From: Botryllus schlosseri
Taxonomy: Eukaryota
Length of the DNA: 64,000 nucleotides
Reading direction: 5' to 3'
Assembly: GCA_051294905.1 (NCBI GenBank)
Contig: CM119372.1
Location: 30,010,001 to 30,074,000, forward strand
Part shown: positions 1 through 64,000 of the stretch, in pieces
Layout: each line of letters starts with the position of its first letter
Position numbering within the stretch: the first letter of the stretch is position 1
Notes under the pieces: model-generated
Database searches by the model: none
Seen by the model: only the letters and a program-made list of their open reading frames with translations
Told to the model about the DNA's origin: nothing
Made by a program: the position numbers and the translations under genes

Positions 1-2031
1 CATATTTATAGACTCGAATTAACCATTTAAAGCGCTTCAGTTTGGTGTTTCTTATGAAACGGAAGTCACAAAACATGCAATATCCACACTGTGCCATCGA
101 ACAGTTATATTTAAATCCGAATTGAAAACGAAATATATGGAGACCAAATTTACCCGATACAAAACCGAGTGCTTCTGCTATATCTGTTCTCAATAGTCGC
201 TTTACTATGTGCTCATAAATAGCGGTATCATACCGCTCACAATGCTTCTGACAACAATTCAAAAGGGTTTCTGACACGCTTGGATTGCAGCCTTGACTAC
301 CCAACCAATGGTGAAAATCATGAGTGACTTGAATAATCAAAATGATATGAAAGTTATCCACACGGCAATGAAAAACTAGGCAAGGGCTGAATGTTTTCAA
401 GTGTTCAGTTAATTGATGTAAGTATGTTCCTATTAGAAAACGTGACACAATCTATCAGGCATTGAACAAAGAACATGCTTGCAGACGGCAGTTTTCAATT
501 GCAAGTTAAAGGAGAATGGAATCAGATATATGCACATTGAGCTAAATACAGCGTGGTCGCGCGTGGCGGCTACATGTGTAACAAAATTCATGAGCATTGG
601 CAACAGGAAAATGCCTAGTAATTGCGTTAAATTTAAAAATTAAGGTCCTCTATCACAGATCACGAAATATGCTGATTATTACTTTCACGTGCAGAGATCA
701 TCTACTTCCTAATCGCTGGATTCACCAATCCACAGATTGACCGTAAATCCAGATAAATCACTGAACTTTTTTTTGCCTTTTCATTTACCTTTCATGGACC
801 CCCGAAGGATTACGGACCCTAATTTAAGAATTTTGATACACACACTTCATACAAACTGCTGTCAATTCTTGTTGGACATTTTTACCAAAAACTTTCATAA
901 AAACCTAAATTTTCAAAAAGCCTTATTTTTGGCATTTTCAAAATTTTATTTTTGGCAGTTTTGGCATTTGACTCCAGAAATGCTAAAAATAACACGGCCT
1001 GGGTATGATCCTACTGCGCGAGTGCGCGTAAAATCAATCACTTGGATGTATCAGAAATACTTGACCTGCCACGCGTAGTCTCCTTAGTTCTTCTTCTTTA
1101 GCCAGTGCTTTCAAATTCTTCATTAGCTCTTCCAGCGCGATTTCCTATAGAATCGACAGCAGTCAGAGGACAAAAATTCCAGCATGGTCAACATGCGCAC
1201 TTGCGTTATCGAAATATTGCTGCCTTTGAGATTTGCTTATGCCTATACCACCTAGTGCAGTCTCATTCGATAATGACGCTCACTAATTCTGGGTTTCAAT
1301 AACTCGACAGGACCTCACAGCACCGCTGAATGATTTTCACTCTCGAATACTTGATGATTTTCACATTTCCCAACACAACACATTTGATGTATAGATAAAT
1401 TACTAACGTCACAATTTCCGTACGATGTCCATCGTCCGCCAGTCAAGCTCGAGCCACATCGCTGCCCTGCAATGATTTCTTTCATTACTGAGATCATAGT
1501 GAATGCATTGATCACCATAGCAAAGCACGGTTTTGTCGAGAAAAGTATTAAGAACATTATAGATCTTTCTACAATTAACCACAGATATGGAAGTCGGGCC
1601 ATGCACGTTTGGTGTTTACGTCGGGCTCGGGCCGGGCGGAAGTACGTTTGAGCTGAAATTTGAAAAATATTTTAGGTTTCAATCAGATCGATCGGTAAGA
1701 TAATCATATCAATTGTATAATGATACACGACGTCATCGATAATGCTCATTTGCTTAACGCAATGGAAAGTCTATTCTTTTTAGTCTCTTTTCATTGATCT
1801 ACAACTACAAAATCGTTTAGTAGATGATTGTATCTTATAACGAGTGTTGATGGTACGTATGACGGGCTTGTCAGGTAGCGCTGGCTACCAGTCAACACAG
1901 GAGTATCCTTACATTGAATTTTACCTTAACTTTATAACGGTAACTGGAAGCCATGCGCACAAAATTCATTTCATATCTAATGCTCAGTAATAATAAAATA
2001 ATATCATTGCTGCCGCGGTACACGTGCACGT

Positions 2032-2906
2032 CAGTTTTGGGTTGCCTCGATTTATGACTTGAATCGAGATAACTTTTACGTATAAATTGACTTGACTGGA
2101 GTCACTTTGCAAAAAATGACTTGGCTTGACTTGACTCGGTGCTTCACAAATGTGGATTGACTCGTGACTCGGAGCAAAATTTACGAGTCAATTTCAAGTC
2201 ATCGTGTAAACGGTGTCGAATAAATCAATGTATCTTGTTTAAGTTCGGATTGTTCTCGATGTTCCGGTGTGATTTGTGAGAGCAACCAGTCATTCACTGA
2301 TTGTACGTTTCACTGATCCTCCATTATCACATCACCAATAAACTGACCGCAAACGAAATGATCACAGCTTACGTTGATGTACTAGCAGTAGATTAATCGA
2401 ATAGCAACGTATCTCTGTTGCTTAGACGGCTCAGTGCTTACATTGCACAGTGCTCACTTTAACCAACTCTTTTGTATGATTTAAATAGAACGAATATAGT
2501 TTACGCGTTTATATTCTCGCGGTAGTGTACTGTACCATATCAATTTCTTTCATACTTTCCCATGCTTCCTATTCGACCTTCTATTTTTACTCACGTATTT
2601 TATTAGCCGTTCTACCAGTGATATCCCCGAGTTCTACGTGTGCGTGAGCGACACAACGCCTTTGCGCATGTATATTTAACTTTATATTCGTTATTTGATT
2701 AAAGAAATGACCAATCAATCAATCTGTCTTTCTGACAGCTAGCCAAATGTAATGACTTTGAATCATCACTCATACTTCGAAAATTCAGATTGACTCGAAT
2801 TGCGACTTGACTCGTTACTCGACTTGACTTGACTTGACTCGTGTCAAAATGTGCAATGACTCAAGATGACTCGTGACTCGAAGGTTGTGACTTGATCCCA
2901 ACACTG
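2032..2906 (+). mobile_element. Non-autonomous hAT-like element, CAGTGTTGGG-terminus family with GACTT/GACTC subterminal arrays (older, decayed copy)
   Basis: Left end CAGTTTTGGG, right end CCCAACACTG; GACTTGACTCG arrays at both ends; colinear with the outer parts of 20787-24930. Flanks match only 4/8 (gtgcacgt/ccatacgt). Confidence 0.8.
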
Positions 2907-3520
2907 CCATACGTGAATTGATGCGCATTACGTTTAATGAATTCAGAAATCGCAAACAAATTCATAAATTAAATATTTTGTCACGAATAATATTATAGGC
3001 TACAATACAGTTTAGCAGATTTGGTGTCCACTCCCATCTTTTATCTCACTTGGAGATCATCTCAAAGGTACGTGACCGTAAGTTAATTCTAAAACACATA
3101 TACGTTGTATATGACATGGCCCTATAAGGAAATATCTTTTTTTCTCCGCAACTTTGCGACTTTCTACGGATTATTCACGGGTGCTTGACAGAAAGACCCC
3201 TTAGAAGCATTTGCTAACATCTATATGCACATTCAGAATCAGTTACCACTTCTTTAGATCAGTGGTTCTCAATCTTTTTGTCTTCACGGAGCCCTTTTGG
3301 ACCGTCACGGACCACCGCGGACCCCCAATGTTTTATTTCAAATTTAGCTCTATCATCGTGCAACCGTCATCTGTCCAGTGAAAATATCAGCTATAGGCTA
3401 GTATTAAACAACAACAAAATGACCATTCTTGAAAATAAAATTATAGTCTACTATCTATGTAGAAATTGGGAAGACTTTTTTCAAAGCGAATTCTGTAGCT
3501 AAATTTCTTGAAATAAGCAG

Positions 3521-4794
3521 TAGGGATGGTGTGAACCTCTGAAAGGTTCAGGTTCGCGTTAACGCGAACCCTTTTGAAACGTTCTGTGTGAACGCGAACG
3601 TGAACCTCATGACGTCACGTGACGTCATATTGCTAATCCCAACTCTACATTTCAGTGAAGTGATAGCCCATAACAATGTACACGATATGTAGCGATGACT
3701 CGGGCCACATAATGCCCTGATGCTGAAGTTCATATTGACGCTGTAAACGTCGCCAAATGTACCAGCTGGGGCAATCAAATGCCGTAATAATCCGAAAAAA
3801 TCAATATCTTCCGTCGCTTTGCCAACAATTTCGACGAGGACTTGCAAGGTAATATAAGCTTACGTCTTAACGGTCTAGGCCAGACCGGACAATGTATTCG
3901 GCGGCCGGGGGATTGCTACGCCGATATTGAGCAGAGTGTAAAATAGGTTTCTATACTTGCTACCGGTATTACCCCATTAACAAGTAATACAGCAGTAGCG
4001 AAGATCCCAATCGCACGGAATTGGTTTTTATGATACAACGTCCAATAAACATATGAAATCAAGATTGCCCCGTACGCCTGCTAGACTTTTTACATAAGAC
4101 AAAGATATCAATTTCATTGATTGGTTGAATAAGCATCATTCGCTGACTGCCTACCAGAGATGGGCGGATTCCCAAATTTCGGGATCCGAATCTATCCGGA
4201 TCCGGCTGGCAATGTGAGATTCGGAGTCCGGCTGTTGAAGGTCCAGCTTGGAATCCGAAAAAATCCTGCCACAACAATGCTAATTAATCATATTGCAGCA
4301 AAAAATCCGGCTAAAATCCGACCATCACCGCAAATTCAAAATCCGGATCCAGTCCGGTCAGGTAAAAATTCAATGAAATCCTGCTCCGGCTCCGGCTCCT
4401 GAACCGGACTGTGGCCATCTCTGCTGCCTACATGTAGTGTATTTCGCTCTTGATGTTGTGTGATTGCGGGTCAAGCTCAATGCAGAGGTTCACTAAATAT
4501 TCTGAATATTTTGAGCAAACTTTTGTAACAAAGCAAGTAAAATTTTGAGATTGGCAAGGTACATGCCCGTTTGCTGTTGATTTTTTTATTGTGCCAGCGC
4601 CATGCATAGAGTGGTGCGAAGTTCAAATGCAAAGGATTCCAATCAAAGATGTTAAAATGACGCGAGAAATGGTAATCTATGAAAGAGGTTCACATTGCAG
4701 AACCTACCAAGGTTCGCTTGTGAACGTGAACCTCTACATTTCGAAGGTTCACACACAGAACGTGAACCTGAACCTCATGTTCGCAGCATCCCTA
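3521..4794 (+). mobile_element. hAT-like MITE, TAGGGATG family (GAACC/GGTTC subterminal repeats), copy 1
   Basis: TIR TAGGGATG...CATCCCTA; exact TSD ATAAGCAG; homologous copies at 49684 and 54409. Confidence 0.93.
4155..4423. mobile_element. hAT-like MITE, CAGAGATGG termini with ATCCGG repeats (third nesting level)
   Basis: TIR CAGAGATGG...CCATCTCTG; exact TSD CTGCCTAC; absent from the matching position in the paralogous host copy near 51010-51030. Confidence 0.92.
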
Positions 4795-5384
4795 ATAAGC
4801 AGTCGTGTCTTGAAAATCCGCGTCGTTTATGCGATATGAACAAGTGCCGAAAATCCATTTCCACGACGATAAGCGGCGTATAATGTAATAATAACGCGCG
4901 ACGCTTTCGACGCCACCTTTGGGCATGATCGCAACATATATGACACCAAAATTGACAAACAGATTATTATTAAACATATAACGTCCAGCATAGTCATTTC
5001 TATCTAGAAGATCATCTTGAAGTTATTCTGGAATAGTGGTGATGGAAATCACAGGAGAAAATGAATTTTTTCCAGGCAATTATTTTCCAAAACCCCAACA
5101 AAACATCTCTAAACAGCAGTATCTTTGTATCAGTGGGCTGTCGACAATTTGGCATTTAAAAGGACTTTGCGCAGTAGAATATTTCATCTCAAACGGTCAT
5201 TCTGTTTATGCGAATTACGAAGTGTTAGCAGTTATGAATGTCATCACGATTTCTCTAATTAATAATTACGAATAAGCTCATCAACCACTTTACAAATGCA
5301 GAGGTTTCGCGGACCCCTGAAAACGCTACGCGGAACCCCGGTTGAGAACCACTGCTTTAGATACATATTCTGATCGGTGCAAGG

Positions 5385-5515
5385 TCAGGTTATATCGGGC
5401 TAGCGTTAGCGTCAGGTTAGCTTGATTTACCGTCAGTAATACGGGTTCGGGGTTGGGTTAGGTTTAACATTGGGTTTAGTTACGGCAAAGGTTAGCTTCT
5501 GTTAGGGATAGGTTT
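5385..5515 (+). repeat. Degenerate GGTTAG / telomere-like repeat patch
   Basis: Recurrent GGTTAG, GGGTTAGG, GTTAGGG words over about 130 bp. Confidence 0.5.
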
Positions 5516-6137
5516 CAATGATTCATATATTCGTTAAATATCACATGACTAATTGCAATTAAAAGGGTACATTTATTTATATGACAATATAATATAACAT
5601 TCTCACCTTTAACAGAGGGCGACATCTTTATCAAGTAGATGGATACCAGTAATCGCCATAAAACATAAGGAATGAGCATTGTATTCTTCTTAGCCAACAA
5701 TCATCGTATACATATTAACTAACCGCGTAGCAGTATTTACGAACATTAAAATAGAGGAATATCCTCACGACATGTCACTGTTTAACGCAGTGTTTCTCAA
5801 CCCCGAGTCCGCGGACTCAAATGAGTCCGTGAAAGGACATGGATGAGTCCGCGAGCACAGGGATTTTCGGTAAATTAATCGACACACACGTTGACAAATT
5901 GTCAACCTGGTATTTCCTCATGTGTTTCAATGGAAAAGCGGAAGTCTCATTTTGAATGTGTTATATTAGATGATTTTATATTGATAAAACATTACCAAAC
6001 GATCATATATCCTAATTTGGAGGTCCACGGACATAGTTTTAGCTTGAGAATGTCGAATATCCACCAAAAAATATCGAAATTTACAGTTTTTTCTTCAATT
6101 TCCGATATGATATCGGAACATGTAATTGACGGACCTA

Positions 6138-6219
6138 CGGGGCTCGTTCACTTTCGGACCAAAGTCATCACAGCCTTACGGAGAAAATAGCTTTTTGGTC
6201 CGAAAGTGCATGAGCCCCG
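6138..6219. mobile_element. 82-bp TA-flanked MITE (Tc1/mariner-like) nested in the hAT
   Basis: 26-bp TIR CGGGGCTC(GTT/ATG)CACTTTCGGACCAAA, 24/26 identical, with TA on both sides. Confidence 0.75.
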
Positions 6220-7419
6220 TACTGGTCCGGGTTCGTCAAATTCCGATTTGAGACTTGGGCTTCAACCTTGATGGGTGATTCGCAAAATACAACTCTTGAA
6301 CTGTTAGTCACCTAGCTGTCATATAAAATGCAAATATACCCAAATATGTGACTAGCGGCACTGAGCTTGAATAGTGCTTTCAGAACTATATTCATAGTAG
6401 TAGAATTTATTACCTCGAAGACTTTTCGCGTACCCCTTATCAAGAGATATACAATAAGAAGGAGAAAGATTTTGTCTACAATCGTTAAGTATGCCATAAA
6501 TATATACCGCTAATTGTCTCTGTAACGTCTTCCGTGTATTGTATAATTTTATTTTCTCTTGTCCCTTTATTAGACTACCGGTACAGCTGACTTTGGCCAG
6601 CTTGCGCTCGTTTTTATTATTATATTGTTACGTCATATTTTGCCAATTTGGTTATCGTTAGAATATAGAATGTTTACATTCTATAGTTAGAACCTATTTC
6701 TGTATGCTTCTTATTGTGCCGTTAACTCTTGATGAGGGTCATACGAAATGCCTTCAAGTTAATAAATTATACTACAATGAATGTAGTTTGGAATGCAATA
6801 TCAGAGATACCTCAATAAGCGATGTTTCGCCACGTATATTTCAAACGCAAGAACAACGAAACATAAAGCTCTACAACAAATTGTTCAGCATTCCAAGCAA
6901 TATTCGTTCTCCTGAAATGTTCTGTGTCTTGGGCAACCAGTTGGTTGCAAGTGTCACAGGCAAGACGGGTATGCTTTGGACATCTGTAGCATCTTCCTGG
7001 CTTGATACCAAATATGTCAGGGATGCCTATAAACCCTTATTATCGGCAACTAGAATTTTTCAAAATGCCCTAGATTTATGGCCGAGGTAGCCCATTGGTA
7101 AAATTGTCATAACCAATTCTATCCTGGTTATAAATGTACAATTTTCGTCGGATTGACTTGAATTTGGTACGCTTGGATGCGGAATTTGACGATGAGTACT
7201 CACATACCGAAAATGCCAGGTATAAACTCCCATGACAGCTCTTCATACACACGTATGCACCGCTTGCACGCGTTTTCGGCGCGATATACGCTGAGTGTTA
7301 TTGTATTTATTGCGACTTATGGTCCACTTGTAGACGTTATTTGGATATTGATAAATCGTAGGGACATGTGCTCATTACAGAAACAATCTATAGTTGTCTA
7401 TTTATTAGTAGAACTCGAA

Positions 7420-7766
7420 ATATGGACTACATTACTGAACATGAACAGTTGTTTGCATTGCAAAGCCGACAGATATGGAAAGACACCTTTAAAAAGGCTT
7501 CTTTGACTCAATTTTGGACAAATGTGCACTGGGCAGTCGATGGAGCATAGTCTTTCAGATCTTTGCTAGCAAGCTGCAACAGCTCTTTTGCCATTTCCAA
7601 CCACATACCTGAGTAAATCTGACTTTTCAACCCTGACGATGATCAAAAGAAGTATCGCAATAGACTTCAACCGGTAGATGACATCAGATGTAGGCCTACA
7701 TTAACAACCATAATTCCGGAATTCGATAAACTTGTCAAGCAAGTTCAAGGACAAGGCTCTAATTGA
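7420..7766 (+). pseudogene. Buster/ZBED5-like hAT transposase C-terminal (dimerisation domain) remnant
   Basis: Frameshifted translation EHEQLFALQSRQIWKDTFKKASLTQFW...LLPFPTTYLSKSDFSTLTMIK..KYRNRLQPVDDIRC...IPEFDKLVKQVQGQGSN matches the Buster pattern LLPFxTTYLCExGFS..IKxKYRNRL. Confidence 0.85.
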
Positions 7767-9914
7767 GTGTGTGTTGAGTGCAAAACAGTGCTTGATTTTT
7801 TCGTTGATACCGTATTAAACTCTCTTGGATAGAAATCAAAAAACCTAATTTTCGTTAATATATAGCTTGAGTCCGCGGATATATAGGCGAGCTTGAGAAT
7901 AGTCCGCGGGCCAAAAAGGTTGAGAATCACTGGTTTAACGTGATAGTGTTTTGTTGTGCAGTTTCGGATAACCAAGTTTTCCGCATTGTTGAACCAGGCA
8001 CCCGTATAGCCCGTTTCATTTCCTGGTTCCGCGTTTGATTGAAACAAAACTGCCAACATGCAGCCCTTATAAAAAAGTGACGCCCTCTCAAATTCACACT
8101 ATACGGTACATGTTTATAATTTACCATTTGATTCCATTTACCCGAGAATCCGACCAGATAAAAAGTACTTATCACCCGATACGTATGATGAATTAATTGT
8201 TTAAGTAATTCACTTCGCCTTATCATTTCATCGTCCGCCGCTGTGGCTTCTGTTTCAAGAGTTGCGCAATATCTCCGAGTGATATCACCATAGTGTCCTA
8301 TACGGTGTGGACACAAGCAAATCTCATGGCTCAGTGAAATTGGTCTAAGTCACACTGTTCATTTGGCTAAAGGCCATTTGACGGCCATTTTTGACCGGCT
8401 TGCCGAACGCGAAATTTGATAAAACGGGTATCAATCGACAGCTACCGCGGTACTGATTGCGAAATTATAAATTTAAGTCTGCTCGTTGTCTTGGAACCCC
8501 CCAAAATCAGCCTCGAATGTTGCATAGTAACAGAGTTTGGTATTGTGACGCTCAGACGACATGGTTGCGTCACAATACCGGTGGACAGTGAAACATCTAC
8601 TGCGGACGTGACGCGACCTCACTTATTGCATGTTATTTTCATAACGACACTTCCTACTCCATAGATACGAAGTACTCCAATAGCATTTGAGGTGTGAGAG
8701 TGGGCTGCTCGCACCATTATGATTATCAAGTTTTCATGACGGAAGATTTCACATGCATTCTGGTATCTGTATAAAACATATTTTGACTTGATTTTGTCTT
8801 CAACAGATTTCACATGTATCATTCAGAAAACGTATTTTGCATTGATTGCACGATAATGCAGAGTTGAATTCATCGAAACGATTCCCCAGTAGGGACATCC
8901 AAACCAACTTCAGTGTAGGTGGCATCCAGGCATTACATATTATGACATCCATTGGAATGGTCATTGGTGACTGGCATAGGAGCATAAGTCCAATATGTGA
9001 CTTACTGAGCAAGTCCTCAGTAACTAACCGTGGGACGTGGGACGAGTGGGAACAATTGTGGACGTACCCGTAAGTCTATTGGATATCGGGTGTTTGCTGG
9101 GATGGTATAGCACCCGCACCAACCAATCGATGAATGGCGTTTGCCTGACACTGATCTCCACAGTCGAGCATGCGACAATTTAGCTTATCTGCAGCGTCGG
9201 AAACCTTTTGCAAGCTATATATTATTAATTGTATTACCGTGAGAGCCACATTTAGCATTTGCAATTTAGAGCAAACCCGACAATTGTAGATCGTTGAGAA
9301 GCTTCTGTATCCGAATGACGTGGGTACAATTCCCGGGCCAAACGAAATAGCTGATCAATGAAACTGGTTTCCGTGGCTTCCTCAGTTGGTGCTCAGCATT
9401 TCCGGGATAGCACGGAGGGTTGTTGCACGACTTAGAAATCCTTTACGGCGCTATTTCTGTACCTTCCTTGTCCAGTGACATACGCATATCATGCACACGT
9501 GGTATGCATATGCACAGATTGTGAATAAGTTTATCATGCGTTGCTAGGCTAGATGAGTCAGTGTATATGCCGCAAAACCATCAAGCACAAAAATACAAAC
9601 GTCCTATTCCGGCATGAAAGCAATATTGTTTTTGCAAAGATAGAAACTCAACGTATGAGATGTGTCCGGTGTAGACCCGTAAATTACTTGAGGATATCGT
9701 ATTTCCCGCATTATAGATTGAAAAACTATTTAAATTTGATATCGATAGGGCAATTTTAGTAAAGTAATTTAATAACAAAATTCATATTTCTGTTCTCTCT
9801 TCTTGCCTTAATCAAACCTCTTGTTTCATTGAAATTGAGTTCGAATAGTTTATATACTCCTCAACCATTGGCGCAGGCTCGAAATGTTAATGTATTGCAT
9901 CTTTTCAATTCGTT

Positions 9915-10267
9915 TCTATATTCTCCATTCTCTATTTTGGCTGGTAACTATAAACTGAGGCTATGCCGCGATACAGCGCCTTCTTGCATGTATAATGTAT
10001 ATATAACTCTATATTCGTTCATCGGCTCAGAATCAATGACACCTCAATCTGTATTTCAGACAGCTAGCAAATACAATGACGTAATCATGTCTCATAATTC
10101 GAAAAGACAACTTGACTTGAATCGTGACTTGACTCGTGACTTGACTTGACTTGTCCCGATTTGACTCGTGCCACCTTTGAAAACCGATTGACTTGATTAG
10201 ACTCGAGTCAAAATGTGCAATGACTCGAAATGACTTGTGACTTGGTAGTGACTTGATCCCAACACTG
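9915..10267 (+). mobile_element. Right-end fragment of the CAGTGTTGGG/GACTC hAT family
   Basis: Ends GACTTGATCCCAACACTG as at 2906 and 24930; upstream part resembles 24590-24900; left TIR not found. Confidence 0.75.
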
Positions 10268-10285
10268 TCACACATTTCAAACTAG

Positions 10286-10826
10286 TAGCGCTGGCAGATT
10301 ATCGAGGCCGATATTTCGAACTTTCACGATTATCAATATCGGCCTATGAAGGCCGATATGGCGGCCAATATCGCGGCCGATATTTTATATATAAAAAAAT
10401 TCAAAAATATTGGAAATTCAATGCTCCCTGTTCTCAATCTCAAGAAATCGACGACACAAAGTGCGATACGTGACAGATTTACTCTTGTACGGAGTTTAAC
10501 TGGGTAAGCATGCAGAGAAACTATGCTTCCTGCATTACAATCTATCTCCACTCGACTGATCTGCAATTCTGTATCAAATTTTGCTTTTTAGGTTATCCCA
10601 AATTTCAATGAATGTGCACAATTAGGCAATCATTCTTTTTAATTTCAGTTTTCTCGTTTGTTGTTCAGCTTTCTGTGGCATGCACAAGTGCCATCTTGCA
10701 TAATATATAATATTTTTGGCGAAATGGTTCTCTGCTCCTTCCATATTAATATCGGCCTATGATATCGGTTGTGAGTGTGTCGATAATCGGTATCGGCCTG
10801 CAAAAGTCGATATCGGTCGACCTCTA
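10286..10826. mobile_element. Decayed hAT-like MITE with ATCGGCC/GGCCGATA subterminal repeats
   Basis: Right end GATATCGGTCGACCTCTA; repeated GGCCGATA at the left and TATCGGCC at the right; left TIR degenerate; no clear TSD. Confidence 0.55.
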
Positions 10827-10925
10827 ATCACGACACGACGAGGATGCGTTGTTACCGCTTCAACGCATATAGTCTTTATTCAACCAGACATGAATTTAAA
10901 TGCAATTAGTATTTCATAACACGCA

Positions 10926-12967
10926 CACTGTAAAAAATAAAAACCTCGATTTACCGCGAAATGTTTGGAAGCACGGTAGCCAGACATTTCGTGGTAATCT
11001 AACATTACCGTTAGTCAATGTAAATTTAACTTACACTCGTCCGGTAATCTCACTTTACACGCCAGACTGTAATGTTACAGTCACCTCCGGTATATCTAAT
11101 CTACATGTTCTCCTGTACATTTGCGATCGAGACTGTCATTTTACCGCCTACCTACCTACATGCTGTTCCTGTACATCAGGATTACATACCAGCTTGTAAA
11201 TTCACGTACATCCACACCTATCGCAAAGCAACCCGATGCAAAAATATCGCAACATTTTCTTCACATCCACAAAACGACATTGGAATAAACTGTATATTCA
11301 TTCATGATATCACGATGAAGTGGTTATCGATGGAAAAGTATTGCTGCTGGAGGTCTAATTCTTCTTTGGGAGACATGCAGTAACACGAGTGGTCTCAAGA
11401 AAACATGAATTAATTCCACCACCGGCCAAACTTCCAATTGTTTCTTTTTCTCGTTCTCATTCCTTCTGTGTAAGTAGTAGCTTGCAGTTCCACTAAAAAG
11501 AATTCGTGCGTAAGTAGCTATATAAAGCAAAGTTCCTAACCTGGACATGACATTATAACGACTAAGACAAATAGGCTAACAAAAATATAACATGTTTTGA
11601 AGTACCGGTACTGGCACATTGTGTGATGACGGCTCCGCCTTTCACATGACATAGCAGAGATTCATGACTTTATCTCTGTATTGAAGCAAAAGGTTCCTAA
11701 ATTAAGGTGGCATGTGTGGCAAACAAATCCAGCAGTGGATGAAAACATATCTATGCTATGGCCCGAAAATGACATTACCAAGCCAACAGTTTCAACTCCT
11801 CCGCAGCGGAGTATGTGGTCACTATATAAGTCGACAAATATCCCAAAATAGAACAGAGAATGCGGCGAATGAAATATATCAATCATGAAATCTAAGTCAT
11901 CGAGGGCTGGTGTGCAGAGTCAGATATTCACGGTAACAAATACTATGTAGTGCTGTATTACCTTTTAAGATGCGCATGCCATTCAGCATTCCTAGGAATC
12001 TTCAACGATCGTGTTCACTTTCTTCAAGCACAAGCTTCGCTCCACCCTTTGCTCAAATCTCACTAATGGCCACTGGCCAGACGACACTCGAACGATTTCG
12101 AAATAAATGGTATTCATCCGCTGACACATAACACCAATAATATTTACTGGCCACGTTATAATGTTTGATCTGGGTCGTTTTTTCCATACAGAAACATTTA
12201 TCATTGCATATAGTCCCTTTTTTCATCTAATTTCGTATAAATTGATGTATATTCCATGTGTTGTTCACTACTTACTGTACTTACCTAACCAGACGCTGCT
12301 TGTGATGTCACAGTTGTGCGTTGGTTGTTTACTACGAATCTCAGAAAAAGCAGTCACCTAATGTAACCTATTACAGGTCGCCCTGTCCGCCATTAACAAA
12401 TGGTTAGCTGAGCATGCGGTGCTGATATTTCTAGTTTCCCCGAGCAATATTATACATCCTGAACTAATTTTCTAACTTATCAGCCTTATCCGTGACAACG
12501 AATGTAACCAGCGAGACTGGCCGTACAGCCATTGCCTTATAATATCATATGGCTACGGTGTACCACATTAGCTACGATCGTCAGTTATTTCTTGTACCCT
12601 ACTAAGCTTAAATTGATATTAGGGCCAACAATTTCGGTATGACAGACCCCAGTCTCGCAAACGAGGTTCAATCAGGTCAAATCACCTCTATAGAATGATA
12701 TATCAGTAACATTCAGTTCTACGTATACATTGGCTGCAGCGATTTTGAAGCTAATCAATTTTGCCAATAGCCCGGTAAACTGCAGTAACGAGTAACTGTC
12801 AGTAATTTTGCGAAGAAATTCTGGTAACTTACTTTACAGCTATATTAAGGTAATATTACATATCAAAATGTAAAATGACAAGCTACGCACAGTAATTGGC
12901 TGCGACCGGTAATTTGTGGTAAAATTTACAGAGATTTCCCAGTAAATCTACCAGATTTTTTACAGTG
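10926..12967. mobile_element. EnSpm/CACTA-type (CMC) non-autonomous element
   Basis: 13-bp perfect TIR CACTGTAAAAAAT...ATTTTTTACAGTG; 2-bp TSD CA; TTACC/GGTAA subterminal repeats at both ends. Confidence 0.8.
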
Positions 12968-13323
12968 CACAAATATATTCATATCAATTCGAGACTATAT
13001 TACAGCGTGGGATTTCTTATCAAGTTTTCGTGTGGAGCACGAATTCTTATGTATCAATATAGGGTATCAATATATTCTGTTTTAAATTCCACCCTAATGC
13101 CAAAAACAAACTTCAATAAAATAAGAACGGAATATATTAGAATATGGGCACCCACATGAACCTACTACATACCAACAACGGGGCGTTACACTGAATTTAC
13201 CAACTTACCAACTCATATCGGGGTTTGGAGACGGCAACTAATTTTATGTTCACGTTTTTATAGTGAGACTTTAGCCTAAAAAGAAAGAAACTCTACCCTA
13301 TAACAAAATACTATAGGCTACAT

Positions 13324-13400
13324 CAGTGGTTGTCAACATTTTTTTAATCTTCGCGGACCCCTTTTGGACCTTCACCGACCCCCGTGGACTCCACATGTTT
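13324..13400. mobile_element. Solo end of the hAT family seen at 3260
   Basis: CAGTGGTTGTCAAC...CGCGGACCCTTTTGGACC...CCCCGTGGACTCC aligns with 3260-3330; no partner end found. Confidence 0.65.
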
Positions 13401-13936
13401 TTTATGCTTGTACAGCTCAACGAATACCCATCGGCCTGCTTACTACATTTTGAAGATTCTTTCCGCTATTGTGTATACAAGAATATATACTTCTCTTAGT
13501 AACCAATTTCTCGTGAATTCCGAACCACATTGACGTGTGTTAACTTCTGGTATTAGGTGATAATACCATTTTCATGTCTGATAATGCCACTTGTCAAGGT
13601 GATACAAACGTAAGCTCAAGCTACTTTAATGTTAATTCATTCAATTAGCTTGTGTTTATCATGAAATTACTTGGATTATGCTGAGTTTCGCTATTAAAAA
13701 ACACTGCAACATGATTGAGTTAATCAAACACAGCGCAAATAATTACAAATCACCTGCAGTAGGTATTCTTTTATGATATACGAAGGAGGATGACACGAAT
13801 ATCTTATAATACTCTAGTAATTCATTTATTTAGCTTGTGTTAATTATGAAATCACTTGGCTCATGCTGTAAATTACACTGCAACATGAAAAGTTATTATA
13901 TTTGATCTCATAAGTTAGAACTAAATTTGAACTCGT

Positions 13937-16682
13937 TGGAAAAATAAGATTCAGTAGGCCTACTTGATTATCAAATTAGATTTACTTGAGTAAACGTGAG
14001 AAGTTATAAGTTTCTACGAGGTGAGGTCCTGTTAAAAACCACTAACTTGATTATTTCGGAATAGAATAGACGATCAACTTCATTCGTCAAGCGGCATAAG
14101 ACCCCTCATACATACATACACAGTACACACTTACATTAGCTGATTGGGGCTGTCTATCCTTACGAGGATGCTTGGTAAAAACGAGGAAAGGTCCTTGAAC
14201 AGTAGTTGCGGACTTACTTGCACTAATTACTAGCTACATAATACAACAAGTTACCGCTCGTGATGTAACTGTCCTCATTTGTATGCATAGCCTACGAGAA
14301 ATTGCTTACTGAGGGAGGTACTTTTTTGAAGATTGCAACAACATAGCCATATATGTATTTATCCCGTATACACAATATTTGCATAACACGATATTTGAAG
14401 GTGGAGATGAACTAACGAAATTTGGTGTCGTAAGGTAGATAATTTTAAACTGTTGGAACTTCGTATCGCTATGATGTCGTATAACACTGTTCCGAGTCCC
14501 AGGACTATCACTGAAGAGGTCGTCGAATGAATATCGTTAGTCAAGATGATCTAACAGAACGAATAGAAGCTCACCGTAACATATACTGCTATTTGACAGA
14601 CTTCAAACATAGCGAAAAGTAATTATGTAAGTCATAACACATGGTCAAGTGTACAAGTACATGTAGAATTAATAATAAATGAGATTTACTTGCTACACCC
14701 AAGTACAGGTTAAAGAAGAGATTTCCGAATGGGTGAATGAGCTAGTTTTTTATTCCAAATTTTGTCTAAAACTGAAACTGTCAAGAACTGATAAAGTACT
14801 CTAAAACCTAGTCACTGTTTACGTGGAGTGAGTCGATGGTGAAGTACTTGCACATTTTGGAGTACTCAAGTATAGGTTTGGCCTGCTTGCGCTATACTTA
14901 ATCAAGTGATTAACTATTTACACTGCATCTACTTCTATTTCAGAGTTGTCGGTTTTTCGAGCAAACTCTACCTTCAATACTTACTTTTTAACTCACTCGG
15001 AAATCATCACTTCTTGTCCTTTACTAGGAATTTACTGCTACTAAAATGTTGAAAAGTACTTCTTTTCAGTGGCCTTGGTGAGCGGTGTCAGTGTCATCTA
15101 TATCCTACGATGCATTTTCGCACCGCAGAATGACTTACCGCGATAAAAATACCAAAAATACATCGAGAATTTGCGAACTCTCAGTGTGCAATATTTGAGT
15201 TTTACGAAGTACCCTTCAAAGTGAGCCTATATGTTGGATATTATTCAAAACCTCATAAAATTACGCGTCGAGCGAGGAATCCTTTAAAATAAGATAGAAG
15301 TAGTCATTTCCGAGTAAGTAAAACGTTAGTACTCCAGATATATTTCTGCTTAATACTATAACTATCATGAAGTTGAAGCACTCCGATATCATAAGGAGTT
15401 GAGAGTATTTGGTGCATGTATGCAAAAAACCTACTTGGCATACTCTGAAAAAGTATGAGTACTTCTTTACTTAACAACTCCAAAGGTTAGCACAGTTTGT
15501 GGTATTTCGATTACCTGCTAATAAAATGTTGAAATGTAATGTACTTTTTTTCAGGGTTCTTGATGAATTATACCAGTTTCATCTATTTCCTACAATGCAT
15601 TTCGCTGTCCTGAATGACTTATCATTACCGTGAAAAAATAGCAAAAATATACCGAAAATTTGGGAAGTCCTTCTATGCGATATTTGAGTTTCAATTTACA
15701 TTTCGAAATTAGCCCAGTTGGATATCAACGGAAACCACGTAAAATTTCACTCCAAGCGTTATGGCTTTAACTCGAGCAAATACGTATTCCGAATTTTATG
15801 AGTGAAATAACCTTCCTTATGTTAAATCTACATAGGTCAGAATAAATCGAAAAAAAAAATGCGGAAGCCTAGGCATCGCGATATAGCTCGGCGTCACACC
15901 CGCGGTCCAATAACGAGAGTGGAATAATATAGAAATCATACCGAACCATTGTAAAAGTGACGTTTCTTAGTTTATGCATATAAAATTTCACATTGTAAAA
16001 GTTAGTAGTCAAGGTCCATTTTTGTTTAATACTGAAACTGTCTTGAATTTGAAACAGGCCTATATCATAAACACTTGAGTAGTTGGTGCATGTAGGCAAA
16101 AAAACTACTTGAGTACTTTGAAGAAATACATGTACTTCTCTGCTCAACATCTCTGAACGATAGAAGTGGAGATATAGTCTACAAACATAACCGGTTACTC
16201 ACTTACTTACTTACTTTGAAATCTGTACTTTTACTTGTATTCGAGCGGAATTACGCGATGTTGAGTACCATCTGACGGCGTTTATCACACTGCTGGAAAA
16301 TTAAGGTTCAGTACTCGAGTATCAAATTAGATTTACTTGAGTGGACGTGAGGAGTTATAATAAGTGATTCTACTAAAGTTTCTATGTGGCGCGGTGCTGG
16401 TAAAACCACCAACTTGATTATTTCGGAATATAGAATAGAAGACCAGCTTCTATCATCAAACACCATAAGACCCATCATTCATACATACATACTTACAATA
16501 TCTGCTTGGGGCTGTCTATCCTTATTAAGGTGCTTGGTAAGAACGCGGTAAAGCCATTGAACAGCATCAGTTGCGGGATTAATCGCACCAATTACTAGGT
16601 ACATAATAACGCAAGTTAACACAAGTTGCTTCGATCCTTGGCTTACGTGCACCAATTACCAGCTACATAATACAACAACTTA
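13937..16682 (+). repeat. Direct duplication of about 320-390 bp (13937-14254 and 16295-16682)
   Basis: Shared TATCAAATTAGATTTACTTGAGT, AACTTGATTATTTCGGAATA, GGGGCTGTCTATCCTTA and AGCTACATAATACAACAA in the same order. Confidence 0.8.
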
Positions 16683-18374
16683 ACACTTGTAGAACACGAT
16701 ATTTGCTCTTGGAGAACTGACGATAGTTTCGAAGTCTCACTTCGGGGGTATTAAAATATACGCTTTAATCAACATAACGACTTGACACTGGAAAAACGCG
16801 TTCACGTTATTCAATAACTCGATTCTCGAAACTTGTTGCTTGTGTGATTTACCACTGGTGTGCAAAGGGTTAGGAACGTTAGAAATATAGTTCCACATTC
16901 CATTTGTTTTGACGGAATGGAAAATCATTCGATAACTCGACGCTTCTCGTTAGTAGAGTAAATTGTTGTATAATATTTCCTAAAATACAAACTCGGACGA
17001 AATCATGAATATGTAGGACTTACCTTAAACATATATCGTGCACACACAACTTTGTTACAAGAACTACGATATTCATGTAAGTACTAGCTCTGTGTTGGGT
17101 TATTTGAATATTAGGATACGTGACCATTCATGTAAAAAAGTTATCTTGATATCAAAAACCTTTTGTAGAGACTATATCATTCTATAGTTTGAAAACGCGT
17201 ATATTCATTCTTCAGTTTCATAGTAAGCGAATATCGGGTAAAGTCGATTACTCATTTATCAGCAGTAAATTTCTATTAAAGTACAAGAAGTGACGATGTC
17301 CGAGCGGCTAAACAAGTAAGTATTGACTTCTTCCGAGTACTTAAGTACGTTTTTTGCCTACATGCACCTAATACTCTCAAGTGTTTATGATATTGTACTG
17401 GTTCAAATCCGTTATAGTTTCAGAATTAAGCAGAAATAGACCAAGAATACTGACGTTTTACTTAGTCGGAAATAGGTACTTCCACCATAATTCAAAGGAT
17501 TTGTCGCTCGGAGCAAAATTCTACGAGGTTTTGGATAATGATCAACATGTAGGCTCACTTTGAAGGGTAATTTGTAAAACTCAATTATCGTATAGTGAGA
17601 GTTCGCAAATTGTCGATGTATTTGTGCTATTTTTCATTGCGATAAGTCATTCTGAAGTGTGAAAATGCATTGTAGAATATAGATGAAACTGGGCCCGCTC
17701 ATCAAGGCCAATGGAAAAGTACATTTCAACATTCTATTACCAGTAAATTTCTTCTGAAGTACATGAAGTGCTGATTTCCGAGCGACTAAAAAAGTAAGTA
17801 TTGAAGGTATTATTTGTCTGATAACTGAAAACTCTGAAATAGAAATAGAAGTAGATGAAGTCTAAATAGATAATCACTTGATTAAGTATAGCGCAAGCAG
17901 GCGAAACCTATACTTGAGTACTCCAAATGTACAATTATTTCGATATGGAGAGGGTTTTGATAATATCCAATATGTAAGCTCACTTTGAAGGATAATTCGT
18001 ACAACTCAAATATTTCGCAGTGAGAGTTTGCAGATTCTCGATGTATTTTTGCTATTTTTCGTTGCGATTAGTCATTCTGCAGTGCGAAAATGCATGATAG
18101 GATATAGTTGAAACTGGCGCTGCTCATCGAGGGCATTGAAAAAAGTACATTTTAACATTTTAGTATCAGTAAATATTTAGTAAAGTGCAAGAAGTGATGG
18201 TTTCCGAACGAGTAAATCAGTAAGTATTGAAGGTATAGTTTGTCTGAAAACCGAAAACTCTGAAATAGAAGTAGATGCGCTGTAAATAGATAATCACTTG
18301 ATTGAGTATATTGCTACCAAGGCAAAACCAATACTTGAGTACTCCAAAATGAACAAGTACTTCGCTATCGACTC
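14830..18374. repeat. Large imperfect inverted-repeat complex built from a ~420-bp AGTA/TACT-rich unit
   Basis: 14830-15255 is the reverse complement of ~17950-18374 and of ~17525-17930; partial direct copy at 15500-15760; 16062-16120 is inverted relative to 17335-17392. Confidence 0.85.
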
Positions 18375-18632
18375 AAAAGGTAGTTTTCTAACTACTCTAC
18401 AAAATCCGTACTGTAAGACTTTAGTATATTGGAAAAGTATTTGAATCTAAAAATATTAATCCCCATAAAACGTACTGGATGTGGGGTTCGAAGCCTGGAC
18501 TAATAAGAGGAGCGTGATTGAAAATAGACGGAGGATCACTGGATTAAAGTTTACTGAATACCCCGCAATGTAAAATTATTATATACTATACAAAATCCGG
18601 AGTGTAAAAGTCTTTAGGGCATCGGAATAGTG

Positions 18633-18868
18633 TAGTTTTCTTTCTACTTTACAAAAGTCATACGATTTTTCGTGTTGCGTTCCGGGATAAAATGTAATTT
18701 TTCGCGCTTTTTAAGTTTTTAATTTTATTTTTTATTATTTTCAGTTATCAGGCATAGTTCTCTATCTACTTTACAAAACTCATACTATTTTTCTTGTTGC
18801 GTTCCGGGATAAAATATAATATTTCGCGCATTTTAATTTTTTAATTTTATTTATTATTTTCAATTATC
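18633..18868. repeat. Tandem repeat, 2 x ~122 bp
   Basis: TCTACTTTACAAAA...TGTTGCGTTCCGGGATAAAAT repeated in units starting at 18633 and 18755. Confidence 0.85.
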
Positions 18869-18891
18869 TGCCAAACTATACCTTTAACGAA

Positions 18892-19420
18892 AAACAGATT
18901 TACGCAAAAGTCTGTAGAGAACTGCGTTAGTTTTAAAGGTGTTACCTCATGAAATGTGTGATCAAATTTGGTATGGTGTATTGTTATTATGTCCTACAAC
19001 TGCGTACCAACATTCAAGGTGAGAATTTAATGTTAGCATGCTAATTCTGTTATTAAAATTGACTATGTATAGGTATATGCTATATATTCATGCAAAACAG
19101 ATGTGCGTAAAAGTCGGTATTTGACTGCGTTAGTTTTAAAGTTGTTCCATCATTAGACGTGTGATGAAATTTAGCATGGTGCATTGCCATAATGTCCTAC
19201 AAATACGTATCAAGTTTCGAGTTGGGATTCAATGTTCAGCATGGTAATTCCGTTATTAAAGTTGACTATGTATAGGTACGTGCTATACGCTCCCGCAAAA
19301 CAGATGTACGCAAAAAGTCGATGTAGAGCCGCGTTAGTTTTCAAGTTGTTCCATCATGAAATGTGTGAGGAAATTTGGTATGCTGCATAATCACAATGTC
19401 CTGCAACTATGTACCAAGTA
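18892..19420. repeat. Tandem repeat, ~2.6 x ~200 bp
   Basis: Units start AAAACAGAT at ~18892, ~19094, ~19297 and share GCGTTAGTTTT, AAATTTRGYATG and ATGTCCT. Confidence 0.85.
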
Positions 19421-21019
19421 AACAATATTTCGAATCGTGGGTAGGAATAATTTTTTAAAAAACCTAAATATGGCGCATCCAACTTCGTAAATTTTTTCGG
19501 TTAGTTTTTTCGTTTCTATCTACTTTAAAAGACTCATTCACACCTCGAAACTACGTGAACACTTGTTCATTGGAACTTGAGTCCAACACCAAAAAGCTCT
19601 ACTTTACAAAATTTTCGGAATACCGATTTTTTGGGTAAATTCTGTTATGCGCTTAGTTACTGACTCTGAAAGCAAGCAAAGTTTGTGGTATTTGATCAAC
19701 ATGGAAATTCGTGCACTTTGCGATGATAATTTAAAATACAGAGTATTAAAGTCATTAATGCATCGGTCGCAATTCCGCTGGAATACAAGTACAAGTAGAG
19801 ATTTCAAAGCACGTACGTGCTTATGTTTCTAGGCTACTTTTACTTCTAATTAACGGGTTTTCATACAAATCTGCTTACTTTTATAACTTTATATTTTGTG
19901 AAGTAGAGAGTAGTTTAAGGTTATGTTAGTATAACCTTGACGAGTGCTATTGTCACACTCGATCATCATCTTTAAATCAGGGCTATCTCAATGATGTTGA
20001 CTAAATTTACGGCTTCAGAACGCGCTAATTAGACCTTATCGCTATGGCGCTGGGGTTCGCGTACAGGCATCGAAAGTGTTTGTATAATCAAAGCCCTGTG
20101 AATCGCACGCCTGCGGCTATAGTTCGTTCGATTATTTTCGCCTTGGGATTCGCGTATATGCTACTCAGCTGTTACGATTTCGGATCGCGCACATGCGAGT
20201 GATTTGTTTTCGCAGCTCCGAACTTGAGAATCGCTTGCCTGCGTCTAATGAAAATAAGTCGTAAAATGTGGAGCCTGCAGAGACCGTAACTTGTATACAT
20301 AAAATCAAGTTTAAAAATATGGACGGATGAGTTATCTCTGACCAATAGAGTAATATAACCGCCTATAGTTTAGTGGGGTATTGCTATAATGTATATCCAA
20401 ACAATCGTTGCAGACTCTGAATGTTACCAAGGTCCTTATCACAAACAAATCATGCATCAGAAGCGTAGGGATTAATATTATCAAGTCGCAGCGCTCAAAA
20501 TCGCATTTTATATTAATTAATTAGTGATGATGTGTAGAATTTTGATATATCATCATAAAACCACACCCAGTTCAGTGTTGCTCATATTATCCGTGAAAAT
20601 ACAAAGTCCTAAATACACATAATAATATCTGGCGAATATAGCCTAGCATAGACAACATAGTTTTTGGTTATCATGACAATAACTTAGCGGGCACGATGAA
20701 CGTAAATAGCCTCAGGGGCGGGGATTGGCGGGGCACAAAAACGAATCATAACCTACTCTTATGCCGTACATTATGTGAGTTCTGAGCAGTGATGGGATGT
20801 GTCGAGTCATGACTTGACTCGAGTCTTAGGTATGACTTGAATTGACTCGAGTCACTTTGCAAAACTGACTTGGCTCGACTCGGCGCTTCCAAAATGTGGA
20901 TTGACTCGTGACTCGGAGTTTATCTATGATTTATGAGTCAATCTCAAGTCATCAAGTAAACAGTGACGAATAAATCACCGTATCTTATGTATGTTCGGAT
21001 TGTTCGCGATACGCTAGTG

Positions 21020-22187
21020 CAGGGGTTCTCAGCACTTTTTTTGGCCGTGGCCCATTTTCCGGTTTAAAAATGTGCTGTGGCCCACCTGATATCTTAGAGT
21101 GTTAGACTCTTAGAGTCATAATCCTGTTTAATGCGTGGTCATATACAGCGCCGATATGCCTATTTATCTAAAATATTGGCATTTTTCTCTAACTGATGAC
21201 ATTCAAATCTCGATCTCCCGCAAGTTGAATAAATATCCTCCAACAAACCACCAACGAAATAATCTTGGCCCCTTCGAGCCCCATCCGATCATAAGCTGAA
21301 ACTCATAAGTGGATTATTTTCTTCCGCTGCTCCATTCGCGTCGCGAAACACAATGATCAGAAACCCGCACTGTGCGATTGGGACTTTAGTGATACTATTG
21401 TGGGGAATATTATAATCATTCTGGGCCAGCATCAAACAATTCATTGGTGAATGGGGTACTACAGAAAAGTGAAGAAAGATTTTTCAATATGCATGACGTA
21501 CTTTGTATGTCTTGTACCAAAACAGCTGAAGTTGCGATGTCAGCAGAATATTCAATCCAATGATACAATCAATTCCTGTGACTCCTTCATTATGTACAAT
21601 GATTTCCAGGTCAGACATTTTAAACCGACTTCAAAGATTAATGCGCTCCGATAAATCCTCAATCCATTAATATTTGATGCGGTGGTGCAGTATACCTCCG
21701 CCAGAAGTTACTAATAATTTGCTATTATGTCTATTTTAGCTTACAATAATACCGCCTGCCGAAGTACAGTAAATCTGTACATCAGTTGCACTTCATTGCG
21801 AGTTCATTGCATACCCCTTTCAACGGCATGCGACATATGACCATGCTGGGATACTTGGTCACTTCAGCATTATCTTCCAGTTATTATATACGCTTGAAAT
21901 TATTTTAGTTGCTGTCAGCTGTAGGTTGTCATGGCCAGTAGAAAAAGCCACCGTTTCTCCCTAACGTTTTCGATTTATACATGCTGACTTCATACATGCC
22001 ACTACATCTAATCAGAGTCGGATGAAAAACTTTATGTAGCCTGCGTATAATTAGAGAATACGAATATATTTTTAGCGAATAACATAAGAAATACGGTATA
22101 ACCAAACTTCCATTAATTTTAAAATTTTCTAAATAGCTCTGTGGCCCACTTCAAAATGCTCTGTGGCCCACCCTTTGAGAACCCCTG
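21020..22187. mobile_element. Charlie/Buster-type hAT non-autonomous element (GTGGCCCA subterminal motifs)
   Basis: TIR CAGGGGTTCTCA...TGAGAACCCCTG; exact TSD CGCTAGTG. Confidence 0.93.
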
Positions 22188-22981
22188 CGCTAGTGTCAAT
22201 AGTGAGAACAACCTGCCACTCACTGATTGTACGTTTCACTGGTCGTCAATTGTTACATCACAAGTAAATCTACCGCAAACGAAAAGATCACAGCTTACGT
22301 TGTAGCAGTAGTAGTAGTAGTAGGCCTAGTATAGATTCATCTAATAGCAACGTATCTATGTTTCTTAGATGGCTCAGTGCTTACATTGCGCAGTGCTCCC
22401 CTTTACCAACCCTCTTGTATAATTTTAATCGAACGAATATAGTTTATGCGTTTATATTCTCGTGGATGTGTCAGGGTTGTAATGACTCGAGTCATGACTC
22501 GACTCGAGTCAGACTCGAGTCACGATTTTTTTATGACTCGACTTGACTCGAGTCATTTTCTTGAAATGGGAAAATGATTCGACTCGACTCGAGTCAATAT
22601 TTGGATTGACTCGACTTGTACTCGAGTCATTACGCATGACTCGACCCAAGTCATTGACTCGGCTTATTTTTTATGACTTGAAGATGAAGAAATTTGCGAA
22701 TCATAACGGCTAGATCAACGCATCCGACGAATTCTTCCGACATCGCTATTTGTCACCACTGCTTTCGTTGCACTTGTCTGATATCAGATATGCCGCCGTA
22801 AAAACAACAGAAAATGATACATAGTAGCAATGCATTGTACAAAATCGTCCAGTGATGAAGAGGTAATAGATCCTCCGCAATTAAAGTACTCAAGACTTTT
22901 CAATTATACAAGCAAACAATTGAATCAAAGTTCGATTAGAGCCAATGAAATGACTCAGATGGTGAAGAGACTGATAAGCTC

Positions 22982-23209
22982 ATGTGTAGATTTGAAGGCG
23001 ATGATTCTTTGCATTTTTGGGCGACTAGAAGGAATGAGTATTCAATGCTCTTCAGTGTGGTTCAAAAATGCTTGTCAATTCCTGCATCTAGTGCACTAGT
23101 GGAACGTGTATTCAGTAGATGTGGATTCATTCTACGGCCATGCCGCTTTAACATATTTGAGGATCTCCTTTCCACATTAGTATTTTTGAGGTGTAACTCA
23201 TTGATTTGA
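22982..23209 (+). pseudogene. hAT transposase C-terminal dimerisation domain (Ac/ZBED1-like) remnant
   Basis: DSLHFWATRRNEYSMLFSVVQKCLSIPASSALVERVFSRCGFILRPCRFNIFEDLLSTLVFLRCN matches L.FW......P.L..A..L.IPASSA..ERVFS..G......R..L.....L.FL..N. Confidence 0.9.
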
Positions 23210-23322
23210 TCTGCTGTCTGTGAAAACACACAATGCCCCTCGTCCATTTGACGTTTTGTTAGGTATGTGCACTGTGCACGTGAGTAATAATGAATGGCTA
23301 ATGTTGTGTGATGTTTGTACAA

Positions 23323-23805
23323 TATGGCTGTTCTAAAATAACTTCTTTTTTATTTTACTGGGTGGTTACATGATAAAATTGTTATGTTGCATAAAAGGAA
23401 CACTGAATATGGCTTAATTTGAAAAAAGTGGAATCAATGATGTGAGAGGAGAATATTTTGGATTTGAAAATAAATGGAGTATTTTAGTGAGAAATTCTTT
23501 CATATAATATAATTACATAGTAATAAGCCGACTATTTTTTCATATCCAAAACATTCTTCTCTAATAACTTCACTTTTTCTAGTTGGAATTGAGTCAAATT
23601 TGCTATGAATCATATTTTGACACAATGTAACAATATCACGAGATAGCCGGTAAAATTCGAAAATCTCTATTTGTAATTAGTCTAAAATTTTCTTTCATAG
23701 CATTGCTTTTTACTGGCTGGAATTGATCCAAATTTGATTTTTAGGCAATCTAGCAATTTTAAGAAGTAGCCGGAAAATTTGAAAAAATGTTTTTGAACAG
23801 CCCCA
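23323..23805. mobile_element. MITE related to the TAGGGCT foldback family (third nesting level)
   Basis: Ends TATGGCTGTTCTAAAA...TTTTGAACAGCCCCA; exact TSD TTGTACAA; internal AATTG(A)GTCAAATTT-like motifs shared with 49851-50527. Confidence 0.8.
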
Positions 23806-25269
23806 TTGTACAATTATTTCTCCAATGCTGTAACTGCGATGTAGTCGGTAATGCAATTGGGAAAACCTTTAGTATAATCAAAAGGTATCTGTTCTGTTGT
23901 CACTGCACAATGCACATAGTTGCATGCACGCTTTTACAGCATGCTGGCCTGTTGTAAATACCTCTACATAAACATGCATCTATTGATTCTCTATCAACTA
24001 GTATCTTGACGTGAATTTGTTGGTTCTCTATCAGATAGTATGTAGACGTGAATTCGTTGGTTCTCTATCAGCTATTCGTGAGCTATCGTCGATGTGTTCA
24101 TAATAAAAACTGAATGCTTGTATTGGTGATGTATCAGACTGACAAGAGAGATATTTGATTTTAAGTTCTAAGATTAGTAAAGTTATCTTTAGCATCGGTA
24201 AATGAGGCCAGGACCTGTCCGTTATCTGCCTAAATAAACACGTGCCAAGACTCTGATAGGGACAAAATGAGCATGTTTCGCAAACAGGGAATTCGATATC
24301 ACCCAAGCAGGATTGAAAACATGAGTTGAACATGACTTCAATACTGTGACTTGGACTCGACTCGAGTCATAACACCATGACTCGGACTTGACCCTTTAAA
24401 CGGTGACTTGGACTCGGACTCGAGTCTGTGATGAATTGAAAATGACTCGACTCGACTCGAGTCAAAACCACAAAAGTATGATTGACTCGTGACTCGGAAC
24501 CATGTGACTTGGTTACAACCCTGGGATGTGTTGATGGGTAGTGTATTGTACCATATCAATTTCTATCAACTTCTCGAGGCCTCGTATTCGGTCCTCTAGT
24601 TTGGCTGCTAATAACGGGCTGTAGCTTGCAGCTATACAGTTACTCAGCTTTTTTATTAGCAGTTGTAGGTGTACGTGAGCGATACGACACCATTTTGCAT
24701 GTATATTTAACTTTATTTTCGTTATCTGATTCCAGATAAATAGCCAATTAATCTGTTTTTCATACCACTAACAAAATTTAATGACTTTGAATCATCACTC
24801 ATACTTCGAAAATTCAATTTGACTTGAGTTGTGACTTGACTCGTGACTTGACTCGACTTGACTCGAGTCAAATTGTGCAATGACTCGAGATGACTCGTGA
24901 CTCGAAGGTAGTGACTTGTTCCTAACACTGGTTCTGAGCATGTGCTGATCGTGTTATTGTCACGAGGCAGTAGCTGAACATCTCCACTCATACTGTTGTG
25001 ATGCTGTCGTCTTGTTACACGCGCGTTGCTGTCTTCATTGTGCATTGACGTCGTTTTGTCGTATTGATCGTCGAAAGTATAATCTCGCGTCAATGATTCG
25101 GGGTATTCTGGCTATTCTTTCTAGTCGCATGTCTTGGCGTCTTTTTGTATTGCTGTTCCTCTGTGTGGTCGTCGTCAGCTGGTCGACCGGTCGTAATTCA
25201 AAGTAGGAAAGTCGTTAGCGCAGTGCGACACAAGGACGCCGCGACGAAACGCGCTCCGACAGTCTAGCT

Positions 25270-26628
25270 CAGTGGTTCCCAGCCTTTTTCGACTCATCAC
25301 CCCCGTATCAAGATCGTCACAAATTTTCGCCCCCCAATATTTACGGATTCGAATAAGAGGACATATATATACGGGAAATTTATTCAATTAACTCTGATCG
25401 CTGATGAATTGACTAGAAAAAGGTCATTTATCCGTGTAGGTGATCGGAAAATCTGTGGCCGCATCTACTTTCCGTTGAGTTGACTTTCTTTTAGTGAACT
25501 TTCGCGTCGTATGCAGGATAAGCAGTCTTGACGTGTAATTTTTGGGCGTGGTAATTAAATAGAGGGACATGTGGTGCCGATGAGACACTGGGACCGAAAA
25601 TACTTAAAAATTCTCTATGATAACCCCATGATTACTCTCCGTGAATTTGTCTACAATTGCATGCTGTCAGAATCTTTCCTCACATGCAAAAAACTTCAAC
25701 CTGCAGGAGTTGGGGTCTCTGACAGATGTTTTCTGTTTTTTTGGGTGTAAAATAAACTTCGATCGACGCAGTCATTTTTCTTCGTAACATTCAACACAAA
25801 CGAACCTGCAATAATTTTTAATGTGAAGTGTAGGTTTGTACCAGGCTATATAACGGCATATATTTTTTATTCAATACCCTCCTTGAGTGATTTTTTTTTC
25901 AATTCAATCGAATACGTAATTTATACAGTTGAGGCCAATGGTACCACAGCCAAATCAAGCAACATAGTTGGACTATAACTAGTCATGCAAAAACAGAAAC
26001 ACGCCTACACACATAAACGCTGTATTTAATAATTACCTGTGATGTTTTATCGCTATAATGAGCTATTTGGAAGTCAAAATCTCGATATAGGCCCACGGGC
26101 AATGAGTATGTACCCTCAAATTTGTAAGTTTTGTGCTTAAATCGAAACGTGGCAATGGCAACATTTGAGGTATTATTTATTCTATTTTCTCGACGGTTAC
26201 GGTCAAACATCCCTTTTGGCTTGCTGCAGCTTAGATTATTTTACACCGCAGGAAAACTTGGAACATTTAAGTGTTTTTTATGTCTCATAGGTTCTCAGGT
26301 CGTGTTCCTTCCGAACCAACGGGTGAGGACCGATGATACGTTCGAGCAACAACTTTTTTACGTTCATAAATATTTTTTTCAATTGGTGGATATTCATGTA
26401 TATATATCCGATAGGTAGAGTTTGTATCAAAGTGTTGAGCCAGCAAAAGATCTGCTTTTATCTGCTGAAGATTTGAGGGCCAGAGATCATATTGCAATTC
26501 TTGATCCATCGGTACCACATCATCCCCTATATCTCACAGGACGTTCTAACATTTTCGCCTATCAATCGCCCCCTTTGGTGTTTTCGTCCGCTTGTTTCAT
26601 ATGATATCACCCACGTTGGAAGACCCTG
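25270..26628. mobile_element. Charlie/Buster-type hAT non-autonomous element
   Basis: Ends CAGTGGTTCCCAGC...GTTGGAAGACCCTG; exact TSD GTCTAGCT. Confidence 0.88.
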
Positions 26629-27273
26629 GTCTAGCTGTCTTTATAACCCCACAGATGTAATTCGAATTTAATTATAATTTCAAAAGACTCTTTGGGGTAC
26701 AGAACTTTAGTATAGATTTAAGTAATAAATTCATTTCATAATTATATTGAAACCAGAAGCTTTTTCGAGCTGACACTCTTCACAGGCAATCGTCAGCAAA
26801 TAGATAATTTCAATAACTTGCATTTAACTACATTGCATACATCCAATCGTGACGTCATAAAATTGAAAACAACATTTAATACAGGCAAAACGCGAGCGCA
26901 GCTAGCGGCCAATTTTTAGCTTAAGCGAACGCTCCTTTTACTCGCATAAGTGCGGTTGATGGATCTTAATAAACGTCGATTCAAGTGCGGACAAATGGTA
27001 AAGTCTGCGGACTTTGAATAAGTGAGAATCTCTCGTCACTATAGTTTTTGGCTCAAGTAGCATGGTCAGCTAAATGCATGCCAATGGCAGAATTCATAGG
27101 GAATGTGCATAACGGTGTGTTTGCAATGATTTTATCCACATGACAAAATTGTGTATCGATATATTCCACTATAGTGACCCCTGGACTAATGTATCTTTAT
27201 ATTGGTAATGTATCGGACGTGCAAGACACGCATATATCATCGTAACCCCAAAGAATTGTAAAGTTACATATTG

Positions 27274-27832
27274 CAGGGTTGCAACCAAGTCACAAGGCTC
27301 CGAGTCACAAGTCAATCTCACTGGTATATTTTTGACTCTTCAATTCACCACCGAGTCCAGTCCGAGTCCAAGTCAGCGAGCAGATGGTCGAGTTCGAGTC
27401 CGAGACTCGAGTCCGAGTCCAAGTCATTGTGTTGACTGCTCAGTTTCCAGTTAAAGTCTTGCTAAACCGACGTCTCATTACTCTGTTTGGTGATATCGAA
27501 TGGTTCACAATTAGGCCTATACTATACTCATTTTCCTCACTTTTAGCAGTTTCTGGTGGTATTTTCAAGTACCAGTACCAATAGACAAAATTCCAACAGT
27601 GTAGATACTTTACTATTCTTTGAAATTACAATGAAATGTCGGTCTTGGCCGTCTGAGTCTCGAGTAGTGACTTGGTTTGAGTCATGCGCAATGACTTGAG
27701 TCCAAGTCGATTCAATACACAGATTGACTCGAGTCGAGTCCAGTCATTTCTGTATTTCGAGAAAATGACTCGAGTCAAGTCGAGTCATCAGAAAATCGTG
27801 ACTCGAGTCGGACTCGAGTCATTACAACCATG
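27274..27832 (-). mobile_element. Short deletion derivative of the CAGGGTTGTAA/GACTCGAGTC hAT family, reverse orientation
   Basis: Ends CAGGGTTGCAACC...ATTACAACCATG; reverse-complement match to both ends of 22472-24523; TSD degenerate (acatattg/tcaaattt). Confidence 0.85.
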
Positions 27833-27929
27833 TCAAATTTTTGGTGTGTTGTCTATCAGTGCATAATGCATATCCTTGCCGTCTTTTATCTGTATGAATA
27901 AACATGTTAAGAGTGAGAGAAACTGGTAT

Positions 27930-28119
27930 AACATGAATGCGAGGCATTCGATTTCACCCAAGCAGGGTTGTAAAAACGTGAGTTGAACATGACTTGATCA
28001 CTCGATTGAATAATAAATAATATGTCTTGGTATCGAACTTGAGTCTCAAGACCATGACTCGGAGTCGACCTTTTGCACCCTGACTATGACTTGATCCTTG
28101 TGACTTGGTTGCAAATCTG
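27930..28119 (+). mobile_element. Right-end fragment of the same hAT family
   Basis: ATTCGATTTCACCCAAGCAGG...GAGTTGAACATGACTT...GACTTGGTTGCAAATCTG aligns with 24290-24523. Confidence 0.7.
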
Positions 28120-28717
28120 CTATACAGAGGGTTAATGATCGATTATATTGAAAATATAACGACATTTTTGTAATCAGCGCCATAAAATTAGCCGAAAACA
28201 AAACAAATATTAAGCCGAAGAAAAAATTTACCGTATTTTACTCGTATCACTCGGAAGTTACCAAAATAAATGAAAATCTTCACGTTTCGAACTATGGTAA
28301 ATATTAGCGATTATACTGGGGTTGGCGGTTAGCACGAGTAGGCCTACATAATCCAAATCCGAAATACTCTCTCAGAAGTTTGCAATGATCACAACTAATA
28401 GCCTACGCACTGAAAATAGTAACATTAACCCTTTACAATATTCATAACAAAAATATGCGATTACATCACCAAGTATTGAAATACAACCTACAACCTATAA
28501 CAACTACGTGTGTTGAACGATAAGAAATATTAATGATCGTAACACTCTATACATTTTAAAATTCACAATCAAAAGTATAAAACTGGTTACAAATGGTCAC
28601 CATTACGAGTATCTACACTGACATAAGCAATATTATGATCATAAATCGAAATACATATCGAATATACATTTTTGTGGACAACCCGGATTTGTTGTCTGGA
28701 TTCCATATCCAGTTTCT

Positions 28718-29677
28718 CTAACTCACAACTTGCAATGGTACGGAAGATGTCTTGTTGACTCTTGTCACCGCTGGTTGGTCTTTCACGATAAATGGAAACA
28801 TTGTTTTTCTCCATTTCGGAAATGCAGCAACAACCATGCACAAATTAACCATTGGGTTGAATTGACTCAAAGCAGCAGGGAAAAAACCATCTTTGACAAT
28901 TTTTGTCATAACAATGAGAGAGATGATGACATCCGTGCCAACGCAGACAGACGCACATACTAACGATCTAACGACCAGAGGCTTCAAGCTTTCTCCGCCA
29001 CTTTGGTTTTGTGAATTGTGTTTAATCAGGGGATATGCGAATAATCCAAGAAGTGAGAACTGTGTGACGGTGGCCATTATGATTCTTGGAAAATAAGCGA
29101 TCATCGGATTGAACCTTGCTGCGGTGATGGCGCATCCCGATTCCAGAACTTCCATCTCGTAAGCTGCTATGAAAAGAGCGAAGGAAGCGAATGGTGAAAT
29201 CACCGGCAGAATTCCGGAGATCCAACTCAAAAGGCGTAAAGTAGGAGTCGTCAAATGACTCATTGATGGTTTCAGGTAAAGCGATCTTTGCCTCATCCAC
29301 AGCACCACGTAAATGAACGAAGCTGCTGCATTGATTGACACGATTTTCAAGTACTTGACCGGGGCGCACCATTCATGAGCAAACATATCCACAGCAATAT
29401 CCTCCAGGACGGTCGCCACGAAGAACAGGGTTGTGCTTGCTGCACAAAGTACGGACAATATTTTGATGCGAATTTGAATCGAAGTCGCCTTTCTCACTGC
29501 AATCGGACAAATATAATCCTTCAGCAATGCCACGGTTATCCAACTTGACTGGATTAGGAACAATGCAGTTGTTGACGCAAAAAATATCCAGAATTTCCAC
29601 GACTTCACAACTTCTATTTTTGCAGATGTATTTGAAGAGGTGACGGGGGTGGATTCTAGGTTATATTCTCCAGACAT
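28718..29677 (-). CDS. Intronless seven-transmembrane GPCR-like protein, 319 aa (divergent, orphan)
   Basis: ATG-to-stop ORF with seven hydrophobic segments, N-terminal sequon NTS, Cys at the TM3 start (HEWCAP) and in ECL2 (ESGCAI), LWMRQR at the DRY position, Pro in TM5 (FAYP) and NP in TM7. Confidence 0.85.
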   Translation of the reverse strand: MSGEYNLESTPVTSSNTSAKIEVVKSWKFWIFFASTTALFLIQSSWITVALLKDYICPIAVRKATSIQIRIKILSVLCAASTTLFFVATVLEDIAVDMFAHEWCAPVKYLKIVSINAAASFIYVVLWMRQRSLYLKPSMSHLTTPTLRLLSWISGILPVISPFASFALFIAAYEMEVLESGCAITAARFNPMIAYFPRIIMATVTQFSLLGLFAYPLIKHNSQNQSGGESLKPLVVRSLVCASVCVGTDVIISLIVMTKIVKDGFFPAALSQFNPMVNLCMVVAAFPKWRKTMFPFIVKDQPAVTRVNKTSSVPLQVVS

Positions 29678-29697
29678 TTCTCAAATAATGATGTTTC

Positions 29698-29725
29698 CTA
29701 ATAAAAATAAAGAAAGAATGTCACG
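29698..29725 (-). promoter_or_regulatory. Probable 3' splice (or trans-splice) acceptor 20 nt upstream of the 7TM start codon
   Basis: Minus strand reads GTGACATTCTTTCTTTATTTTTATTAG|GAAACATC...GAGAAATG: a pyrimidine tract followed by TAG. Confidence 0.55.
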
Positions 29726-30442
29726 GCCTTATGTATAATATTTATATCTCGTATGCAGTTGTTCCAACAATTACAGACTATGAAGTTTTCTAAATTTGCG
29801 ATCAATGACCTGTGCAGACATTTCTCAAGTTATGATTTATTCTACCGAAAGTAACGAATAACGAACAAAAACTCCGAAAGTATTTATTGCATCCGATGAT
29901 TTTGAGCATTCTACTGAATTATAAGCAATCATACCCATATTAGAGGCGAGCTTCAATTTTACTTTAATTCATTCCCTCATTTATTCATTGCTTATTTTAA
30001 TGTATTTCTATCAGTTCAAAATATTAGATTGCGATAAAATGAAAAGATAGGAAGTCGCCCTGTGATGGTTTTTAAGCAGAGAACGCATTTGGCCTAGATC
30101 AGGGGCCGGCAACCGACGGCTGTGGAAGAGCATCTGCCTCAGCTTTCTGCATAGACTTATGAAATGGCAACAAAATGCCAGGTCTTGGTCTACTATGGCA
30201 GGTTTACAAAATTTGAAGAATATAATCAAGCAAAAACTTGACGTCATGGAAGAAAACCAGCGGAATTTTGGAATCAACATACCAAAATTAGCCTAAATCA
30301 AGTTCAAATTCAATGTCAACAAATTTTTCGTTGAAAATTGTTGCGCAGTGTAATCTGCTATTACACATTTGTTGCAATATAGAACACTGTTGCATCAAAT
30401 AAAAAGAAAACATTGCTTTATATACTCTGATTTCATCTAAAC

Positions 30443-31675
30443 CAGCGGTCTCAAACTTAAATGCGGTCACGGGCCAATTTCGTAGTTTTTGATGATGCCG
30501 CGGGCCGCAGCGTCATCAATAGGGGTATTCAATGTATTTCCAAGTATGCCTTATTTGACGAGACCTTGTAGACTCGCATCCATTGCACACACACCGTGAA
30601 AATGTGATTTACTACTGTGAATTCACGCCTGGCTCGAAAGAAATCACATTTTTCAATATTTGTATAAAATTGTTGTTGTACTTGGTATAGTTTGTCAAAA
30701 TAATTAGTTATAGACACCATGCGCGTGTACAAATGCATCATGACGTCGTAAAAGCTGTCGCATTATAATTTTGCAGCTAGCGGACATGTGACGATCGACA
30801 ATTATAGGTAGAATATTTTAGAATTTATAAAATATTGATGGAGCATTTTAGCAGTACAGCCTAATCCGGGCTTCGGGCATACTCCGATGACTAGGTTATT
30901 GATCATGTGATTACCAAAGTCAAATTAGATCAGAGTTGAACTTGCCTTCGAATTTCGGAGCAGATCAATTATAATAACTTGAATATAGTGAATAATGTGT
31001 CATAGTAATAGAAATGTCGAATCACCGAAGAATCCATTGGTGTTTCAGCTGCGGAGCGAACCACTATTCTACTCGCTACCTCTAACTGGCGATAATAACA
31101 TATGGATAAAGTTATCCAGGATGATGCAGACTGTAACTTACTATACATCAAGGGGACAACAGAATGCCAATGGTTGCCATACAGACCTGTTGAAATAGCT
31201 AAATACGATACGCAACGCAAGCCACGACCCTTTGATGTATTACTATTCCCCATAACAGTTTGACAGTTTGTTGCGTCGCCGCGGTTGTACAAGTCACGGC
31301 GTTCCCAGTCCTGCTCTGATTGTAACACGTTGACCCGACTCAACTCTAGTTATTTTTATTTTGTCACTCATTCAGTCTGAGTTTGAGTAATTCTACAAAA
31401 GGATCCATGTCTAAATCACAATTTTCAGTAACGAATCATAAACGGATCATGTTTTACCGTCATAAACAGGTAATGTCACGTAATAGCTGATCTTCCACCG
31501 CATAGTAACTTTTGAAAGTGATGTGGCGAAGTTTGATTAGTAGTTTCAGTTTTCTGAAGTAGTTTTAAAGCGAATTTTAAGTTCCCAAATCCTAAAAAAG
31601 ATATGTGGTAGTAAAATATTGTCGAATACTTCAAAATCAAGAATGTTCAAGCGAGCTGCACAAAATGATCTCCTG
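30443..31675. mobile_element. Decayed Charlie-type hAT element (right boundary tentative); another hAT end at 30100
   Basis: Left CAGCGGTCTCAAACT...CGGGCCA...GCGGGCCGCA; right GCGAGCTGCACAAAATGATCTCCTG; flanks atctaaac/atctagca match 5/8. Confidence 0.4.
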
Positions 31676-33752
31676 ATCTAGCAACACAATAAGTTTAAGG
31701 AAAATATACAAGTAGTATCATTGTAACTTAAGTCATCGAACAGAGTGTGCGGCTCTCGATATTGGTTCCATTTGGGAAAAATTAAATGGCAATTTGTATT
31801 CTGAAAGATTCTGACTCATAGCATAAACATGTTATTAGGAGGCATTCACACCGAATCAATAAAACAGTGGTTCGTGGACCACTTAAGCCTATATTTGAGT
31901 CAAAATTACCCCTGGCAGAAAGCAGTCCGTTTACTAAATAAAGTTATTTTCCCCCACAAGCACCTTGTCAATAAAAAGTAAGACGGGTACCGCGGCTTTA
32001 AGCTCTGGGGCTAAGATGCCAGTACTATTCTGAATGTGGACCGCATTACTTTGGATAGGTAGCGCTGGTCAGTTGTCACTTTAGCATCAATTAGTTAAGA
32101 CTAGGTGTTTACTGCTGTTCAAGGATAATCGGGGAGGTATGTGGCTAATGTTATATTTTGTTCAGGGGTACTACACATAGTTTGTGTTTCAAGCAGGGCC
32201 ATACCAACACTTTGCCAGCCCGCCCGTAAACATAGGTCCTTGACACACATTGGTGTCATAGATGAATTTCACCAGTACCGTTGATATCTACAATTCACCG
32301 ACACGCACACACACCATTTAGGTAGCGAGACAAGTGTGCAATTCGTGAGCGTAACCGGATTAAATAACGGTGAACGCTAAGCTTGTAATGAAAATGAAAT
32401 AAAAAACTAGTTGCGCGAAGCAGGAAATGTTTTCAAAGATAATGAACGAACATGGTCACTAATATTCATACCTACATATATTGCTCAGACATGATCGGAT
32501 TTACTGGTAGAACTGTTGGAAACGGTGTCTTCGAAATGTAGGGCACCGATTCCACACGGTTGAGAATATTCATGAAGTTCCCGCGTGCTAGATAGGGCCA
32601 ATGTTATTTATTGCTTCGTTAAAGCTTGTTGTTATTTCGTGACCTCCAGTAAAGATTGTCGCTACTCAATCAATATTGAAATCGCTCGCAATTACCGGAT
32701 CAAACGAAAAAAGCTCCCTCTCGGAAGACGTATCCTATCCCAAAATCACATTTTTTCTTGGTGGAATAGTTTTCTCGACGCGGCGCAATTCTACAGGGGA
32801 CTCAGATTTCAAGGGCATTGGGAGTCGCCTGGATATATCAATATCGACAGTTTTGGCCGAAATGCGTCGGCTATTGTGGGGTCGAAGTTTTATAGCTGGC
32901 GATATTTATAGGAGCACAGTTAAGTAAATGAGACGCTGGTTTGCCAAAACGTCCTCCAACCTGCGTGTTGACCACCTTTCGACTGATGCAACAAACGGTT
33001 TCAAGCGATGCTAGGAATATACTGCGCTTTCATAATTGACCCCATTTGACCGTATATTATATATTATACGTATTTTCCGTTATTTTGTTTCATTTATATA
33101 TTTCTGGAGAGGTGTAGGCTACCCATATCAAAAGAAAGAAATACAGTGACAATAATCAGCTCTCAGGGCGCAATTAACTACAATGTCGATTAAATCTGCG
33201 AAAGAGTACCCATTTCATTATAATTTATGAAAATTTACAATTAAAAGACAAATTCAGGATGGTGTTTAGCCCTTTTTGTCTCCCCTGGCTACGGAAACGT
33301 ATATTCTCACAGTCTCAACTAATTAACATCAGCAATCTGTTTATCGCAAGGCGCACCATACACCCTGTCACAAATGCACTGCATTACTTGCGGAGTGACA
33401 AAAATTTTGAATTCTTATACATCATTCTATATTGATTTCGAAAGACGAATCATTCGCTCCATGAATAGAATGCGATTAGCATTCATATTTAAAAGGATAT
33501 GAATATGTTAAATCTCAAATACACCGAACACCCTGCGTTCATCTTATGGTGGAATATAAAAACATTTTAATCTCAACCTTTTCGAATCGTACTGGCTCAA
33601 AACGAATCAAATATTGTTCACTGGCGAGTCACGTGAAAGCACGATCAATTCCAGTATCGGCCTCAAGCCATATAAAATTGCCAGTGCGCCAGCAGGACGG
33701 ACAGTCGAACTATATATTGCGGATTACTGGTCTGCTGTGGCAACCCATACAC

Positions 33753-33820
33753 CAGTGGTTCTCAACTGTTCTGCCGCGGCACACCAGCGTGCTAATTGGA
33801 CTGCTCAGGGATGCCACTTG
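33753..33820. mobile_element. Solo hAT (Charlie-type) end
   Basis: CAGTGGTTCTCAACT...TGCCGCGGCACACCAGCGTGC; partner end not found. Confidence 0.5.
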
Positions 33821-34707
33821 AAATTGTGGTGCATGATGTCGACGTAAAACAAAAATGACGGATTCCAGATCATGACTGTGGCATTGTCGGTGGTTCTATT
33901 ATTTAAAGGTATAACGAATAATGTACAATGCGATGTAATGAACATATAGGAGAACGTCGAAACGACCAAGTACGGTCTCTCAATCTAGCTTCCCCTCAGC
34001 CGATAATGCCCGATGTAACAGTGTTCGATCTTTATCTTTCATCCTTGAATTCGTCCACGACCCGATCTTATTCTGTTTTCTTTTTGTAAGGACACTGTGA
34101 GCACAGCGACGTAGAGGAGGGGGGTTCCACTGTCAATGACGGCGCAGGGACAATTCGGACACGTATAATAGCATTTGGGGAGGTGATTCCTAAACCTAAG
34201 GTCATCACTCAAGCATTCCTACCGTGATGTTGCGGTTTTGACCTTCTTTTAAGGGCCGAACAGTGACCTGACGTTGTTTGAGGACCTTTATTCTATTACG
34301 TTTTAGTCGTCTTCCTGCCCAATCGTGCACTTGTGATGCTGGTTATGTTTAGTGTTCATGGTATTTTGACATGGTCATTCTCTACACTACCCTAAGCCCC
34401 ATTCCCCCCTCAATATGCTCATTACTGCCACCTTTGAGGGAGGCCTTCAGCGATCACTGCGAGAATGAAGCAGCCGGCTTTTAATTGCACTGATTCAGAC
34501 CTAGACTCCAGTGAAAGCGCCGCGCTAGTAGAGCTACACATTGGTTGATATCCAGTTGTGCATGACTTACATTACATCACCAATACTTTTTACATTGAGC
34601 CACTCTGCTCATTAAAAGACTATATAGTACACTGATAACCTCTCAATACAGTATCAGAAAAAGCATGACGATGTTCAAGCTCATTACATAAATAATCATG
34701 AAAATCC

Positions 34708-35273
34708 GTTCGATCGATCAATCAATCAATATAATAATCGTCAGATAGTATTATCATCTGCCCAAGACACACACGCAGTGTACAATGGGATATACAACAC
34801 GCACAATGCGATATAATGAGCAGATAGGGAGATGCCGAACAGTCCACTAGTTGGGGTGTGTTAAACTGGCATCCACCTCGTCGGTCCCTTTTTAGAAGAT
34901 ATTTCTTGCTCTTTCCTTTCTTTATCGGTTCTCTTTTTTTCTGGGCTTTTTTTGTCGCCGTAAGAACAGCGACACGGGCTATGTTCCTTCTAATTTTTGC
35001 TGAGTCTACGCGCACTCACTAATGCACTGCACTGTCAATTAGACAACAGTGCGTAAAGACTAAAAAAAGGTCATCACTTCGTATTTTTTGTGCGCAGCTT
35101 AGATTTTCTGTGCGCAGAGACCGTATTAGCAGCACGCAATTGCGCACGTGCGCAGCTTAGAGTGCACTTTGGACACTGGGGTCGAGGGGCCCATAACCAC
35201 CTCCAACGGCGGGACTTGAACCCGGGCCGCCTGTGTAGATGGCGCCGGCGCTCACCGCCACGCTATCTCCGTC
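34708..35273 (-). mobile_element. tRNA-derived SINE interrupted by a hAT MITE
   Basis: Minus-strand head GGACGGAGATAGCGTGGCGGT (A box)...GGCCCGGGTTCAAGTCCCG (B box); body resumes after the MITE and ends in an (ATTG)n tail at ~34710-34730. Confidence 0.72.
34979..35171. mobile_element. hAT MITE with CAATGTTCCCTCTAA-type termini and TGCGCA repeats
   Basis: Left CTATGTTCCTTCTAA, right TTAGAGTGCACTTTG; TSD GACACGGG/GACACTGG (7/8). Confidence 0.78.
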
Positions 35274-36093
35274 CATTCAAATAAAAATGCGAACCGAATT
35301 AAATAAAATTCTTCAATTATAATTCTGCTAAAATCCCTACTTCCAGAGTTTGCAAATCCAAATTCATGCTCGTCTCCAATCGCCTGGTTGGGATAGTTGG
35401 GGTGACTCATGAATTATTATGATTCTAAGAAACGTCAAAGCGTAGGGTACTAGTATTATTATTGTTCTTGTTGCTGTTGTTTATTAAACAAAAAGTATTA
35501 TTGTGAATAATAATTCACGTCAATGACAGTGATCGGTATCGCCTATCTTAGACTATCACTACATTTGATGATGTCCAGCGTATTTGCGTTGGTGCGACTT
35601 CATGAAAGACTTCTCGTTCCCACGCATTGCCATTCTTTTTCTTTTTCTCCTTCACCGGTCCATGCTCACTTCTCTGCTGCCGAATTAAAGCACTCTGCTC
35701 TCTCTCCGTTGGGCTTTTCAATACTTGTACAGTACGATTTTGCGCAAGTTGTGATTTATAGAAACTTGATATGAAACCCGGATGATGAAAACAGATCTTA
35801 TCCAAGGCTTTGTAGTAAAACTCAGTGTTGGCGACTTCAACAAAATCAATAGCCTGAAAAAATTGACCCAGTGAAAATATAATTTTCGGCGGTCGAGCCT
35901 GAATATACGGTCAAATTAGAAAGGACTTCAAATTTAAACGACAGTGAAATAATCAAGCGATCTATTTACATATAGTGCGAAATATTTCCAGTAAAAAGTT
36001 TGGGTCTAGTATATAGTAAGCACCTGCAAAGAATCCGGTATCAGTGGGGAGCACGGGATTTAAGTTGTCTGGTGTTGCATTATGTGTTGATTT

Positions 36094-39000
36094 GTGTTTC
36101 ACGTGGGATGCGATTTGGCCGGGGCTCAAGTGACGTCACCAAATTCCTCTGCGCCCCGAACCCCCTCCCCTATCCTTATCAGCCGATTCCCGGTCCGTAG
36201 GCCAGTCACTGGGGCCTTACCTGCCGCCCGTGCCTGGCTTCGGACTGCCGGGGATAGCAGACAGTCCCTAGGCCGACGTACCACACCCCCAAAAATTGTG
36301 GTTTCCCCCCCAAGGGACTTTACTCCCTCCCCACCCCAAACGTTAGTGAAGAGACGTTTGACCCCTGTCTCTTCACCAAGCCCCATTCCATCGCTTTCGG
36401 AATTGTTTAAAGCACCTTTGCCTGGCAGCCCGAGCTCTACTCAAGAGCTCCTTGCCAAGTTGGACCGGGGAAGTCCCTTCCCCACCACACGCGATGACCT
36501 GAAACAGATATCGTCGGCGGGATCGAGTCCGAACACCGTAGACTCGCCTCCCGTCGGTCAGGGCATGTCTCCCTCGCGCCCACTTGCGGACGAGACATGT
36601 GCTGTGACGGCTGGATCAGCGGTCGAACGCTCCGAAGTTACCGGAGCTGTCGACGGCTGTGAAAGCCCGACGAGATTGCCTCCTTCGGTAAGTGCACGTG
36701 ACGAAATAGATGTCGACGTGCCTTCTCCCGAACCGAGCGCACCTCGTGCACAAGTCGATCTGCGCGAGTTGCGCTCGGAGCTTGCAGACTTGGTGTCAGA
36801 ATGTCCTCACAACATCGAGGCTTTCGGGCACCTTGAACGTGAGCTGGAGCTCTGGACTGACCGTGCCTCTGATTGCAGCCGCCCTCCCGGCCGTAAACGC
36901 CCTAGGAACCGATACTCGCGCGAAGCACAACGCCGTGCTAAGGTCAATCAATTGAATGGCCAGCGCGAGTGTCGACCTGGGGCAGCCCAACATCTTCGGT
37001 CCGCTTTCTGGCGCAATCAGAAGGAAACGGTCAGACAGATCATCGAGGATGATTCTGGCGGTAAACGGTGCGAAATTCCTGCCGACATAATCGAGCGGAA
37101 ATTTCGTGCTGACGCCGCCGCTGACGTCACTGATAATATTGCTGCTTTTCCTCGCTGGATGTCTCAGCACAGTTACCAGGGCAACCTGGCTTCTGCTGTT
37201 GACGACGAGTCGATTACTCCATCAGAGGTAGCAGGAGTGCTGGCGACCCTAAACACCAGTAGTTCGCCAGGCTCCGATGGTCTCACCTATGGATTTTGGA
37301 AACGCTTAGACCCCAAGGGAGAAATCCTCTCTGAGCTTTTCGAAGTCTGTAGGCGTTGCCGACGTATTCCACTTGTGTGGCGCTCGTCGCGGGTAATCCT
37401 GATTCCAAAGGACCGCGACGGCGACATGCAAGACGTCGGCAACTGGAGACCCATCGCGCTATCCAGGACGCTGTATAAGATCTACGCGTCCGTAATCGCT
37501 CGCCGTCTTCAGAGCTGGGCATCCGATGGAGATGTTGTCTCCATGGAACAAAAGGGGTTTGTTCCGCGAGAGGGGGTCTTCGAGCACGTGTTCATGCTTG
37601 AGTCCTTGCTTGCGGATGCCAAGTCGTCAAGGCAGGATATTTATCTTGCCTGGCTTGACATCCGCAATGCATTCGGTACCGTTCGGCATGGATCCGTGAT
37701 CGAGGTCCTGAAGCACTTTAACGCCCCGGAGTATCTGGTGGAGGTGATGACCGATATCTACGCGTCTAACGTGTTTGCAGTCGCGACCAGCTCTGGTCCG
37801 ACAGACCCCATTCCAGCGGGGAAGGGTGTCCGTCAAGGATGCCCTTTATCGGCCATCACCTTCAACCTGGTCATGGAGGTTCTCCTGCGTGGCGTTGCTG
37901 GGCTTCAAAGCAGCGGTTATCGGTTTTCTGCGGCGGATGGCGTCACTGTCAGAGTTCAGGGTTACGCAGATGACACCTGTCTGTGTGCTTCGTCTCGCGT
38001 CCAGCTTCAAGCACAATTAGATATGTGCGATGAATTTTCTCGGTGGTCTGGTATGAAGTTCAAGCCCGCCAAGTGTCGTGTTCTTGCCTTGGGATTCAAG
38101 GGAAGCCGATCGATCGTGGACTCGGCCCCGTTCTGCCTTGATGGTGGCGAGGTCCGGGTCCTCGATCGTGACTCTTTCTGGCGATACCTGGGCAAGAACA
38201 TGGGTTACCAGGCAACCGAGAAAGGTGGGAAGGCCCTTAAAACTTTCGAGGCCTATTGTGATAGACTTTTTCTGTCACATCTCACCTCATTTCAGAAGCT
38301 GCTCGCACTGAAGAGGTTCGTTATTCCAAGAATCCTTTTTCAGTTGAGAATCCGCAAGTTCTACCGAAGCGATCTGCGTCGCCTGGATGCGCGTATCCGC
38401 ACGTTGGTGAAGGCGGAATTCCGCCTCCCTAACAGAGCGTGTCAGCCCTTTTTCCATGCTGGGCTGACGACTGGCGGTCTGGGGATTCCCAACCTCTGCT
38501 GCGAAGCAGATGTGTTGAGGCTTTCCCAGGCCGCCAAAATGGTCAATTCCACTAACCCCTCTGTGCGGGCGGTTGCGCGTGGAAGGTTGGCGCTGGTCGT
38601 CCGGAGGGCTTGCCGAGTCCCAGAGGCGTCGGAGACCCTGACAGTCGAGTTTTTAAACTGCGTGAGTCTAACAGGGCACGATTCCAGGGCGTACGGAGAC
38701 GCCTACGGGCTTTGGACCGAGGTCCAACCCGTCGCTAGGCGTCTCGGTGCTCGCTGGTTCGTGACCGAAGACGGGCTCTATCAGTTGGCTCTAGGCGCCG
38801 ACTGTTGTCAGGATTTGGGTCGTCTTACCAAATTTCTTCACCTGAAGGTGAACCAACGTTGGAAGACACGGTGGATGGAGCTTCCCGACCAGGGCAAAAC
38901 TGTGGAGTGCCACAGCCGGTACGGGAGCTCCAATCGCTTCCTCCGGTCTTCCAACGTCCTGACGGCAGTCGAGCGTAGCTGGATGCTTAAGGCTCGACTG

Positions 39001-39612
39001 AATCTTCTGCCGCTCCGGTCGATCCGGGGTCGGTTTAGAAATCGTGTGGAGCCAAGTGTGGTCTGCTGCAAGTGCGGACAGCATACCGAGACCCTGCCCC
39101 ACGTACTGAACCACTGCCTGCCAGTGATGGATAGCATCACGAACAGGCACAATTCGGTACTTGGGGTGCTCCTGGACTGTATTCCAAGCTCTTCTTCTTT
39201 TTTCAGATGCGATGTGGACCGCGTTTGCGAGGAGCACGCCACATTGGCCAACAGGCGGCTGAGGCCCGACCTCATCCTAGCGGATCGTCGCCGGGTCTTA
39301 GTCATCGATGTGGTGTGCCCCTTCGAGAATGGGGTAGCCAGTATGGACGCTGCCGTTGCACTGAAACACGCAAAGTACAAGGACCTCTGTGAGTCTCTCC
39401 GCGTTGCCACGGCCAAGGTGGTGGAGATGCACACGTTCGCGGTCGGGTCCCTGGGGAGTTACCACCCTGGGAACCTGACCACCTTACGTGCGATGGGTGT
39501 TTCGGTCTTCGAGTCCAGACTGGTCTCCGAGCGAGCCGTGGTCGCTTCTCAGCGCAGCTCTCATCGTGTCTGGAAGGCTTGGTGTAGTGTGCGGGACCAC
39601 GAGAGGACTTGA
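36094..39612 (+). CDS. Reverse transcriptase - CCHC zinc knuckle - PD-(D/E)xK endonuclease polyprotein (first in-frame ATG at 36565)
   Basis: Motifs SPGSDG (region 0), NWRPIAL, QKGF, WLDIRNAFG, GVRQGCPLS, YADD, RYLG, GGLGIP, CKCG..ETLPHVLNHC, RHNSV, RPDLI, IDVVCPFE and KHAKYKDL; no stops or frameshifts over 1172 codons. Confidence 0.95.
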   Translation: MFHVGCDLAGAQVTSPNSSAPRTPSPILISRFPVRRPVTGALPAARAWLRTAGDSRQSLGRRTTPPKIVVSPPRDFTPSPPQTLVKRRLTPVSSPSPIPSLSELFKAPLPGSPSSTQELLAKLDRGSPFPTTRDDLKQISSAGSSPNTVDSPPVGQGMSPSRPLADETCAVTAGSAVERSEVTGAVDGCESPTRLPPSVSARDEIDVDVPSPEPSAPRAQVDLRELRSELADLVSECPHNIEAFGHLERELELWTDRASDCSRPPGRKRPRNRYSREAQRRAKVNQLNGQRECRPGAAQHLRSAFWRNQKETVRQIIEDDSGGKRCEIPADIIERKFRADAAADVTDNIAAFPRWMSQHSYQGNLASAVDDESITPSEVAGVLATLNTSSSPGSDGLTYGFWKRLDPKGEILSELFEVCRRCRRIPLVWRSSRVILIPKDRDGDMQDVGNWRPIALSRTLYKIYASVIARRLQSWASDGDVVSMEQKGFVPREGVFEHVFMLESLLADAKSSRQDIYLAWLDIRNAFGTVRHGSVIEVLKHFNAPEYLVEVMTDIYASNVFAVATSSGPTDPIPAGKGVRQGCPLSAITFNLVMEVLLRGVAGLQSSGYRFSAADGVTVRVQGYADDTCLCASSRVQLQAQLDMCDEFSRWSGMKFKPAKCRVLALGFKGSRSIVDSAPFCLDGGEVRVLDRDSFWRYLGKNMGYQATEKGGKALKTFEAYCDRLFLSHLTSFQKLLALKRFVIPRILFQLRIRKFYRSDLRRLDARIRTLVKAEFRLPNRACQPFFHAGLTTGGLGIPNLCCEADVLRLSQAAKMVNSTNPSVRAVARGRLALVVRRACRVPEASETLTVEFLNCVSLTGHDSRAYGDAYGLWTEVQPVARRLGARWFVTEDGLYQLALGADCCQDLGRLTKFLHLKVNQRWKTRWMELPDQGKTVECHSRYGSSNRFLRSSNVLTAVERSWMLKARLNLLPLRSIRGRFRNRVEPSVVCCKCGQHTETLPHVLNHCLPVMDSITNRHNSVLGVLLDCIPSSSSFFRCDVDRVCEEHATLANRRLRPDLILADRRRVLVIDVVCPFENGVASMDAAVALKHAKYKDLCESLRVATAKVVEMHTFAVGSLGSYHPGNLTTLRAMGVSVFESRLVSERAVVASQRSSHRVWKAWCSVRDHERT

Positions 39613-39686
39613 TCCCCCCCTTCACGTGCTTTTTATTTGTTATGTGTTTTGTGTTATTGGTTATTAGCTTAGTCCGCTAGCCATCA

Positions 39687-40012
39687 CGGGGTTCGACTGC
39701 AGGCAACTGGACACTGGATTGATTCACGGAACTCCTCCCCAAATTAACATAAATGGACCCCTGCTAGTTTTAGTTTTTTGAAGTTGTTTTTCCGAGCGGT
39801 TCTAAATGCTAAGGGGAGGAGTTCCCCCACCTCTCGACAAAAAGTTTGATTTGATTTTTCACCACCACAATTACTATGATAATGCCTGCAGTCGGACCTC
39901 GCCAGTTCGCCCCTTTATTTTTTATGTTGTTTGTCGGCCTCCACCACATATATTGTGTGTTTTTGGTGGAGGCCTTTGTTTGTTGGTGCCCCCCGTCCCC
40001 GGGCGAACTGGC
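39687..40012 (+). other. Structured RNA domain in the retrotransposon 3' UTR
   Basis: Helices 39688-39705/39883-39900 (18 bp, 2 G-U), 39728-39740/39813-39825 (13 bp perfect), 39901-39912/40001-40012 (12 bp perfect) and 39936-39946/39964-39974 (11 bp perfect). Confidence 0.8.
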
Positions 40013-41989
40013 CATGTCTTCTCTGGCCCATGTTAATTAATATCGCATTTCCATTTTGTGATTTTTCGCTATTTATTTTTCGTAAAATAAAATCTTTTTC
40101 CCCGCCACCGTAAATGGCGGGTATTGTTCTGCGTTTATGTTTATCCATTTTCGCAAGGTGACCGAAGTCGCGAATATATTTATTTCGTATTGCATTTTCA
40201 TTTTGTGGAAATTTGCAGAAATAAAATATTACAAACAAAAATATGTACTATATACGGAACAGATAAATTTAAGACCCGAGATAGGAGAGAAGGTGCATTG
40301 GTAATAAGCTGTCAAAAGAAGTTTATATGGGGCGGCTTTGAGTTTTGACCAATCACGAAGGAGATAATCACATACCTCTCCTCATAAGGGGCGTCAATCA
40401 GCCAAAACTGAAACGAGCTATTACATCACAAGAACTAGGTCAAGTAACTACAAAGCACCCGGGACAATGTAAAAGATCACAGGCTATCTATCTCAGGTAA
40501 GTGCCGACTTGAGTGCAGGGATTTCAGCGGGAGACACTTCTGGCGAGCTAATGATTGTGGGGATAAAAACCCGGACAATTCCAGCGGCTTCACATTACAC
40601 TGAACTGCCTCATATTATGGAAGACAACGATGAAATTAATTATACCGATCGTTTGCGCGCACATATGATAATGGAGAGATCATATAACGTAAGGCGAACA
40701 AATTTATAACCGTCATACTAAGTGGGATTTCAATAATAATAATATTTGTGTGCGTGCATTGTTATCGCAAGCATAAGTCCGCCTTCTCCGCAAGATATTT
40801 GCGAGTGATATTAGTGCGTAATTATGCGAGAATGTGGGGCACAATAATTTCATTTCGCAGGAGGTCAGCGGTGAATATAATCATCATCATCATTGATTTA
40901 TTAGCAATTTTTATCGGTTCAATGCACCGCGGAAATGTGATACAATGAAAAGATAACATTTTTTGCGCTTCTCGCGATTTACCATGACGTATAGTTACTC
41001 GATTTTGCGAAACCCACGAAAATATATACGGCAACCTAATATCGTATGAAACTGTTTTGATACTTTAGTCTAGGAGGGTGCACTGTGCAGCCTGTGGGAC
41101 CGCGAATATTTTATATGGACCAGCATCTTTGTGCTTGGCAATTTCACGTTAAGATACGCACGTTTCGGGCAAAGTGCGACAGCTGCGTGTGCTGTATGCG
41201 TTGCCGAATGATTGGCGGCGATAGAGCATCGAAATATAATAACCACCGCATCTTGGCCTAAACTAAACGTTCGACATTGATATGTCCAGGCGCCGAAATC
41301 AGGGGTATATAGAGTTCTATAATTCCCTGGCCGAAATGACCGACGCGAATAGTCTAGTGCCCGCAGCTTCAGCCGCACGTCTCGAATGAGATCCACACAA
41401 ATAATGAGTCCCGTGTCGAAATGCGAATTTGAAATTGGGTTCGTCTCACAAAAAGGATATATTATTTTAGTTTCGCCTGATACGTGCAAGCAATTCCGAT
41501 ATGTCTGGAGCAAAGACAACCTTTACCGCTATACCGCGATCTTTGGAGCTTTGCAGACAAATCTAGCGTCAGACCAATAGTAACATCAAACCAACTTGCA
41601 TGGTATAGGGGTTGAGACATTTTTTATCATCAGGCCATCTCTTCATAACATCTTTGATCGGCCTGTCGCTTATTGGCTATGGTACCGAACACAGTAGCCT
41701 TGGAAACGATCAAGGTAACCACTGAAGATCGACCATTACGCGACTAAATTTAAAGGATGCACAATTGCACAATGCACATATTACGTACATTAGACGGTAG
41801 GTCTAGTGCGGTAAGGACCAAAATTTATACCTTTCACGGCCAATACTGTAAGAATCACTGACGTAACCAATGCCGTTACCAGCTGCAGATAGGTGGTCCG
41901 TGTGATTCCTTACTTGAAACATTGAATATCACAAAATAAAATGGTTGGCACGCAAGTTGGTAATATTTTACATTGTTTGATATTTTGGC

Positions 41990-42290
41990 ATGCTGCATAC
42001 GAAAGGTTGCCGGCACCTGGACTGGTGATTATTTAGTGGTGATTGCTTGTGTTTCGACTTGGGCGGGGGCATGCTCGTCGGCTGTCGGATGGCCTGCGGG
42101 ATGCTATTCCGCACGTCAGGTCCGGCATGTTTGATGGAGCGATGATCTTTTCGGTCGATCATGTGATGTTTGGGCGGCGTGGACGCGCGTGTGTTGTGCT
42201 TGTGCGCTTTTGATTCCGAGGTGGAAGGGGTCATTGAAGTGTTCGTGGCAGTGACCGCAGTGGAAGAACAATTATGAGTGTGAACAATAT
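41990..42290 (-). mobile_element. 3' fragment of a CR1/L2-group LINE ORF2, T>C hypermutated on the coding strand
   Basis: HKHNTR...RSIKHAGPDVRNSIPQAIR...PKSKHKQSPLNNH corresponds to the common C-terminal pattern HxYNTR...SIxYxGPxxWNSIP..IR....FK..YK..LL..Y. Confidence 0.75.
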
Positions 42291-42439
42291 GAGCCGATGG
42301 AATTTATCGGCCAATACGAATATTGTTCACCAACTTGTGCAAATTCTAGAATAACGGCTAGACTTGAAAATATTGGGGTAATTTAGCACAGAAATCACGC
42401 AAGCAATAATCGCGTGTCGATAATCTTTTGTTTTCTAGT

Positions 42440-42650
42440 TTGCTCGCTACTGGCGATCGTTATAAATAATTGATGAATATTCCGTTCGCGGTGACGATCG
42501 TAAGCTTCGTCGTGCTGCAAAACTGTAATATCCGAATTCCCCAATATGCGCTGCAGGATGGGCTGTTATTTTTCGCTTGCTACTGTCGGATCGCTATAAA
42601 TAATTAATGAATATACTGCTCACAGTGATGATCGTGATTTTCGTTGTATT
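42440..42650. repeat. Two imperfect copies of a ~75-bp unit about 135 bp apart
   Basis: GCTACTG..GATCG.TATAAATAATT.ATGAATAT...GTGA.GATCGT occurs at ~42445 and ~42578. Confidence 0.65.
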
Positions 42651-43585
42651 TGAGGCCTTTACACGGAGTACGAATTATATAATTCCCAAATTGCTGGAGG
42701 ATATTAATTCTACGATTATTACCGGCCCATATGATAGTACAACAAGAGAAGAATCAAGTTCGGTTAATAACTAGATACAGTGCATCTCCACAAACAGGGG
42801 AATTATTATGGCGTCTTTACGCCAAATACGACTCATGTTGCACCATACCATGGTATCATGCGCACTAAAACCACATGGGGCCTAGGATCTGATGTGTAAG
42901 TTTGTATAAATGCAAACTACTCACCTGTGCCCAATAACACAAGTCAATAATGCCCAAAATAGGTTTCTACGAGGGCGAGATTATTCCATCAATGGAATGA
43001 GGCTTGAATTTCAGTGATCCAAACGCTTGAAAAACGGGTCATAGCAGCGTCAGATATGCGATCCGCAGAATGATTTAATCCAATGCGTGAATCAGGTTTG
43101 AGTATTATAAAATGTTTACACAATTCGACGTAGTTTTTTACAAATACTGATATCTTGAATCCAAAATACCCCTAAAAGACAGCAATATGTTGAGCATATT
43201 CGTGGCTAATACCCATCCAACAGCGATAAACGGTTTCTCTCTAGTATAAGAGATAAATCAGTAACAAAGAGCGGCGGCGAACGACATGGATTTCATAATA
43301 TAGTATACAGCGTTATTTATGTGGTCATGCTTCTGTAATACTCCTGGCTCGCATGCATTTGAACCTTCAGTGTTCCTCACAGAGCATGTTACGATTGGCT
43401 GAAACTATATTACGATCTAGGAAAAAATCACTGCCTTGTATCTTTTGTCAGGACCGTTGTTTTAGCGGAAGCAATAACTATATTTCCCTGGCAAATCGTC
43501 GTATTGTGTGCAGGTTCTATTGTTTGCGCATAAACTTATAATATATAATGGGGCTCGAGAAAGTAGCCAGAACCTTACGCTAGAC

Positions 43586-44030
43586 CGGGTGTGGGCAATT
43601 ATTTTCCATCGCGGGCCAAATCTGAAGCGGCAAAAACGTTGGTGGGCCGCAACAAAAGTCCAGACTATGGTCCGCGGCGTGCAGTTTCATCTCTAAATTG
43701 AAAACAGAATTATATTGTTAACACATGTCGCGAAGTGGATACTTAAATATTGGGCTGCGTCCCCAGAGCTCTGTGTGGCTTGGTAAAGTAGCCTTGCTCT
43801 TTTGCTAAGCTTCGGTAGCAGGTGCGCATCAGCCGCTGGTATGTATTCACTGCATGATTTGTTATCATAATGCCGACTCAAATTATATTCGTTGAGCTCT
43901 GAGACCTGCTCCATGCCCACTACAAACCACCGCAGCTTTCATTGCTTATCATAACATGGTTTGTGAACGAGGACTGATCCACTTGATTACCGATTTGGAA
44001 ACATATCCCTTCTCAAATTAAAAACCATTC
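43586..44030 (-). mobile_element. Deleted SPIN/Charlie (GTF2IRD2-like) hAT remnant
   Basis: End CGGGTGTGGGCAA...CGCGGGCCAAA preceded by an nnnTAnnn site (cgctagac); minus-strand EQVSELNEYNLSRHYDNK resembles the N-terminal KEYNLRRHYETKH zinc-finger motif. The other end was not located. Confidence 0.65.
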
Positions 44031-46899
44031 TTACAATGCGTAATGTTACAATGACAACCAGAAGGTTTAAACTGAACTATATGGAAAGAGTGAATTCTTG
44101 TGACTCCAAGGCTGCTCAAACTTCGCCAAATACATTGACTTTATTTTGAGTCTTAATTGCGCGTGCCAAGTACGTGGACAGCATAATCTTGGCATATTAA
44201 TGAACATGCTCCAAGGTGAACTAGTTTCATGTTTAAGTAATAGTCTTTGATTTAGTCGTATAAAAATTCAGCCATGTCTGAGCCATCCCTGCGGTTTCCG
44301 CAAGGGTATTGGTGGACAGATGTCGTGGTCCGAACAGATGTTGATTTTCCCATACTCTACTCCTAAGGGACCAGAATCATTGCCATCTGTTAGGTGAGGT
44401 AATTACTTGCAGCATCAAGAATGGGGGATGTGCATTAAAAACCGGGTACAGTTGAAATGTAACATTTTATAACACGGTGAATCCGGTAGGTTTTTTCCGG
44501 AGCGTAAACTCGCTTAGTCATCAGTCCATTGTATAATGCGAGCATGGCACACCCTCTAAAAGTCTTCGTACACACTATGGTATACGGGACATCCGGTTGG
44601 GTGCCCGCGCTAATACAATTGATCCCCCATGGCATATAGGGTAATGGTAGCCCAATTAGGAAACTTTTCGGACAGCGGTCTGTCTGTCTAGTACTCAGGT
44701 CACTAAAGGGTTTCTCGTCCACTTCTTACTTGCCATCCGACGGGCGAGTCCGCATTCAGGTCGAGATACGAGCGGTTACTACTGGATAAATACAGTCCAT
44801 CTTCAAGACTACCGGACTACGACTGACCTATCGAATCGATCTCGTTTCCCATGACACGCCGAACTATTAGTTATATTCAGTGTACACTGTGCATGCGTCC
44901 TCTCTACATCGCCTAGGCCGAGTTGCTTGTAAGCCAATGATGACCAGAAGTGGTCAGTAACGAATTGTCTCCACTTATGGAAAAATTTGAAGAGGATTTT
45001 GCCTGTTTATACTGCCTTTCAAGTAAGTATGATTTGGGAATACTTCTACTGCTTGACAGTCGGTTTTATAGGCAAGAGTAAGCGTACAATAACTACTTTC
45101 TTTGGTCACCACTCCTATTTCTACTTGAGTAGAAATTCCGGCTTCACTTCTACTTGAGTAGCGACTGTGACTACCTTGACCATCTCTGCATCTCACTCGT
45201 TGGTCGTGGTACCACGAAAGACCTCGGAGATGTGTAAACTGACCTCAAAAAATCACACAATGCCGACAAAAATCATCATTATAAGGAATTCAGCAAGCAT
45301 TATTAAAGAAACACCTTTGGTGACATCACATTCTAAATGCTGCTCCCCGTGAACCATGCGTTAAAATTCTGGCGATGTATCTGTTACAACGACGGGAATT
45401 ACACGTCTAATATGATAACCAATTCATTAACTCGACGGTAGTTGAAAGCTGTGGGGTGGGGGGCAAACTATATTGACAGATGTGTTGGTTCTACTTTCGA
45501 GTGATCTGTTGCTGCATGCAAATGGAGGATCTCGGGAATATAATAAATAGCGGGTGCAATGGGGCTTAATGTGCAAAATACTTTGCGACTCAAATAGTGA
45601 AAACTACGTTAAAAGGAATTCTTAGGAGCGGAATTATTGTTACTTGATGTAAAAAAAAACAAAAACAAAACTCATTAGATAGCTCGATCTCAGTGTTACA
45701 ATTACATTAACACCACTAAAAGCCTTTCAGAGGAGCTTCCAGATGCCAGGGAGTGATTAATAATTCAGATGCGCCCTAAGACTTATGTCGGAAATCTGTT
45801 GAGGCTTTTTGCCAAATGACAAGTATGATCAATAATCCAGAAGCAGACCAAAATTTATGACAGATTTCCATTAATGGCAATTTGTCGGACATCCATTACC
45901 GATTAATTATTCATAGAAAATCCAAAAATAAAACAAGGAAGCCTTGCCCTTACACAAATAAAAGGAATAATTGATTTGATATCTGATTTGAAAAACTCCA
46001 TATAAAACCCGACATTGGCACTGTCAAAATCACAACACTTGGGTATCTACGGAAGAAGGAGGGAAGTCGAGATAGCAATACAAGGCTAATAAGATGTTAG
46101 GGGGAGATTATGCCCGACATTAGAATCGGAGTCAGAAAACTAAAATGTATAGGTAGAGGGTACTTATGCATACTGACGTGTTGAAGGGGGGTCTTTGATG
46201 CATAAAGTATATCATTAGTGGATATTGCGAATACGGAAATGGGGTAAAGCTGCCAACTAAATCTTACATTGGGAATAGTCTAGCTAAGAAATAGAAAGAG
46301 GGGCCCTGCACGGTGGGAACTGTACCTACCTTGTGTGTGGTTTGGAATAAACGTCACTCCCTCTTAGTGAAGGCGTTTATGACCAATTGGGTTTTATTGT
46401 TACACCACTTACATGATGATTATTGGAGTACACAGGCTTTAGCACTTGACAAAATATTTCTCAAGTAGGCCAGGGCTTTTCCGCCACAGACGATAACACC
46501 GAAAGGATATCTCTAATAATCCCCCTCCTCTACGGAACTTGTCACTGTCTAGGGTCCACGAATGTCTATGATAAAGGCCCGACAACATACCCGCGTATAT
46601 TATACCAATTTATATTGCGACCGACTTCTTCTCAGGACATCACTTACACGGACAAAGCAACGTTTATGATCTGGCGCCAAAAGCTAACTCGTTTCATCAG
46701 TAAAATGGGCGATCATTTAGTATATATCATGGACGGGCAACATACGGTCCACGATTGAATTCTGAACGCCCCTTAAGCAGATTCCGGCCTTGCATGATAT
46801 AGTGTGGCCCACGGCCACAGTCTAACTTTATCTACGTCACACAGACTTGTACAAGCTACTGAATTTGCAGGGAGCACAACTAGAATTGTTAAATTTTCA

Positions 46900-47620
46900 G
46901 AAATCCCAGACCAGAACTAAATGGGTAGTTTGAACGGCTGGTGTATTTTTGCTATCCCAAGAGCCAACTATACAGCAACATCACCAAATGCCTTCTGTTT
47001 TCCATTGTCCTCGCACGAACCGATATGTCAGCAGGACAACCAGAGTAAGAAAAGCTACGTCGTATTGTTCGCTGTGGATCGGGCCGTTGCAGTGATTGTA
47101 AGGTGCGTTTTGTGTATCACTGAATCAATGCAAGCTGGCAACAACTATCGAAGTAGGCTAACTGTAGTGAGTGGGATTGCGGCTACTAGGCCATAAACCT
47201 AAAATTTGTATCAAATACATTTATTTCTTGTATGTGCGGATCAGTAAACGATCAAGGCACCGATTTTGGCATCCCGCCTACTGGAGGAGTTGACCTCCCC
47301 TATTCTATATGACGACCTATGTGTGACGAACTTCGACGATTTAAGCCCTTGATGACCTCGCAACGTTTTTCGCGATCTGTCTACTCTATTACAGACGGAT
47401 TATGAAGGCATCAGTTCACACGAACACCAGTGGTCCCAAACCCTTCGGCTTGTGGAAAATTAATACTTTTACCGAACATATTATAGAAGAGAGATTGCCA
47501 ATTTACACACCCATAGATGATATAAGGAATTTTTGGATATGGCAAATAATTATTAGGCAACTAAAATGCTGGCCAAATCATATGGGGATTGATCATTGGG
47601 GCTGGGTACAGCGATTCCAG
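46900..47620 (+). pseudogene. Highly decayed Gypsy-like reverse transcriptase remnant
   Basis: Motif-like fragments in the expected order across frameshifts: DCGY*AINL (~47175; cf. D..SGYWQI), YDDLCVTNFDD (~47307; cf. YxDD), IRNF.DMANNY (~47522; cf. LRSFLGLANYY). Confidence 0.5.
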
Positions 47621-48159
47621 TACTCAATCTGAATTGAGCATTAATTTTGGTAATTTGGGCCGAGTATTAAAATTACACGCTTTTCGCCACTGAGTGTTCG
47701 ATTAATTTTTTATGTGCGCATGGCGAATTGCCTTACATGTGCTTATTGGCTGGCAAAGTCCAGAATATATTTTTTGTGTAACCCACATGTCAATAGTAGC
47801 ACATAGAAATCAATATCTGATTAGAGGTGACCTAGGGTAAATTCCGGAGTAATCAGCTCATAAGGCGTAGTCTAGGGTGAAATCGTAGGTTCAATGGAGT
47901 TTCTTTATCCAGCAAGTTTTCCAGTAGCCTTTGATAATGTCTGTGCGTTGGACAGGTAGTGTTTTACGGGAGGTCTGAGAGTTGTAAGTGTTATCCAGTA
48001 ACTACGGTTGCAGGTAGCGCTGAATGCATAGAATTTTTTAAGCCAAGCATATATAGTAGCAAGGTTATCAGTGTTCTGCGTTCGGACACCGTATTAATAG
48101 TATTTAAACTATTTCATGATAGCAGGTTAATTTGCTTTGAGAGCGCAATTTTCATATAC

Positions 48160-48278
48160 TAGGCTTACCATATTTCGGAAATGAAAAAAGAGGACACTTT
48201 TTCAGAAATTTCAGTCAAGCATAACTGGAGAAGAATTCTCAAAAACAGGTAAATTTCACCCGCTTCATGATCGGTTGA

Positions 48279-48311
<33 letters not shown>

Positions 48312-48371
48312 TCATCACTTCCACTCAGAGCTCAAAAACACGTTTTTCACTCCACATTACCAGGTGGATGA

Positions 48372-48405
<34 letters not shown>

Positions 48406-48465
48406 TCATCACTTCCACTAACAGCTCAAAAACACGTTTTTCACTCCACATTACCAGGTGGATGA

Positions 48466-48500
<35 letters not shown>

Positions 48501-48560
48501 TCATCACTTCCACTAACAGCTCAAAAACACGTTTTTCACTCCACATTACCAGGTGGATGA

Positions 48561-48595
<35 letters not shown>

Positions 48596-48831
48596 TCTTC
48601 TTTTCGCTCAGAGCTGAAATCACCACTTTTCCCTCCGAAATACCCGCCGGAGCTTCACTTCTGCGCTAATTTGCGGCATATCACTCGCAATTTCCTCTAA
48701 ATCTGACCTAAATTTTCAAAAAAGAGGACAAAATCTCAAAAAAGAGGACAAAAGGGCGTCCTCCGAGGACACTTTCAAAAAAGTCAAAAAAGAGGACAAA
48801 TCCTCTTAAAAGAGGACGTATGGTAAGCCTA
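48160..48831. mobile_element. hAT-like MITE (TAGGCTTACCAT termini, AGAGGACA repeats) with an internal poly(A) minisatellite
   Basis: TIR TAGGCTTACCATA...TATGGTAAGCCTA; exact TSD TCATATAC. Confidence 0.93.
48277..48600 (+). repeat. Minisatellite, ~3.4 x ~94 bp, each unit with a ~30-nt A tract
   Basis: Unit GACT-A(~30)-GGTCATCACTTCCACT..AGCTCAAAAACACGTTTTTCACTCCACATTACCAGGTGGAT; units nearly identical. Confidence 0.92.
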
Positions 48832-49683
48832 TCATATACTTACCCGGAAATTCCTTTCCTGCTGTTATTGAAGTGGCATTGCATTTCTGGACTGTTACCT
48901 GAAGAAAGCGGTATAAGTCAAACATAATTGCAATGATAATCGATTATAATATTGGCCTTTTTTGTGCCAGATCATATTCTCGTTACAATTTTTGCTGTTA
49001 CACTGGGGATCTGTATTGATGCGACAGATGCGAATGAATACTGACCCCTTGTGGATTAGATTTATGAGAGTGTCGAAGCATAGTGTGGACTGATTTGGTT
49101 TGTGTTTTCTTTTTATTTAACACTGTTCAGCGGCGGGCTCTGTTAGAGGGGTTGGATTGAGCATACACAATGCTTACATCAGTGAAGGTAAGAAATAGTG
49201 TCAATTGTCAGCAAATAATTGAACAAGCAGATTAGTACATATATGATACCTGGTATTGTTTCTTTAAGCTGTCATTGTACGTAACGAAGTCGAATTTCAC
49301 ACTGCTTGACAATTTTAGTGGGTTTCTGATAGATTGGCATAATTAGTATTTGGAACAGAGCTAAGATAGTGATTACTTAATCTCAGTCATTAGAAAATGC
49401 CTATATTGGTAAGGATAGAGACTAATTGAAATTTTATTTGCCATCGCTGAAAAGGCAGCTTGCGATATCTGTACCAAGTAGATTGTGGGCATAAAGCAAA
49501 TGCATGTTCATCGTTCACGCATGGTCCTACTCAACATTGGAATCTATGGCCATAGTCCTCTGTGGTGAAAAAACCATTGTGAACTTGGCAAACTAGCTTA
49601 TTACTTTCTTCTGAGGCTATATTGTAGGCTAATCAATGTATGTATATGGCTCGCGTTGTAAGTTGCAAAATAAATGTATTTGT

Positions 49684-51400
49684 TAGGGATGGTGTGAACC
49701 TCTGAAAGGTTCAGGTTCGTGTGAACGCGAACCTTTTTGAAAGGTTCTATGTGAACGCGAACGTGAACCTCATGACGTCACGTGACGTCATATTGCCAAT
49801 TTCAACCTTTTATTTCAACTCAATTAATGTGCTGTGCATGTACTGTACAGTAGGGCTCTTCAAAAATGACTTTTTTTCTCAAATCGTACTGGCTACTTAA
49901 TAAAATTGTTACGTTACCTAATTTAAGCCTACACACAAAATTTGGTTCAATTCCAGCCAGTAACCGCTTTGCTACAGGAGAAGAAAGTTAATATTTCTTA
50001 TATAAAAATAAATAATAAAAAATTTGAAAATTTTCTGTTCACCCCATGAAAGTGTTAGGCTGTCTATAGAAACGATCCTCACCAAATTTGGTTCAATTCC
50101 AACCAGTGGAAGCGGGGTTATTGCCGTCGAAAAATTTGGATTTGAATAAAATAGTATTTACGGTGAGCATAACTATAATAAATAAACAAAGAATCGGTCA
50201 CCGTAAATACTATTTTATTCAAATCCAAATTTTTCGACGGCAATAACTCCGCTTCCACTGGTTGGAATTGAACCAAATTTGGTGAGGATAGTTTCTATAG
50301 ACAGCCTAACACTTTCATGGGGTGAACAGAAAATTTTCAAATTTTTTATTATTAATTTTTATACAAGAAATTTCTTGTATAATTTCTTGTATTTCTTATC
50401 CTGTAGCAAAGCGGTTACTGGCTGAAGTTGTACCAAATTTTGTGTGTAGGCTTAAAATAGGTAACCTAACAAATTTATCAAGTAGCCAGTACGATTTGAG
50501 AAAAAAAGTCATTTTTGAAGAGCCCTACTGTACAGTACAGTACACGATACCTAGCGACGACTCGGGCCACATAATGGCAGAGTGTTGAAGTACATATTGA
50601 CGTATATTAAACGTCGCCAATAAATGTATCGACTGAGGCAATCAAATGATATAATAATCTCATAAAATCAATATCTTTCGTCGCTTTGCCGACAATTTCG
50701 ACGAGGACTTGCCAGATAATAGCCTATATGTTTTCTTATAAGCTTACGCCTTAACGGTCTAGGCCTGGCCGGACAATGTATTCGGCGTCTGAGTATTGCT
50801 ACATGGATATTGAGCAGAGTGCAGTACGGTTTCTATACTTGCTAACAATATTGCCTCAATAACAAATTATACAACAGTAGCCAACAACCTATTCGTACAG
50901 ATTATTTTTATGATACAGTATACATAAGAAGTCAAGATTGGCCCCGTGCGCCTGATAGATTTTTTCATGAGAAAACGATATCAATCTCATTGATTGGTTG
51001 AATAAGCATCATTCGCTGATTACATGCAGTGTAATTCGCTCTTGATGTTATGTGATTGGGGGTCAATCTCACAGTAAAGAGTCACTAAATATTCACAAAC
51101 GGAAAACTGGATATTTGGAGCAAACTTTAGCAAAAATTCGAGCAAAAATTTTTGAGATTGTCAAGGTGCATGCCGATTTAGTGTTGATTGTTTATGCTGC
51201 CAGCGCCATGCACAAAGTGGCCCGCAGTTGAAATGCATTAAATTTGAATCAAGGATGTTATAATGAGGTGAAAATTGCAAATATATGAAAACGGTTCACA
51301 GTGCAGAACCTACCAAGGTTCTGTTGTGAACGCGAACCTCAAAATTTCCGAGGTTCACACACAGAACGCGAACGTGAACCCCACGTTCACAATTACTTCT
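49684..51400 (+). mobile_element. TAGGGATG-family MITE, copy 2, interrupted by a foldback element; right terminus eroded
   Basis: Colinear with 3521-4794 from TAGGGATGGTGTGAACC to GAACCCCACGTTCAC; no TSD recovered. Confidence 0.88.
49851..50527. mobile_element. Foldback MITE: ~316-330-bp inverted arms with a 31-bp spacer
   Basis: Arms 49851-50166 and 50198-50527 are near-perfect reverse complements; termini TAGGGCTCTTCAAAAATGAC; TSD CTGTACAG. Confidence 0.93.
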
Positions 51401-52599
51401 ACATTGTTATCCAAACCATAAGTTTACTGCTTCGAAATTTTACTGTTATCATATCCTTAATAGTAATCGCATTATTACCAAGACAAGAATTTTATAACTG
51501 ACTCCATATAGGCAAACACTAACTCATTATCATATACAGCATGTAGCCATGCAGTATAGAAGTAATACAATCCTGATTTCGACTACGCCACGGTGGCAGG
51601 ATGACCATTGGGCACTATATATTGTGTCTGAAACTGGCTATACGTGGCCTGGGAAGGATAAAACAAACCTTTAGCAGAAATAGTGATTTGACTGGCAGCA
51701 TTGAAGTCGGTGTGTAGTGCGGGGTACGGATGGAGCACAAGTTGCTTCATGCACACTGCTGGCGGCTGCTCTGTTCTGAGTTATGTTTACATCGAGATGG
51801 CTAGAGATGTCCACCGCGAGTCATGCTCCAGATCCAGATTTAGAGTATCCGTGTGACATTTAGGGAACTGACCTGTCTCAAGAAAAAGCACCATATTGTA
51901 GGTGTATTAATCATCGCGCTGGTGAAACTATAATTGATTGAATTTACTCTTTATTTTAATTTTAATATTGATTGATATTTGATTTTAATTCTTGTTCTAG
52001 TAATGCATTTTGAAAAATTCACACGGGTCCAGCGGGTCGCTATACCTATGAATGCTGAATCATAGACAATACTAAATGTGCTTACTGTTCAATTAACGAC
52101 ACTATTAGTTATGGCAGAATTACAGGTTAACTAAATAATCTTTTGTTACCGGTGTGGCTCTATTCCAAGGCACCAAACCTTATCTTATTAATAAGCAAGT
52201 TTAACCTTTCATTACAGTCATAATCGTAGTCAGCCAGTTTGATCTATCTCTGCAAGAATACAATAATCACGATCGATAACGACTATTTTTGTTGGGGATG
52301 TGATAAGTGTATATGATTAGTGAGCCAGTATTAACACCGTAACGGGGTTAGCAAATCTAGCTATTTCTCAAGAATGATAAACAGTATTTTGTATCGCAAT
52401 AAGAATAGCTATTTCTAACTTCGCTTCGGGTGCTGGTATAAGTTGTACAAAGTTTGAATAGATTTAATACATCGGTACTTCTTCCCGTCAAGGCAAGTTT
52501 CAAAACGGGTGGTTCTGCACCGCGGTCTTGCCAACGCCTGAATGATAAATTTCCATGCCTTATTTTTGGTAACTAATTAAAGGTAAACAGACACCGATT

Positions 52600-54200
52600 G
52601 GTTTACAGGTGGCACAGAGCATAGAAGATTGTGGTTGTCCAAATATACAATGACTTAGATGCTAGATCTGATGTGGGAAGTAACACCCAGGGGAGTTCCG
52701 TAGCTGAACAATTTCTAGTCTTTTCGGATAGTTTGGTATAGTGTTGGCATAAGATTAGGTATAGCACTACGCCATTTTAGTAAACATTGCACAAGTATTG
52801 CATAAAATAGTCATCAGTAATTTCTTGAATAAATTTTCGTCGATTGAAACTGTGTAACGTTATCTGTCATTTTTGCATTAGTCTAATGATGCATCTTGCA
52901 GTTTCAAGAGTGGCCACTACTAAGTAATTGCCTGTTAAGTCATGTAAAATCTTGATAAAGTATGTATCTTTATCTGACCTTGTGGTATTAACGCATCCAC
53001 ATCATTGGTACATCAATTGGAATTGTCCAGGCCAGTATACAAGACAGATTTATAAGTTTTGAGGCATCTACCACAGAACGATGCCAAATAGTTAAGCCAC
53101 TTGTGTGGCTGAAATTTACCTGAGTTCTTTTTTGTCAATTAAGTAGACCGTCTTAAGGATTCAGCCCAATCCAAGCAACGTCTCAGCAACAGTGATCTAT
53201 GCTGGTATCACACACTCGGTGAACTTTGACCACCAAAATAACCACTTGGCAATCCCGGCTCTTTGAAAATCTGCAATGTCACGAAGTTATATACCATTAA
53301 GCATTGATTAATTACTGGAGAAGGTTAAATTTACGCTGAAACTGAGTCACGGTTATTGATTGCTTCATACCAATACCGGGGTTTATATATTATCAATGGT
53401 ATCACCAACCATGACTTACCCGACGTGAGGTTTCGAAAATCGAGTCCGGCCACTTTTTTTCAGCTGCGTTGAAACTCACTCCTAATTGGTAAATATATAG
53501 CCATTTTCTTTGCCTGAATGCCAGTAGATGCAAGCTCAAGCTGAATAGACGTCCATACTGTGGTATCTATCAGGATTAAACCGTAACAATACCTTTATAG
53601 GCTTAAAAAAGAAAATGTATTGGTGAACTCCCACTCATCAACAGTTTATAACCCTTCTGAACAGCATGCTGCAGCCTGTTGACAACTTCCTTGTCAGTTT
53701 TCTGCACTATTATAAGAGTAATTTGCAGATTAGGTCTTCTAGACAATACGGTAGCCACATCTCATTTTTAGTAAATTCAGTGTTACTGGTGAAGTGACCT
53801 ATTTGCAGAGGGCATTTTGCCTACGTTTGTTCAGGCTCTGTGTTTTTGAGAAAGGGGGAGAGTATTTATTTTTTAACTCAATCTGTACTGCACAGCAGAC
53901 AAGACAGCAATAATCGCGATACGGAGTAGGCCTACACTGCATGATATTTGGCATGATAAGATGCGATCTCACAATAATCTTATGCAGATTACTTAGCCTT
54001 TTGACAGTGGAAAACCTAATATTTTGAGCATATGATGTTCCACTGATTGTCATAAATCACGCGTCTTTGCCTTTAGGCTAAAAAATGCCTAACAAATATT
54101 CAGAACTGACGAAAGATTGCAGATAACTTGATAATTTTGTTAATTGCTGAGTATTCTAGTTACGTTATGGTTGATAGTCAGTTCATTTCAATTGTAGATC
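52600..54200 (-). pseudogene. Highly decayed Gypsy-like pol remnant (RT, RNase H, integrase order on the minus strand)
   Basis: Fragments across frameshifts: SSEY..PKGKD (RT start, ~54100), FNAAEKKW (RNase H, ~53465), VCDTS and ASKLI..YWPG..DV (integrase zinc region, ~53200-53010), KD*.CSATEL (~52710). Confidence 0.42.
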
Positions 54201-54408
54201 ATGAATTACTCAATAGTATGGGTCCAAACTCCAAAACTAGAGCAATAAGATCTGAATCTTCAAGTAATACGAGTTTTGATATTAGCAAAGTACTTTGTTG
54301 AACCCTAGTGACCTTCTGAGTTCTAGGCATTAAGGCCAAATCTAACTGAGTTTAGTTCAATAGTGTAAGGCCAATTTTGAAGACATGATATACACAAATA
54401 ATAGATAG

Positions 54409-55385
54409 TAGGGATGGTGTGAACTTGAGGTTCACGTTCGCGTTCTGTGTGTGAACCTCGGAAATTTAGAGGTTCGCGTTCACAACAGAACCCTGGTAGG
54501 TTCTGCACTGTGAACCTTTTGGTAAATTGTAAGTTTCACTCCATTATAAGATCTTTGGCTCAAATTTATTGCATTCCAACTGCTGGCCACTCCACGCAGG
54601 GTGCTGGCAGCATAAAAAATCAATACTAAACGAGCATGCACCTCGACAACCTTAAAAGTTTTACTTGCTTTGTTGCAAAAATTTTCTCGGAATATCCAGC
54701 TTTCCGTTTGTAAATATATTTAGTGACTCTCTGCTGTGAGCTTGACCAGCAATCGATATACGTAGCCAGCGAATGATGCTTATTCAACCAATCAATGACA
54801 TTGATATCGGTTTCTGATGTTAAAAATCGAACGGTCGTACTGGGTCAATCTTGACTTCATATCTTTACTGTATCATTAAAACCAAATCCGTACGATTAAG
54901 GTGCTTGCTACTGCTGCATAACTTGTTGTTTGTGGTATCGGTAGCGAGTACAGAGACCCGTTGTAAACTCTGCTCAATATCAATGTACTCAGACTCCGAA
55001 CACATTGTCCGGTCTGGCTAAGACCGTTAAGGCGTAAGCTTATATTCCTTGGTAAGTCCTCGTCGATATTGTTGGCTAAGAGACGGAATGTACTGATTTT
55101 ATGCAATTATTATATCCTTCGATTACCGCGGTTGATACATTTAGCGACGTTTAAAATGCCGATATGTACTTCAGCATTGTGGCATTTTGTGGGCCGAATC
55201 TTCGCTATAGGTATCGTGTACATTAATATAGGGCATAGACTATCACTTCATTGAAAGAAAGGGTTGGAATTAGCAATATGACGTCACGTGACGTCACGAG
55301 TTTCACGTTCGTGTTCACACAGAACCCTTCAAAAAGGTTCGCGTTCACACGAACCTGAGCCTTTCAGAGGTTCACACCATCCCTA
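54409..55385 (-). mobile_element. TAGGGATG-family MITE, copy 3, uninterrupted, reverse orientation
   Basis: TIR TAGGGATGGTGTGAAC...GTTCACACCATCCCTA; exact TSD ATAGATAG. Confidence 0.94.
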
Positions 55386-56462
55386 ATAGATAGTGACCGT
55401 TTTGGTTGAAAACCTTTCATCAAGATAATAAGTGTGTGTGTGAGAGAGAGAGAAGAACTGAAATGGTGGCATTTATAAACTATTTTCTGGACCCACTATG
55501 AATAATCACCAGTAGCAGTAAACGGATGTGAAGACTAACTTCAAACAACGACCACCTATGTTGTAAGAGAACCATCGTGTGTTTATTATGAAAAGGTATG
55601 GTAATCATCTTAATAAAAAAAATACGCCATTTATTTATTTATTCTATAGAATCTTGTTCGATATGATGAAGTTGTGTTAAAGCATTTCTTTTTATTGTAT
55701 AGATAAATTTCTTGAGCTTGGGCATGGAGCCGATATTACGGTGTTCGCTGCTTGGGGGTAGTGCCTGGTGTCGGCTATCGGAACCGACTCAGGTGCGACC
55801 CAATAACTCACAATAATGATATAAGTAGCCCTTTTGAATAAAACCGTAGAATACCTTGAGAATCACCCTCAAAATGAATTCTTATCTAGTTGGACAGCAT
55901 CCAACCTCAAAGTAATGTGTAATTGTAATTATGTATATATAGGTAAATGATTGTGCAAATCCTACGCTCCTCTCTACGCTCTAGAAGTAGAAGCAAATTC
56001 CATTGACCCCTACCAGTGGTAAGGAGAGTCGATTTAGGAAAAATCCTGGCAAGCGATCTTGGTAGAAGAATTTCAGTCCATTGTATGATATTAAACATAA
56101 AATCATAAAGGGATTGGATACCGTTACTTCTCCCAAAATGATATACATATATATAGTAGTTTGTGGGAAAGTCACGCTTTTTGACACCCCGTAGTTACGC
56201 AAGGGGGAACTACATTCGAACCACAGCAGGGAGGAAGGAGGGACAAATATATTGTCGCAAAACAATGTATATAAAGTATAAGTGTTACAGTATATATATA
56301 AGCACCCACGAAAAAAATTGATAAAAGAATTTATAAATCAAATAAAAACTTGTGGCGGATAAAACATACAATAAGAAAATTTGCCATGTGCAAAATAGAG
56401 GCACCCGTCTAATTTAGGGCTCCGCCATTGGAAACAATGGTATGACTTTGCCACGGGTGACA

Positions 56463-56632
56463 GCACAGGACTGGAAATGCTAGATTATCCAGAGAAGCCT
56501 GGAAGACTAAATTAATAGGCACAGGACTGGAAATGATAGATTATCCAGAGAAGCCTGGAAGACTAAATTAATAGGCACAAGACTGAAAAAGCTAGATTTT
56601 TCAGAGAAGCTTCGAAAACTAAATTGATAAGG
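56463..56632. repeat. Tandem repeat, 3 x 56 bp
   Basis: GCACAGGACTGGAAATG.TAGATTATCCAGAGAAGCCTGGAAGACTAAATTAATAG at 56463 and 56519, with a more diverged copy at 56575. Confidence 0.9.
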
Positions 56633-57299
56633 CTGGTTGAAAGTCTTAGGATACACTCAATGATTTGGCATCCCTATCTGGTTTAATTAAACTATGTTTA
56701 ATGAAGAAATAATATATAACCTGAATAAATAAATATCTATGATAGCCTATATGTGTAGTAATAGTGATTTAGGCTATATATAATCGGAATAAAATAGTAT
56801 GGTAATTAGGTTAGAAAATACCCTAGAACACATAGGAAAGTGTACTACAAATAATACGAACTTGAAAATGGCAAATAAATTGGCCCCATCCACACATTTC
56901 TTTTCCGAAACAGATGTGTCGATGATCAAGAACCACGCTGGTCATATAGGTCCACCCTGTCGACACATGCGTTTTACGAAGCGGGTGTGTCAACTGTTTG
57001 TTATATCGATATCTGTACAAGATTTGGGACAATTTTATTTTAACGAGTTAATTTTTGTGCTATAGACGTAGGCATAAATTGCGTCATGAAGTACAAGTGT
57101 CATTCTCATTTTCGAAATTATAAGACAGATCAAATACGATATCAAGATATTCTACACACCCGTGTAGTTAAGCTATTGTATGAAACGATGACGGGACATA
57201 TTAATTCATTCCGCACGAGTTTGTCGAAAGCCTGCTCTGTCAAGCACTAATGTACCGAGAGGACAACGAGTTATACAAGAAGATGGAATCACCACTCCA

Positions 57300-57813
57300 C
57301 GATATCGCGATTCTCCCGGACAAAACGGCACCTATATTCCACCTTGCAATCGCCGAGCTGATTTTATAGATTGGTGACATTTCGTCCATATCGAAAGAAG
57401 CTTCAGTTTTGCCAACTGATGTGGCGGCCACGAGATTTTATTGGTCTGGATACAAAGATAGAGTGAAGTGTTTCAGCTGCGGTGTAAACATGGACTACGC
57501 CTGAAAAGCGAGCACAAAAACCTTCACCGGCCGCCGAAATAGAAACGCAAATACGCGTCTCTCGAACCAGATTGTCAGAGGAAGATGCTAAGAGGATGCA
57601 GTTGGACAACATAAGATTTAGCAGAAGTCACACAGAAAAGAGCCACCAGCAGACGATGAAATATTCATTTCACTGTGAACGATGTCGTACAAGACCCTTT
57701 GATACTACTCGATATAGTGCCAGTCGATTCAAATACACAAACTGCACAACAGTCAAAGAGCACGCTGGGCAACTCTGTTTATGCAAGAAACAGAATGGGG
57801 ACGCCATCAATAT
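57300..57813 (+). pseudogene. Inhibitor-of-apoptosis (BIR domain) pseudogene fragment; probably resumes at 63954
   Basis: YRLVTFRPY/(frameshift)SVLPTDVAATRFYWSGYKDRVKCFSCG matches BIR RLxTF...LAxAGFYxxGxxDxVKCFxCG; a stop follows shortly and the distal His/Cys ligands are missing. Confidence 0.75.
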
Positions 57814-58903
57814 CAGTGGCGGCTCGTGACAATATCGGGTGGTGGGGCAAGGGCTGCAAGCGACTTTTTATCAAGATGACGTCACAGTGGCGTTTTTCAA
57901 CGTAAACAAGTAACTTGGTGGTACGGTAACTCGAACGACAACAGTGATTTTAACGTATGTGCCGCGAGAGGTCTGCTGGTGAGCTGTGACTTAAAGTGTG
58001 GTAACTGCGTTAACGGCGTGCGGAACAAAGATTCGACACGATTCATGTTCGCGCTAAACCTGACTAATTATCTGCAGGAATGGAAATGGCTATAACTCGA
58101 GAGATTGCGTAAGCCTAACTGGAAAGGTCAACGAGTTCGGACACATACGCAATTGTTATCTCATAGATTGGACATGTCATATTGAATACAAAACATCATT
58201 CGGAAGAACTACGGATAGCAGCCTCGGAATTCGGTGCCGGTGCAGCATAGGATATTTTGGCCTTGAGGCCGGAGACGGTCACACGGCACATACGGCATAC
58301 GGTCTAGTGTCTAACTGTCTATATGTCTGCTGCAAAATCGCCTTTGGAAAATATATTACCAAATAAATACGTGATTGAAAGCCGAAAACTTGGTACACCG
58401 TTAGATGAAATCATCGCGAAGTAACCTCATGACCGTTTTCGATATGGTACACTGTCAAAATTAATACGAACACACCAACACCGAATTTTGCGTGAAATTT
58501 ACTGAGGAATAGGCTGATCAAGCGAGCAGCTGTTAGCCGCCATCGAAAACGAAACAGCTATCGAGCTTGACAGGGGTTATAATTGTAAAAAATGGCCTGA
58601 AGGCCACAATTTCACGGTGAAATTGACATTGAAGAATATAAAATATAACTAAATAGTTGAATGCAAACCGAGGATGTTAGTAAACTGCTTCATGATATCA
58701 TCATCTCATCAACTATCTCAGTATGGAACACAGTTAGCCTTAACACAGATACACCGGCTTTTGCATGAAATCCGCAATGCGTTAGGTAGGCTAAGTGTCA
58801 GATCAGCGCACATCTCTACCATTGGGCTCGAAAGTCACGTGACTTCTGGTTCGCTGGGGCCAAACAACTATCTTAGATAGCCGCTGCCTGTGTTAATTTG
58901 CGA

Positions 58904-59618
58904 CAGGGCCGGCCAACCCGTGGCCCGCGGGCCACATGTGGCCCGCGAGAAGGTTTTGAGTGGCCCACGAGGTAATTTCCGAAAATTCTAATATCATCAA
59001 AATGGATGGCACAGATTGTGAACTTGAAAGGCCAACCAAAAATTTGATTAGTCTGGCCGCAACACTTGAGATGTGATGACTAAAATATCAGTTCCGACGC
59101 ATTGACAGATCAATCAGCCATTCACATATTGGTATATCATCGTACACTACAATAAAGCAGAATAATTTGCGATAGATTTATGAAAGGTAAAAATTTTCTA
59201 AAAGCTTGGCGCAACATGTTGTCACTCGATTTCTTGTTTTTAATATTGTTGCCCTTTTGTGAAAATGGAAGAACACCTAATGTATCAGATTGAGTCTAAC
59301 TATATTCGCGATTACGAGACAAAGTGTCGTTCAACATATGCGTCATCGCGCGCAGTAAGACCGTCGACTATGAAACCTTGGCACGAAATGATTGACGCAT
59401 GTTGGTCGCATCTTTCGATATCGATATGTCCATGCGCCGAATAGCCCAGTCCTCGCAAACTTAGCCCAGCGATATACAACAGGCCAGCAATATAGTTAAG
59501 TGACAATATTATTGACCTATGAACTTCACAAAATTTTCGCGCTTCGCGTGGCTAGTGGCCCGCGCAATAATTCGTCAATCGAATGTGGCCCGTTGGCTGA
59601 AAAGGTTGGCCAGCCCTG
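58904..59618. mobile_element. hAT MITE with GTGGCCCG repeats, nested in the 6.1-kb element
   Basis: TIR CAGGGCCGGCCAACC...GGTTGGCCAGCCCTG; exact TSD ATTTGCGA. Confidence 0.92.
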
Positions 59619-60453
59619 ATTTGCGATATTGGTCTGTTTTTAAATCGTATTTTCTGTCTCAGTGAGTTTGTTTGAAGTACAGTTCTGGGTTTTATGTCAT
59701 CTTCTATGACTTATTAGCTAGTTTCAGGACTTTTAGATACTAACTAGGTAGGATTATGTTGTTTTGCAGCTGCGCAAAATGCCAAGGCATAACGTGCCAA
59801 TTTGTTATAATGGATGAGAAAACAATTCAGAGTAGTCGTTCCATCGACTTCTGAATTGCCAGAAAACGACAGGAAAGTGACCGAAATTAATAAAGCTAGT
59901 GAGAATGATAAATATAATTAACATTTGAACTATGTTGACTTGTTTGTTTGGTGGTATCAAATGTCATACCGGTATCTCGTGTGCCCCAAGACAGCGTAAT
60001 CGAGTCAGCTTCAATAGCAAATGATTTAAGATAAGCCACAATTATTAGATTTTTTAAAAGTGTTTATGGAGTGAAAGTGGCCTAAGAATAGATGCATCAA
60101 CTGCAGGCATCGGTTAGCTTTTAAGATATCTGTGCCATTTATCGAAAAAGATAATCAAGAATTTCGGTCAGCCAAATTTATATTCAACCATGCCAATCAG
60201 AAGGAAGTTATTGATTGTTTCAAGGATAGTGCTGAGAAGACTGCTATTGCCGGACAAGGACAAGAGTACCGTACTTTCGACTTGGTTTTTTTGATGATGC
60301 AGCGATTTACAATTTGGTATCATTCTAACTGGAATGTAAATATTCTTTTAATGGGAGACCAGGTCTTGCTGTTACTCATGACACTACTTCCTATAATTTA
60401 GTACTGGCACTGTTGCCAATGTTTTTCTAAATTTTGGTCAAGTTTCTATACAT

Positions 60454-60800
60454 CAGTGTTGTTCAAAAATAACTTTTTTTCCGAATTTCACTGGCTCATG
60501 AACAAAATTGTTAGGTGGCTTGATAAAAGGTTGCACACTAGATTTGGCTCAATTCCAACATGCAGAAGTGAAGCTATCAGATTTAAAAAAAAATTGAATT
60601 TATTGAAAAAATAAAATAGTTTTATTAAATTTTACTGGCTATGCCATGAAATTGTTGAGTTTCAAAAAATGTTTAGCAAATTTGGCTAGTTGAGCCAAAT
60701 TAAAAATTTTCTACTTTCAGTAGCTTTTGCATTGCTCTATACAAAATTTACACAAATTTCTTGAACAAAAATCAGAGGGTAATTCATAACTATTTTATTC
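60454..60800. mobile_element. Single diverged arm related to the foldback MITE family
   Basis: TTCAAAAATAACTTTTTT...ACTGGCT...AAAATTGTTA...CACAC...ATTTGGCTCAATTCCAAC aligns with 49859-49955. Confidence 0.65.
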
Positions 60801-62334
60801 TCTTTATAGATACTTTTAGATGTTTAACAAATCAATGCAAACATTGATGCTAGCCTCACTAATCTGTACCTGATTGCTGTGCTAGTGAAGTTGCACTGTG
60901 CGCTATATGTAAACCATATCCGGGGCATCTCTGATCCCGGCATCTTGTATGATGCAATTGGTATCTCTGCCAAAAACTGCTCTCCAGAAGACACCATCTC
61001 CTTCATCGCAAGAACGAGAAGCACACGCACGCTATTTACCCCTTGAACTGTGAGAAAATGCAGCTCAACTGTCTATGGAATGACGTCACCGTAGGGAGGT
61101 GGAGCGACACACTTCAAGACGCTACCGGCCTTAAAAGTCGGGACCACATATACTTCCTGAACTTGTAGAAATCCACCCAAAACGCTGGGAAGGAACTGAC
61201 ATTGTTGTCGACATATGGTACATCAATGCCACCAGTAGGTCATTTGTGAGACCAGCCTCGTAACCATACGGACCCAACAACACTGGTATCCCTTACCGTC
61301 GTTCTCAGGGTCAGAGCACCGTGAATTTACACAAACGCCGTTCAGGATCTTGGCTTGTCAATGGAAGATACTTACGTCGTCGCGATGCAGAAACGCAATA
61401 ACTACAGATTGCCATGGAGTACTCACAGTTACACTGCTTGCTGTTATTCTCGTCAATTTCGATATACCAACACTGTCCTATCAATTGTATTGCTTATGAC
61501 TGCCCATTTTCAAGCCAACTCTGTGTGTTTAAGTGAGTCGTCAGTTTAAGACTACCTCCACAGTAGCAGTGTATAGCTTAAGTCAAAACTGCATCCGTTT
61601 ATGGCAAGTTGGCAACATTAATCAGGAATACCTAATCTGTGACCAATACCTACATTCTATTTGTTTCATTCTCGGTGCAAAGGAAATACATTCTCAAGTT
61701 GTGAATTTGTCGAATTTATTGGCCAGTTATTGATTTCGTCAGCACTCTTAGAATTTTGTAAAATCAAGCGAGAGTATGCAACTATGCAAGATTAAGAAAG
61801 TATTGTTGTGGAAATATTATTATATCAGAATTAGGTAGTTCTTCTATTCAGAATCTCGAGGGAATTGACGGGTCCAAAACGAAGAAATGGCATAAGTTTT
61901 GAGTATGCAATGCACAAGCTGCCCTGCACTTGTCAAAGTACTTGTGATGCTGGCAAGTACTATAGTATCACCGACTCATTTCAAAATGAAGACTTTCTTC
62001 TAAACGCTCAAGTCTATTAATGATCTTGATTTGGTAGAATAGGGACACTTGATATCTGTCAATACACACATTACAAAAGTGCCGCAAACATGTCCTAAAA
62101 CTACTTTAAAAAATATAACACTCCGGCAAGTATGCAATATTACATAGTACTCTGAAAAGGTGGAAATACTATCTTCTTTACTTTCATTCAGTGTGCATGC
62201 CTCCTCTTTACATCGCCTAGGTCAAGATGGGTGTCTGATTCCATAGACTAGTCCAAGTCGCTTCGACATCTTCCTGTCTTTTCATTGTATCGCATTTTGT
62301 GGTGTATTGAACTGATAAAATTTCTAATAAACCA

Positions 62335-62650
62335 ATGATGATGATGATGATCGTCTGTTTGCACCACGACATAAATGCTTTAAAGTTCAAGGGTCTCTTT
62401 GCTTTTTGATAAGCTTTTTCTTTCTTTCATCTCTTGCTTGCTTCCATACGTCCTCGTCAGTGGTGCCGATTTTCGAGCCTCATCGGCTTTACTTAGCCAT
62501 CTGGGCTTGATTACATGACGCTGCTCATGTAGTTAGGTAAGCAGTGGGGAGTCCAGATAAGCCTCCAACCCACTTGCGTCAAGTGGGATTCGAACTCAAT
62601 TCCAACGCTTCCCCAATCTTTCAGGTAATTTTGCAGTTACCCACCTCTAC
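62335..62650 (-). mobile_element. Putative tRNA-derived SINE with an (ATC)n tail
   Basis: Minus-strand B-box-like GAGTTCGAATCCCAC (~62583-62597); 3' end ATGTCGTGGTGCAAACAGACG(ATC)n; a similar tail sequence occurs on + at ~44320. Confidence 0.55.
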
Positions 62651-64000
62651 GTCATAAACTTTCATTATACTCATGGCTGAACTGAATATTTCCCAATTCT
62701 TTGCCATCACCACCATACATTGCTGATATTGGATGGTCGTTGTCTAAATCATTTTGACTTCTTTTGACCAGATTCGGATTATTTTTGAAGAACTCGCAAA
62801 TCGTAAAAGTAGCCTAACCCAATCCATCTGAAATCAAATTTAACACGGTACGGTAATGTTACAATATTAATAATCTCCGATGTTGACTGATCACTGTCTC
62901 CGTGTCGATAAGTATATACTTGATGCATAATAATGCTGCAGCCATACGATGAATAGTTAGTAGGTCCAGATGAAAGTACTAAACCTTGGAATTACTTGTT
63001 TGAAATAGGCTATCTTAAACTGCTCTATACTCCATCATGTTAATTGAATACTATACATTGTCATCTATCTGCACGAAAAAAAATCAATCCTGTAACACAA
63101 ACACATAATGTGACAGCAAAGACCAGCGCAGTAGCAGAAATTGCGACACACAAATGCATTACTGTCGCAGAGAAGATGATACCAGAAACGCGCTTGGCCC
63201 CAGACGGTGGTTGCTATGCTGAAAAGTCACGTGACTTTCGAGCCCAATACTCGACCTTGATAACGAAATTGCTGCCCGAATCATTGAGTACCAACCTTGA
63301 GACTTGGCACAGCGTTCGATACTAAAATAAAGATACCATGCAAAAGCTCATGACGGATCTAGCTAAGGAGCATCGTTAAAATCAATGGAGACCAATACCG
63401 GCTTTTGCGTAAAATCTGTTTGCGATACATGACGGATCAGCACACACTCAACTTCGGAATCGGATTTACTACCCTAAACTTTGAGTAGAAACCCTAAAAC
63501 TTAGGACAGTGTTAAATACCACCATCACGACATGACATACCAAGTTTCAAAAATTATCATGGAGTGAAACACCATCAAAATCAAACTATACCAGCAAAGA
63601 TCGACTCAACGCATATGACGGTAACCGAGTTCAGATATAGATACGATTGTTACATCACACCTTAAGGGCAACTAGGCTATGTTGCCCCGGCTGCTCGGTA
63701 ATTTTATGAATAGGAGAGAGTAAATCACCGTTTCTTTATTGTGCGCGACGTTGAGAGAATAGACAGTGAAAGCTTGTTATGAGCGCTACCGGGGCATGCC
63801 CCGGCTAGGCATTCGCAAAGCGATAACACGCTCTGATTTCGGTATATATAGATTGCTGTGCGTCTATAAATGGTAAAGAATTGTTATTAAACAGAATTTT
63901 AGGTGGGGCAATGCCCCAGTTGCCCTATAGGACGAGCCGCCACTGATCAATATTAGAAATAGCATATGTTGAAGAAATTGCTGAGAATCTGATGGTCATA

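Follow-up and report, generated by a model that had tools for sequence, protein, structure and literature searches.

The R2 protein nicks its target and uses the 3′ end of the RNA that it has bound for priming; it recognizes the 3′ untranslated region (UTR) of that RNA by structure. In target-primed reverse transcription, R2 proteins hold on to the 3′ UTR and bring its end into place (PMC13580325). In the available text on the two solved systems, zebra-finch R2 needs only the last 65–67 of 325 nt, and the silk-moth R2 has a 40-nt core of two helices, the arms of which are separated by 81 and 98 nt. An A-rich tract forms the end of both cores and enters the reverse transcriptase (RT) (PMC12222951; PMC12180492). 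R2 UTR folds are reported to diverge between lineages (PMC13188248). Another group of RLE elements, YURE, is described as adjoining Utopia and NeSL and as inserting occasionally in U2-derived satellites (Kojima and Jurka, 2015, PMC4640811), and YURECi (AB097133; PMC2790886) is listed as not target-specific (PMC3636483). No published fold for a Utopia, YURE or NeSL 3′ UTR was found, although one may exist in Repbase reports, in subscription papers or in supplements. In this group a 3′ UTR with structure is what one would expect, and its presence is not surprising in kind.

The window analyzed here, a stretch of 64,000 nt from Botryllus schlosseri, carries on its plus strand a copy of a YURE/Utopia-lineage RLE non-LTR retrotransposon (36019–40241), of which the 3′ end is firm and the 5′ end tentative. 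The 5′ end was placed from a rise in GC near 36000–36100 and a TAGTA noted by eye just upstream, and no target-site duplication was found around the element. An uninterrupted open frame of 1173 codons (36091–39612, plus strand) encodes a Pro/Ser-rich linker, an RT with the YADD motif, a CCHC knuckle and a PD..D..K endonuclease, and thus combines RT, CCHC knuckle and restriction-like endonuclease in one ORF, which is a YURE/NeSL feature. Zinc fingers at the N-terminus, present in the closest relative (P0002), are absent from this frame, and nothing better than E 0.4 was found within 6.7 kb upstream, so the copy is probably 5′-incomplete. The stretch 36019–36156 contains two in-frame stops before 36091 and has no similarity to the zinc-finger region of the relatives; it could be either a piece of 5′ UTR joined via an internal deletion or captured sequence.

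The best of 122 homologues were a Logan protein (60%), two Clavelina proteins (43% and 42%) and Ciona intestinalis Q76IM9/BAC82601 (42%), which we take, from the order of accessions, to be the YURECi protein. These matches are in keeping with an ascidian host. A quick tree search was run on the 67 of 68 distinct proteins supplied that passed the length filter. In this tree the window protein falls in an 11-row clade with Ciona Q76IM9 and the Clavelina proteins (SH-aLRT 100), apart from oomycete and arthropod matches, none of which is labelled Utopia. Judged from its sequence, the element adds a new member to the NeSL clade, in the YURE/Utopia part.

The original prediction described a two-domain, base-paired RNA at 39687–40012 of the plus strand, and the four long helices on which it was built were recovered with mean pair probabilities of 0.98–1.0 when the entire UTR was folded. 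Domain 1 (39688–39900) consists of P1 enclosing P2. The outer helix P1 (39688–39705/39883–39900) has the predicted 18 bp with G-U pairs as its only two exceptions, and its Watson-Crick core is 12 bp; P2 (39728–39740/39813–39825) is the perfect 13-bp inner helix that had been described, and hypervariable loops occupy 39760–39805 and 39826–39882. Domain 2 (39901–40012) abuts domain 1 as stated, with the first base of P3 (39901–39912/40001–40012, 12 bp) directly after the end of P1 and no linker, and P3 encloses the expected 11-bp hairpin P4 (39936–39946/39964–39974) with a U/G-rich internal loop between the two helices. The loops had been called U-rich, and 207 of the 496 non-helix UTR bases are indeed T. 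The helix extensions claimed for domain 1 fared less well. The two short helices above P2 (39744–39812, plus strand), TTAACAT/ATGCTAA and GGACC/GGTTC, can be located, but they are weak (pair probability 0.36–0.45 in the whole-UTR fold) and partly broken in other copies: the first contains an A-C mismatch and is separated from P2 by a 3-nt bulge, and one pair of the second is disrupted by 39801 T>A, which is present in run X13 and in ~30% of the depth of X1 (both introduced below).

The 326-nt segment folds at −122 kcal/mol on the plus strand (z = −5.40), a value that none of 100 shuffles equalled, and the domains folded separately give z of −5.1 (domain 1) and −6.4 (domain 2). Four perfect helices of at least 11 bp lie within these 326 nt; among 5000 dinucleotide shuffles, 4939 had none, 60 had one and a single shuffle had two. 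The four long helices are real and beyond chance. The minus strand of the segment folds equally well (z −6.84), so G-U pairs alone are no proof of a plus-strand RNA, and the argument for the sense strand that had been drawn from them is weak. A search of Rfam, suggested alongside the prediction, returned four weak matches in 35000–41000, none of them within the segment, and no match at gathering score in the window. A ribozyme was likewise not indicated, either by an Rfam match or, for the hammerhead core, by eye.

The stretch is contained wholly or partly in 20 of 24 sequencing runs under five organism labels, and copies were compared over 39400–40400 in three contig sets (X1, X6, and X13), which together represent organisms A, B, and E. 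No RNA run is listed as containing the stretch, and an RNA run (X21) contributed no reads to this interval, which says nothing either way about expression. Depth in this comparison continues across both domains and drops at ~40250. Among the loose contig ends listed are 40241 (X6), 40234 (X13), and 40254 (X1), all of which enter the same sequence; it starts TCTGTTCTT and, by eye, is identical at 24 of 30 positions to the U2_sat line of Ciona (S1 Fig of PMC4640811). The flank of the other copies starts at U2 nucleotide 39, which is the Utopia site, with at least one loose end in each of the three DNA runs. With the 3′ end at 40241, the 3′ UTR runs from the stop codon to the element end as 39613–40241 (629 nt, plus strand), and the segment under study stops 229 nt short of that end. 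The predicted placement in the 3′ UTR of an RLE retrotransposon is therefore upheld, with the segment forming the middle of a UTR that extends to 40241.

The host flank of the window copy (40242–40256, plus strand) is a degenerate U2-like target, identical to the U2-like flank of the other copies at 11 of 15 positions as counted by eye (binomial p 3.5e-4), which marks the window copy as an off-target insertion in a look-alike site. A tRNA target was considered and rejected, as there is no tRNA gene in the window. One X6 contig joins the flank 40241–40283 to a different upstream sequence, with a 6/8 match by eye to the U2 bases before the nick. This junction may represent an empty site; a search of the window upstream of the element did not recover its upstream sequence.

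Single contigs link the ORF to the helices in X13 (record 9, 39400–39930, covering domain 1) and in X6 (record 22, 39433–40241, covering the whole UTR), and these two contigs come from organisms B and E. The helices are thus present in other copies, as the original prediction would have it, and the long arms are less changed than the loops between them. Of the 32 substitutions in record 9, 30 are listed: the loops have 26 over 219 bases, the ORF has 2 over 213, the long arms have 1 over 75 and the short helices have 1 over 24. The depletion of arms relative to loops has a one-sided Fisher p of 0.003, or 0.03 if both remaining substitutions are assigned to the arms, as computed on this one contig, which ends at 39930 and hardly covers domain 2. 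The 3′ arm of P2 with its extension (20 nt) has no change listed, compared with 24 changes in 103 bases of the flanking loops (p 0.009), and the p value of this embedded-arm test becomes 0.05 or 0.15 if one or two of the remaining changes fall in the arm. The arms change at a rate similar to that of the endonuclease-coding end (1–3/75 and 2–4/213). The 74-nt spacer after the stop codon also has no change listed in record 9, and a scarcity of changes is therefore not peculiar to the helices in this copy. The sole arm substitution listed in record 9, 39887 T>C, would disrupt a pair if its partner, 39701, is unchanged. A variant P2 arm was seen at 39714. There is no compensatory pair among the substitutions listed in the comparison of X1, X6, and X13, where those listed for X6 record 22 are 17 of 58 changes. 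Deletions at 39737 and 39813, which have matching shares (10.2% and 10.6%) and would jointly remove one C-G pair, were considered as covariation and rejected, given that seven other homopolymer deletions have shares of 6–39%.

Other comparisons extend beyond this contig. Word depth in X1, which is not a copy number, peaks over the P1 arms (6000–6450) and is 670–1190 over the loops. For diverged relatives (~89% identical at the ORF end), the alignment is lost in the spacer and regained at 39677, with alignment joints from 39612, 39616, or 39617 to 39673 or 39677 in X1 and X6 and no alignable spacer before 39677. The block that remains alignable in these relatives (39677–39753, plus strand; records 13 and 23) comprises the leader, the P1 5′ arm and the P2 5′ arm. 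A second alignable block (40017–40129, plus strand; records 6, 7, 8, and 15) contains small hairpins at 40072–40091 and 40101–40121, with pair probabilities of 0.91 and 0.98. The loop of the latter hairpin could pair with 40134–40139 in a putative H-type pseudoknot of 6 bp, noted by eye. Slippage may raise the mutation rate of the U-rich loops, and their alignment may contain errors, which would affect the contrast between arms and loops. Selection on the arms is likely.

The element ends in a terminal module (40176–40241, plus strand) composed of a TTGCA...TGCA hairpin, AAUAAA and an A-rich tail, where reverse transcription likely starts. This module folds modestly (z about −2), and its pattern has one further match in the window, at 30372. 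The 3′ end of YURECi, as drawn in S1 Fig of PMC4640811, has by eye the same order of parts despite ~40% protein identity. The original prediction took the two domains to be the template-recognition RNA of the lineage. In its favor, the domains do lie in the 3′ UTR and are kept in other copies, and the arms of the R2Bm core are also far apart; on the other hand, 229 nt separate the domains from the 3′ end of the element, and the piece shared with YURECi, the terminal hairpin with AAUAAA, is located outside 39687–40012. The terminal module is the best candidate for the initiation module.

The reading that we prefer, and to which we give about an even chance of being correct, is that selection keeps the domains as a scaffold midway along the UTR and that reverse transcription starts at the separate terminal hairpin and A-rich tail. 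In such an RNA, P1–P4 would turn two large, variable loops into closed, rigid arms, and the long helices would shorten the path from the stop codon to the 3′ end. The scaffold could provide a structured loading point for freshly synthesized protein and help it to pick its own RNA, and reverse transcription would start at the terminal hairpin and A-rich tail, 165–229 nt downstream of the domains. We infer the fold in the cell, the stacking of P1 and P3, an action on protein loading rather than on decay or translation, and the terminal initiation site.

A less probable arrangement is that the P1/P3 junction itself would be the RT-bound core, as in silk-moth R2, with the last 229 nt looped out. 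In R2Bm the helix arms are 81 and 98 nt apart and the determinants are spread over the UTR (PMC12222951; PMC12180492), and in the present UTR P1 and P3 abut without a linker and the leader before P1 is alignable in diverged relatives. However, the last helix of the R2 cores, as described in the accessible text, is directly followed by the A-rich tract, whereas 229 nt intervene here, and avian R2 needs only the last 65–67 nt (PMC12222951). Moreover, long-range pairs of the terminus reach probabilities of only 0.13–0.23, with no confident pairing that takes the 3′ end to the P1/P3 junction, and one diverged X13 contig aligns over 40034–40126 but not over the preceding 127 nt.

It is unlikely that the domains serve RNA stability instead, either by an ENE-like triple helix that would capture poly(A) or the A-rich end of the element in the domain-2 loop or by a block to exonucleases. 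Next to the G-C pairs of P4, both strands of this loop are rich in U, and they are 9-nt mirror images; 40231–40239 is the exact complement of 39975–39983, and Evade, an LTR element of plants, is reported to be more mobile with an ENE (PMC12501189). Yet a mirror match arose in 241 of 5000 shuffles and a terminal complement in 75 of 300, and both features were tested after being noticed. The tracts are also interrupted by G, the lower side of the loop has no helix next to the U tracts, and no ENE family is among the four weak Rfam matches.

We consider it quite unlikely that the helices are an unselected by-product, in which local inverted duplications from template switching would have made the arms, and these would look conserved only because GC-rich arms mutate more slowly than U-rich loops. 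The equal folding of both strands, the lack of covariation among the substitutions listed and the unchanged, unstructured spacer in record 9 would all fit such an origin. Against it, the four helices are nested, nearly perfect and mutually compatible, the arms change like the endonuclease end (1–3/75 vs. 2–4/213) while the flanking loops reach 24/103, and the P1 5′ block is retained in relatives that are ~11% diverged.

An elaboration that we regard as improbable is that P1 and P3 would stack coaxially and the U/G loop of domain 2 would dock the element's own A-rich tail in a triple helix, forming an undescribed tertiary module. If this were true, the docking module would protect the RNA and hand its 3′ end to the RT, and a non-LTR element would be keeping hold of its template end by a new means, within a lineage that targets U2 and forms a bridge between YURE and Utopia. 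A MITE or another unrelated insertion confined to the window copy, an alternative that the original prediction had itself raised and that inverted repeats as such and the other palindromic repeats of the window might suggest, is refuted by the contigs that span ORF and helices in two other organisms and has next to no probability left, the segment being collinear with the ORF in all three DNA runs compared, with no second copy found in the 64-kb window and no terminal inverted repeat found around both domains.

Several other features were observed in the window. A long near-perfect palindrome (49839–50539), whose arms measure 174 nt (98%) and 148 nt (95%), is probably a MITE. An uninterrupted hydrophobic frame of 320 codons on the minus strand (28718–29680) resembles a seven-transmembrane receptor by eye and has no Pfam match. 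Also on the minus strand, 35160–35275 resembles a tRNA-like SINE head by eye, with a weak Rfam match to a T-arm and no call by ARAGORN.

Relatives were also sought elsewhere. The metagenome scan gave 80 loci, including one close relative (L001, 47%) that ends before the 3′ region. Prokaryote genomes yielded no locus by protein or by the P1 pattern and 58 distant loci by alignment, the best of which has 24% over the full length, and viral contigs yielded none by protein and 64 matches to a 15-mer. No UTR match longer than 31 nt was present among all 202 loci (metagenome, prokaryote, and viral). Two of the distant RLE loci, L145 and L146, carry near-identical eukaryote-type RLE frames (24% to the query over residues 274–1157) in two gut bacterial bins and are probably contamination from a gut eukaryote. 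No perfect helix of at least 10 bp follows the ORF in either, and both are too distant to bear on the helices studied here.

The analysis defines a 629-nt UTR, two candidate modules and a target site for a family with an intact RT-endonuclease frame, and a defined UTR, modules and target are the requirements of an assay of target-primed reverse transcription outside R2. The extent of the UTR matters for such an assay: an inactive R2 template has been blamed on a wrongly truncated UTR annotation (PMC13580325, in its available text), and the coordinates 39687–40012 alone would lose the last 229 nt.

Compared with R2, the window element likewise has a structured 3′ UTR in an RLE element and a terminal stem followed by an A-rich tract, and its helices resemble the P1-J1/2-P2 core of R2Bm in that the arms are far apart. 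In contrast, the helices of the window element are longer (11–18 bp) and located 229–555 nt from the 3′ end, and the target and the clade are different. In avian and turtle R2 the recognition element is a pseudoknot-hinge-stem. An R2-type core adjoins the A-rich 3′ terminus, a position that the terminal module (40176–40241) occupies and domains 1 and 2 do not. Like the ENEs of MALAT1, PAN, and plant Evade, the window UTR has an A-rich end that is preceded by a U-rich internal loop flanked by helices. However, the loop of domain 2 is large and asymmetric (23 × 26 nt), its tracts are interrupted by G and it has no Rfam match; moreover, P4 closes it on one side only, and its symmetry is not clearly above chance.

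The closest likeness is to the YURE elements of Ciona (YURECi, YURE-2_Cis, and YURE_CSa; NeSL clade), and the Ciona protein taken as that of YURECi falls in one clade with the window protein (SH-aLRT 100). The 3′ end of YURECi, in the published figure, also resembles that of the window element by eye in its T-rich arm, TGCA stem, AATAAAA, and tail of 10–15 nt, and YURE and the window family have in common a loose preference for U2 and the presence of off-target copies. No UTR structure for YURE is described in the accessible part of PMC4640811. Utopia shares with the window family a 3′ junction at U2 nucleotide 39 and the combination of RT, CCHC, and RLE in one frame. It differs in that the window protein sides with YURE-like ascidian proteins, in a tree that holds no Utopia-labelled protein, and in that the window copy is located in a degenerate site and is without N-terminal zinc fingers. 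In the published alignment, the junction of YURECi and YURE-2_Cis with U2_sat lies 21 nt downstream of that of the window family, which joins at the start of TCTGTTCTT, so the window family, while YURE-like, keeps the Utopia site. A YURE-like protein with a junction at U2 nucleotide 39 fits the idea, put forward in the available text of PMC4640811, that YURE arose from a U2-specific ancestor.

Follow-up and report, generated by a model that had tools for sequence, protein, structure and literature searches.

Antisense A-to-G hypermutation in a LINE copy of Botryllus schlosseri, probably the mark of an adenosine deaminase acting on a duplex

RNA editing is usually a hereditary dead end. Knisbacher and Levanon reportedly dealt with both DNA editing and RNA editing of mammalian retrotransposons in 2015. 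Among the closest described systems is the hyper-editing by ADARs of long double-stranded RNA formed from inverted or antisense repeats, in which a 5′ U or A is preferred and an upstream G is depleted (PMC5663115). In the present study we analyzed a 64-kb window (the whole stretch of DNA considered here) of the Botryllus schlosseri genome in which a LINE copy carries a dense cluster of plus-strand A>G changes. The locus resembles ADAR hyper-editing in that many A residues were converted per tract, on one strand per molecule, in that A was favored where U or A precedes it and avoided where G does, and in that the targets are repeats able to pair (PMC5663115). It differs in that the mark stands in germline DNA and not in RNA and in that downstream G is not enriched.

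ADAR-type changes have also been encountered in DNA. In BLV proviruses, A-to-G clusters were ascribed to ADAR1, and HTLV-2 and STLV-3 are cited in the same source (PMC8025556). These clusters, which enter DNA via reverse transcription of edited RNA, concern the sense strand of a retrovirus in somatic cells and windows of ~70 bp (PMC8025556), whereas the cluster described here affects the antisense strand, belongs to a non-LTR element, extends over ~300 bp or more, is inherited, and is present in nine copies. APOBEC G>A clusters are known as genomic fossils in retrotransposons (PMC4866542; PMC2873906), and the likeness is that of a deaminase signature frozen in a retroelement copy and then inherited; here, in contrast, the change is A>G, the host is a non-mammalian animal, and the edited strand is complementary to the element RNA. 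On DNA, ADAR activity was reported as 94% for TAG, 81% for AAG, 53% for CAC, 43% for AAT, 27% for GAA, and 19% for GAC, and full-length ADAR2 deaminates the DNA strand of long matched RNA:DNA hybrids (PMC5389660). The reaction studied there would yield A>G in the strand that pairs with the LINE RNA, with the same order of neighbors as at our locus, and the insertion intermediate of a LINE is an RNA:DNA hybrid like the substrates used there, but the study provides an in-vitro and guided-editing result, whereas we deal with a genomic pattern (PMC5389660). Finally, a TpA-specific hypermutation of integrated viral DNA that affects both strands is described for Bigelowiella natans (bioRxiv 10.64898/2026.01.13.699255). 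It shares with our locus dense A:T>G:C changes in foreign or repeated DNA and a T before the mutated A; here, however, one strand was hit and about half of the sites lie outside TpA. A literature search covering titles, abstracts, and passages of the papers cited here revealed no antisense-strand ADAR-type burst in a LINE copy. Three features of the locus are unusual: the edited strand is complementary to the element RNA, an unedited internal insert is accompanied by a zone-matched partner arm, and the edited unit was later amplified.

The features of the locus are listed in Table 1; the young LINE of another family near the left end of the host repeat is included as context and lies outside the edited feature.

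Table 1. Features of the window and contigs from sample runs that carry the edited version (coordinates of the window)
Feature	Position	Strand	Remarks
Host repeat, left terminus (GGGTCAAGTATAC...)	35995..36131	.	Sharp (35995-36002); common to 9/9 copies; flank different in each
Young LINE, other family	36131..40241	+	ORF of 1173 aa with RVT_1; numerous copies (96-97%); insertion specific to the window's copy
LINE copy 1, 3′-terminal piece with (ATG)n tail	40880..40953	-	Tail = ATC repeats on plus strand, 40880-40893
Repeat TE-X, unrelated to the LINE	40955..42019	+ (guess)	Inside LINE copy 1; left end truncated; 1,065 bp
LINE copy 1, ORF 3′-end piece	42020..42265	-	5′-truncated at 42265; LINE sense = minus strand; 246 bp
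23 shared plus-strand A>G sites	42038, 42041, 42051, 42062, 42063, 42069, 42081, 42103, 42111, 42115, 42129, 42136, 42163, 42168, 42174, 42177, 42198, 42224, 42228, 42229, 42239, 42241, 42251	+	
Host repeat, low-copy core	42266..44637	.	Between LINE pieces; nine copies, 91-97% identity
LINE piece 2	44727..44990	+	Same LINE, inverted versus copy 1; internal deletion; LINE sense = plus strand
Contig from sample run X6	41980-42162		Edited version; 7 differences
Contig from sample run X5	42044-42166		Edited version; 6 differences
Contig from sample run X2	42152-42276		Edited version; 5 differences

The tract is conspicuous in its base composition. By direct count, plus-strand positions 42041 to 42240 contain 24 A, 76 G, 62 T, and 38 C, in a window with an overall G+C content of 40.3%, and the 24 remaining A residues follow G in 15 cases, C in 6, A in 2, and T in 1. 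The counts of A and G and of the neighbors of A agree exactly with those given in the original prediction for this DNA. When the window was divided into 200-nt sliding windows (n = 6,380), the five A-poorest and the five G-richest all began between positions 42001 and 42061. In a scan of 363,930 bases, no other A-poor/G-rich or T-poor/C-rich 200-nt tract was found apart from the paralogs. The sole further exception in this composition scan was a tandem repeat, rich in G, that occurs in L042 and L025.

A homology search of the 496-Mb assembly with positions 41960 to 42320 as the query yielded 2,228 candidates, 40 of which were scored. These 40 comprised the window itself, eight copies with 93 to 96% identity over the full query including the flanks, and 31 partial copies with 87 to 88% identity that spanned only query positions 59 to 306 or 70 to 306. 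The 87 to 88% group is a young, abundant LINE; 10 of the 21 family copies examined were identical across the block. Two copies have a 590-codon frame that is open to the edge of the locus, and the 590-aa ORF of the family showed a Pfam match to RVT_1 with an E value of 6.7e-35, in agreement with the earlier claim that the fragment stems from the 3′ coding end of a LINE. The family frame ends ...KYNTRASTSSKYHMIDRKDHRSIKYAGPDVWNSIPPAIRQSTSMSTFKSKYKQLLLNKY..., and a cluster look-up for the LINE reverse transcriptase (RT), for which a putative CR1/L2-type affiliation had been proposed from its C-terminal motif, returned unnamed RVT_1 clusters only. On its minus strand the fragment has an open frame of 111 codons; no family was found in a Pfam search with this 111-aa frame, and the LINE identity comes from the family copies instead. 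The natural copy L019 reads KYNTR, IKYAGPDVWNSIP, and STFKSKYKQLLLNKY at positions where the minus strand of the window reads KHNTR, IKHAGPDVRNSIP, and PPPKSKHKQSPLNNH. The previously listed departures Y>H, W>R, F>P, and L>P were thereby confirmed against L019, T>C on the LINE sense strand being equivalent to A>G on the antisense strand.

The LINE piece had been placed at positions 41990 to 42290. A LINE piece is indeed present there, but it has the narrower span given in Table 1, as positions 41990 to 42019 are the end of another repeat (TE-X), and a further piece of the same LINE copy that had not been included lies at the left of TE-X. Positions 40885 to 40953 match the LINE over its 3′-terminal 69 nt and are oriented like the ORF piece, whose homology to the LINE stops within the ORF, and ~195 nt of the LINE are absent from copy 1 where TE-X sits. 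To judge from this arrangement, the two pieces are a single 5′-truncated LINE insertion, designated copy 1, which TE-X divided at a later time. With an (ATG)n tail of its own at the 3′ end and a 5′ truncation, copy 1 has the shape of an ordinary sense-RNA insertion. A target-site duplication (possibly GAATA) is weakly suggested by a short AT-rich match, GAATA(T)AAT on the left versus GAATAATTAT on the right.

The substitution spectrum was determined with the natural copy L019 as the reference, from a gapped alignment that included 21 family copies and eight paralogs. In the 246-bp piece, the window differed from L019 by 29 plus-strand substitutions, namely, 23 A>G, 1 T>C, 1 G>A, 1 C>T, and 3 transversions, and each of the eight paralogs showed between 21 and 24 A>G changes against the same reference. 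A change was considered shared when it was present in at least five of the nine paralogs. By this definition, A>G was shared at 23 of 53 sites, i.e., 43% of the plus-strand A residues in the piece were changed to G, compared to 2 of 73 sites for T>C, 1 of 67 for G>A, and 1 of 43 for C>T (Fisher p = 1e-8). In the 69-bp piece of copy 1, five of the seven substitutions were A>G, out of 28 A sites (18%). A balanced mix of substitution types, which would have contradicted the proposed hypermutation, was thus not observed; 23 of 29 substitutions were of a single type and showed a neighbor bias. The rarity of shared G>A and C>T changes does not match APOBEC-type or RIP-type cytosine deamination. CpG decay was rejected, as only 2 of the 23 sites follow C.

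Sorted by the unedited 5′ neighbor, A was changed to G at 11 of 13 TA, 4 of 9 AA, 2 of 10 CA, and 6 of 21 GA sites. The difference between 5′ T or A and 5′ C or G had a p value of 0.004, and that for G alone a p value of 0.096. The ADAR-like neighbor bias that had been proposed for the tract therefore reappeared when the unedited state was used for comparison. No enrichment of a 3′ G was seen, G following 3 of the 23 edited and 6 of the 30 unedited sites; the preferences of this animal's own ADARs may differ. Eleven of the 13 TpA dinucleotides were converted to TpG and none to CpA, while the two unchanged ones are both located 10 nt or less from a border. Twelve of the 23 A>G changes occurred outside TpA.

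The polarity of the changes was checked with 24 sites obtained from the BLAST alignment. At the edited sites, A was kept at 21 of 24 in the older, frameshifted copy L025b, at 18 of 23 in the divergent copy L014, at all seven in the second LINE piece of the window (piece 2), and at all six in the paralog of this piece. The reference LINE is without the G bases in question and the older copies retain A at most sites, so that comparison with the family supported the predicted direction of change. Between two and four of the 23 to 24 sites are polymorphic in the LINE family, and these may have been inherited instead of edited. In the YTR motif, the H of the window corresponds to a Y in a distant LINE on L014. 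The A state at the edited sites encodes an intact ORF, and with G at these sites, conserved Y, W, and F codons are lost.

LINE copy 1 is nested in a host repeat that later multiplied as a unit. Nine copies of this repeat align from positions 35995-36002 to past position 57800, broken by copy-specific insertions, and the unit is longer than 14 kb, which is a lower bound. The sharp left end common to all copies, together with the unique flanks, indicates that the host repeat is mobile. No second occurrence of the terminus, either direct or inverted, was found when the window and 20 kb from each of the eight other copies were searched. The low-copy core contains no recognized ORF or RNA family, a Pfam search with 20 of the 32 host-repeat ORFs of at least 75 aa (positions 40241 to 64000) gave no RT or other family at threshold and one sub-threshold match, and an Rfam search of positions 35500 to 46500 gave no family. 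Four weak relatives of the host repeat are located at C15:3754464, C1:16824098, C13:18601259, and C11:5626872. The nine paralogs are spread over seven contigs, and their relationships to each other vary from segment to segment in a mosaic fashion. All of them carry the edited version. The later variants in the block among the nine copies, 39 in total, consist of 1 A>G, 8 T>C, 9 G>A, 5 C>T, and 16 transversions. As the sites are shared by all nine paralogs and the later variation is unbiased, there was one burst, and it preceded the amplification.

The changes are fixed in DNA, as had been predicted: in addition to the nine paralogs, contigs from the runs of three samples carry the edited version at 95% or more (Table 1), although these runs cannot distinguish the nine paralogs. 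Among the 40 differences listed in the sample contigs, none falls on one of the 23 sites, and those at positions 42028, 42064, and 42066 correspond to the letters of paralogs. These data bear on the possibility that no special process was involved and that the pattern is due to an older LINE subfamily with G at these sites, to chance, or to an assembly artefact. Such an explanation could appeal to sites 1597, 1618, and 1656, which are G in some family copies (L010, L014, and L025b). It is at odds with the A found at 18 to 21 of the 23 to 24 sites in older or divergent copies, with the breaking of conserved Y, W, and F codons in an otherwise intact ORF, with the strand asymmetry, and with the presence of the edited version in nine paralogs on seven contigs and in the contigs of three samples. 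Ordinary divergence or an artefact is therefore largely refuted, and we consider this explanation hardly credible.

TE-X and the right flank of copy 1 serve as internal controls. A homology search gave 814 candidate copies of TE-X. Its right end is sharp (...GCCGGC(A/C)CCTG), and its left end is shorter than in five of eight other copies. Compared to these eight copies, the TE-X of the window showed A>G at 14 of 261 sites, T>C at 7 of 254, G>A at 19 of 200, C>T at 12 of 202, and 30 transversions. There is no hypermutation in TE-X, whose spectrum is like that of the other TE-X copies taken in turn. The flank to the right of position 42265 is A-rich and contains many TA and AA dinucleotides. The normal spectrum of TE-X and the A-rich right flank indicate that the burst respects the borders of the LINE-derived sequence.

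This confinement is relevant for the assumption of a strand-biased mutation at the DNA level without participation of RNA, be it a polymerase-eta-type patch (WA>WG) or a repeat-directed mutator like that of B. natans. The preference for A after T or A would be accounted for in this way. A repair patch, however, would neither end at the LINE borders nor leave the 1,065-bp insert between them untouched, and the known error rates of polymerase eta are about an order of magnitude below the density of changes at this locus. A TpA-directed A:T>G:C process acting on foreign DNA does exist in a chlorarachniophyte, but the B. natans process is two-stranded and confined to TpA, whereas here CpA arose at 0 of 13 TpA sites and 12 of 23 changes lie outside TpA (bioRxiv 10.64898/2026.01.13.699255). 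Taking these points together, we regard a purely DNA-based mutator as very improbable.

Further information was obtained from LINE piece 2, which lies inverted relative to copy 1. Apart from the window, piece 2 occurs in a single paralog (on C2, 230 kb away), and it is missing from seven of the nine copies; at its position, six copies have an unrelated segment of 1,171 bp and one copy ends there. In the window, plus-strand A>G changes were found in piece 2 at 10 of 26 sites in LINE positions 1501 to 1600, which are complementary to copy 1, but at only 1 of 22 sites in LINE positions 1306 to 1500, which were lost from copy 1 (p = 0.006). In the paralog, 11 of 44 sites were changed in LINE positions 1230 to 1305 and 1501 to 1600, compared to 1 of 32 elsewhere (p = 0.011). 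The confinement of A>G in piece 2 to zones complementary to the retained parts of copy 1 points to a duplex. In zone I, the window has 10 A>G sites and the C2 paralog has 5, with 2 in common. In the small sample provided by piece 2 of the window, no preference for a 5′ T was observed (TA 1/6, AA 4/9, CA 4/8, GA 1/3). Gene conversion between the LINE arms was rejected as the source of the piece 2 pattern, since it would yield T>C on the plus strand and not A>G. The arms of copy 1 and piece 2 form 48 Watson-Crick and 16 G.U pairs in 74 columns; an inverted-repeat search of positions 40200 to 46000 detected none, the LINE arms now being only 65% identical at the DNA level. As judged from these substitutions, piece 2 shows that duplexes with antisense sequence of the copy 1 type left marks in DNA more than once.

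A hairpin between the two arms cannot explain the main burst, because copy 1 is edited up to LINE position ~1731 and piece 2 reaches only to ~1590, and because seven of the nine copies are without piece 2. As the hairpin is insufficient, a partner in trans must be assumed. LINE family RNA, which is a candidate for this partner in view of the 2,228 candidate copies of the family, occurs in RNA run X23: among the ~6% of reads examined, 33 matched, all within positions 42054 to 42261 only, and every one continued into unedited family sequence. The low-copy flanks of the block were hit by no read in the same ~6% of the run, a result that is uninformative on expression of the locus.

The data on piece 2 also help to evaluate hypermutation by the reverse transcriptase at insertion. 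With a skewed dNTP pool (low dATP and high dGTP), dG would repeatedly be incorporated opposite U in the template, which corresponds to U>C in the sense strand and to A>G in the antisense strand. In the 1990s literature, retroviral RT is reported to have produced U>C hypermutants in vitro when the dNTPs were biased, and the burst would fit in its strand, in its restriction to the LINE copy, and in having happened as a single event. On the other hand, a change at 43% of the sites, and at 85% of those in TpA, is, to our knowledge, far above what any RT does in vivo. Furthermore, the sense-strand A>G changes of piece 2 and their restriction to zones are left unexplained, and no such bias is present in the 21 ordinary family copies. 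We therefore rate RT errors as a quite unlikely cause.

A further explanation that requires no reverse transcription of edited RNA is that an adenosine deaminase, ADAR or another, acted on dA in the DNA strand of an RNA:DNA hybrid. In the case of copy 1, the first-strand antisense cDNA would have been deaminated while it was paired with LINE RNA during target-primed insertion; in the case of piece 2, the plus-strand DNA would have been deaminated in an R-loop with antisense LINE RNA from copy 1. The (ATG)n tail, the 5′ truncation, and the possible GAATA duplication give copy 1 the appearance of a normal insertion of sense RNA, and the first-strand cDNA of such an insertion has exactly the polarity that bears the A>G changes, which moreover fill the LINE copy and end at its borders. 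An in-situ process would also explain why the piece 2 sites are mostly different in the window and in the paralog (shared sites 2/10 and 2/5, respectively). The order of neighbors of ADAR on DNA resembles the TA > AA > CA, GA found here, but a matched hybrid is a poorer substrate than double-stranded RNA (PMC5389660), and the conversion of 43% of the A residues would be high for such a hybrid. In addition, two separate hybrid settings are needed for the two LINE pieces, and the titles, abstracts, and passages covered by the literature search contained no heritable ADAR footprint on DNA. We know of no such footprint in any organism. On balance, deamination of DNA in a hybrid appears rather unlikely to us, but it is an explanation to be reckoned with.

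We consider it probable that the A>G pattern was made by an adenosine deaminase acting on a duplex. In their type, density, strandedness, sequence context, and confinement, the changes agree with the hyper-editing that ADARs perform on long, perfect duplexes (PMC5663115). A Pfam domain search of the genome gave matches to A_deamin at four loci. At C10:21717227-21718759, dsrm and A_deamin occur in one 588-aa frame, and at two further loci, on C13 and C3, a dsrm match lies upstream of the A_deamin match. This architecture indicates that the animal encodes ADAR-type genes. The core of the original prediction, a LINE fragment with antisense A>G changes in an ADAR-like context, can thus be retained, but not its integration route. 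It had been proposed that the edited antisense RNA was reverse transcribed and integrated as a fragment, and this is contradicted by the LINE's own 3′ tail on the copy and by the nesting of the copy in a larger repeat.

Instead, we tentatively suggest a route that involves the host repeat, which we see as the likeliest of the routes considered rather than an established one; next to it and to deamination in a hybrid, a small share is left for other ways in which such edits could enter DNA. A plus-strand transcript of the host repeat would carry the LINE in antisense and would pair with the abundant LINE sense RNA, and an ADAR-type deaminase would act once on this long, perfect duplex, in which the edited strand would correspond in polarity to the plus strand of the window and run antisense to the LINE. 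The hyper-edited transcript would then be reverse transcribed into DNA as the host repeat makes new copies, and the edits would have become heritable before the surrounding repeat multiplied. Later, and in two copies only, the host transcript could also pair with the inverted LINE piece 2.5 kb downstream. The route via host RNA would explain the copy-specific subsets of A>G changes in piece 2 and their limitation to zones that pair with copy 1. What counts against it is that no hallmark of a retroelement was detected in the host repeat in the search of 20 of its 32 ORFs and in the search for its terminus, and that an RNA intermediate would have to be long to carry a unit of more than 14 kb. 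The absence of 3′ G enrichment and the lack of a 5′ T preference in piece 2 also count against this explanation, and the evidence comes from a single locus.

From an ADAR-type signature frozen in germline DNA it can be seen that editing is able to put a retroelement copy out of action and to supply genomes with sequence change. The case presented here is a clean one, as there is a natural unedited reference, nine paralogs date the event, an unaffected insert provides an internal control, and the partner arm is edited only where it can pair. The locus can serve as a test bed for the question of whether the edits passed into DNA when an antisense transcript was reverse transcribed or arose there by deamination of DNA in RNA:DNA hybrids. 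If the latter were true, the RNA:DNA hybrids of retrotransposons would be a target of adenine deamination in the germline, and the process would be the adenine counterpart of the editing of retroviral cDNA by APOBEC3.

Comparably A-poor/G-rich (or T-poor/C-rich) tracts were found in 364 kb only in the nine copies of the edited LINE block and in a tandem repeat at two other genomic loci, L042 and L025. This G-rich tandem repeat is a satellite rather than a hypermutated copy.

The host repeat, the mobile unit that carries the edited block, exists in two forms that differ at window 44637-45854. Form 1, represented by the window and one paralog, has a 1.2-kb segment here containing the inverted LINE piece, and form 2, represented by six copies, has an unrelated 1,171-bp segment with 94-100% mutual identity. 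One copy terminates at the point where the two forms diverge. The distances between copies vary from segment to segment of the host repeat, and this change along the sequence suggests recombination or template switching among the copies. The L009 paralog (C1:33249809) lacks window 40688-41978, comprising most of TE-X, the unrelated repeat that splits the LINE copy, together with upstream sequence, and retains the edited LINE block as well as the 41 nt at the end of TE-X; this loss is a secondary deletion.

Two tandem units in the core of the host repeat were kept in all nine copies. Their hydrophobic ORFs comprise 45 and 56 codons and start with MNIPFAVTIVSFVV and MNILLTVMIVIFVV, respectively, and by sequence the units look like duplicated promoter and signal-peptide first exons. 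Only the window copy of the host repeat carries the LINE insertion at 36131-40241, whose 4.1-kb extent is matched by at least nine further copies with 96-97% identity. This LINE is a young element and probably active. Another very young element is the 3.6-kb repeat, flanked by a stretch of ~85 nt (58819-58903) that adjoins this repeat in many copies (95-100%). The minus-strand open frame is possibly a membrane protein exon.

Features of the window and of the compared loci
Feature	Location	Strand	Remarks
Open frame, 320 codons	window 28718-29680	-	several hydrophobic stretches
Intact LINE ORF, 1173 codons	window 36091-39612	+	RVT_1 and C-terminal Cys/His motif
Young LINE carrying this ORF	window 36131-40241	+	96-97% copies
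Two tandem units	window 42455-42775	+	TATAAATAATT(G/A)ATGAATAT in each, then short hydrophobic ORF
Repeat, 3.6 kb	window 59619-63250		many copies, 96-99% identity
Form 2 example	C15 copy, big coordinate 12675-13845		
G-rich tandem repeat	L042 2690-3300; L025 2180-2450		units around GGTGATTCGCC
Editase-domain locus	C10:21717227-21718759		G000
Editase-domain locus	C13:1903842-1907972		G000
Editase-domain locus	C3:27548592-27561352		G000
Editase-domain locus	C16:6218422-6220962		G000

An adenosine-deaminase (editase) domain is encoded at four loci of the same genome (G000), three of which have a dsRNA-binding domain match in frame or upstream. One of the four, on C10, appears to be a single exon of 588 codons.
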